Assembly (NCBI GenBank): GCA_041662745.1
Contig: JBAZRV010000005.1
Span: 74,316 to 106,315 of the forward strand
Direction of reading: 5' to 3'
DNA from: Patescibacteria group bacterium
GTDB lineage: Bacteria > Patescibacteriota > Patescibacteriia > 2-01-FULL-39-33
Length of the DNA: 32,000 nt
In this document: positions 1-32,000 of the stretch, one piece after another
Layout of the letters: every line of letters starts with the position of its first letter
Numbering within the stretch: position 1 is the first letter of the stretch
Made by a program: the position numbers and the translations under genes
The notes under the pieces: generated by a model
Seen by the model: only the letters and a program-made list of their open reading frames with translations
Databases searched by the model: none
What the model was told of the DNA's origin: nothing

Positions 1-1
1 C

Positions 2-445
2 ACTTATGTTACCGGCGATGTCTCCATCCGAGGCAATAATAACTTAATCATTAACGGCGTCTTGGCCGCCGATGGCGACATTGAGCTGGGCGCCAACACC
101 CTACTATGCTGTTGGGGGCTTAACTGCGGCCGCAGCCACATTACCATTAATCGCGTCGGCTCCACCACCCCGGCCGGAATATTAAGCAAACAGGATGTCA
201 GTTTTGAACTTTGTTTGGACAGTTTCTCCGGCACCGGCCTGGTTTATGCCAATGACAAAATAAACATCTTAAGCCTGCCTAACAGCATTGGTTTGACCGG
301 CGGTTTAATCTCGCGCAAAATCACTCTGACCAGCATCTGGCAACCCATGATCATTACTTATGACAATAGCGTTGTCAATTATACTTTGGGCGACCCGCAA
401 TTCTCGCCGATTGTAACCGTTGAGCACTGGGAGGAAGAATACTGA
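2..445 (+). CDS. C-terminal 147 codons of a larger ORF entering from upstream; hypothetical repeat-rich (beta-helix-like) protein, possibly pilus-associated
   Basis: The frame with codons at 2,5,8... is open from the window edge to TGA 443-445. Track entry 62..445 is only the part after an internal TTG. Repetitive G/N-x-hydrophobic pattern (GDVSIRGNNNLIINGVLAADGDIELG). No family recognised; its position directly upstream of pilMNO is the only functional hint. Confidence 0.55.
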   Translation, partial: TYVTGDVSIRGNNNLIINGVLAADGDIELGANTLLCCWGLNCGRSHITINRVGSTTPAGILSKQDVSFELCLDSFSGTGLVYANDKINILSLPNSIGLTGGLISRKITLTSIWQPMIITYDNSVVNYTLGDPQFSPIVTVEHWEEEY

Positions 446-497
446 TGAACCGGACAATCAAAGTTAATAAAATCTAAAAAATTATAAACAATAAAAA

Positions 498-526
498 TTG
501 AGACCTTAAACAAAAAATGCTATAAT
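498..526 (+). promoter_or_regulatory. sigma70-type promoter of the pilM operon
   Basis: TTGAGA (498-503), 17-nt spacer, TGcTATAAT (518-526). About 58 nt upstream of the pilM ATG. Confidence 0.7.
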
Positions 527-584
527 ATAATCATTAAGCCAAACTTTTAACTTATAAATTATCGCCTTTGCCGGTTTTAACACT

Positions 585-1661
585 ATGTCCTTTTTTTCCA
601 CCGACGAATTGGCTTTCGGTCTGGATATCTCCGATCATTTCTTGCGGCTGATCCAGCTTAAGCGCTTCGGTAAAAAAATAAAAATCCAATTATTCAACGA
701 GGTGAAGTTGCCGCCGCAAACCGTGGTCAGCGGCAAAGTTGTCAATAGCCAATATTTTGTCCAAGCGCTGAAACAGCTCACCGGCACCAAACGCGGACTG
801 GGCGGATTAAGCAATGAAGCTGTCGTGGCCCTGCCTCAAGCCGGCACCTTTCTCAAAACCTTAGAAATTGCCGCCAACAATGAGGAGGAACTCCTGCCCA
901 AAATTGAGGAACTGTTGCCGCAAAGCCTGCCTCTGGCCCTGGAAGAGATCTACTACGATTGGCAAACCATTAAAAGCCAGGAGGGCGTTTACACCATTCT
1001 GGTCGGAGCCGCTCCGCGGGCATTGGTTGATTCATATTCTTCCGCCCTAAACAGCTTAGGCATCCTGCCGGTGGTATTTGAAATTGAAGCTATTGCCATC
1101 GCCCGATTGCTGGTTGAACGCGCCGGCGACACTCGGCCGCAGATTATTGCCGATTTGGGAGCTAACCGCAGCAGCCTGATCCTCTGCGAGGGATCTGACG
1201 TCAAATTCAACGTAACCCTGGCTTTGTCCGGCAAGCAGATTGACCAATATATCGCCGAATCGTTGGAATTGGATTTGGGTAAAGCCGAGCAAGCCAAGAT
1301 TATCTGCGGCTTAAGCCAGGATAAGTGCCATGGCGCCGTTCTGGAACTGCTCGTACCGCTAATTGACGAGCTGGCGACGCAAATCCTCCATGCTGTTGAT
1401 TTCTACCAAAATAATTTTTCCTCTCCGGGTTTAATTGAACAAATCCAGCTTTGCGGCGGTTTATCCGGACTGACGGGCTTAAGCCGAGAAATTAAAAATC
1501 GCCTTAATACGCCGGTTGTCAGCGCCGAACCGTTCAAAAATATCGTTAATCCCGATCCTCACTATTTCACGGCTGAAAAATCGCAATCTTTCGTTCCCGC
1601 CATCGGCCTGGCCCTGAGAGGCTTGTCGCCCAAAACTTTTTATGATCACAATCAGGCTTAA
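585..1661 (+). CDS. pilM: type IV pilus assembly ATPase-fold protein PilM
   Basis: 358-aa ORF with a PilM-like N-terminus (FGLDISDHFLRLIQLK) and actin/HSP70-like length and pattern. Followed by overlapping pilN- and pilO-like genes. Confidence 0.8.
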   Translation: MSFFSTDELAFGLDISDHFLRLIQLKRFGKKIKIQLFNEVKLPPQTVVSGKVVNSQYFVQALKQLTGTKRGLGGLSNEAVVALPQAGTFLKTLEIAANNEEELLPKIEELLPQSLPLALEEIYYDWQTIKSQEGVYTILVGAAPRALVDSYSSALNSLGILPVVFEIEAIAIARLLVERAGDTRPQIIADLGANRSSLILCEGSDVKFNVTLALSGKQIDQYIAESLELDLGKAEQAKIICGLSQDKCHGAVLELLVPLIDELATQILHAVDFYQNNFSSPGLIEQIQLCGGLSGLTGLSREIKNRLNTPVVSAEPFKNIVNPDPHYFTAEKSQSFVPAIGLALRGLSPKTFYDHNQA

Positions 1662-2211
1662 CTTGGTTCCGCCCAAGCAAAAAAATCAATTAAAAAACAA
1701 TCGCCTTTACCAAGCCGTCCAAGAGTCGCTGACCTTATTGTTTTTATTCGCCGCCATTATCAGTATTCTGCTTTTGATTTCCCGTTATTTCTTGGAACAG
1801 CAATTAAGCGAAATGATCACCCAAAATGCCGCCAATATTTATTCCAATCAGCTGGTCGCCAAAAAGATAAACGTCTTAAACCAAGAGATCAACGCCTCTT
1901 TGGGCATACAAAAAAATTACCAACCGGTAACTCCGATTATCTCCGCCATCTCCTACACCCTGCCGGCCAATGTCGCTATCAGCAGTTTGCGTTTTTTCCG
2001 CCAAGAAAGCCGAATAGAATTTTCCGGCAGTACCAAAACCCGAGATGACCTGATGAAATTTAAAAATTATTTGGATAAGGCCGATTGGCTCAGCGACGCC
2101 GAAATCCCCTTGTCCGCTTTAGTGCCCAAAGAAAACAATGCTTTCAGCATCAAAGCCAATATCAACTATCAGGCGCTAACGCCCACCAATGTATGTCCCG
2201 AATCAAAATAG
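1642..2211 (+). CDS. pilN: type IV pilus assembly protein PilN-like (bitopic membrane protein)
   Basis: 189 aa. N-terminal IRLNLVPPK resembles the conserved PilN INLLP motif, followed by one TM (LTLLFLFAAIISILLLI). The ATG overlaps the pilM 3' end by 20 nt. Confidence 0.7.
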   Translation: MITIRLNLVPPKQKNQLKNNRLYQAVQESLTLLFLFAAIISILLLISRYFLEQQLSEMITQNAANIYSNQLVAKKINVLNQEINASLGIQKNYQPVTPIISAISYTLPANVAISSLRFFRQESRIEFSGSTKTRDDLMKFKNYLDKADWLSDAEIPLSALVPKENNAFSIKANINYQALTPTNVCPESK

Positions 2212-2744
2212 ACAAAAAAATAATTTGGGCGCTTATCCTATTCTTGGCTTGGACAGCTTTGATTATTGTTATTATTTATCCTACGGCCAACAAAATTATC
2301 GCTATCCGCCAAGAGATACTCAAAGAACGCCAGGATTTGGAGAAAAAACTGGCCATGGGTCTTAATGCCAATAAAATCAAGGAAGAGGCCGATGCCGTGG
2401 AGAAAATAATGCCGGGACTGCGCCAAGTTTATATCAAGCCGGGGCAAGAGCTGGAATTTCTTAATTACCTTGACGGTTTAGCCGCCAAAAATAACCTGGC
2501 TATAGACATCAAGCCCGATTTCACCGGTAAAGCCCTTTCCCCGGAAATCACTCGTTTGCCGATTGAACTGATTTTATCAGGAAAATTTGAAAATGTTTTG
2601 ACAACCCTAAACGAATTGGAACGCCGAGACACTTATTTTATAATTGACGTTTTAAGCTTAACGGCGCAAAACGACGGTTTAGTGGCCGCCGCTGTCAGCG
2701 GTAACATTTATCGGCAAGAAAATAAAATCGCCGCCACCAAATAA
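2193..2744 (+). CDS. pilO: PilO-like type IV pilus assembly protein
   Basis: Start moved to ATG 2193 (MSRIKIDKKIIWALILFLAWTALIIVIIY...). Has a TM, a coiled-coil segment and an alpha/beta domain, which is the PilO topology. The track start at 2085 lies inside pilN in another frame. Overlaps the pilN end by 19 nt. Confidence 0.6.
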   Translation: MSRIKIDKKIIWALILFLAWTALIIVIIYPTANKIIAIRQEILKERQDLEKKLAMGLNANKIKEEADAVEKIMPGLRQVYIKPGQELEFLNYLDGLAAKNNLAIDIKPDFTGKALSPEITRLPIELILSGKFENVLTTLNELERRDTYFIIDVLSLTAQNDGLVAAAVSGNIYRQENKIAATK

Positions 2745-2745
2745 T

Positions 2746-3240
2746 ATGGGCTTAATGGAAAAAATAAAAAATATAACCCAAGTAAAGACTGAAATGGAAG
2801 AGACGGAACTGTCAGGTCCAAACAAGGCCAAAACCAACAAGATTAAGCTGGATTGGTTCTGGCTGGCCAGATTAATGTACCCCCTGACCATAATCGTTAT
2901 CGTTGTCATTTTGTTTATCGTCATGTCCTTCCTGTATCAACAGGTCTATCAGACAGCGACTCAGATGGATTTGTTGGCCGGGTTAAAAAGCAAGGTTATA
3001 GAAGTCCAAATCAATGGCAATTCCTTAAACCAGATCAAGGAACTGTTATGCCGGAAAACCTCCACGCCGGCCATCTGGCCCTTCAAAAATCCTTTTGTTT
3101 TTTCGCCAAACGATCCGCCCTTGCGGCCGTCAAATGATTTTCAACCCTTAAATATCATTAATAATTTGCTTAGCACCAGCACCGCCTCTTCCACTGCTCT
3201 TTCTTCCACCACCAAAGCTACCAGTACCATTAAAAATTAA
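2746..3240 (+). CDS. hypothetical single-TM protein with Ser/Thr-rich tail; fourth gene of the pil operon
   Basis: 164-aa ORF starting 1 nt after the pilO stop. One TM (LMYPLTIIVIVVILFIVMSFLY) and a C-terminal STSTASSTALSSTTKATST tract. Followed by a terminator. Confidence 0.6.
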   Translation: MGLMEKIKNITQVKTEMEETELSGPNKAKTNKIKLDWFWLARLMYPLTIIVIVVILFIVMSFLYQQVYQTATQMDLLAGLKSKVIEVQINGNSLNQIKELLCRKTSTPAIWPFKNPFVFSPNDPPLRPSNDFQPLNIINNLLSTSTASSTALSSTTKATSTIKN

Positions 3241-3282
3241 AAATCAAACAGATTATCAGCCGGGGGACATATTAATCGCACA

Positions 3283-3309
3283 AAAAGACGCCGATTTTCG
3301 GCGTCTTTT
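3283..3309. terminator. bidirectional rho-independent terminator between the convergent pil operon and iscS
   Basis: AAAAGACGCCG-attTT-CGGCGTCTTTT: perfect 11-bp stem with A/T runs on both sides. Confidence 0.85.
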
Positions 3310-3349
3310 ATTATCTTATTTATATTCTATTTTTCTAAACTATTCTAAG

Positions 3350-4558
3350 CTATTTCAGAGGCGACATGGCGCGGAGCTTCGCGATAATCGGCGGCAGTTC
3401 CTTAAGCAAGGCATCAACATCGGCTTTCTTAGAATAACGGCCTAAAGTAACGCGTAGCGACCCGTGAGCGACTTCCGGCGGCAAGCCAATGGCCAGAAGC
3501 ACATGGCTGGGTTCCAGTGATCCGGACGAACAGGCCGAACCCGTAGAAACGCAAATACCCTTTTGCGACAGCATCAATAAAACGCTCTCCCCCTCCACCC
3601 CCTCAATCACAAAGCTGGCATTATTGGGCAAACGCCTAATTAGGTCTCCGGTAACTCGGCAGTTCTTGATCTTTTTCGGCAAATTCTTCAGCAAATAATC
3701 CCTTAACTTTTTTATTTCCTTAATTTCCTTAACTCTAATTTTCTTGTCAGCAATCAACTCTACGGCTTTGCCCAGGCCGACAATGCCCGGAACATTGTAA
3801 GTGCCGGAACGGACCTGCCCTTGCTGGCCGCCGCCGTAAAATAACGGTTTCAAAGGCGTGCCTTTTCTGACAAACAAAGCACCCACGCCCTTGGGTCCGT
3901 AAATCTTATGCGCCGATAGCGACAACAGATCAACTTGCAGCTTAGCCGTATCGCAAGCCAAATAAGCCGGAGCTTGCGTGGCGTCAGTATGGAAATAAAT
4001 CTTTTGCCGGCGATTCTTGTTCAACTCGCCGATTATCTTACCTATCTCCTCTATGGGCTGGATAGCGCCGATCTCATTGTTGGCCAGCATAATGGAAACA
4101 AAAATCGTGTTATCCTTAATGGCTTTCTTCAATGCCGACGGATCAACTATACCCTTTTCGCCGACCGACAAGAAAGTCACTGCCACGCCGGACTTTTCCA
4201 AATGTTTGGCCGGCTCCAAAATAGCGTCATGTTCAATGGCCGAGATGATTATATGGGGCTTTTGGCCTGACTTTTCAATAAACCCTTGCGATAAAACACC
4301 CTTAATCACGCCCAGGACAGCCAAATTATCGCTCTCGGTGGCGCCGGAAGTAAAATAAACCTCATCAGTCCGGCAATTCAAAAACTTAGCCACCGCGACC
4401 CTGGCTTGATCAACCGCTTTGGCGGCAGAAATACCGGCCTGGTGCAGAGAACTGGCATTGCCGAAATTATCCTTAAGGCACGGCTCCATGGTTTTCACCA
4501 CTCGCGGATCAACCGGCGCAGTCGCGGCATAATCAAGATAAATTAATTTTTTAGGCAT
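3350..4558 (-). CDS. iscS: cysteine desulfurase (IscS/NifS class, PLP-dependent)
   Basis: 402 aa. PLP-lysine motif SAHKIYGPKG and catalytic-Cys loop STGSACSSG. Last gene of the iscR-iscU-nfu-iscS cluster. Confidence 0.92.
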   Translation of the reverse strand: MPKKLIYLDYAATAPVDPRVVKTMEPCLKDNFGNASSLHQAGISAAKAVDQARVAVAKFLNCRTDEVYFTSGATESDNLAVLGVIKGVLSQGFIEKSGQKPHIIISAIEHDAILEPAKHLEKSGVAVTFLSVGEKGIVDPSALKKAIKDNTIFVSIMLANNEIGAIQPIEEIGKIIGELNKNRRQKIYFHTDATQAPAYLACDTAKLQVDLLSLSAHKIYGPKGVGALFVRKGTPLKPLFYGGGQQGQVRSGTYNVPGIVGLGKAVELIADKKIRVKEIKEIKKLRDYLLKNLPKKIKNCRVTGDLIRRLPNNASFVIEGVEGESVLLMLSQKGICVSTGSACSSGSLEPSHVLLAIGLPPEVAHGSLRVTLGRYSKKADVDALLKELPPIIAKLRAMSPLK

Positions 4559-4605
4559 ATGATTGCAGTTTATGGCGCCTAGCCAATGATTGACGATTAA
4601 ATAAA

Positions 4606-4833
4606 TTAAACGTTTTCAATTTCCTTGACTTCGGGGACGCGTTCCATCACTACTTTGCCGATGCCTTCTTTTAGGGTGATGGCTGACATGGGGCAGCCAT
4701 GGCAAGCGCCTTGCAGGCGCACCGTTAACTTTCCCGACTTTTCATCAAAAGAAATGAATTCCACATCGCCACTGTCCATTTGCAGATGCGGTCTGAGTTC
4801 GTCCAGCACCGCTTTGATTTTTTGCTCTAACAT
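4606..4833 (-). CDS. NifU C-terminal-domain (Nfu-type) Fe-S cluster carrier
   Basis: 75 aa with the CHGCPMS (CxxC) motif and Nfu-like flanks (LRPHLQMDSGDVEFISF...). Confidence 0.85.
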   Translation of the reverse strand: MLEQKIKAVLDELRPHLQMDSGDVEFISFDEKSGKLTVRLQGACHGCPMSAITLKEGIGKVVMERVPEVKEIENV

Positions 4834-4847
4834 ATTTTGCTTTGTTA

Positions 4848-5240
4848 TTAATCTTTGGTTTGCTTTTTTCCTTCATACTCCTTGACTGCGGCGGCCAAAG
4901 CGTCGTGCGCCAGAATGGAACAATGCAATTTGGCTTCCGGCAATCCGTCCAATTCATTGGCAATATCCAGCTTGCCGACTTTCAGGGCTTCGGCAATGGT
5001 CTTGCCCTTAACCATTTCAGTCAACATGGACGAGGTGGCGATTGCGGCGCCGCAACCCAAGGTTTCAAATTTGATATCCTTAATGACATCCTCGCCTTGC
5101 TTATCGGCTTCCACTTTGATGTAAACCTTCATTACATCGCCGCAGACCGGATTGCCGACCTGCCCGACGCCGCTGGCGTTTTCAATGACGCCTTGATTGC
5201 GGGGGTGGGAAAAATGATCCATGACTTTTTCTGTATACAT
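4848..5240 (-). CDS. iscU: Fe-S cluster scaffold IscU/NifU N-terminal type
   Basis: 130 aa. Three conserved Cys contexts (NPVCGD, LGCGAAIATSS, KLHCSILA) and an HPRN motif. Confidence 0.92.
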   Translation of the reverse strand: MYTEKVMDHFSHPRNQGVIENASGVGQVGNPVCGDVMKVYIKVEADKQGEDVIKDIKFETLGCGAAIATSSMLTEMVKGKTIAEALKVGKLDIANELDGLPEAKLHCSILAHDALAAAVKEYEGKKQTKD

Positions 5241-5246
5241 ATTTAA

Positions 5247-5633
5247 TTATATTAAATTGCTTAGCTTATATTTTTTTAGCGTCTTAATCACATCGCCTTG
5301 CACTTGGAGCCAGACGCGGCGAGTCAGGCAATTTTTGGTTGAACAATTGCTAGACATGCATTGATTGACCGCCACTGAACCTTCCAACGCCTCCACGATC
5401 TCCAATAAGTTAATCCGGCCGGCGGAACGCGACAAAGCATAACCGCCTTCGGCGCCCTTGATACTTTTGACCAATTTGGCTTGCTTCAGCTTGGCAAACA
5501 GCTGTTCCAAATAAGACAATGACAAACCGGTAACTCGGGCGATTTCCGCCAAAGAAATCGGACGTTGAGCCTGATTTTCAGCCAAAATTACCAAAGCCTT
5601 AAGCCCATATTCGGTTTTAGTGGTAAACAGCAT
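5247..5633 (-). CDS. Rrf2-family transcriptional regulator (IscR-like)
   Basis: 128 aa. Rrf2 N-terminal wHTH (TKTEYGLKALVILA, SLAEIARVTGLSLSYLEQLFAKL). C-terminal Cys cluster CMSSNCSTKNC. First gene of the isc operon. Confidence 0.88.
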   Translation of the reverse strand: MLFTTKTEYGLKALVILAENQAQRPISLAEIARVTGLSLSYLEQLFAKLKQAKLVKSIKGAEGGYALSRSAGRINLLEIVEALEGSVAVNQCMSSNCSTKNCLTRRVWLQVQGDVIKTLKKYKLSNLI

Positions 5634-5647
5634 AATCGTTTAATTCC

Positions 5648-5698
5648 TACTAAATTACTTGGTATTAGTATTATAGCAACATAAAAACCGGCTGTCAA
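5648..5698 (-). promoter_or_regulatory. isc operon promoter with candidate Rrf2 operator
   Basis: On the minus strand: TTGACA (5698-5693), 17 nt, TGcTATAAT (-10 at 5675-5670). An inverted repeat TACTAA-11 nt-TTAGTA (5648-5670) abuts the -10 and covers the predicted transcription start. Confidence 0.65.
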
Positions 5699-5708
5699 GA
5701 GCCGGTTT
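5685..5708 (-). terminator. rho-independent terminator downstream of the C39-like peptidase gene
   Basis: AAACCGGCT-cttgac-AGCCGGTTT followed by TTTTTAT on the minus strand. The loop carries the -35 hexamer of the isc promoter. Confidence 0.8.
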
Positions 5709-5716
5709 ATAATAAG

Positions 5717-6580
5717 CTATCTGCTGACAACAATCATCACTTTCCGCCCCTGGATCATTTCGGCGTCAGTCATGCCATCGGCGGCCAAAAGCGGATTCCA
5801 ATCATGCACGGCGTTCAACAATGTGGCATAGCCATAGCGATAACCATTGCCCTTTCTGGTGCCGGGATCATTGGTCACAAACTCGCTGCCGGTCCAACCC
5901 TTAATTACCAACATATGATAAATCGGGCCCGGCGCTTTAAAATTGGGATTACCCAGCAAACGGCCGGCGGCCGGAATCAGAACCAAACGGCCCTTAAAAA
6001 TTTCCGTTTTTATCCGTTCCGTTGTCACTTCAGAAACTATTTCGGCTTTTAAACCGAAATATAACTGCAGTACGGTAACGGTTTCCTCGGCAGTCAGATC
6101 AACCTGGTAACCCTTGCCCGATTCCCATTTGACCAGCTTCTGAATTTCTTCTTCCATAATGCTTTCATCCAAAGGCTGAGTCTTATAAAACCTGTCGGCC
6201 ATAATCATGGACGCCTCCTCGCAGGCCTCTTCATGCAAGGCGTCCCAGTTGGCAAAAGGAGCTTGCTGGGCAAAACTGACATTCAATTGATAACTCTTGG
6301 GCATTGACTGGGCCGGAACGGCAACCGTTCCAGTTTGAGTCGGCTTGGTTGCGATCGGCCGAGTGACGGACTGAGCAGCGGGTTGAGAATTTTGGGTCGC
6401 TGGAGCGGTAAGATTTGAACTGTCCGAAACAGCTGTTGCCGGCGTTGCCGTTGAAAGAGCCGTGATCGGCGTTGCCTGCCTGTCACAACCGGCCAAACCA
6501 AAAATCATCAGGCTGATGATGCCGAAAACAAAAATATAAAAATTGAAAATATTTTTCTTCATAAGTTTAACATTGTTCAC
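5717..6580 (-). CDS. secreted lipoprotein with C39-like (papain-fold, BtrH/C39_2-type) peptidase domain
   Basis: 287 aa. Lipobox LAGC. Low-complexity Thr/Ala/Pro linker. Domain beginning YQLNVSFAQQAPFANWDALHEEACEEASMIM, which I recognise as the C39-like family pattern (recalled, not searched). Confidence 0.65.
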   Translation of the reverse strand: MNNVKLMKKNIFNFYIFVFGIISLMIFGLAGCDRQATPITALSTATPATAVSDSSNLTAPATQNSQPAAQSVTRPIATKPTQTGTVAVPAQSMPKSYQLNVSFAQQAPFANWDALHEEACEEASMIMADRFYKTQPLDESIMEEEIQKLVKWESGKGYQVDLTAEETVTVLQLYFGLKAEIVSEVTTERIKTEIFKGRLVLIPAAGRLLGNPNFKAPGPIYHMLVIKGWTGSEFVTNDPGTRKGNGYRYGYATLLNAVHDWNPLLAADGMTDAEMIQGRKVMIVVSR

Positions 6581-7244
6581 TATGACTTTCTTGTGAGGTA
6601 ACTATATCAGTCGCCGTACTGCCGGACACTTGTACCGTGCCCAAGTAAAGAGTTTCAGTGCAACATTGCCCATCCATAAAACGGAAATCATACTTGCTGC
6701 TGGCGGTTTCCGTCAGCATAATGCCGTTAAGCTGCTTGATCTTATTATAAACCTCCAAATCGGTTTTCAGCGAATATTTTTGCCGCAAAAATTCAGCCAA
6801 CCCCTTATTATCAGCAATCATGCTCTGGATCGCCACTTCCGGTACGGTTATGGCCGAGCCGTAACAGATGCCCGGTTTATATTTATCAACCAAATGCATT
6901 TTGGCAATCAGTTGCGGGGTGATTACAAATTTGCTCTCAACCGGAACGGAGGCCGAACCGGAACTGCCGGCCAATGCCTGAGCCAAACTCTGATCGGGAT
7001 AATAGCGCTTAACCTCGGCCGGCGCCGGCGCGCTGGAATCGGAGGCGGGAACTGTCGCGAGCGACTGGTTAATTGCCGGCGATCCGACTGCCGGCGCGGT
7101 TACTGCCGGAACAGAAGCGGTTGCGGCGGATTGCCGTTCAACGCCGGCAACGGTCAAATCTGTCGGTTTGAATTTTTGATAAACGCCAAAGCCGATCATT
7201 AGAACACACAAAAAAATTATGCTTAAAGTTATAACGTTTTTCAT
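6567..7244 (-). CDS. hypothetical secreted/membrane-anchored protein
   Basis: 225 aa. N-terminal TM/signal (ITLSIIFLCVLMIGFGVY), an Ala/Ser/Pro linker and a Cys-containing C-terminal domain. Overlaps the downstream peptidase gene by 14 nt. Own promoter at 7263-7291. Confidence 0.6.
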   Translation of the reverse strand: MKNVITLSIIFLCVLMIGFGVYQKFKPTDLTVAGVERQSAATASVPAVTAPAVGSPAINQSLATVPASDSSAPAPAEVKRYYPDQSLAQALAGSSGSASVPVESKFVITPQLIAKMHLVDKYKPGICYGSAITVPEVAIQSMIADNKGLAEFLRQKYSLKTDLEVYNKIKQLNGIMLTETASSKYDFRFMDGQCCTETLYLGTVQVSGSTATDIVTSQESHSEQC

Positions 7245-7262
7245 AGTAGTGTTACTGCTTAT

Positions 7263-7291
7263 ATTATAACAAAAAACCTATAACTTGGTAA
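7263..7291 (-). promoter_or_regulatory. sigma70-type promoter for the 6567..7244 gene
   Basis: Minus strand: TTACCA (7291-7286), 17 nt, TGtTATAAT (-10 at 7268-7263), then ATAAGCA. Confidence 0.6.
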
Positions 7292-7311
7292 TAGCTATTA
7301 TTCATACATCA

Positions 7312-7345
7312 AAACCCCGAGGCAGCAAGAGGCGTCGCGGGGTTT
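7312..7345 (-). terminator. putative terminator after uvrA
   Basis: Minus strand: AAACCCCG-18 nt loop-CGGGGTTT followed by TTTTG. GC-rich 8-bp stem, but the loop is large. Confidence 0.5.
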
Positions 7346-7365
7346 CTAATTACCCAAATTATATT

Positions 7366-9927
7366 TCATTTCAAATATTTTCTTAAATAATCACCGGTCA
7401 AGCAATCTTTCGCGCCGGTAAGCTGTTCGGGCGTACCCTTGGCTACGACTTTACCGCCATTATCCCCGCCTTCCGGTCCCAGATCAATCACCCAGTCCGC
7501 TTCTTTGATGATATGCATGTTGTGTTCAATCAAAACGACACTATTACCCTTATCAATTAATTTATTTAAAGCTTTAAGCAATAATTCAATATCATGGTAA
7601 TGCAAACCGACCGAGGGCTCGTCCAATAAGTATAAAGTTTTAGCGCCCAAGGTGTGCGTCAATTCGCGAGCCAACTTAATTCTTTGCGCTTCACCGCCGG
7701 ACAGGGTGGTGGCTGACTGGCCTAATTGCAGATAACCCAATCCGACTTCTTGCAAAACCTTAAGTTTGTCGGTAATCAGATATTGGCCGTCAAAATAATC
7801 AATTGCTTCGTCAATCGTCAATTGTAGAACTTCGGCGATGTTTTTGTTCTTATATTTGACCTGCAATGTCTCGCGGTTGAATCTTCTGCTACGGCAAACC
7901 TCGCATTCCACCAGCACGGCCGGCAAGAAATGCATTTCAATCAGATTGAATCCGGCGCCGTCGCAAGACTCGCAACGTCCGCCCGGACGATTGAAAGAAA
8001 AGCGCGAAGCAGTGTAAGCGCGTTCGCGGCTGGCCGGCAGCTGGGCAAAAAATTCGCGAATCGGCGTAAAAATTCCGGTATAGGTGGCGGGGTTGCTTCG
8101 CGGCGTCCGGCCGATAGGCGACTGATTTACGATAATCACCTTGTTAATGTATTCGCTGCCGATAATTTTGGCCACACCCCTGATTTCTTTCCGAAAACCG
8201 TGCTTGATTTTCAGTAGATTTTCATATAGGGCATCATAAAGCAGGGTGGACTTGCCGCTGCCGGACACGCCGGTAATGGCAATGAATTTCCGCAAGGGAA
8301 ACTCCACATCAATACTTTTCAAGTTATTGATCTTGGCGCCGATAACCTTGATGGCTTCAGCTTCCTTAAGGCGGCGGCTGCGATCCAGGTTGATTTCTTT
8401 CTCCCCGCGCAAATATTGCAATGTCAAAGAATCGGGGTAATCTTTGCCCTTAAGCAGTTTTTTGGTTTCCCCGACGGCCGTCACTTCCCCGCCGTGGCGT
8501 CCCGCCAAAGGTCCCAAATCTACCAGATAATCCGAGGCCATAATCGTCCGCTCATCATGTTCCACCACGATAACGGTATTATTCTGATCCCGCAATGATT
8601 TTAGGGTTTCAATCAGTTTCTCCGTATCCCTTTCATGCAGGCCGATAGTCGGCTCGTCAAGAACATACAGGGTATGGGACAAATGCGAACCGATCTGGGA
8701 AGCCAGGCGGATTCTCTGAGCCTCGCCGCCTGATAGCGTCTCAGCCTCGCGATCCAGCGTCAAATAATTCAAACCGACCTTAAGCAAGAAATCCAAACGG
8801 GCGCTGATTTCATAAACTACGGTTTCGCCGATAGTCTTCTGACGTTCAGTCATTTTGTTGTAATATTCGGAAAAAAACTTCTGGGCTTTATCCAGAGACA
8901 ACGCCGAGGTCTCGGCGATATTTTTGCCGTTGACCCGCACCGACAAGGCATTTTCATTCAAGCGCAAGCCATGGCAAGTCAGGCACTCCTCCACGATGCG
9001 TTCGTATTTGTTGCCGTCATCATCTTCGTCGGTTTTTTCCCTTTCCACCCATTTTTCTTTCCGGCCCAAACCGTGGCATTCGGGGCAGGCGCCATGCGGA
9101 CTATTGAATGAGAACAGGCGCGGCTCCACTTCAGGGAAGGCAAAACCGTCATTGGGGCACGTCCAATTGGAAGACAAGAGGATCTCCGCCGGTTCTTTAT
9201 CTTTCTGATTAAAAATCACGCGCACCAAACCCTTGGCATGATCCAAGGCGCTTTCCACGGCTTCAGTCAAACGCGTTTCATCTGCTAATCTGACTTTATC
9301 AATAACAATATCAATGGAATGTTTTTTGTTCTTGCTCAGTTCAATACGTTCGCGTAAAGAATTAATTTTGCCATCCACGCGCGCCTCGCCAAAACCCAGG
9401 GCCAAAAAATCATACAGCATCTGATAATATTCCCCTTTCCTATCCACCACCACCGGCGATAAAATCATAATATTATCCGCGCCCGACTCTTCGGCTTTGT
9501 TTTTGATGATTTCTATCATCTCATCCAAAGACATCTTAGCGATCTTAGTGCCGCAAACCGGGCAAAATACTTCGCCCAAGCGGGCATACAGGACCCGCAG
9601 GTAATCGTAAATCTCGGTCAAGGTGCCCACGGTGGAACGGGGGTTATGCGACAGGGCTTTCTGGTCAATACTGATAGCCGGCGCCAAGCCGACAATTTCG
9701 TCCACATCAGCCGGCTTCATTTGGCCCAAAAACTGCCGGGCATAAGGCGACAGCGATTCAATATAACGCCTTTGGCCTTCGGCAAAAATCGTATCAAAAG
9801 CCAGCGACGATTTGCCGCTGCCGGACACGCCGGTCATGACCGTCAACTTGTTATGCGGTATTTCCAACGAAATATTCTTTAAATTGTGCACCCGCGCGTT
9901 GCGGATAATTATCTTATCTTCAGTCAT
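7366..9927 (-). CDS. uvrA: excinuclease ABC subunit A (UvrA), short form lacking most of the insertion domain
   Basis: 853 aa. Two Walker A motifs ([18 protein letters not shown]), two ABC signatures (LSGGEAQRI x2) and C-terminal zinc finger CESCDGAGF...CEVCRSRRF. Strong end-to-end UvrA similarity as recalled from E. coli UvrA. Confidence 0.95.
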
Positions 9928-9949
9928 TTTTTTAAATTATTTTTTTACG

Positions 9950-10765
9950 CTACGTCAACGGGCTTTTGATATTCCTGATGCTCGGATTAGTAACATGAGT
10001 ATAAATTTGCGTGGTGCGGATATTCTGATGCCCCAAAAGTTCTTGCACATAACGAACATCAGTGCTGTTTTCTAACAAGTGGGTGGCGAAACTGTGGCGC
10101 AAACTGTGAAAAGTTGCTTCCTTCTTGATGCTTGACTTTTCAAGCACTTTGGCAAAAATCGCCTGTAAAGTTCTTTCCGTCAATTTTCCGCCACGTTCAC
10201 TCTCAAACAGATAGTCATTGCCCGAGCGATCACTGATAAGCGCGGCTAATTTACTTTTAATTTTTTCCGGAACAATCGTCAAGCGATCCTTTCGTCCCTT
10301 GCCCTGATCCACCTTAAGCGTCAACTCATTAAGAAAAACGTCTTTGATTCTTAAATTAACTGCCTCACTGACTCTAAGTCCGGCGCCATAAGACAAAGCC
10401 AAAATTAGCTTATGTTTCTCATTATCGGTGTTGCTTATCATCAGATTTATTTCCTCCCGGCTCAAAACCACCGGCAACCGCTTATTTTTTTTGGCTAATT
10501 TAAAATCAATATGTTGAGGCTTTTTTAGAATTTCGCGATAAAAAAACTTAATAGCGTTAAGGCACAAGTTGATCGTCTGAGGGGAATAGCCTTTTTCCTG
10601 CTTGATTAAAATAAACTCTTTAATTTTAGCGGAATCCGCCGCCATGGGGTTGTCATTTACAAAACATAGAAAGTCATTCAGATAATGAATATAACTATTG
10701 ATGGTCTTTCGGCTGTAGTTCCTGATTTTTAGCTCAATTATTGTTTTATCCGAATAACTTTGCAT
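9950..10765 (-). CDS. tyrosine recombinase, XerC/XerD family
   Basis: Start moved to ATG 10765 ([25 protein letters not shown]...). The upstream part of the track ORF is promoter/dif-like DNA. Catalytic residues are in the expected context: [34 protein letters not shown]. Confidence 0.88.
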
Positions 10766-10853
10766 AAATAGGGTAAAAAGGCTATAATTTATATGTAAAT
10801 TGATTATATCAACTATTCGTAAAATAATCAATATCCACACATTATACGAAAAC

Positions 10854-10882
10854 AATTCGCATAAGCGCTAGTTATGTGAAAT
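10854..10882. other. dif-like Xer recombination site candidate
   Basis: AATTCGCATAA-GCGCTAG-TTATGTGAAAT. The arms form a 9/11 inverted repeat. They match the E. coli dif arms GGTGCGCATAA and TTATGTTAAAT at 8/11 and 10/11. An extra arm copy, TTATACGAA, lies at 10842-10850. Confidence 0.55.
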
Positions 10883-10916
10883 CTTAAAAAAACAAACTTT
10901 TTATTAATTTAAACTT

Positions 10917-11225
10917 ATGAAACCGTGGTTTAAAAATGGCTGCTGGGGAGTAGCCGTCGCGACGATCTTAGCTTTAGCCTCATGGATAATTTGTATTATT
11001 GTTTATGCCCCTGATTTTAAATATTGGGCACAACCGCTTTGGTTATTCTTTTCATTTCCCGGGGCAATCATTATCGGAGTCGCTATGTTTCTGATGTTTG
11101 ACTACTATCCCCCGCGCATAATAGATTCATTTTCATTAATTTTAAGTACGGCTATTTCAATGGGAATTTATTTCTTATTTGGCCTCTTTGTTGGTTGGAT
11201 AATTAAAAAAATAAAAACATGGTAA
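10917..11225 (+). CDS. hypothetical integral membrane protein (3 predicted TM)
   Basis: 102-aa ORF, strongly hydrophobic (GVAVATILALASWIICIIVY, FPGAIIIGVAMFLMF, ISMGIYFLFGLFVGWII). No family recognised. Confidence 0.6.
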   Translation: MKPWFKNGCWGVAVATILALASWIICIIVYAPDFKYWAQPLWLFFSFPGAIIIGVAMFLMFDYYPPRIIDSFSLILSTAISMGIYFLFGLFVGWIIKKIKTW

Positions 11226-11308
11226 ATATCGGGATTATAATTTTAGTTATCTTGATAGTGGCCGGCGCAATAATTATGGGTATGAGGGAAGATAAGCATA
11301 ACCCATAA
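11219..11308 (+). CDS. possible 29-aa single-TM micro-protein
   Basis: The ATG overlaps the upstream stop (ATGgTAA). Sequence MVNIGIIILVILIVAGAIIMGMREDKHNP. Below the track size cutoff and supported only by coupling and hydrophobicity. Confidence 0.35.
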   Translation: MVNIGIIILVILIVAGAIIMGMREDKHNP

Positions 11309-11381
11309 AATACTAAAACACGTCGGCAACATTGGCAAAATCAACAAGATGGATTGACACAGATCATCGTTCCGCCTTGTC

Positions 11382-11410
11382 TTGACTTTTTTACTTCTCT
11401 TGGCTATAAT
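11382..11410 (+). promoter_or_regulatory. near-consensus sigma70 promoter inside the islet
   Basis: TTGACT (11382-11387), 17 nt, TATAAT (11405-11410). About 90 nt upstream of the SD-led ATG at 11499. Confidence 0.7.
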
Positions 11411-11498
11411 AAATAATCAGAGCAAAAAGAACCTTAAAATCCAAATAACCCATGGTAAGCGACTTTTTAGATCAATGCCACATGGAAGGAGGTTAATA

Positions 11499-11948
11499 AT
11501 GAACTCCAAGATTTTCAAAAAGCCGTATATCAAAGTGGAAATCACCGACACTGCCGTGTCGGGCAGTATGTTGTTTAGAAAACTGGGATCATGGTGCGAG
11601 GCGGAATCGTCGGTTCTAATGTGGGAAACAACCTACGAAGAAGCGCCCCTGCAACAATACTTTGCCACTACGGGAAGCAATGCGGGGAAAAAAACTGATA
11701 CTGCCGGCGGTAATTGGAGAATTGAATTCCAATTTGTCCGAGTCAACACTGGCGCTGAAAGAGGGTTTTTTGATGGCGCGATTATCATTGCCGGATTCAT
11801 CAAGAACACTTTGGAAGCGACCAACGATGAATCGCAACCGGCTTATTTATTATCAATTAATTCCCGATCATTGAAGGGCGAGCAAACATTCTTATCCGCC
11901 CCCGATCTCTGGAAGACGCTCACTAATTTGGGAGTGAAAAAAACTTAG
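11499..11948 (+). CDS. hypothetical protein (149 aa)
   Basis: Start placed at ATG 11499, preceded by GGAAGGAGG with a 6-nt spacer. The track start at 11382 would include the promoter. No recognisable domain. Confidence 0.65.
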   Translation: MNSKIFKKPYIKVEITDTAVSGSMLFRKLGSWCEAESSVLMWETTYEEAPLQQYFATTGSNAGKKTDTAGGNWRIEFQFVRVNTGAERGFFDGAIIIAGFIKNTLEATNDESQPAYLLSINSRSLKGEQTFLSAPDLWKTLTNLGVKKT

Positions 11949-12169
11949 GACATTTTTGAATCAAAAAGAGGAGAATTATACCCGAATCATTGCTAAAAAT
12001 ACGGGGGCAATAATATTCAATTCGTGGAATACCCTCATGATCATCCTAATTACTATGATAGCATCAGTGAAATCCATTGCCAGAATTGCGACCGACGTTT
12101 CGGCCGTTGGTCAGGCAAAGAATTAAAAGAAGGCGAATGCGAGAAACCTTATAGTAAGGAGAATTAAAC

Positions 12170-12460
12170 ATGACTAAAAAAAGGTTCATTGAACTGCATG
12201 GCCAATCTGCTTGGGACCTGCTAGTGGAGACGATTGAACCGCCGTTTGCCTGGATGAAAAAATTTATGCCCAGTGACGACAAAATGTCAGAACGCGGTCA
12301 CAAAACCGTTATGCGGCTTCTTGAACGGCTCGGCATAGTCGAAGCAACTGGCCTTAATGAGGCTGAACAAAAATCATGCGAAAAAGACTTAGAAATTGCC
12401 CGATTAGAAAAAGAAATAAAGAAATTGCGAAAACAACTTGAGCAAGGTGACCGACTATGA
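12170..12460 (+). CDS. hypothetical protein with C-terminal coiled coil (96 aa)
   Basis: ATG preceded by AAGGAG with an 8-nt spacer. C-terminus DLEIARLEKEIKKLRKQLEQ. No family recognised. Confidence 0.65.
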   Translation: MTKKRFIELHGQSAWDLLVETIEPPFAWMKKFMPSDDKMSERGHKTVMRLLERLGIVEATGLNEAEQKSCEKDLEIARLEKEIKKLRKQLEQGDRL

Positions 12461-12530
12461 CTAAAACTCAATTTGAAGTCCAAAGATGGCAATACTTTAA
12501 TCAATATAACAACCAAGGAGGACTCTAATT

Positions 12531-12722
12531 GTGAGTAAACCGAGATACACTCAATGGATAGATGGCGAGGGTTGGACAGGAATTACTCGGAAAATCCAGG
12601 GCCGGCCAGATGTTGCTATTGGTGTCATAACCGGCGCCTGCCATTCTATAAAAGACTTAATCAAAATGTTACAAGAAGCCTATAAAATGGGGTTAGCGGA
12701 TGGAAAAAAATTAAGACAATAA
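12531..12722 (+). CDS. hypothetical protein (63 aa)
   Basis: GTG start preceded by AAGGAGG with a 9-nt spacer. Followed by a strong terminator. Confidence 0.55.
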   Translation: MSKPRYTQWIDGEGWTGITRKIQGRPDVAIGVITGACHSIKDLIKMLQEAYKMGLADGKKLRQ

Positions 12723-12733
12723 GCACTTTAACC

Positions 12734-12760
12734 AAACACGGCACCCCTGCCGTGTTTTTT
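12734..12760 (+). terminator. rho-independent terminator ending the islet (shared with convergent cysS)
   Basis: AAACACGGCA-cccc-TGCCGTGTTT followed by TTTTTT. Confidence 0.85.
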
Positions 12761-12762
12761 GC

Positions 12763-14175
12763 TTAGATTTTTTTTAATTTATAATCATCCTTACTGTCTT
12801 CCATTTGCCAACCGGCTTGCAAGAGTTCATCACGCAAACGATCCGACTCGGCCCAATTCTTGGTTTGTCGAGCCTGCCAACGCGCTTCGGCTAAAGTTTT
12901 TATTTCAGCGGGAATTTCTTCCGCTCTAAGTTGCGATAAATTCAAGCCCAAAACTTGATCAAAATCAATTATGGTCGCATATTTTTCCGCATCAGGCAAA
13001 TCAGCCTTGAGTATTTCCCAAACCAATGCTAAGGCTTGGGGAATATTAAAATCATCTTCCAGGGCGGCGATGAACTTATTTTTAAATAATTCCTCCGTTC
13101 GCCCGCCATCCGGCTGGTTCGGTCGGAATGACAATAATTGCAAGCGTAAATTATTTAATGCGGATTGGGCGGCATCAAGCGCCTCCCAAGTAAAATTTTG
13201 CTTACTGCGATAATGCGCGCCCAAGAAAAAATAACGCAAGACCAGCGGATCATACCCTTTGGCCTTGATATCGGTTACCGAATAAGCCGTACCGTCGGAT
13301 TTTGACATCTTGCCGCCGTCAACATTAAGATGTTCATTATGCAACCAATAATCCACGAACTTTTGGCCGGAAAAGGCCTCGCTCTGAGCAATCTCGTTGG
13401 TATGATGCACGGGCACGTGCTCAATACCGCCCATATGCAAATCAATCGTTGGACCGAAAATCTTATAGTTCATAGCCGAACATTCCAAATGCCAGCCGGG
13501 GAAACCCTCCCCTTTAATTGTTTTACCCTGAACACGAAATTTGTACGGCCAAGTTTGTAAGGCATTTTCATGCGCGCCCGCCTTAAAAAACCATACGGCA
13601 AAGTCAGCCGAATTCCTTTTTCCCGGATCGCCCACTTCGCCCTTGCCGGCCTCAGCCTGATTTTCTTCCAATTTCTGGCCGGACAACCTGGTGTAGTCCC
13701 GGGCCTTGGCAATATCAAAATAAATCGCCAAATCGGTGACATAAGCATAATCCTTATCCAGAAAAACCTGCACCATTTTTTGCATTTGCTTGATATACTC
13801 CGTGGCCCGCGGTTTATAGTCGGGGGGCAAACAATTCAAATCAGCCACATCAGCTTCAAATTGCGCGATGTATTTATCAGCTATCTGCTTCGGCGTTAGG
13901 CCTTCGCGTCTGGCCGCCTTAATCATCTTGTCTTCGCCCTCATCCTCATCGCTGGTCAAATGGCCGACATCGGTATAATTCCGGGCAAACTTCACTTTGT
14001 AACCAAGATAGGCAAGCGACCGGCGAATCAAGTCGGCCAGCACCATGGCGCGCATATTGCCGAGATGCTGAATCCAATAAACAGTCGGCCCGCATTGGTA
14101 GAAAGTGACTTCTTTCTTTTTAAGCGGCTTAAAATCCTCTTGTTTTTTACTTAAGGTGTTGAAAATCTTTAACAT
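12763..14175 (-). CDS. cysS: cysteine--tRNA ligase
   Basis: HIGH-type motif (HLGN), KMSKS motif (GGKMSKSDG) and a typical CysRS N-terminus MLKIFNTLSKKQEDFKP when started at ATG 14175. Alternative upstream starts are ATG 14238 and TTG 14244 (the track start). Confidence 0.92.
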   Translation of the reverse strand: MLKIFNTLSKKQEDFKPLKKKEVTFYQCGPTVYWIQHLGNMRAMVLADLIRRSLAYLGYKVKFARNYTDVGHLTSDEDEGEDKMIKAARREGLTPKQIADKYIAQFEADVADLNCLPPDYKPRATEYIKQMQKMVQVFLDKDYAYVTDLAIYFDIAKARDYTRLSGQKLEENQAEAGKGEVGDPGKRNSADFAVWFFKAGAHENALQTWPYKFRVQGKTIKGEGFPGWHLECSAMNYKIFGPTIDLHMGGIEHVPVHHTNEIAQSEAFSGQKFVDYWLHNEHLNVDGGKMSKSDGTAYSVTDIKAKGYDPLVLRYFFLGAHYRSKQNFTWEALDAAQSALNNLRLQLLSFRPNQPDGGRTEELFKNKFIAALEDDFNIPQALALVWEILKADLPDAEKYATIIDFDQVLGLNLSQLRAEEIPAEIKTLAEARWQARQTKNWAESDRLRDELLQAGWQMEDSKDDYKLKKI

Positions 14176-14382
14176 AGATTTCTTTGCCGCTTTTTCTAGA
14201 AAAATCGGCTGAAAAAGTCGCGACCGGTCATAAATCATGGCCAAATTTTACACTTCACTCACTAAAATTTTCTGACGCTACGCTTGCGAAAATTTTTAGC
14301 GTTCGCTTTCGTATAAAATTAGCACAAGATTTATTTATAGTCGCATTTTAAATGCTAATAATAAATACAATAATTAATAAAA

Positions 14383-14835
14383 CTATTCAATTCTTACTTC
14401 ATCACCTGCCCTAATCCCGTGGCTGGCGACGAAACCGGCGTTGGCCTCTAATACCATATTTACCGGGCCGGGCGAAGCATAAAGCTCAGTTGGTCGCTCC
14501 CCTGCCGGCGGCAGATTCTCACTGGCGCCGACGACCTGATTATCTTTTAACCAAATGATATCCAAAGGAAAATTCATATCTTTCATCCAAAAACTGCGAG
14601 CGGACGGAGCGTTATAGACAAACAACATGCCACAATCGGCGCACAAGGACCGGCGATCGGATAAACCCTTGATTTTATCCGCTTCGGTCGTTACCAATTC
14701 CACTTTGATTTTTTTCTCGCCGAAATAAACATGTTTATCAGCTTTATCGGCCGTCTTAATGGCAGTACAGCCGGTTAGCAACAAACCGGAAAACAAGGCG
14801 AACGACAAAATTAAGCTTTTTTTGATTTGACCCAT
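14383..14835 (-). CDS. DUF192-family lipoprotein
   Basis: Start moved to ATG 14835 (MGQIKKSLILSFALFSGLLLTGC, lipobox LTGC). DUF192-like core MLFVY...FWMKDMNFPLDIIWL. Overlaps the upstream gene by 25 nt. Confidence 0.75.
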   Translation of the reverse strand: MGQIKKSLILSFALFSGLLLTGCTAIKTADKADKHVYFGEKKIKVELVTTEADKIKGLSDRRSLCADCGMLFVYNAPSARSFWMKDMNFPLDIIWLKDNQVVGASENLPPAGERPTELYASPGPVNMVLEANAGFVASHGIRAGDEVRIE

Positions 14836-15863
14836 AAGGCGACGGAAATTATTGCCATAACCAAAACCAAACAAATAATCAATATCATTTTACCAGAACT
14901 GGTTGAAATAATTCCCAAGGAGCCAAAGGCCAGGGCGATCAGCCACAAGAGCCAAACCGCCTGGGTGTGCGATAAGCCCAAGCCGAGCAAGCGGTAATGC
15001 AAGTGATTGCGATCGCCGGCGAACGGCGATTTGCCGGAAATTAAGCGACGTATAATCACCAGCAGAACATCCAGGGCCGGCAAACCCATCACCAGTAGCG
15101 TAGTAATGATTTTTGAGCCGGAAACAATGGAGAGCACCCCCAACAAAAATCCGATGAATACGGAACCGCCCTCGCCCAAAAAAATTGAGGCCGGGCGCCA
15201 ATTGTAAATCAAAAAACCGAGCGCTGCCCCCAAAAGCAACAAGGCCCAAATGCCTGTCGCCGACAACGGCGCATCCCAACGCAAAGAAACCAAAAAAATA
15301 AACAACGCGGCAATAGTGGCGATGCCGGCCACCAAACCGTCCAAACCGTCCAAAAACTTAGTGGTATAGGCCATGCCCAAGAGCCAAAAAAACACGATGG
15401 CTATGCCCAAATACTTGCCAATAAACAAAACGGCTCCGGATTGGCTTAAGGGATTGGTGATAAAAGCTATATGCAGCCCCGACAATAAAACAACGATAAC
15501 GGCGAAGACAGGGAAAAATATTTGCTGTTGCGGTTTAAGGCTGTATTTATCGTCAATCGTGCCGCCGATCATCAATATCAAACAAGCAAGAAAAATGCCC
15601 CAGAGCAAGCAATCGTTAATCAAAGAAAAATCCGCCAAATTAAAAAATCTAAAAATAAAAACACCGGCAAAAACCGATAAAAATATCGCCCACCCGCCCA
15701 TGAAAGGCACCGGATTCTGATGGATCTTGCGTTCGGCCGCCTGCGGTTTATCCATAATATCAAAACGCCGGGCCACCAATTTGACTAACGGGGTCAAACC
15801 GACGGCCAACAAAAAAGACAGCAAAATAGCGCCAAAATAAATGATGGGATCATTGTCATTCAT
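14811..15863 (-). CDS. glycosyltransferase family 4, WecA/TagO-like polyprenyl-phosphate HexNAc-1-phosphate transferase
   Basis: Polytopic membrane protein with motifs TIDDKYSL, FLDGLDGLVAG, DRNHLHYRLL and IFLGEGGSVFIGF. ATG 15863 is preferred (TATAAT lies 6 nt upstream). The track start is TTG 15878. Confidence 0.85.
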   Translation of the reverse strand: MNDNDPIIYFGAILLSFLLAVGLTPLVKLVARRFDIMDKPQAAERKIHQNPVPFMGGWAIFLSVFAGVFIFRFFNLADFSLINDCLLWGIFLACLILMIGGTIDDKYSLKPQQQIFFPVFAVIVVLLSGLHIAFITNPLSQSGAVLFIGKYLGIAIVFFWLLGMAYTTKFLDGLDGLVAGIATIAALFIFLVSLRWDAPLSATGIWALLLLGAALGFLIYNWRPASIFLGEGGSVFIGFLLGVLSIVSGSKIITTLLVMGLPALDVLLVIIRRLISGKSPFAGDRNHLHYRLLGLGLSHTQAVWLLWLIALAFGSLGIISTSSGKMILIICLVLVMAIISVALWVKSKKA

Positions 15864-15900
15864 GCCATAATTATACAAAAATCTTGGCTAAAATTCAAGA

Positions 15901-15929
15901 AAAACAAAAGGACCGGCTGAACCGGTCCC
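15901..15929 (-). terminator. rho-independent terminator after the small zinc-ribbon gene
   Basis: Minus strand: GGGACCGG-ttcag-CCGGTCC followed by TTTTGTTTT. Confidence 0.8.
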
Positions 15930-15956
15930 GTTAAAGTGCTATTGTTGTAAATCGTT

Positions 15957-16169
15957 TTACTGTTCCGTTTCATCGGACGGGCAAGGCGGTGTTTCCACCG
16001 GCGGATCACCCAGTTTCAAGCCGCAGGACGGGCAACGCGATAAATAGCTATAAAATTCTGCATGGCATTGCGCGCATTTAACCTTGACGCCGACAAAAGA
16101 GATAAAGACGAAAAGCGCAAAAAAAATGCACAAGACTTCCATAACCGGCGTACAAATTGCCGGCCACAT
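15957..16169 (-). CDS. small membrane-anchored zinc-ribbon protein (70 aa)
   Basis: ATG 16169 preceded by AAGAGGAG with an 8-nt spacer. TM (VLCIFFALFVFISFVGV) followed by CAQC...17 aa...CPSC. The longer 101-aa track version has no ribosome-binding site. Confidence 0.6.
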   Translation of the reverse strand: MWPAICTPVMEVLCIFFALFVFISFVGVKVKCAQCHAEFYSYLSRCPSCGLKLGDPPVETPPCPSDETEQ

Positions 16170-16170
16170 G

Positions 16171-16305
16171 TCAATTGCTCCTCTTGCGGTTGGCGCGCCG
16201 CTCCGCTCTGCGCTCCTCCCGCTTTGAACCGGTACGAGGCAAAAAACCGGCGCCGCTGCCATAATAAGCGGAAAAGAACTTAAGCCACAATCTGCGCAGA
16301 CTCAT
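16171..16305 (-). CDS. possible 44-aa arginine-rich peptide, translationally coupled to the zinc-ribbon gene
   Basis: ATG 16305 preceded by AAGGAG with a 7-nt spacer. MSLRRLWLKFFSAYYGSGAGFLPRTGSKREERRAERRANRKRSN. Its TGA is 1 nt before the next ATG (TGAcATG). Below the track cutoff. Confidence 0.4.
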   Translation of the reverse strand: MSLRRLWLKFFSAYYGSGAGFLPRTGSKREERRAERRANRKRSN

Positions 16306-16394
16306 GAATTTTCTCCTTTTTAGTTATCATAGCCATTTTAGGTCAGGAATTGCCATTCAAGTTATCCTATCAGCAACAACGTTTTTTGTCAAAC

Positions 16395-16418
16395 AAAAAC
16401 TGTCGAAAATTTCGACAG
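16395..16418 (-). terminator. rho-independent terminator after ftsEX
   Basis: Minus strand: CTGTCGAAA-t-TTTCGACAG hairpin followed by TTTTTGTTTG. Confidence 0.75.
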
Positions 16419-16439
16419 TAATAAAGTGAGATTTCTGCT

Positions 16440-16465
16440 AATTTTAGACGTTAATTTTAGACGTT
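16440..16465. repeat. perfect 13-bp tandem duplication spanning the ftsX stop codon
   Basis: AATTTTAGACGTT occurs twice (16440-16452 and 16453-16465). The second copy contains the last two codons and the TAA of ftsX on the minus strand. Confidence 0.9.
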
Positions 16466-17374
16466 TAAATATTTGCCAATGGCCACCGCCGAAGAAACAA
16501 TGTTGACGGCGGTAATGGCTAACAATTCCGTACCGAAGATATAAACAAAATTAGCATTAAAATAACCGGTCAAATCAAAGGTGGCGCCGGCAAAAAAACC
16601 GGAAACATACGGTTGCAACACCGATAACAAAGGATAGAAAAAAACTATGGTAATAAATACCGCGACGATTCCGGCAATAACGCTTTCCAAAATAAAAGGC
16701 GAACGGATAAACCAATTGGAAGCCCCGACCAACTTCATGATGCCGATTTCATTTTGGTGAGTGAAAATAGCCACGCGAACCGTATTAAAAATTATCAAGA
16801 TGGAAATAAGAGCGAAGATGCCGATAACGAAATAAGCGGCGCGGCGCACCGTATCGGCAATGCCGTTAATCCGCGAAATCACCAATTGATTATCATCATA
16901 ATTCTTTTCCTCAATCAACTCGGCAAAAGATGGATCATCGATGGCTTTTAGAATCTCCGGGTAATCCTTGAGATCCTTGGCTTTGATTACCAGGGTGGCG
17001 CTCATAGGGTTGGCGGATAACTCTTTAAGCGTCTCCTGAATCTTAACGTCGCCGGCATGCTTCTCCTTAAACGCTTCCAGATTGTCTTCAGATGAACGAT
17101 AAGTGATATTTTTGACTTGAGACAATCCTTCCAGATGGGATTTGACTTCGGCGACTTTGCTTTCCCTGACTTCCGGCTTGAAATAAACTGAGACATCAAT
17201 GCGGTCTTTAACCGCCGCAATGGCCGAGTCGGAAATAACATTGACGACCAGAAGCAGATTAACGGAAATCAAAGTTAAAAAAATCACAAAAACAGTGGCC
17301 AGAGACAGCCAAATATTGCGCCAAAAAGACTGCAGGGCGAAAAAAATTGAACGATTTAAAGTCAAAAGAAACAT
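16457..17374 (-). CDS. ftsX: cell division ABC transporter permease FtsX
   Basis: 305 aa. N-terminal TM, a large extracytoplasmic loop and three C-terminal TMs. Contains MKLVGASNWFIRSPFILE. Starts 3 nt after the ftsE stop. Confidence 0.88.
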   Translation of the reverse strand: MFLLTLNRSIFFALQSFWRNIWLSLATVFVIFLTLISVNLLLVVNVISDSAIAAVKDRIDVSVYFKPEVRESKVAEVKSHLEGLSQVKNITYRSSEDNLEAFKEKHAGDVKIQETLKELSANPMSATLVIKAKDLKDYPEILKAIDDPSFAELIEEKNYDDNQLVISRINGIADTVRRAAYFVIGIFALISILIIFNTVRVAIFTHQNEIGIMKLVGASNWFIRSPFILESVIAGIVAVFITIVFFYPLLSVLQPYVSGFFAGATFDLTGYFNANFVYIFGTELLAITAVNIVSSAVAIGKYLNV

Positions 17375-17377
17375 AAA

Positions 17378-18058
17378 TTAGATTACATATTTCCCTACTT
17401 TTTGATCTCCGACCACTAAGCCTTCATCCAAAGTAATAACGCGACGCTTGAGGGAATTAACAATTTCTTTATTATGAGTCACCATCACGACAGTGGTGCC
17501 AAACTCGTTAATTTTTAATAATAAATCAATAATATCCTTGGTGTTTAGGGCGTCCAGATTGCCGGTCGGCTCATCGGCCAAAAGCACCTTGGGACGATGA
17601 ATCAGGGCACGGGCGATGGCCACGCGCTGTTTCTCTCCGCCGGACAACTCATGCGGATAACGCGCCAGCTTATCCTGCAGATCCACAATAGACAGAACTT
17701 GGGGTACCACCGCCTGAATACGGCTTTTAGTGGCGCCGGCAACCTGCAAAGCGAAAGCCACATTCTCAAAGACCGTTTTCTTGGGCAAAAGCTTGAAATC
17801 CTGAAACACTACGCCGATTTGCCGGCGCAATGACGGTATGCTGCGCTTCTTGATATTAGTGATATCCCAACCGCCGATTATCACCTGACCGCTATCGGGA
17901 GGCAGCTCGGCAATAAGCAGGCGAACAATAGTTGTCTTGCCTGAACCGGATTGGCCGACAATGGAGACAAACTCTCCCGGCTCAATATGAATATTAGCGC
18001 TTTTAAGCGCTTCAGTGGTGGGCGGAAATTTTTTTGAGACGTCAACAAGATGGATCAT
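17378..18058 (-). CDS. ftsE: cell division ATP-binding protein FtsE
   Basis: 226 aa. Walker A GQSGSGKTT, signature LSGGEKQRVAIARAL, Walker B VLLADEPTGNLD. Paired with ftsX. Confidence 0.9.
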   Translation of the reverse strand: MIHLVDVSKKFPPTTEALKSANIHIEPGEFVSIVGQSGSGKTTIVRLLIAELPPDSGQVIIGGWDITNIKKRSIPSLRRQIGVVFQDFKLLPKKTVFENVAFALQVAGATKSRIQAVVPQVLSIVDLQDKLARYPHELSGGEKQRVAIARALIHRPKVLLADEPTGNLDALNTKDIIDLLLKINEFGTTVVMVTHNKEIVNSLKRRVITLDEGLVVGDQKVGKYVI

Positions 18059-18096
18059 GGCTGATTAATTTCAATTATCAATAAAATACTTTGCAT

Positions 18097-18921
18097 TTAC
18101 TTATTAATTGCTATGGCGGAGGCCGGCTCCTGATACGCCTCAACTTTTACATCAATAACCCCCAATTTGGTAGAAGCGATTTTTTTAAACGCTTCTTTGC
18201 CCAAATCAATTACCCGATCGGGATGAACAGCCGGATCCGGTCCCCAATCCTTGATTGTCACTACGACTTGCTTGCCATTGGCCAAATTGGTCACGAGCAC
18301 CTTGGCGCCGCGAGAAAACTGGGTGGAAGCGGCCATCAGCTCCCGGCGATATTTGGGATGAACATACCAAGAAGCGCGTCCGACCGATTCCGGCTCTTTA
18401 AGCAAGACAAAAATCAACTTGCCGGGAAAAGTGACGTCGGCTGTGGCTGTATATTTTTTTAAATCTTTAACCGTCTCAAGACGGGTAAATTGACCATTGC
18501 TTTCGTCCCAATAATAAAGATTGCGCAAATCATTATCACCCGGATACGACATTATTATTTGCGGCAAAAAATTCCAATCAGAAGAAGTGGAGATACCCAA
18601 AAAATAAATATCGGATGCCGCCTCGGTCTTTTCCGGCAGAACGTAAGTTGAACTGGCAATGGCTGATTGCGGTATCAAAGACAATAGCTTGAAAGAGACG
18701 CTAGCCGTACTGGTTCCCTTGGCTACTCGAAAAGCCAGGGAGCCGTCCGACGACTTAACGACAAAATCGCCTTTTCTAATTGCCGGTATTAAATCAATCA
18801 CTATTAAATCCTCGGCCTGGGCAAAATGGCAAAACAAGCCAAAAGCGGCGAAACCGGCAAGCAATAAAGTAAAAAATAATCCCTCCCTCCAACTAAAATA
18901 ACGATTTCCGGGTTTTTTCAT
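18097..18921 (-). CDS. secreted protein with C-terminal RlpA-like double-psi beta-barrel (DPBB) domain
   Basis: Start moved to ATG 18921 (MKKPGNRYFSW..., signal/TM LFFTLLLAGFAAFGLF). C-terminus ASWYVHP...AASTQFSRGAKVLVTNLANGKQVVVTIKDWGPDP...RVIDLGKEAFKKI matches the RlpA pattern. The track extension to 19011 runs into tRNA-Gly. Confidence 0.75.
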   Translation of the reverse strand: MKKPGNRYFSWREGLFFTLLLAGFAAFGLFCHFAQAEDLIVIDLIPAIRKGDFVVKSSDGSLAFRVAKGTSTASVSFKLLSLIPQSAIASSTYVLPEKTEAASDIYFLGISTSSDWNFLPQIIMSYPGDNDLRNLYYWDESNGQFTRLETVKDLKKYTATADVTFPGKLIFVLLKEPESVGRASWYVHPKYRRELMAASTQFSRGAKVLVTNLANGKQVVVTIKDWGPDPAVHPDRVIDLGKEAFKKIASTKLGVIDVKVEAYQEPASAIAINK

Positions 18922-18923
18922 AG

Positions 18924-18951
18924 TTGATTTTTTAGGCAAATTTGCTATAAT
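18924..18951 (+). promoter_or_regulatory. promoter of the tRNA-Gly/tRNA-Thr pair
   Basis: TTGATT (18924-18929), 16 nt, TGcTATAAT (18943-18951). tRNA-Gly starts 13 nt downstream. Confidence 0.7.
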
Positions 18952-18963
18952 AATATTGTTATT

Positions 18964-19034
18964 GCGGGTATGGTTTAGTGGCAGAACGTGACCTTCCCAA
19001 GGTTGAGGCACGAGTTCGATTCTCGTTACCCGCT
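18964..19034 (+). tRNA. tRNA-Gly (anticodon CCC)
   Basis: Hand-folded cloverleaf. Acceptor GCGGGTA/TACCCGC, D stem GTTT/GAAC, anticodon stem TGACC/GGTTG with loop TTCCCAA, T arm ACGAG-TTCGATT-CTCGT, discriminator T. No encoded CCA. Confidence 0.9.
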
Positions 19035-19050
19035 CAAAAACTTAAAAAAT

Positions 19051-19123
19051 GCCAAGATAGCTCAGTTGGTAGAGCAACGGTATCGTAAACCGTGGGTCGG
19101 GAGTTCGAATCTCCCTCTTGGCT
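19051..19123 (+). tRNA. tRNA-Thr (anticodon CGT)
   Basis: Acceptor GCCAAGA/TCTTGGC, D arm GCTC-AGTTGGTA-GAGC, anticodon stem ACGGT/ACCGT with loop ATCGTAA, T arm GGGAG-TTCGAAT-CTCCC. No encoded CCA. Confidence 0.9.
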
Positions 19124-19145
19124 TAAGTAAGATTCAAACGGGATT

Positions 19146-19169
19146 CGCCCAGTCGGGCGTTTCTTTTTT
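19146..19169 (+). terminator. putative terminator after the tRNA pair
   Basis: CGCCC-agtc-GGGCG followed by TTTCTTTTTT. The stem is only 5 bp. Confidence 0.5.
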
Positions 19170-20730
19170 ATTTGATATATCTGACAATCCTGGCTTTATC
19201 CAGCAAACTTTTAATATACTGATCCACATCAACTTCAATCAAAATATGGCGCAAATTAATGCTTTCTTTGCCGGTTGTCTTATCTTTTAACTTGCTCTCC
19301 ACTTTAACTATATGATAACCGTAACGGCTTTTAACTAACTGCTTATACACTGTGTTGGTGGCGGCGCTGAACAAAACATCCTCCCATTGAGGATCAAGCT
19401 GACCCCGAACCACCCAGCCGAATTCTCCGCCGGTATTTACTCCCGCTTCATCATCGGTATATTGTTTAGCTAAAGCGGTAAAATCAGTGGTACTGGAAGT
19501 GGTAGTGGCTAAAGCTAACTTCAGCACTTGTTCAGCTTCATGTTTGGCTGCTTGGTTTATCGGCAACGATTCATCGTTCACTATGGCCTCACGCAAATAC
19601 TCCCGCATCATCACCGGCTTAAGGATTTTATCCTTAAACTGTTCCAAATTAAGATTCCAATTCTTTTGCACCATTGATTCGGCCTGTTCGCGCGATCCGG
19701 CTTGAGCGATCAAGGCGTCTAAATTATCGTTCAGTTCTTTATCGGTAACGGGCTTGTTATAACGCTTGAGTTCTTGAGCCATTAATTCATCCGCCGCTAA
19801 ACGATAAAAAATCTTATCATTCTCTTGAGTCCAAAGCGATACGTCCAGCCCCTCGCGTTTCTGAGCCAGGGCGGCGTCCAACAATTTGGCATCGCTGTAA
19901 TAATCACTCAAAGAAATCATTTGACCAGCCACTTGGCCGGCCGGCAGATGCAAGACTTTGGCCACCTCAACGCTGACCCAATCCTTAAAACCAAAACGGT
20001 AAATGCCGACCAAATCAACAACCAAAACCAAAATAACGGCTAAAAACAAAAAAATTAATAATTTTAACCAACGATGAGATTTTTTTTCCGCGCCCTCACC
20101 GATCTTAAAAGCTTTTTCCTTAATCGGCTGCATTGATCGGGAGGTCGGGCGCTTGAACAGACTCTCCAATGATTCCTCCTTCTTTGGCTTAGTCCAAGAT
20201 AGATCGGGTGCGACACGCGGACCGAAAGAAAAAGAGCGCTTCTCCGGTTTGGCAATAACTTTAGCAATTGCCGGGACTTTTATTGCCGGAGCGACGCTTG
20301 CCGGCTTCGCCGACTTCATCGCCTTAGCCTCGGACTTTTGCTTAGTCAACTTGGCTGACATTCTCTTTACTTTGACCGGTTTGGTTTTTGTTTTTGCAAC
20401 AACGGCGGTTTTAGATTTGCCTTTTACTTTAACTGACGGTTTGGCCGTTACGGCCATTACCCGGGTTGGCGGTTTTATTGCCGCTATTGCCGACTGGCCG
20501 ACGATTGAAGAAGCGGATTTTGGCGCTGCTTTAAGTTGGGCTAAACCGCTCTTAGCTTGATAAATCGGCTTAGGTTTGATTGACCCCAAAGCAAAATTTT
20601 TGGCTGATGCCGATTCCGTCACTGATCTTTTTTCACTGGCAATGCGATCCGTTTTCGGTTCCAGGGCAGCCATTATTTCTTGCTTTAATTGCGCTTTTTT
20701 TACTGGGGAAAGGTTCGATTTTTTAGGCAT
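19168..20730 (-). CDS. membrane-anchored PpiC/parvulin-type peptidyl-prolyl isomerase with SurA-like middle region and long Lys/Ala-rich N-terminal tail
   Basis: 520 aa. Residues 1-220 are K/A/P-rich. TM WLKLLIFLFLAVILVLVVDLVGIY. C-terminal parvulin core GGEFGWVVRGQLDPQWEDVLF...YGYHIVKV. Confidence 0.8.
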   Translation of the reverse strand: MPKKSNLSPVKKAQLKQEIMAALEPKTDRIASEKRSVTESASAKNFALGSIKPKPIYQAKSGLAQLKAAPKSASSIVGQSAIAAIKPPTRVMAVTAKPSVKVKGKSKTAVVAKTKTKPVKVKRMSAKLTKQKSEAKAMKSAKPASVAPAIKVPAIAKVIAKPEKRSFSFGPRVAPDLSWTKPKKEESLESLFKRPTSRSMQPIKEKAFKIGEGAEKKSHRWLKLLIFLFLAVILVLVVDLVGIYRFGFKDWVSVEVAKVLHLPAGQVAGQMISLSDYYSDAKLLDAALAQKREGLDVSLWTQENDKIFYRLAADELMAQELKRYNKPVTDKELNDNLDALIAQAGSREQAESMVQKNWNLNLEQFKDKILKPVMMREYLREAIVNDESLPINQAAKHEAEQVLKLALATTTSSTTDFTALAKQYTDDEAGVNTGGEFGWVVRGQLDPQWEDVLFSAATNTVYKQLVKSRYGYHIVKVESKLKDKTTGKESINLRHILIEVDVDQYIKSLLDKARIVRYIK

Positions 20731-20784
20731 ATGATATTATAAAGGGTATTTGCTAAGTGATATTTGCAGTAATATTTGTTAAGT

Positions 20785-21219
20785 TTAGTTAAAGAAATAT
20801 CTCCACCATTTTGCCGGGTTGGACTCTTTGGCCGAGGAGGGACTGTCAACCAGCTCCAGCAAATCTTGATTATCCCTAATAACCACTTCTTCAATTGAAG
20901 AAGTTGAGGAACCTAATGTTTCCGGACGCATTATGACAAAAGCCTTCTCCCCCGCCCTCTTCAACCCCAGTTGGGTACGAGCGCTGCTCTCCAATTCTCC
21001 GGTAGAATTCCAATTGTCTATCCGATATTGCAAATCGTTATTTTGCCGTTTTAAATCATCAGTTTGATTTTGCAAATCGCTGATCCGCAAAGCGATCTTA
21101 TTACGATTAATCGCTTCACGAACCAAAGATACGGCTAAAAGCAAGATAATAACAATGCCAACAATTGACAGAAATCTAAAAAATATTTTTTGTTTTATTT
21201 CAGAATTTTCTAACGACAT
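20785..21219 (-). CDS. septum formation initiator family protein (FtsB/DivIC-like)
   Basis: 144 aa. N-terminal TM (FLSIVGIVIILLLAVSL), coiled coil ISDLQNQTDDLKRQNNDLQYRIDNW, then ELESSARTQLGLKRAGEKAFVI, typical of the family. Confidence 0.75.
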   Translation of the reverse strand: MSLENSEIKQKIFFRFLSIVGIVIILLLAVSLVREAINRNKIALRISDLQNQTDDLKRQNNDLQYRIDNWNSTGELESSARTQLGLKRAGEKAFVIMRPETLGSSTSSIEEVVIRDNQDLLELVDSPSSAKESNPAKWWRYFFN

Positions 21220-21242
21220 AGTTATTATAACATAAACCGCTT

Positions 21243-23996
21243 CTAAGCCGCAAATTTAATAATATTGCCGTTTGGTTTTCTGCGGAATAACAAATCCTTC
21301 ATTATCTCAATCATAATCGTCTTAAAAACAGCCAAAGACATGACTATCAGCCAATCATTAAGATCCAATGAGGTTAAACCGAAAATCTCGGCAAAAAACG
21401 GCGCATAAATAACGGCAAATAATAAAATAAAGGAGACGGTAACACTCCAAAATAATGGCCGATTGCCAAAGATACTCTGCCGCCAAACCGGCTGATATAA
21501 ACTGCGCAAACTAAAAGCGTACAGCAAGGCGTCAGCGCTTAAAGTTGCCAAAATTATCGTTCTGATATGAGCCAGGGGCGCGCCCTGTGTTTCCAGAACA
21601 ATATAAATCAATAACAGCAAGACATCAGTCATAAGCGCCGCTACAATAATCATCCACTTCATCTTATTATCCAAGATCGGCTGTTCTCGCGGCGCCGGCG
21701 GATAAGCCATCGCCTCGCCATTTCCGGCTTCGGCCGCTAAGGTCAGATTAGGCAAGCCATGATCAATTAAATTGATCCAGAGTATTTGTATGGCGATTAG
21801 CGGCAAGGGCAAACCCAAAAATAAAGCTCCGGCCAACAAGATAATTTCCGAAAAACTGCCCAGAAAAAGATAGAGCGTGACCTTCTTGATATTATCAAAA
21901 ATATTCCTTCCCTCTTTAATCGCTTCCACTATCACGTCAAAGCCGTTATTCAACAGAACCATATCAGCGGCTTCCTTGGCCACATCAGTGCCTCCGCCCA
22001 AGGCAATGCCCACATCGGCGGCCTTTAAAGCTGGCGCGTCGTTAATGCCGTCGCCGGTCATCGCCACTACCTGACCAAGATTACGCCAGACATGGACTAA
22101 GCGCAATTTATGCCGCGGTTCCACCCGGGCATACACATCAATTTGCGGCAATTGCCGCATTAATTGAACTTCGTCCAATTTATCCAGAGCCTCGCCCGTC
22201 AGGATTCGGCCTCGTCCCAATCCCAGTTCAGCATAAATCGCTTGTGCCGTAATCTTATGATCGCCAGTCACAATAACCGTCCTAATGCCGGCATTGCGGC
22301 AATCAACCACGGCCTTAGCGGCGTTTAGACGCAACGGATCCTTCAAGGCGACAAAACCAACAAAAACCAAATCAGGCAATTTTTCATCCAACCGCTTAAA
22401 ATGATCTGCCGTGTCATAAGCCAAGGCCAAAACACGCAAACCTTCTTTGGCCAATTCTTCAACTTTAATTTTCAACAGCTTCACCTGCTCCGGTGACATT
22501 TGCCTTTTCTCGCCGCCGATCAAGACTCGATTACAAAAAGGCAGGATTTTTTCCGGCGCGCCTTTGGCAAAAATATGGCTATGCCCGTCAGCCTTATGCC
22601 GATGCAGAGTAGCCATGTATTTACGCGATGAGTCAAAAGGAATTTCTGCCACCTTCGGGTATTCAAGGTCTAACTCTTCCTTATTGAAACCGGCGGCCAG
22701 GCCGGATAGGACCAAGGCCTGCTCGGTAGGATCGGCTATAATTTGCAACTCGGCCAATGCGGCTTCCGGATTAACAATCCGAGCGGAACTGCACAACAAG
22801 GAAATCTTAGCCAATAAAGCCAACTCCTTGGTTTCCGCTCCGCCTTCTAATGGTTCTTGAAGGGGGGCAAGAGAAAACTCCCGTTCGGCGGTGAGCAAAC
22901 GCGCCACCCTCATATGTCCTTCAGTCAAGGTTCCGGTTTTGTCCGTTAAGATAACCGAGATTCTCCCCAGGGTTTCCGTAGCTGACAAGTGACGCACCAA
23001 AGCGTGATGCTGTAAAATGCGTTGCATGCCTAATGCAGAAACAATCGTCAAAGAAATCAGCAACCCTTCAGGAATAGCGGCGACGGCAACCGCGGCGGCA
23101 ATAATAAGCATTTGCCCGACGCCATATCCCCTAAATAACCCCATAACCAATATAATCAAACAAATAATAAGGACTGCCAGAGCCAATAAGCGGCTAAACT
23201 GCTCCAATTGCTTGAAAAGCAAGGTTTTTTCTTCTTTAATCCCTTCCAACATTTTACCGATTTGGCCAAATTCCGTCTTACTGCCGGTCGCGCAAACAAC
23301 AGCCAACCCCTTGCCTCGCACAACGGTCGTACCCAGATAAACCATGTTTTTCCTGTCAGCCAAAACAGTTTGCTGATTTAGTTTCCTTGTTTCTTTGCTG
23401 ACGGGATTTGACTCGCCGGTTAAAGCGGCTTCCGAAGTCTGCAAATCATAAATTTCAAACAAGCGACAATCGGCCGGAACCTTGTCTCCGCTTTTTAAGG
23501 CGATAACGTCCCCGGGAACAAGCTTGGCGGCCGGCAACACTGACGGCCTTCCATCGCGAAAAACCGTGGCATAATAAACAACCATGGCTCGCAATTTTTC
23601 CAGCGCCCGATTCGCTTTGTTCTCTTGAAACCAGCCGAACCAAGCGTTAATGCCGACTACTACCGCAATAACTGCGGCATCAGGCCATTTCTGCAATAAA
23701 ATAGAAATTATAGCGGCGATAAGTAAAACATAAACCAAGGGAGACTTGAATTGAGATAAAAAAATCATTACAGATGATGCCGGCTTGGCTCGGTTCAATT
23801 CATTTTTGCCGAATTGTTCCAGTCGCCTTTGCGCCTCATCAGCAGATAAACCGCCGCTGGCCGAATTTAATGATTTAAGGCAAGCTTTCGCCTCCAAACT
23901 ATGCCAATTACTCTCTATTAATGGTTCATTAAGCCGATTCTTGGCCTTAGCCGGCGATCGTAAAATAATTTTAGTTTTTTTATTATCCGCCTTCAT
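21243..23996 (-). CDS. cation-transporting P-type ATPase (P2-type, Ca2+/Mg2+-like)
   Basis: 917 aa. Motifs TGES (LTGESNPVSK), phosphorylation site DKTGTLT, KGAPE, VTGDHKITA and MTGDGINDAPALKAADVGIA. About 10 TM segments. Confidence 0.93.
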   Translation of the reverse strand: MKADNKKTKIILRSPAKAKNRLNEPLIESNWHSLEAKACLKSLNSASGGLSADEAQRRLEQFGKNELNRAKPASSVMIFLSQFKSPLVYVLLIAAIISILLQKWPDAAVIAVVVGINAWFGWFQENKANRALEKLRAMVVYYATVFRDGRPSVLPAAKLVPGDVIALKSGDKVPADCRLFEIYDLQTSEAALTGESNPVSKETRKLNQQTVLADRKNMVYLGTTVVRGKGLAVVCATGSKTEFGQIGKMLEGIKEEKTLLFKQLEQFSRLLALAVLIICLIILVMGLFRGYGVGQMLIIAAAVAVAAIPEGLLISLTIVSALGMQRILQHHALVRHLSATETLGRISVILTDKTGTLTEGHMRVARLLTAEREFSLAPLQEPLEGGAETKELALLAKISLLCSSARIVNPEAALAELQIIADPTEQALVLSGLAAGFNKEELDLEYPKVAEIPFDSSRKYMATLHRHKADGHSHIFAKGAPEKILPFCNRVLIGGEKRQMSPEQVKLLKIKVEELAKEGLRVLALAYDTADHFKRLDEKLPDLVFVGFVALKDPLRLNAAKAVVDCRNAGIRTVIVTGDHKITAQAIYAELGLGRGRILTGEALDKLDEVQLMRQLPQIDVYARVEPRHKLRLVHVWRNLGQVVAMTGDGINDAPALKAADVGIALGGGTDVAKEAADMVLLNNGFDVIVEAIKEGRNIFDNIKKVTLYLFLGSFSEIILLAGALFLGLPLPLIAIQILWINLIDHGLPNLTLAAEAGNGEAMAYPPAPREQPILDNKMKWMIIVAALMTDVLLLLIYIVLETQGAPLAHIRTIILATLSADALLYAFSLRSLYQPVWRQSIFGNRPLFWSVTVSFILLFAVIYAPFFAEIFGLTSLDLNDWLIVMSLAVFKTIMIEIMKDLLFRRKPNGNIIKFAA

Positions 23997-24033
23997 GATA
24001 AAAATTATTTTTATGACAACATTGTTTGCTTAT

Positions 24034-24062
24034 ATTATAACACAAAACGACTTGCTTCTCAA
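24034..24062 (-). promoter_or_regulatory. sigma70-type promoter of the P-type ATPase gene
   Basis: Minus strand: TTGAGA (24062-24057), 17 nt, TGtTATAAT (-10 at 24039-24034), then ATAAGCAAAC. Confidence 0.7.
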
Positions 24063-24071
24063 AACTAAACT

Positions 24072-24110
24072 AAAAAAACATTCCGATCACAGTTCGGTGA
24101 ACGGAATGTT
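24072..24110 (-). terminator. rho-independent terminator after the ABC exporter gene
   Basis: Minus strand: AACATTCCGtTCAC-cgaact-GTGAtCGGAATGTT followed by TTTTTTAG. Confidence 0.85.
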
Positions 24111-24132
24111 AAATATGCAATATCGCTAATCG

Positions 24133-25896
24133 TTATTCGCCGATAAAGCCGCCGGCTTGCAAATTCCATAATTTGCCATAAATGCCACGGGGCTTTTTCA
24201 ATAAATCATCATGGCTGCCATCCTCAATGATCCGGCCATTATCAACCACGATAATGCGATCCATTTTACGGATAGTGGATAAGCGATGCGCAATAACAAT
24301 TACGGTTTTATTTTTCATCAATTTGCTTAAGGCGTCTTGAATGAACATCTCCGACTCCGAATCCAACGATGAAGTGGCTTCATCCATTACCAGTATTGAT
24401 GCATCTTTCAAGATGGCTCGGGCGATGGCAACGCGCTGGCGTTCGCCGCCAGACAATTTAATCCCGCGCTCCCCCACCAAGGTCTCATAGTTATGGGACA
24501 TCTTATTGATAAACTCGTGGCAATGCGCGGCTTTGGCCGCTTTTATCACCTCGGCGTCAGTCGCTTCCGGCCGGCCGTAGCGGATATTTTCCATAAGCGA
24601 ACGATGGAATAACATGGGCTCTTGGGGCACCAATGAAACGTTTTGCCACAAACTTTCCTGTGTTACGCGGGAAATGTCTTGGCCGTCAATAAAAACTTTG
24701 CCGCCGCCGACGTCATGCATGCGCAAGATTAATTTGGCGATTGTTGATTTGCCTGAACCGGACGGCCCGATTACCGCCAGTCGTTGATGCGCCGCTATAG
24801 ACAAATTAAAATCTTCAAGCACTCCGGCCCCGTCATGATAACCGAAAAATACGTGATCAAAAACAATCTCCCCCCTATCAACTTGCAATTTTTTGGCTTT
24901 GGGAATATCCGCTAACTCAGGCGGGGTAGCCAAGACGACAGTCATTTCCTCGGCGTCGGACAAACTTTCATAAATACGCCTGATATTATTGCCGAATTCC
25001 CAAATACGATCGGTAATGCTGTTAAAATACGACTGGACCAAGACAAAATCGCCGATAGTAAACTCGCCATGATACCACAAATAAACCGCATAAGCCAAGA
25101 TGCCGATCTGCAGGCCGTTTATCAAAAACCCCTGAACCGAATCAAATGCCGCGCCCAAATCCCAAGCCCAAACCTTGGCCCGACGCAGTTCTTCGTTGGC
25201 TTGAGCATAAGCCTTAACTTCACGCCGATAACCGTTGAATAATTTGACATTGGCGTTGTTAGTGATGGTATCGGCCAGAATACTGGTGCTTTTAGTGTCC
25301 AATTCCGCTCGCTTAATATCATACTTAAGCTTAAACTTGGTAAAAAACCAATTAATAGTCAAAAAAACCACCAGCCAGACAATAACCAACGCGCCCAACC
25401 AAACATTAACGCCGAACAAAACGGCGGTAATGAAAATAAGCATGACGACTAACGGAGCAAAACTCCAAATTATGCGATCGGCAATGCTTTCAAATGAGGC
25501 AACGAACCATTTGACTTTCTTGGTCAGCGAACCGACAAAATTACTGTTAAAATAATTAAAGGAGTTCTTATGCAAATATTCAAAACAAGAATTATTCAGC
25601 TCAGTGATAACCCGGGCCTCAAAATGATTGGCGGAAAAGACGTTAATTCGTTTCAATAGCCAGCGAACCAGAGAAATAACAGCGATAATAACGAGAATCC
25701 AAACAATACCGGGGAGGATATCCGCCTTGCCGGTCGGCAAAGTCAACAAATCAAATAACTGTTTATAATACAAGGGCGAAATAACCTCCAGAATGGTACC
25801 GCCGATAATGCCGCCAAGAGCCAAGGACATGGTCCAGGGATGTTTTTTGGAAGCCCGCCAATAATGACCTAAAGTTTTTTTAGTGTTATCTTTCAT
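24133..25896 (-). CDS. ABC exporter, fused permease/ATPase (MsbA/type I exporter-like)
   Basis: Six-TM N-terminal domain plus NBD with Walker A GPSGSGKST, signature LSGGERQRVAIARA and Walker B ILVMDEATS. ATG 25896 is preferred because the track's TTG 25920 abuts the upstream terminator T-run. Confidence 0.9.
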   Translation of the reverse strand: MKDNTKKTLGHYWRASKKHPWTMSLALGGIIGGTILEVISPLYYKQLFDLLTLPTGKADILPGIVWILVIIAVISLVRWLLKRINVFSANHFEARVITELNNSCFEYLHKNSFNYFNSNFVGSLTKKVKWFVASFESIADRIIWSFAPLVVMLIFITAVLFGVNVWLGALVIVWLVVFLTINWFFTKFKLKYDIKRAELDTKSTSILADTITNNANVKLFNGYRREVKAYAQANEELRRAKVWAWDLGAAFDSVQGFLINGLQIGILAYAVYLWYHGEFTIGDFVLVQSYFNSITDRIWEFGNNIRRIYESLSDAEEMTVVLATPPELADIPKAKKLQVDRGEIVFDHVFFGYHDGAGVLEDFNLSIAAHQRLAVIGPSGSGKSTIAKLILRMHDVGGGKVFIDGQDISRVTQESLWQNVSLVPQEPMLFHRSLMENIRYGRPEATDAEVIKAAKAAHCHEFINKMSHNYETLVGERGIKLSGGERQRVAIARAILKDASILVMDEATSSLDSESEMFIQDALSKLMKNKTVIVIAHRLSTIRKMDRIIVVDNGRIIEDGSHDDLLKKPRGIYGKLWNLQAGGFIGE

Positions 25897-25921
25897 AAGA
25901 TATGAATAAATACGATCCAAA

Positions 25922-25955
25922 TAAAAAGAGACGCTGCCTCAATGCGCAACGTCTC
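25922..25955 (-). terminator. rho-independent terminator after the 25969..26799 gene
   Basis: Minus strand: GAGACGtTGC-8 nt loop-GCAgCGTCTC followed by TTTTTAT. Confidence 0.75.
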
Positions 25956-25968
25956 CGACATAGTCTGA

Positions 25969-26799
25969 TTAACGAGTAGAAGTTGCGGTATCGGATATGT
26001 TGGATATAACGGGGGAAGAGGCTGAGGCGCCATTAGGCATGCTTTCGGAAACAGCGGGAGAAATTATTTCGCCAATACCCTTAAGCGCTTGCAAATCAAT
26101 GGCCGCCAAACCCAGGAAATAGCGTTTGCCATCAACCGGCGAAACATACCAGGCGCCGGTCTTACCGCCGTCAAGCAAAAGTATCTTACCCTTGAAGTTA
26201 GCCGCGAATTTCAGATCAATTGGCTGTTTAATGCTGGCGTCCTCGCCGCTAGTGCCGGCCTGACCCAAGGGAATGCGCACCAAATCATTGGCACTAATGG
26301 CCACACCGCGATTTAAGATGGTATAAAAAGCGTCGGGATCAATATTGGCCAAAGCCGACTTGAAAGTATTATAGATCCTGACGGCTTCGTCCTTTTGCTG
26401 AATCAAATCCTGGACTTTCTGAGTCTGCAAAGCGATAGCGCTCTGGCTGGCATTAACATCCTCTTGCATTTTAGCCAAATCATTCAAGCTTTTAGTTAAT
26501 TGAGCGTCCTTGCTTGCCAGAGTCTGATTGACCGTCTCCAATTCTGTTTGCGATTGCCTTAGCGACGACTGCAACTGCACCGAAGCCGACAATAAAGCGG
26601 CATTATCGGTATAAATTTTGGCCGCATAAGCGGTCTCGGCAATAAATAAAACGATAATCACGCCATAAAAAAACCATCTTTGCCAGCGTCGGAATCTTAT
26701 TTCCTTGCCCACTTGGACCTGGGGCACCACCGGCGCACCGCAATTGGGGCAATTAGGCACATTATCCGGTATTTGGCGTTTGCAATTGAAACAAATCAT
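25969..26799 (-). CDS. hypothetical zinc-ribbon / TM / coiled-coil protein
   Basis: 276 aa. N-terminal CFNC...CPNC zinc ribbon, TM (FFYGVIIVLFIAETAYAA), long coiled coil, and a C-terminal segment with GKILLLDGGKTGAWYVSPVDGKRYFLG. Confidence 0.7.
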   Translation of the reverse strand: MICFNCKRQIPDNVPNCPNCGAPVVPQVQVGKEIRFRRWQRWFFYGVIIVLFIAETAYAAKIYTDNAALLSASVQLQSSLRQSQTELETVNQTLASKDAQLTKSLNDLAKMQEDVNASQSAIALQTQKVQDLIQQKDEAVRIYNTFKSALANIDPDAFYTILNRGVAISANDLVRIPLGQAGTSGEDASIKQPIDLKFAANFKGKILLLDGGKTGAWYVSPVDGKRYFLGLAAIDLQALKGIGEIISPAVSESMPNGASASSPVISNISDTATSTR

Positions 26800-26832
26800 A
26801 AATATAATGTTTAAATTAATATAAGTACTTTA

Positions 26833-26841
26833 ATTATAACA
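26833..26841 (-). promoter_or_regulatory. extended -10 promoter element for the 25969..26799 gene
   Basis: Minus strand: TGtTATAAT, 33 nt upstream of the ATG at 26799. Confidence 0.5.
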
Positions 26842-26999
26842 TTTATTAAAAAATTAATAAAATTATAATCGCCATTATTTTTTATCATTTAGCATTAACT
26901 GTCAAAAAAGAAAAAACACTTTAAAACCATAATAGACAAACAAGTAAACCAAACATCACTTATCCCCAGAAGCGATGTTTTTTAATTTGGCCCGATTTA

Positions 27000-27008
27000 T
27001 GGTATAAT
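27000..27008 (+). promoter_or_regulatory. extended -10 promoter element for the giant ORF
   Basis: TGgTATAAT followed by ATAAGCAAAC, the same downstream context as the ATPase promoter. 27 nt upstream of GTG 27035 and 69 nt upstream of ATG 27077. Confidence 0.6.
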
Positions 27009-27076
27009 ATAAGCAAACTAAATAAGATTCTCTCGTGATTAATTCCAAAAAGAAGAGCAAGGAAGAGAGTAAAAAT

Positions 27077-30000
27077 ATGCAGGGAGAGAAATCACTGCGT
27101 CGATTTTTTGGTTACGAATTATTGTTAATTAAGCGCCACGGCTTTGACGCCCTGCTTTTTGCTGTTTTTTTAATTCTCATCTGGGCTTCAATAAAAATTC
27201 TGGGTTTAAAAAGTATTTTTTTAGTTTTACTACTGTTAGCGGATATTGCCGTATATGTCTCCTATCGTTATTCCATCTCTATCCCCGGCATCGCCAAAAT
27301 TTCTGCTCACTATATAAGAATTTCCACTCAAAATTACAGCCAACTTAATTCACGTCATTTCCGCTTCAAATTGCTATATTATCTAACGCTGTTAATACAC
27401 GACATTGATTCCGGTTTCGGCCTGATCATAAACCAAGATCTGCCGTTAGGCATTGATTTCAATAAAAAAAACAGACTCAAAACAGAACCGGTTAAAGCTG
27501 AATATCTGAAAGAATCATTAAAGGCTCATCACTATAAAAAGAAAAAAGCAACTTTCGCCACCATAACTGCTTCACTCGTCATTACCGTTTTGATTCTATC
27601 CGTAGCGCTTTTAATCACGGGCAATGCCAAAGCCGCCACCTATGACTGGATCCAAACTTCCTGGAGCGGCGGAGCTGATACCGTAACCGTGGCCACCCAT
27701 CCCGACGACAAAACCGACTGGAACAAATATTATTCCAAGGACGGGGGTATTGAGGCCGGCTCTATCATGGCGCTATCTCTTTATGCTTCTACCAGTATTG
27801 ATACTCTAAGTGTTGATTTCAACGCCGGCACAGCGAGTAATACCTATATTTCCAGTACAGGTGCGGTTATTCTACTAAAAATAGAGAATGCTTCCTGTTC
27901 TATTGCTTCCGAATGTGCTAATGGTGCCTGTGTAGCAGGTCAATGCTATGCTTGTGGAACATCTACTGTCGCCTACGAAGGAGGTCCCTGGGACAGTGCC
28001 GGCACATCGACTTCCACGGATGGCTACTATCGTACCGTCGCCATAGGTGACCAATGCTGGTTTAAGGATAATCTTAATATTGGTACTGCCATCGGTTCCA
28101 AATTGGCTAATAATTCTACGCTTCAGAATCAAACAGATAATGAAGTTATTGAGAAATATTGCTACAGCTATATTCAACAAGGAAATGCCGGACAAATAAC
28201 TGCTGGCCTCGCCGATTGCGTCGTTTATGGCGGTTTATACCAATGGCCGGAAGCGGTCCAATACAACAATGGTGTGACACTTACAACTGGTGAAACTGTG
28301 ACCGACGGCAACATCCAGGGCATCTGCCCGACTGGTTGGCACATCCCCAGTGACACTGAATTCTCCGCTCTCTCAACTTACCTGGGTGGCGATAGTGCTA
28401 GTGGTGATAATTTGAAGGCTGTCACTACGTGGAATGCTCCAAATACCGGGGCAGATAATTCCTCTGGTTTTACCGCATTGGCGTCAGGCATCCGCTTTAC
28501 TACTGGATTATTCACTAATCGTGGCGAATACTCTTATTTTTGGGCCTCGTCGCCAAAAACCGCCACATTAACCTGGAGGCGTCTACTGTCGTATAATGGT
28601 GTTACATTTAGTCGCGATTCTAACCTTAGAACAATAGGATTTAGTGTCCGTTGTCTAAAAGATTCCGTGCCTGAAGCGCAGGTAGTCTCCAATTCTGGCA
28701 CCTTCACCTCAGCCGTCAAAAATTTAGACGGACTCAGTTCAGAGGTTACTCTTACTTGGTCAGCTTCCGTAACTCCGGGAACCAGCGCTGTTGTTCTGCA
28801 AGTTCGTTCCGGCTCCACGGATTCCCCCGTTTCCGATTCTGACCCGAATTGGACCGCTTGGACCGAAACCGCCAGCGGCGTTCCTTTGGCTGAAGCGCTT
28901 CTCGGCCGGCATTATTTGCAATATCGTGCTATTTTATCTTCTACTGATTTAAATAATTCTCCCAGTTTGGATGAGATTACCCTTGATTGGACCGCCTACC
29001 CTTCTTCGGCTTCGCTCATATCCTCTCCTTACGACTCGGGATCGGCAAGCAATATCATTCCTAAAATAACTTGGACGGCGACTAACACTTCTACGCTTAA
29101 TACGGTCAAATTCCAAATCAGATCAGCCGCTGCCACTTCCACTTTGAGTTCCGCCCCCTGGTGCGGTTTCGCCGATACGGGAGAGGCTTGCACGGGTGAT
29201 AATTATTTTGACTACGCCAAAAATGGGACTCAGATTACTGATTCCGAACATCCGTTAATATCCGGGGGCGATGACAGATACTTCCAATACCGGATAGAAC
29301 TGGCTTCAGGCGGCACTTCCACTCCGACAGTTTCTTCAGTTACTGTCACTTACGTGGTTAACGCCGCTCCCGAATTCACTACCACCACTTCTGTCAGCCA
29401 AAGATCTCCCGACGGCAAAGTCCAAATAAATTACTCCGCCCTGGATTCTGACACTGCTTCCTCGGGGGTTAGCTGCCCCGATTGCGTTATCGCCTCATTC
29501 CGCTATTCAATTGATGACGGCACATCCTGGACCAGTATTTCCGAACAATATTTATCTGCTCCGGAAGGGGCCGACGCCGGTTACGCCACCACCACTATCG
29601 GCACCGCAACCAGCACTTATTCCGTCCTTTGGGATGCTAAAAGCCAGATTAACGGCATCTATTCCACCACTACCAAAATAGAGATTACGCTTAATGACTT
29701 GGAAGGCGGAAATAACCTTGTTGTCACTACTACCGAGGCCTTTACTCTGGATGTGGCTAATCCCGACCTCGGCGCTAAACCGATAATAGTCAAAGCCAAC
29801 GGAGCCGTAATTAACGGCGCTACTGCTCAATTGACTCTTGATGCTTCCGATGACACTCTCGGCCTGCAGATGTGTCTGACTTTAGACAGCACTTATGCCA
29901 GTTGTAATTATACTGATTACGATACTGCCGGCGCTATCATTCTAACCGCCGATCCTAAACGCGTTTATGCTTCATTCAAAGACGCTTATGGCAATATTTC

Positions 30001-32000
30001 CACTGCCAGCGCTCTGACTCCTGAAACGCCCAATAACATAATTATCAAAGACGTTTCTGATGTTGAAGCCTCGGTTTATCAAGAATTCATCGTTTGGAAG
30101 GCCATAGCTTCCACTACTTTCAAATATTACCACGTGGAGCATTCAACTGACGGAGTGGCTTACGAAGAACTGGATCTTATAGATAATAGCAGTATTAATT
30201 TCTACTTTCATCAGGGATTAACCAATAATAGTTACCATTATTACCGGATTTATACGGAAAATACCAATGGCGATACTTCTTTTTATACTAATATTGTAAG
30301 TGACGCTACTGACGGCGTCGGCGGCACAAATCCCAACCCGCCTATTCTTACTAACGTGGAAGTTACCGCAACCACTACCCAATCGGCCACTATTGAATGG
30401 GACACCAATGAATTAGCCAACTCTTCAGTGCATTATTCCACTGATTTAAGTTTCAATATCACGGTCGGTTCGCTGAGCATGGCCCAAGATGCTACCCATA
30501 TCGGCCGGCATCAAGTAGTCCTGACCAATCTGACTCCGGGCCAATCCTATAATTTTACCGTGGAATCGGAAAATGCCCTGGGCATTTCCGGCGTCAACAC
30601 TAATGAAAGCTTGGGCTACCCTTTTGATACTATTTCCGGTCCGGTCATCAGCAACGTTACTGCCAATAATTTGACCAACAACAGCGCTACTATCGTCTGG
30701 AATACCAATCTAAGTTCGGATTCCGCCGTCTATTACACTACTTCATCAGAATTCACCGCCTTTGAAAATGCCGGGGTTAGCACTGTATTGACCAACCACG
30801 AAGTGACTATTAGCGGCCTTACTCGCGGCACTGTTTATTATTATTATGTCAAATCAGGCGTGGCCACTGACGACAATGCCGGTGTTTATTATAGCTTTAC
30901 CACGCCTTACGACAATGTTGCTCCAGTCATCAGCAACACCGCTGCCACTATTGTCATTGACACTCAAGCTCTGATTAATTGGACTACCAATGAACTCTCT
31001 GACTCCGAAGTGGTTTACGGCACTGAATCAAATAATTATACTCTTAATTCAACCGATGCTAATTTAGCTCTCAAGCACAGCATTGTCCTCCCGGATCTTG
31101 CCACTTCCACCACTTATTATTATAAAGTCATTTCCTCGGATGCCTCAAGCAATGAGGCATCTTCCACTGAAGAGTTATCTTTCACCACCTTAGAAACCTT
31201 GTCTCAAGAATCAGCGATATTGCTAAGGGAGGCGGCAGCCGAATTAAGCGGTGAAATTACCGGGGCCGCGAATGTCACTTGCGGCGGCGGAGGGGGCGGC
31301 GGTTCCATTGACCGCAGCAAACCGGTTATCAGTGACATAAAAATAAGCGAGGTTGAGGCTAACGGAGCCGTAATAAGTTGGAGCACTAATAAAGCGGGTA
31401 GCAGCATCGTGAGATATGGCACCGATAAGCACTACGGCAATGCCGTGGTCTATTATGACAATACAAAAAATCATAGCGTACCGTTAAAGAATCTTGATTC
31501 TTCAACGGAATATAATTATTTGGTGGATACCATTGATGGAAACGGCAACATTGGGACTTCCGTTGAAGCGTCCTTTGTCACTACTGATATTCTGGGATTA
31601 GCCGTTGACGCCAACGGCAATCCAGCCATAACAGTCAATGAAGCCGGCGTTAGCAGTAACAGCAACGATAACCTCTTCTCCGCCGCCATGGTCAAGGCCG
31701 CTTCCTACATCACGGCCATGGCCGGGAAGGTTTCGGTCAATACGTTGGAGAGCAATCTGACTTCCAATTATAATCTCATCCGCCAGCTGTCTTCCTCGGT
31801 CCCCGCTCCCCTGCTTTCCGGCGAACCTCGCGTCCTGACCACCGCCGATACGGCCACTGTCACCTGGAGCACAGACAAGGAGGCCAATTCCCTGGTGGCC
31901 TTGGCTCCGGAAGGCAAATATAATCCCTCTTCAGGCGATAACGCCTATGTTCAGACCGTGGGCAACCCCAACGAGGCCGTCACCAAGCATACGGTCCTGA
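27077..32000 (+). CDS. giant multi-domain surface protein, 5' part only (at least 1641 codons, continues past the window)
   Basis: The frame with codons at 27077, 27080... contains no stop through the last full codon at 31997-31999. I checked the frame by hand at 27602, 28022, 28622, 29822, 31262 and 31982. An in-frame GTG at 27035 is an alternative start. The ORF is not in the supplied track. The translated product shows TM segments, a FISUMP-type domain (...VAIGDQCWFKDNL...YGGLYQW...CPTGWHIPSDTEF...GFSVRCLKD), an Asp-box (SIDDGTSW) and repeated FN3-like units. Confidence 0.9.
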   Translation, partial: MQGEKSLRRFFGYELLLIKRHGFDALLFAVFLILIWASIKILGLKSIFLVLLLLADIAVYVSYRYSISIPGIAKISAHYIRISTQNYSQLNSRHFRFKLLYYLTLLIHDIDSGFGLIINQDLPLGIDFNKKNRLKTEPVKAEYLKESLKAHHYKKKKATFATITASLVITVLILSVALLITGNAKAATYDWIQTSWSGGADTVTVATHPDDKTDWNKYYSKDGGIEAGSIMALSLYASTSIDTLSVDFNAGTASNTYISSTGAVILLKIENASCSIASECANGACVAGQCYACGTSTVAYEGGPWDSAGTSTSTDGYYRTVAIGDQCWFKDNLNIGTAIGSKLANNSTLQNQTDNEVIEKYCYSYIQQGNAGQITAGLADCVVYGGLYQWPEAVQYNNGVTLTTGETVTDGNIQGICPTGWHIPSDTEFSALSTYLGGDSASGDNLKAVTTWNAPNTGADNSSGFTALASGIRFTTGLFTNRGEYSYFWASSPKTATLTWRRLLSYNGVTFSRDSNLRTIGFSVRCLKDSVPEAQVVSNSGTFTSAVKNLDGLSSEVTLTWSASVTPGTSAVVLQVRSGSTDSPVSDSDPNWTAWTETASGVPLAEALLGRHYLQYRAILSSTDLNNSPSLDEITLDWTAYPSSASLISSPYDSGSASNIIPKITWTATNTSTLNTVKFQIRSAAATSTLSSAPWCGFADTGEACTGDNYFDYAKNGTQITDSEHPLISGGDDRYFQYRIELASGGTSTPTVSSVTVTYVVNAAPEFTTTTSVSQRSPDGKVQINYSALDSDTASSGVSCPDCVIASFRYSIDDGTSWTSISEQYLSAPEGADAGYATTTIGTATSTYSVLWDAKSQINGIYSTTTKIEITLNDLEGGNNLVVTTTEAFTLDVANPDLGAKPIIVKANGAVINGATAQLTLDASDDTLGLQMCLTLDSTYASCNYTDYDTAGAIILTADPKRVYASFKDAYGNISTASALTPETPNNIIIKDVSDVEASVYQEFIVWKAIASTTFKYYHVEHSTDGVAYEELDLIDNSSINFYFHQGLTNNSYHYYRIYTENTNGDTSFYTNIVSDATDGVGGTNPNPPILTNVEVTATTTQSATIEWDTNELANSSVHYSTDLSFNITVGSLSMAQDATHIGRHQVVLTNLTPGQSYNFTVESENALGISGVNTNESLGYPFDTISGPVISNVTANNLTNNSATIVWNTNLSSDSAVYYTTSSEFTAFENAGVSTVLTNHEVTISGLTRGTVYYYYVKSGVATDDNAGVYYSFTTPYDNVAPVISNTAATIVIDTQALINWTTNELSDSEVVYGTESNNYTLNSTDANLALKHSIVLPDLATSTTYYYKVISSDASSNEASSTEELSFTTLETLSQESAILLREAAAELSGEITGAANVTCGGGGGGGSIDRSKPVISDIKISEVEANGAVISWSTNKAGSSIVRYGTDKHYGNAVVYYDNTKNHSVPLKNLDSSTEYNYLVDTIDGNGNIGTSVEASFVTTDILGLAVDANGNPAITVNEAGVSSNSNDNLFSAAMVKAASYITAMAGKVSVNTLESNLTSNYNLIRQLSSSVPAPLLSGEPRVLTTADTATVTWSTDKEANSLVALAPEGKYNPSSGDNAYVQTVGNPNEAVTKHTVL

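Follow-up and report, generated by a model that had tools for sequence, protein, structure and literature searches.

The current model of integron origin holds that a Xer-like ancestor gained the I2 helix and thereby came to recombine single-stranded hairpins, and canonical integrons are held to depend on this helix when they recombine attC (PMC7790495). In the account of Escudero et al., integrons originated when a Xer-like ancestor was hijacked by single-stranded elements, a scenario for which intermediates are lacking (PMC7790495). Surveys with IntegronFinder, which accept an integron integrase only if it has the I2 domain, report almost nothing in Bacteroidetes and leave Patescibacteria unmentioned (PMC4889954; 10.1101/2022.02.28.482270; 10.1101/2022.02.06.479319). 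Archaeal dif has a 6-bp spacer and does not adjoin xerA (PMC2958812). In the literature that we searched, whose coverage is incomplete, we found no description of an integron-like or dif system in Patescibacteria (CPR). Here, we describe a locus of this group at which the core site is probably the attI/dif-type double-stranded site of an IntI/XerA-like recombinase that captures cassettes in an integron-like manner.

Structurally, the core site occupies positions 10854–10882 of the window (by which we mean the whole 32,000-nt stretch of DNA analyzed) and lies 89 nt upstream of the ATG of the gene that it adjoins, the sole tyrosine recombinase gene of the window. Read on the + strand, it consists of a proximal arm, AATTCGCATAA (10854–10864), a 7-nt central region, GCGCTAG (10865–10871), and a distal arm, TTATGTGAAAT (10872–10882). 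The proximal arm, which is constant, corresponds to an L box, and the distal arm, which can be exchanged, to an R box. The crossover maps to the triplet GTT at 10871–10873, which reads AAC on the recombinase-sense strand. The first-pass annotation had proposed a dif-like inverted repeat here, and its measurements were all recovered when the letters were re-read: the arms are complementary at 9/11 positions, match the arms of E. coli dif at 8/11 and 10/11, and enclose a centre of 7 nt; 151 bp separate the recombinase ATG (10765, minus strand) from the ORF start at 10917; a third arm copy, TTATACGAA, lies at 10842–10850; and the 9-mer TTATRYGAA occurs three times within 10842–10880.

Palindromy by itself is common in the window and not distinctive, with 29 inverted repeats of layout 11-(6..8)-11 and at least 9/11 complementarity against ~14 in shuffles. 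The 9-mer TTATRYGAA has four copies in the 32 kb, where shuffles average 1.7 and four or more copies were reached in 7 of 100. Likeness to dif, unlike palindromy, is an unusual feature: the core site stands alone in the whole window in reaching at least 16/22 matches to the dif arms, and its score of 18/22 was equalled or bettered in just 2 of 150 shuffles. Scored with a weight matrix from orthologous sites, it reaches 33.1 bits, and the runner-up in the window 10.1 bits. No second copy of the site bounding an element was found in 9800–13000 or elsewhere in the window, and no tRNA gene was found at or near the site.

The adjoining gene (9950–10765, minus strand) encodes a 271-aa tyrosine recombinase of the IntI/XerA-like ‘Cand’ type, without the integron-specific I2 domain. 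It has the SAM-like and the catalytic domain of tyrosine recombinases (Pfam matches to SAM_4 and to Phage_integrase, the latter at 2.6e-41), and belongs to the ‘Cand’ subgroup of Xer-related recombinases of Smyshlyaev et al., which according to the literature may substitute for Xer (PMC8138268). Among the NCBIfam models, XerA_Arch (NF040815) is passed at the borderline (227.5 bits, cut-off 220; orthologues score 214–228), and the scores are 210.9 bits, in two stretches, for the integron integrase (TIGR02249, cut-off 265), 194.7 bits for XerC (cut-off 335), and 186.5 bits for XerD (cut-off 330). An arrangement like that of XerS/difSL had been suggested for this locus; the site does lie beside the gene, but the recombinase is not XerS (NF003462, 87.7 bits, cut-off 267), and XerH is only distantly related (PDB match at 1e-15). 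The best PDB relatives are VchIntIA/IntI4 (2a3v, 5e-45) and then XerA (4a8e, 2e-43). The alignment to 2a3v falls into two pieces with ~43 residues skipped (IntI4 175–240 versus query 171–193), and the skipped residues are those of the integron-specific I2 domain. A canonical IntI recovered in the same scan, from Calditrichia (L073), does have the I2 domain and reaches 488 bits against the integron model. An apparent I2-like insertion in one long tblastn match (L049) proved to be a frameshift and not an insertion. An enzyme without the I2 helix counts against an integron-like reading.

The catalytic residues R131, K156, H220, R223, H246, and Y255 are invariant in 25 homologues, and the C-terminal ..SPL tail is common to the recombinase and IntI. 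Within CPR, the recombinase family gives 7,771 matches at E ≤ 1e-20, with protein identities of 59–88% among the matches listed (120 of the 7,771). A family so wide and so strongly conserved shows a pattern more like that of housekeeping Xer than that of integron integrases. The closest viral relative, from a search of 2.9 million viral contigs, is 34% identical.

Further copies of the arm lie on the gene side of the core. The third arm, TTATACGAA (10842–10850), is inverted with respect to the proximal arm, from whose 11 nt it is separated by 3 nt (5 nt separate the two 9-mers), and is kept in a subset of lineages only, comprising the window, L082, L083, L086, and five other loci. The first-pass annotation was right about this half-site, and did not list a fourth arm, ATTCGTAAAAT (10815–10825), which is a direct repeat of the proximal arm within a promoter spacer; both look accessory. 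The promoter-like site in question, which would serve the recombinase gene, lies at 10803–10831 on the minus strand (TTGATT, 17 nt, TATAAT, with TG upstream) and is a consensus match only, at 10/12 positions, and an equivalent −35/−10 pair is visible in most orthologous loci. In ~20 of these loci, a copy of the locus’s own proximal arm lies in the spacer of the −35 and −10 boxes and changes in step with the arm, as where TTATCCGAAT occurs twice in L090 and TTATACAA twice in L007. We presume the third and fourth arms to be accessory binding sites of the recombinase, and the arm copies at the recombinase promoter suggest autoregulation by the enzyme. A weak outward promoter-like site on the + strand (10800–10828; TTGATT, 17 nt, AATAAT), again a consensus match only (9/12), could read into inserted genes, and some cassette units carry promoter-like sites of their own.

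Recombination at the core is recorded in natural alleles. A metagenome scan with the 29-nt promoter pattern returned two loci, one of which (L085, a JGI contig) is an occupied allele, and a look-up of ORF102, which starts at 10917, led to L100, a 48-kb ENA contig from an assembly separate from that of L085. Both contigs are identical to the window on both sides, and hence of the same strain, and each carries an insert of 1,175 bp. Positions 1–4792 of L100 align to 6092–10883 of the window, with the true left identity stopping at ..CTAGTT; positions 5955–12309 equal 10871–17225 of the window at 100% identity; and the two blocks enclose the 1,175 extra bases. An independent contig (L001) likewise shows the empty allele, and the window site is the unoccupied state relative to the sibling strain.

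On the recombinase-sense strand, with the junction marked by an arrow, the empty site reads TTTCACATAAC↓TAGCGC-TTATGCGAAT, the left junction of the insert TTTCACATAAC↓GTTACCG.., and the right junction ..TTTTGCAGAAC↓TAGCGC-TTATGCGAAT. The crossover therefore lies within AAC/GTT at 10871–10873, and the centre of the core site remains with the proximal arm after insertion. The centres of the two partners, CTAGCGC and CGTTACC, have just their first C in common, and one centre is intact at each junction; such intact, unlike centres would fit the exchange of one strand at AA↓C and subsequent replication, and not a classical double exchange. Single strand exchange is also the mode of integrons and of CTX phage. 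In a second species, contigs with an identical recombinase protein match up to AAC and are unrelated beyond it (L092 versus L090, L091, and L093), and it is in these two species only that allele polymorphism was seen. At a greater distance, L082 and L083, whose recombinases share 88% protein identity with that of the window, show homology to the window that runs from uvrA across the recombinase gene and stops at 10883–10892, the outer edge of the distal arm, and the content beyond differs. The proposal that the repeat is a genuine recombination site is thus upheld by a natural recombination event that maps to the dif/attI-type core.

Evolutionarily, the pairing of the site with an adjacent Xer-related recombinase, as first proposed from the window, is kept across CPR lineages. 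In a survey of 80 loci from genomes and additional ones from metagenomes, a site of the same 10-7-10 layout and the same orientation lies 90–170 nt upstream of the orthologous gene in ~25 CPR lineages, including Wolfebacteria, Paceibacterota, Peribacteria, Magasanikbacteria, Gracilibacteria, and Saccharibacteria. On the recombinase-sense strand, 28 sites yield the consensus TTTCgnAtAA-CTcgTTn-tTATnCGAA, from a set that is partly circular because the matrix built from the first matches helped to collect it; in this set, the spacing is 7 nt in 28/28 sites, AACT and TAT are invariant, and the TAT..CGAA motif of the proximal arm is kept throughout. The proximal arm is the same in empty and occupied alleles and in close relatives. 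The distal arm varies between alleles and close relatives, reading TTTCACATAA, TTTCATATAA, TTTCGTTTAA, or TTTTGCAGAA on the gene-sense strand. The recombinase gene stays beside uvrA in relatives, and it is the opposite side that changes.

The insert itself was parsed into three units (L100 4781–4927, 4928–5476, and 5477–5955), the first without an ORF and the other two with ORFs of 112 and 100 aa, for which we found no family match in Pfam, NCBIfam, PADLOC, or PHROGs. The units encode small ORFs only and no recombinase of their own, as the definition of an IMEX has it. Their ends are long imperfect palindromes built like attC, in the order R'', L'', variable loop, L', R'. R'' measures ~11 nt, ends in AAC, and is followed after 0–2 nt by an L'' of 12–18 nt; L' is followed by 3–5 nt, usually ending in AAC, and then by an R' that starts with GTT. 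The R boxes of the hairpins match the distal arm. The L box, read on the bottom strand, holds the proximal-arm motif (A/T)TATrCGA at 9 nt from the R arm, so that the folded strand would mimic a two-arm core with a bulged centre, and it is the bottom strand that folds more stably in 6/7 hairpins. Units with attC-type hairpins occur in 11 loci, among them L100, L182, L007, L024, L094, and L054.

Hairpins were counted under one explicit layout, drawn up after the first cases had been seen, and it is the side and orientation controls that give this post-hoc count its weight. On the array side (83 kb), eight hairpins were found in the orientation of the array and none in the reverse orientation, and none were found in 241 kb of the gene side, both strands included, or in 415 kb of shuffled arrays. 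Furthermore, R'' complements the start of its own cassette better than it does the next R' in 10/11 cassettes, a result that stands although the search itself favored a match to the following R'. This fit is the signature of a circular intermediate recombining at G↓TT, and would have the cassettes move as circles. Reuse is documented for a single cassette, cassette B (that of the 100-aa ORF), the only one found in two arrays: it recurs in the array of L182 with 82% nucleotide and 78% protein identity, homology between L100 and L182 ends at the borders of the cassette, and its neighbors differ on both sides. Units without an ORF, structured and with compensatory changes in their stems, lie beside the site in three species. 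Across arrays, unit sizes range from 0.15 to 4 kb, with no replication or phage genes and with one hairpin at the 3' end, and several units are multi-gene without internal hairpins (L094).

In the window, the side facing away from the recombinase gene is a low-GC variable flank on the + strand (10883–12760; GC 0.40 versus 0.45–0.47 in the flanks, with the opposite sign of skew). It holds ORF102 (10917–11225), a 29-aa peptide ORF (11219–11308), ORF149 (11499–11948), ORF96 (12170–12460), and ORF63 (12531–12722), all on the + strand, and a terminator-like hairpin (12734–12757). The ORFs of the flank gave no family match in Pfam, NCBIfam, PADLOC, or PHROGs, and no attC-like hairpin site was recognized between 10883 and cysS; judged by its sequence, the platform in the window is empty or decayed. 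In L082, a gene for a 371-aa aminotransferase takes the place of the ORF102 segment, and a block corresponding to 11214–11972 is kept at 73%.

In other CPR lineages, the far side holds accessory genes on the opposite strand, and the gene side holds core genes. The far side of L086, for example, carries an EcoRI-type methylase, GmrSD, an AAA protein, and an S8 peptidase, and L094 has methylases and a HinfI-type endonuclease within one hairpin-ended unit. Contigs end at most 600 nt upstream of the gene in 20/32 CPR loci and at most 600 nt downstream in 1/32; the upstream breaks fit population heterogeneity or repeats at the site. Outside CPR, homologues in Flavobacterium and Spirochaetota are 39–43% identical and also lack I2. 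There, the site lies just downstream of the gene and is followed by co-oriented ORFs between which lie conserved ~130-bp repeats of the same hairpin architecture, and a cultured strain, Flavobacterium difficile KDG-16 (L054), has a clean three-cassette array.

Several other explanations bear on the same locus, and the most substantial is that a single-recombinase Xer system uses the core as its chromosomal dif, resolving dimers at the replication terminus, with the inserts as hitch-hikers (IMEX) or ordinary variability. Such was in part the first-pass reading, in which the recombination site of the adjacent Xer-related enzyme was correctly recognized, cassette insertion was unforeseen, and the terminus finds no support. 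Local GC skew does not change sign across the site (−0.095 over 1–9900 and −0.099 over 12763–32000), the core genes flanking the site lie on the same strand without an orientation switch, and L082 and L086 likewise show no inversion of skew or switch of gene direction across the site; it is the variable flank alone that differs in strand, skew sign, and GC content. The claim of a terminus is thus unsupported because neither skew nor core-gene direction inverts in the local sequence of three lineages, and the genes on the recombinase side are all directed away from the site. In CP011209, a closed Wolfebacteria genome of 984 kb, the site falls at about 119 kb in the numbering of the record. The chromosomal-dif explanation does draw on the 18/22 matches to the E. 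coli dif arms, on the passing of the XerA cut-off, and on the uniqueness of the site in 32 kb, and a near-ubiquitous, highly conserved CPR family whose ‘Cand’ subgroup may replace Xer (PMC8138268) is what it would predict. Hairpin-forming elements are, moreover, known to exploit Xer sites (CTX phage; PMC7790495). We nonetheless consider it unlikely, given that an exchangeable distal arm and accessory arms in a promoter are described for no dif, that archaeal XerA sites do not adjoin xerA (PMC2958812), and that the Flavobacterium and Spirochaetota homologues combine the same site with repeat-separated cassette arrays. A role in dimer resolution, alone or beside cassette capture, is plausible on its own terms, as the ubiquity of the family in CPR argues.

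Two further explanations fare worse against the natural insertion and the placement of the gene. A palindrome that acts purely as an operator for divergent promoters, with no recombination, would suit the 151-bp divergent intergenic location, the arm copies overlapping the promoter, and the commonness of short inverted repeats in the window, but it has to contend with an insertion whose crossover lies inside the site in two independent assemblies, with homology that breaks at the distal arm in two species, and with hairpin R boxes that match the distal arm, and we regard it as scarcely credible. Very improbable too, if slightly less so, is that the recombinase serves a prophage, ICE, or genomic island as its integrase, for which the repeat would be attL/attR or an attP remnant. 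Low GC over 10000–12750, the Pfam Phage_integrase match, and the accessory and defense genes that adjoin the gene in other lineages point that way. Phage or conjugation genes, however, were not found in the window, there is neither a second site copy bounding an element nor a tRNA at the site, and the gene keeps its place beside uvrA in relatives with the other side variable. The site pattern had a single viral match, a chance hit within an ORF that has no recombinase close to it, and an origin as a phage integrase is rejected because the best viral homologue among the 2.9 million viral contigs is only 34% identical.

Mechanistically, we posit for integron-like cassette capture that one recombinase monomer would bind the constant proximal arm and another the exchangeable distal arm, and that the neighboring enzyme would be the one to catalyze insertion, with strand exchange at AAC/GTT (10871–10873), at the margin of the distal arm. 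The second substrate would be a hairpin-forming site on a small circular gene cassette, whose L box carries the proximal-arm motif and which presumably recombines as folded single-stranded DNA, with one strand exchanged. Cassettes would then stack beside the recombinase gene, directed away from it, and the third and fourth arms would act as accessory sites, probably enabling the recombinase to repress its own promoter.

A broader proposition, which we advance tentatively and at somewhat less than even confidence, is that the locus represents a natural I2-less integron, a XerA–IntI intermediate with a dif-shaped capture site, which is widespread in CPR and mirrored in Flavobacterium and Spirochaetota. 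In CPR, such an integron may double as a dimer-resolution system. If true, it would link Xer/dif systems exploited by single-stranded DNA to modern integrons, either as the intermediate that has been missing or as a solution of independent origin. An I2-less enzyme running cassette arrays would make the question of the origin of I2 directly testable, and in a cultured host too, given the array of Flavobacterium difficile KDG-16. Small CPR genomes are thought to be poor in mobile elements. A capture platform of this kind would give the group a major means of gaining genes that has been overlooked, with arrays in other lineages carrying restriction-modification and other defense genes. It would also explain why CPR metagenome-assembled genomes recurrently break immediately upstream of the gene. 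Integron finders that require I2 would not call this recombinase an integron integrase.

Among described systems, integrons share the most with this locus. Both have a primary site beside the recombinase gene, which is divergent from the inserted genes, the same conserved GTT/AAC crossover, and extra arm copies on the gene side, comparable to DR1 and DR2 of attI1. In both, cassettes end in paired R''/R' and L''/L' palindromes with an asymmetric unpaired spacer, R'' fits the cassette’s own start, and most cassette ORFs belong to no known family. The CPR enzyme differs, however, in lacking the ~40-residue I2 domain, and we do not file the system as an integron because this defining protein feature is missing. 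Its R box is 10–11 nt long, whereas that of integrons has 7, and its spacers of 0–2 nt and 3–5 nt compare with two of ~5 nt in integrons. Some CPR units are whole multi-gene operons, the CPR family appears near-universal whereas integrons are patchy, and the window itself holds no hairpin site.

With the XerS/difSL and XerH/difH systems, the locus shares a single recombinase beside an inverted-repeat site with dif-like arms (..CATAA / TTATG..), and departs from them in its 7-nt centre, the lack of skew inversion at the site, the exchangeable distal arm, the accessory arms, and the inserted cassettes. Archaeal XerA/dif is the closest named family to pass a cut-off and has the same 11-n-11 repeat with dif-like arms, although the CPR protein scores slightly better against IntI4 than against XerA structures. 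Like IMEX of the CTX-phage type, the CPR system appears to use a folded hairpin partner resembling a two-arm site whose centre is bulged; centres are likewise non-homologous, which implies single strand exchange, and insertions are stacked in tandem, but the CPR units are without replication or phage genes and the recombinase gene is always in cis. The pdif modules of Acinetobacter, finally, are similar in pairing small gene modules and Xer-type sites with a Xer-family enzyme; pdif sites, though, are complete double-stranded sites in alternating orientation on plasmids, whereas those of CPR are directly oriented hairpins beside one primary site.

Around the recombinase gene, assembly breaks in the CPR (Patescibacteria) loci are strongly one-sided: among the 32 such loci in our table (L002-L081), 20 have a contig end no more than 600 nt away on the upstream side of the gene, against one on the downstream side. 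In Bacteroidota-type loci, most breaks fall just downstream of the gene, which is the position of their site. Two contigs of the second species, which encode recombinase proteins identical to each other, place the break more finely, with L092 (MEGAHIT assembly, k=141) ending exactly 140 nt past the AAC crossover triplet, and L093 (Logan assembly, for which we take k to be 31) ending 29 nt past it; these are the end points to be expected if the assembly graph forks where the crossover lies.

Three different species also carry GC-rich structured units that lack an ORF, either adjacent to the site or within cassette arrays: at 4781-4927 of L100 (the sibling strain with inserted cassettes), at 1-141 of L092, and at about 165-320 and 2361-2405 of L182, an array with a cassette in common. 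Each starts with GTTnnnnAAAA, followed by TCGCTTCGC and TTTTnnnnAAC, with compensatory stem changes among the units. In other CPR lineages, the far-side DNA is rich in defence functions (L086, 2872-9704; L094, 2544-9723), including an EcoRI-type methylase, GmrSD/HNH, an AAA protein with an S8 peptidase, and a HinfI-type restriction-modification system, with every one of these genes on the strand opposite the recombinase. Farther along the window, tRNA-Gly(CCC) and tRNA-Thr(CGT) genes (18964-19123, plus strand) lie within a long run of minus-strand genes.

Beside the site, the predicted recombinase promoter shares a palindrome at window 10800-10831 (TTGATTATATCAA and, on the opposite strand, TTGATATAATCAA) with an overlapping promoter-like site that faces outward, so that a single protein bound there could affect transcription in both directions. 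A 29-aa hydrophobic peptide ORF, MVNIGIIILVILIVAGAIIMGMREDKHNP (11219-11308), overlaps the ORF102 stop codon; conservation extends to the relative L082, and in L100 this ORF was called as a gene. Two CPR recombinase genes (L049, 179-1076; L039, 3001-3785) are split across reading frames and thus may be pseudogenes; in L039 the sole site-like sequence, at 823, is 2.2 kb away from the gene. Separately, PDB chain 9i5v_14 (401 residues), whose deposited name is "ribosome-associated translation inhibitor RaiA", aligns with the recombinase across ~260 residues (62 bits), a similarity that suggests a recombinase-like protein or fusion within a ribosome structure. In L090, of the second species, a RaiA/S30AE gene is three genes away from the recombinase.

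Outside CPR, at the loci of homologous recombinases that also lack the I2 domain (L054, L036, L040, L066), the core site lies on the downstream side of the gene, 50-150 nt away. It is followed by co-oriented ORFs that each end in a conserved ~130 bp hairpin repeat, and the first R'' box is the exact complement of the bases adjoining the site. One such array, with three hairpin repeats (L054, 3943-6560), belongs to Flavobacterium difficile KDG-16, a cultured host in which the system is therefore testable.

Follow-up and report, generated by a model that had tools for sequence, protein, structure and literature searches.

The question raised by this locus was what is encoded by the final 5 kb of the window (the whole stretch of Patescibacteria DNA analysed here, 32,000 nt), for which the list of open reading frames (ORFs) was empty on the + strand and held only three antisense ORFs of 92–106 aa (27875–28195, 28534–28818 and 29552–29830).

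A partial gene at the contig end

The region is a genuine, ordinary-looking gene of Patescibacteria (CPR), present as the 5' ~86% of one ORF (27035..31999, +). Translation of 27035–32000 on the + strand gave 1655 codons without a stop, the frame being open through base 31999, which bears out the original prediction of a frame running from GTG 27035 or ATG 27077 to the edge of the window. An in-frame TAA lies four codons 5' of GTG 27035, leaving these two as the sole starts: GTG 27035, the one used by NCBI, gives 1655 aa within the window, and ATG 27077, which has the better ribosome-binding site, gives 1641 aa. At the stop-triplet frequency of the window, the probability of such a frame being open by chance is ~1e-34, and codon usage correlated with that of the other window genes in this frame only (r = 0.56, versus 0.07 and -0.19 in the other two frames), giving the signal of a coding sequence. 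The product is identical to NCBI MFA6228388.1, a record that is marked 'partial' and has exactly the length found in the window, confirming that the gene leaves the contig. Its absence from the ORF track had been noted correctly, but the gene had already been annotated by NCBI, and it is missing from the track because the ORF tool omits frames that run off the ends of the source. We read the three antisense ORFs as shadows that the coding frame casts.

The ORF is 55% identical to a 1924-aa relative (P0002), with which it is colinear across 98% of the length. Relatives run 253–262 aa beyond its cut end; about 260 residues are missing at the contig end, and the part in the window is expected to represent ~86% of a protein of ~1,915 residues. 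No overlapping contig carrying the missing 3' end was found: when the final 300 aa were used to scan metagenomes, no identical contig came back, and the best match was the locus of another relative (P0003; about 57–64%). Ahead of the gene, a putative extended -10-like element (TGgTATAAT, 27001-27008, +) and, ahead of ATG 27077, a putative Shine-Dalgarno-like GGAAGAGAG (27060-27069, +) were read by eye; the former was missed by a promoter consensus scan because it has no -35 match. Rfam detected no RNA elements in the region of the giant ORF, its matches being two tRNAs elsewhere in the window.

Architecture of the giant protein

The product is modular, very long, exported and non-enzymatic, with a FISUMP head, putatively of lectin type, and a beta-sandwich/FN3 array, much as the original prediction had proposed. 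Hydropathy analysis gave three hydrophobic helices (aa 37–56, 61–77 and 173–195) with a positive-inside topology. The first two form the TM1–TM2 hairpin (27143..27265, +) of a clade-specific leader, which is conserved in P0002 and P0003 and was found in only 6 of the 151 family representatives; the 3-TM leader module shows 41–52% identity among the closest relatives, and local phmmer and tblastn searches detected the N-terminal leader module only in the closest clade. The hairpin is followed by a K/R-rich, presumably cytoplasmic segment (aa 78–172; 27266..27550, +) with the conserved motifs YxSYRY..SxPGI and LIHDIDSG. The N-terminal 188 aa, including the K/R-rich segment, had no match in Pfam or NCBIfam, and a word-indexed protein search with them was likewise empty.

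The third helix and the c-region GNAKA resemble a signal peptide by hydropathy and the -3/-1 rule (27551..27634, +), with a signal-peptidase-I-type site, AKA↓ATY, predicted between aa 200 and 201. The -3/-1 pattern (A, G or S at -1 and a small or aliphatic residue at -3) was present in 71 of 73 relatives, versus an expected 17%, and a conserved ATY.F.Q..WSGG begins directly after this site; the window protein carries both the family signal site and this mature start, as AKA↓ATYDWIQTSWSGG at aa 198–213. An N-terminal hydrophobic helix was found in 117 of the 135 complete relatives, and most relatives have one signal-like helix only at this end. Signal peptidase I probably cleaves at AKA↓ATY. 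The helices of the predicted 'N-terminal membrane domain' are thus present, but with the site conserved in nearly all relatives and a single helix in most of them, the domain probably does not serve as an anchor.

The mature protein would begin with a conserved 'WSGG' N-domain (aa 201–284; 27635..27886, +; ATYDWIQTSWSGG...H..D.TDW..Y), which phmmer detected in 76 of the 151 family representatives and in which the predicted W-x-Q-T-S-W-S-G-G segment is found as DWIQTSWSGG (aa 204–213). Next comes a Cys-rich linker, NASCSIASECANGACVAGQCYACG (aa 285–308; 27887..27958, +), conserved in P0002 and duplicated in P0003. It had been described as a Cys-rich knot; the Cys-rich stretch exists, but only four of the Cys are its own (C-x5-C-x4-C-x4-C), the fifth belonging to the consensus of the FISUMP domain, and AF2 did not model this segment or the WSGG N-domain (pLDDT about 40). 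The FISUMP head (Fib_succ_major, PF09603/TIGR02145; aa ~309–543, ending GFSVRCLKD; 27959..28663, +) scored above both curated cut-offs (Pfam, 1.8e-30, 107 bits versus 33.9, covering profile positions 1–187 of 187; NCBIfam, 4.7e-31, 108.8 bits versus 41.65) and was modelled by AF2 at pLDDT 80–97. Of the predicted 'FISUMP/C-type-lectin-like domain', the first half is therefore secure, but the second amounts to a weak, non-significant trend among the structural neighbours of the head, which lean to C-type-lectin-like adhesin domains. A PDB sequence search with the head gave no match, and our literature search found no paper using the term 'FISUMP'. We infer that the ligand of this domain is most likely a glycan. 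If the third helix were left uncleaved, the head would lie beside the membrane, an odd geometry for an adhesin.

Behind the head lies the family-defining core of 546 aa (aa 555–1100; 28697..30334, +), in which five beta-sandwich modules follow one another: A (aa 555–655, ..YLQYR..SPSLDEITL), B (aa 656–776, ..YFQYR..TPTVSSVTVTYVVNAAPEF), C (aa 777–909), D (aa 910–999) and the FN3-like E (aa 1000–1100). The core had no match in Pfam or NCBIfam. Its AF2 model (pLDDT 89.2) is all-beta with five beta-sandwiches, for which Foldseek returned generic tandem FN3/Ig chains only, with no enzymatic or special fold; PDB profile searches on the rod gave FN3 matches only. Both of the (Y/F)xQYR beta-sandwich modules that had been predicted are present, with YLQYR in A and YFQYR in B. 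The predicted 'Asp-box module' corresponds to module C, in which a single Asp-box-like SIDDGTSW (aa 825–832) is conserved across the family as ..NGS.W..I; it sits in a beta-sandwich rather than a propeller, and the giant protein had no BNR match in Pfam, so that the likeness is confined to the motif.

The core is followed by three FN3 units of the Pur_ac_phosph_N type (aa 1102–1201, 1202–1295 and 1296–1385 by Pfam and alignment boundaries; 30338..31189, +), a linker with a conserved helix-like LETLSQESAILLRE... and then a Gly7 run (aa 1386–1428; 31190..31318, +), a fourth FN3 unit (aa 1429–1517; 31319..31585, +), a non-FN3 linker conserved in relatives (aa 1518–1596; 31586..31822, +) and a fifth FN3 unit cut at the contig end (aa 1597–1655; 31823..31999, +). 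At least five FN3-like units had been predicted and five are found in the window, from aa 1102 on; relatives continue past the fifth with two more FN3 units and then a C-terminal tail. Pfam matched Pur_ac_phosph_N in four stretches (3.3e-24, 85.7 bits versus a cut-off of 30) and fn3 in three (2.9e-08, 34.2 bits versus 25), and detected no catalytic domain in the giant protein. A Pfam match to the pertactin/autotransporter passenger (22.1 bits versus a cut-off of 22) falls on the non-FN3 linker at aa 1518–1596, between two FN3 units, and is probably spurious; relatives have no barrel.

Family, C-terminal tail and gene neighbourhood

Using the window sequence's own core as the query, we found 652 core-sharing representatives at E <= 1e-3 and 316 at E <= 1e-30, with heads of 0–1400 aa ahead of the core; at the latter threshold the core was colinear, end to end, in at least 316 clusters (50% identity). 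Conservation of the core, the FN3 array and the tail is much above that of the head, and phmmer detected FISUMP heads in only 2 of the 151 family representatives, making FISUMP a rare, exchangeable head within the family. All relatives with reliable labels belong to the Patescibacteria and, judged by these labels, the WSGG-core-tail family is Patescibacteria-specific. The core and tail of the family are absent from Pfam-A and NCBIfam, and our literature search found no description of a WSGG-core-tail giant protein family.

The relatives end in a conserved amphipathic tail, ..TPxQxESVFQVIxKNFEDxFGW.., which all three closest relatives carry. None of the 151 relatives has a C-terminal hydrophobic helix, and their tails contain no LPXTG. 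The original prediction had left C-terminal anchoring open, and the protein's own end is indeed missing, but the relatives point to an amphipathic tail rather than to a transmembrane segment or LPXTG. The same 0 of 151 count led us to reject a sortase-anchored LPXTG protein, the window protein's own C-terminus lying off the contig.

A MacB-type ATPase and a MacB_PCD/FtsX permease adjoin the giant gene in 34 of 44 non-redundant, evaluable, tail-bearing loci and in 1 of 12 tail-less loci (Fisher p = 2e-5), the tail having been called by an HMM built from 97 tails; a stricter tail regex gave a non-significant table. In 26 loci the ABC pair is the next thing downstream of the giant gene and on its strand, the gap between them having a median of about 24 bp, and the same layout of giant gene and ABC pair was found in an independent metagenome sample; the adjacent pair is absent in 10 of the 44 tail-bearing relatives, among them Wolfebacteria CP011209. 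Across divergent CPR lineages with the cassette, the permeases share 29–64% identity. According to Pfam and NCBIfam, the ATPase matches DevA, LolD, MacB and FtsE and the permease MacB, LolC/E and FtsX, and no MFP or OMP genes were found beside the relatives' ABC pair. Upstream of the giant gene in the window there is no such pair, only a gene for a 276-aa unknown protein and, on the other strand, a type-I ABC exporter; the downstream side lies off the contig. The other genes of the window include PilMN, FtsEX, DivIC, CysRS and UvrA, the FtsEX genes (16457-18058) being a separate canonical pair.

The prediction had drawn attention to a type IV pilus module in the same window, a link that did not hold: PilMN (585-2211) is 24 kb from the giant gene, a PilM homologue was found within 10 kb of related genes at 2 of 77 loci and PilN at 0 of 77, and the conserved neighbour is the MacB-type pair. 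A type IV pilus-associated adhesin was rejected, since linkage to pilus genes is not conserved. In one relative, a T2SSE ATPase is encoded two genes downstream.

Our literature searches found no paper combining Patescibacteria, MacB and a surface protein, the co-mentions of CPR and MacB being unrelated to the cassette, and none on a MacB-type cassette beside giant adhesin-like proteins; the remaining results were generic adhesin papers. Giant adhesin-like surface proteins are known as a kind; a MacB-type cassette beside them was not found described. In Southlakia, a cultivated Saccharibacterium with Tn-seq data, there was no obvious cassette. Functional data cannot be transferred from this organism because its MacB-type pairs adjoin no giant gene. 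Its essential 'FN3' protein SEML1_0890 was considered as a family member and rejected, being a different protein of only 195 aa.

A proposed adhesin-like fibre and competing explanations

We consider it somewhat probable that the gene encodes a Sec-exported, glycan-binding, adhesin-like fibre of ~1,915 residues with a type VII ABC pair as its partner, a coupling that is read from gene order only; 'adhesin-like surface protein' is the most reasonable class. A Sec-type signal, formed by the third helix of the unusual 3-TM leader, would export everything past aa 200, with signal peptidase I cutting at AKA↓ATY as the sequence rule suggests. The exported part would present the WSGG N-domain first and then the FISUMP head as a variable ligand-binding module, carried by a rod of five core beta-sandwiches and about seven FN3 units; with each module spanning ~3.5 nm, the rod would measure roughly 45 nm. 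From the relatives, the missing C-terminus is predicted to end in the amphipathic tail ...TPKQxESVFQVIxKNFEDxFGW, through which a MacB-type (type VII) pair, expected immediately downstream beyond the contig end, probably holds, releases or actuates the fibre, as the conserved gene order suggests. The likely role would be to fasten the epibiont to a host cell or a polysaccharide surface.

Several known systems share parts of this design. Many FISUMP proteins of Fibrobacter and Bacteroidota are large, exported and multi-domain, and the window head scores above both FISUMP cut-offs; they nevertheless share only 13–20% of the query length (the FISUMP domain) and contain no WSGG N-domain, 546-aa core or C-terminal tail. 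MSCRAMM-type adhesins are similar in that they start with a Sec-type signal, have the binding head near the N-terminus, continue in a long beta-sandwich rod and share the proposed role in attachment, but the 151 relatives have an amphipathic tail and a MacB-type pair instead of LPXTG, a C-terminal transmembrane segment and a basic tail. RTX adhesins (LapA, SiiE and MpIBP; SiiE is reviewed in PMC6272769) likewise have a giant, repetitive rod of beta-sandwiches, a region that binds the ligand, a conserved element at the C-terminus and a neighbouring ABC gene; unlike them, the window protein has a Sec-type signal and no RTX repeats, and the relatives' ABC proteins are of the MacB type (4 TM plus a periplasmic core domain) rather than the ABC_membrane type of type I secretion systems, with no MFP or OMP. 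A type I secretion RTX adhesin was accordingly rejected, given the Sec-type signal and cleavage site, the missing RTX match and the MacB_PCD/FtsX permease without an MFP. The monoderm-like CPR cells are not known to have an outer membrane. The ATPase and permease of the cassette belong to the same type VII ABC superfamily as FtsEX (with its partners PcsB, CwlO, EnvC and RipC), MacB and LolCDE. Type VII ABC systems act on extracytoplasmic partners and do not transport across the membrane, as would suit a partner that is exported by Sec and docks through a helical tail, but the known partners of FtsEX-type systems are small hydrolase activators or lipoproteins rather than fibres of ~2,000 residues. 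CPR genomes have been reported to encode multiple surface proteins in which lectin, FN3, beta-propeller and sortase motifs occur (PMC5220378), and essential FN3- and lectin-domain adhesins have been reported in Southlakia (PMC10633639); these reports define neither the WSGG-core-tail family nor the ABC cassette, and the Southlakia adhesins are different, much smaller proteins.

A more specific and, in our view, doubtful proposal is that the giant protein joins the MacB-type pair in a three-gene surface machine, conserved across the Patescibacteria, of which we found no description. The tail would dock on the permease of the type VII ABC pair, at its extracytoplasmic core domain, and cytoplasmic ATP hydrolysis would be mechanotransmitted to the fibre, as in FtsEX with PcsB or EnvC, so that a fibre of ~45 nm with exchangeable heads could be anchored, extended, released or pulled on.

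Among the alternatives, an unlikely one that still has to be weighed is that the protein keeps its third helix, or all of the 3-TM module, uncleaved and is an N-anchored structural or S-layer-like envelope scaffold rather than an adhesin, with its head at the membrane and the FN3 array projecting outward or along the surface. The 41–52% identity of the 3-TM module in the closest relatives suggests a function of its own, the family has no other anchor (neither LPXTG nor a C-terminal TM), and conservation of core, FN3 array and tail far above that of the head would be expected of a part of a structural lattice. However, 71 of 73 relatives show the -3/-1 pattern right where the conserved mature N-terminus follows, which would be difficult to account for if no cleavage took place, and most relatives have one short signal-like helix only. 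A hypervariable head at the membrane with a conserved distal end would also be the reverse of known anchored surface proteins; MSCRAMM- and RTX-type adhesins have a geometry opposite to that of a membrane-proximal variable head.

Less probable again is a glycan-binding protein that is shed into the medium after cleavage and attaches to polysaccharide or to another cell, serving, for instance, nutrient scavenging or aggregation, the ABC pair being unrelated to it and acting, for example, in peptide or drug efflux. Such a protein would account for a signal-peptidase site combined with no recognised anchor; moreover, the usual annotation of MacB-type pairs is as exporters of drugs or peptides, Patescibacteria commonly carry macB (PMC12455944), and 10 of the 44 relatives have no adjacent pair. 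Against it stands the same-strand adjacency at ~20 bp, which persists across very divergent CPR lineages (29–64% permease identity) and argues for co-transcription and shared function. The strictly conserved amphipathic tail, in turn, implies a conserved binding partner, and, for a genome of about 1 Mb, a rod of ~45 nm with 12 or more modules would be a costly form of soluble binder.

Very improbable, finally, is the absence of a functional single gene, whether through an assembly chimera (a possibility raised with the original prediction), a pseudogene fragment or a compositional open frame: the gene is cut short by a contig end, and repetitive genes are places where MAG assemblies can break or be joined wrongly, but no significant DNA repeats were found inside the ORF, the frame-specific codon usage and the chance probability of about 1e-34 speak for coding, all modules are conserved at the protein level, and independent relatives that come from other samples, P0002 included, are colinear with the ORF from end to end.

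The gene itself is an ordinary, partial and already annotated surface-protein gene. The interest lies in its family, with at least 316 clusters, Patescibacteria-specific by its reliable labels, placed outside Pfam-A and NCBIfam and tightly linked to a MacB-type pair; the family is relevant to the question of how CPR bacteria identify their hosts and stay attached to them. So far, the components of CPR host attachment that have been tested genetically are limited to type IV pili and a handful of small adhesins (PMC10633639, PMC11623550). If the adhesin-like reading is true, a conserved fibre that bears exchangeable heads and has an ATP-driven partner would offer a concrete candidate determinant of host specificity, and the three-gene machine, if true, would be an energised host-attachment device of epibiotic ultrasmall bacteria. 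Cultivated Saccharibacteria are genetically tractable, and distant members of the family with the ABC cassette are present in Saccharibacteria MAGs, so that the idea may be testable there.

A real gene that runs off the contig

Translation of the + strand from 27035 to 32000 gave 1655 codons with zero stops, and an in-frame TAA lies four codons 5' of GTG 27035, so that GTG 27035 and ATG 27077 are the only possible starts, as originally predicted. With the stop-triplet frequency of the window (0.046), the chance of so long an open frame is approximately 1e-34, and codon usage agreed with that of the other window genes in this frame only (r = 0.56 versus 0.07 and -0.19 in the other frames), which is consistent with coding. 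NCBI already lists the identical 1655-aa product (MFA6228388.1, [quoted passage not shown], 106-kb contig), and since its length equals that of the window translation, the contig end coincides with the window end. The giant gene was shown to be real; it had been annotated before, is truncated, and belongs to a recognisable class. It is indeed missing from the ORF track, which lists just three antisense ORFs (92–106 aa) across it, because the ORF tool omits ORFs running off the source. By eye, a Shine-Dalgarno-like GGAAGAGAG precedes ATG 27077, and a TGgTATAAT box farther upstream is a putative expression signal.

Architecture of the giant protein and its relatives

The 546-aa core of the protein (aa 555–1100, numbered from GTG 27035 on the 1655-aa version) was searched exhaustively with HMMER against 1.84 billion cluster representatives, of which 652 matched at E <= 1e-3 and 316 at E <= 1e-30. 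Most of the core aligned as a single colinear block in nearly all of the best 150 of the 652 matches, and the block starts at residue ~10 to ~1460 of proteins mostly 1,200–3,200 aa long; this points to a family order of signal, WSGG N-domain, variable head (0–1,400 aa), conserved core, FN3 array and tail.

The leader consists of a K/R-rich segment (aa 1–36), a TM hairpin (aa 37–56 and 61–77), a second K/R-rich segment with conserved YxSYRY..SxPGI and LIHDIDSG (aa 78–172), and a third hydrophobic helix (aa 173–195), and its charge distribution places the N-terminus and aa 78–172 in the cytoplasm and all residues past aa 200 outside. The third helix is directly followed by GNAKA and then ATYDWIQTSWSGG, the putative cleavage site lying between the two, and 73 relatives share this register: a hydrophobic helix, x-x-(A/G/S), then A-T-Y-x-F-x-Q-x-x-W-S-G-G...H..NQTGW..Y. 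A small residue at -1 and a small or aliphatic one at -3 define the signal peptidase I rule. The strongest alternative is that the N-terminus stays uncleaved as an anchor and the protein serves a structural role; we infer instead that the membrane domain noted earlier is a leader that is cut off, because 71 of the 73 relatives satisfy the rule (-1 = A/G/S and -3 small or aliphatic, versus 17% expected from composition). A single such helix was found in 91 of 135 complete relatives, and the extra two-TM and cytoplasmic module occurs in the closest clade only (6/151 relatives).

The conserved WSGG N-domain (aa 201–284, present in 76/151 relatives) and the Cys-rich linker (aa 285–308, C-x5-C-x4-C-x4-C) gave no model (AF2 pLDDT about 40); of the Cys knot proposed here, the Cys-rich motif with four Cys of its own stands, and the fifth Cys counted is part of the FISUMP consensus. 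The FISUMP head (aa ~309–543) scored far above the curated cut-offs and gave a confident AF2 model (pLDDT 80–97), confirming the FISUMP half of the FISUMP/C-type-lectin-like assignment. Foldseek of this model against the PDB returned zero significant matches; the non-significant top list, mostly C-type-lectin-like domains, included a Bacteroides fimbrial tip protein, the Legionella Lcl C-terminal domain, Bd2740, snaclecs, CD72 and BDCA2, and a lectin-like fold is plausible. Family heads are mostly without annotation, and FISUMP heads were found by phmmer in only 2 of 151 representatives. Among full-length relatives, P0045 (1966 aa) carries a Gly-rich insert in place of the FISUMP domain, and P0003 (2110 aa, locus L001 10001–16333) has an extra discoidin (F5/8 type C) domain between core modules A and B, indicating that the family tolerates insertions at more than one position. 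P0003 also has a duplicated Cys-rich motif before a divergent FISUMP domain.

The core had no Pfam or NCBIfam match, and neither Pfam-A nor NCBIfam holds a model for core or tail. Five beta-sandwich modules were predicted for it (pLDDT 89.2), with structural resemblance to tandem FN3/Ig chains only. The expected YxQYR...(S/T)P...(I/V)T motif closes the first two modules, and the Asp-box module came down to one Asp-box-like hairpin, SIDDGTSW, inside the beta-sandwich of module three, not in a propeller. At least five FN3-like units had been proposed, and five (Pur_ac_phosph_N-type) start at aa 1102, 1202, 1296, 1429 and 1597, the fifth being cut by the contig end; they are separated by two conserved linkers, one with a Gly7 run. 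A borderline Pfam "Pertactin" match (22.1 bits versus a cut-off of 22; window 31508–31774, aa 1491–1580) spans the end of the fourth FN3 unit and a conserved, probably helical, linker and was rejected as most likely spurious. Searches along the whole protein revealed no catalytic domain.

Three full-length relatives run 253–262 residues beyond the window's last residue: P0002 (1924 aa), which comes from a Buchananbacteria MAG and shares 55% identity across 98% of the query, P0003 and P0045. Each adds two FN3 units and ends in a strictly conserved tail (...TILTPKQxESVFQVIxKNFEDxFGWxxxxx), which would be amphipathic as a helix (hydrophobic moment about 0.45). Neither a C-terminal TM segment nor LPXTG was present in any of 151 relatives. 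By this comparison, the giant protein is expected to be about 1,915 aa long; a search for the actual 3' end of its gene, metagenome scan included, did not recover it.

Conserved neighbourhood and taxonomic range

In both close relatives the giant gene adjoins genes for an ABC ATPase (~447 aa) and a permease of 399 aa, which has four TM helices and a MacB periplasmic core domain. Their NCBIfam resemblances (DevA, LolD, MacB and FtsE for the ATPase; MacB, LolC/E and FtsX for the permease) assign the pair to the type VII ABC systems. Among non-redundant loci with readable flanks, the pair lay within 2.5 kb of 34 giant ORFs ending in the tail and was absent from this range in 10, versus 1 and 11, respectively, for ORFs without the tail (Fisher p = 2e-5); in four of the 10 exceptions it was 1.7–6.5 kb off. 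It is against this association that the second alternative, in which the protein is shed as a soluble binder and the ABC neighbour is unrelated to it, has to be weighed. The ATPase gene was directly downstream on the same strand in 26 loci (gap 3–135 bp in 22 of them, median ~24 bp), and the pair was upstream of the giant gene in seven. In an independent set of metagenome contigs, chosen by C-terminal similarity, all family members that had a 3' flank were arranged likewise. In the window, no such pair precedes the giant gene, and we predict from these loci that the pair lies just past the contig end.

A link to type IV pili, with co-occurrence of homologues and T4P genes as its check, was not borne out: a PilM homologue was near 2 of 77 related loci and PilN near none, the conserved neighbour being the MacB-type pair. 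On the P0002 contig (L003, reversed) the giant gene is followed by genes for a second FISUMP protein (777 aa) and then a T2SSE-type (PilB/PilT-like) ATPase; nothing else hints at a pilus connection, and this arrangement is not conserved. The cassette ATPase (L001 16357–17700) has a ~200-aa C-terminal extension without TM segment or Pfam match, whose internal repeat, GGLGL(N/D)xR.A.K..., has a helix-hairpin-helix-like look; Saccharibacteria and Dojkabacteria versions match over the ~225-aa ATPase core only.

A scan that covered one genome per species yielded 130 relatives; those with reliable names all belong to the Patescibacteria (Buchanan-, Falkow-, Magasanik-, Moran-, Wolfe-, Azam-, Niyogi-, Dojka-, Micro- and Saccharibacteria). 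Approximately 20 loci from automated co-assemblies carry non-CPR labels such as "uncultured Gammaproteobacteria", which are probably placeholders or mis-assignments, since these loci share the giant gene and MacB cassette with bona fide CPR genomes. Other such labels are "Bdellovibrionales", "Pseudomonadales" and "Chromatiaceae", and the loci include L006, L008, L009, L019–L021, L023, L044, L070, L072, L074 and L078.

Proposed surface fibre and window context

The original reading as a giant modular cell-surface protein is reasonable: the analysis has shown a modular beta-sandwich rod with a FISUMP head and no enzyme domain, in a large family with a conserved cassette. In order of decreasing confidence, the protein would be exported by Sec and cleaved between AKA and ATY; build a rod outside the cell from about 12 modules, with a length of roughly 45 nm (FN3-type modules measure ~3.5 nm); expose an exchangeable ligand-binding, probably glycan-binding, N-terminal head at its free end; use the C-terminal tail as a cell-proximal docking element; and, least confidently, dock this tail onto the extracytoplasmic domain of the MacB-type permease. 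The permease could anchor the fibre, release it or pass on ATP-driven movement, by analogy with FtsEX, which transmits such movement to PcsB, EnvC and CwlO. An assembly artefact, the weakest alternative, is at odds with the absence of DNA-level repeats within the giant ORF. The GC content of the ORF agrees with that of the rest of the window.

The protein is a genuine FISUMP-domain and FN3-domain protein. It resembles fibrillar adhesins in its signal, head and repeat stalk, but its family lacks their LPXTG and falls outside that class; it resembles RTX/T1SS adhesins in size, C-terminal element and ABC neighbour, but has a Sec signal and no RTX repeats, and the ABC system is MacB-type, not T1SS-type. 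CPR genomes are rich in lectin/FN3 surface proteins (PMC5220378), and the essential proteins of a cultivated Saccharibacterium include small adhesins (PMC10633639). The Southlakia Tn-seq tables held nothing transferable to the family, and no description of it or of the ABC cassette was found in the searchable literature; the family definition and the conserved MacB-type cassette are added here, and the hypothesis of a fibre working with this pair, a purely genomic one so far, is testable.

The window further encodes PilM and PilN (585–2211), a NifS-like aminotransferase, an Rrf2 regulator, UvrA, a XerC/D-type integrase, CysRS, an MraY-type transferase, FtsX, FtsE, a DPBB protein, a PpiC-type rotamase, DivIC, a P-type ATPase, a type-I ABC exporter and two tRNAs, which agrees with the Patescibacteria label of the source. 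PilM (585–1661, +; 1.7e-38) and PilN (1642–2211, +) belong to a type IV pilus assembly cluster (585–3240), which is 24 kb from the giant gene and shows no linkage to it in relatives; the two ORFs after PilN (2085–2744 and 2746–3240, +) are unannotated and may be PilO/PilP-like, the first having a weak GspM-like match (E 0.0017). Directly upstream of the giant gene and divergent from it, 25969–26799 (-) encodes a 276-aa protein with an N-terminal zinc ribbon, one TM-like segment and a long coiled-coil with weak OmpH/MreC/FlbB-like matches; no homologue was found in the 77 related loci. tRNA-Gly(CCC) and tRNA-Thr(CGT) lie back to back at 18964–19123 (+), and the true start of the DPBB-domain ORF (18097–19011, -) is probably farther downstream, because its listed GTG start overlaps tRNA-Gly by ~48 bp. 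The lowest GC (0.37–0.42 versus ~0.46) was found at ~10000–12500, a stretch that adjoins the XerC/D-type tyrosine recombinase (9950–10855, -), contains only short ORFs (10917–12460) and may be the remnant of an integrated element.
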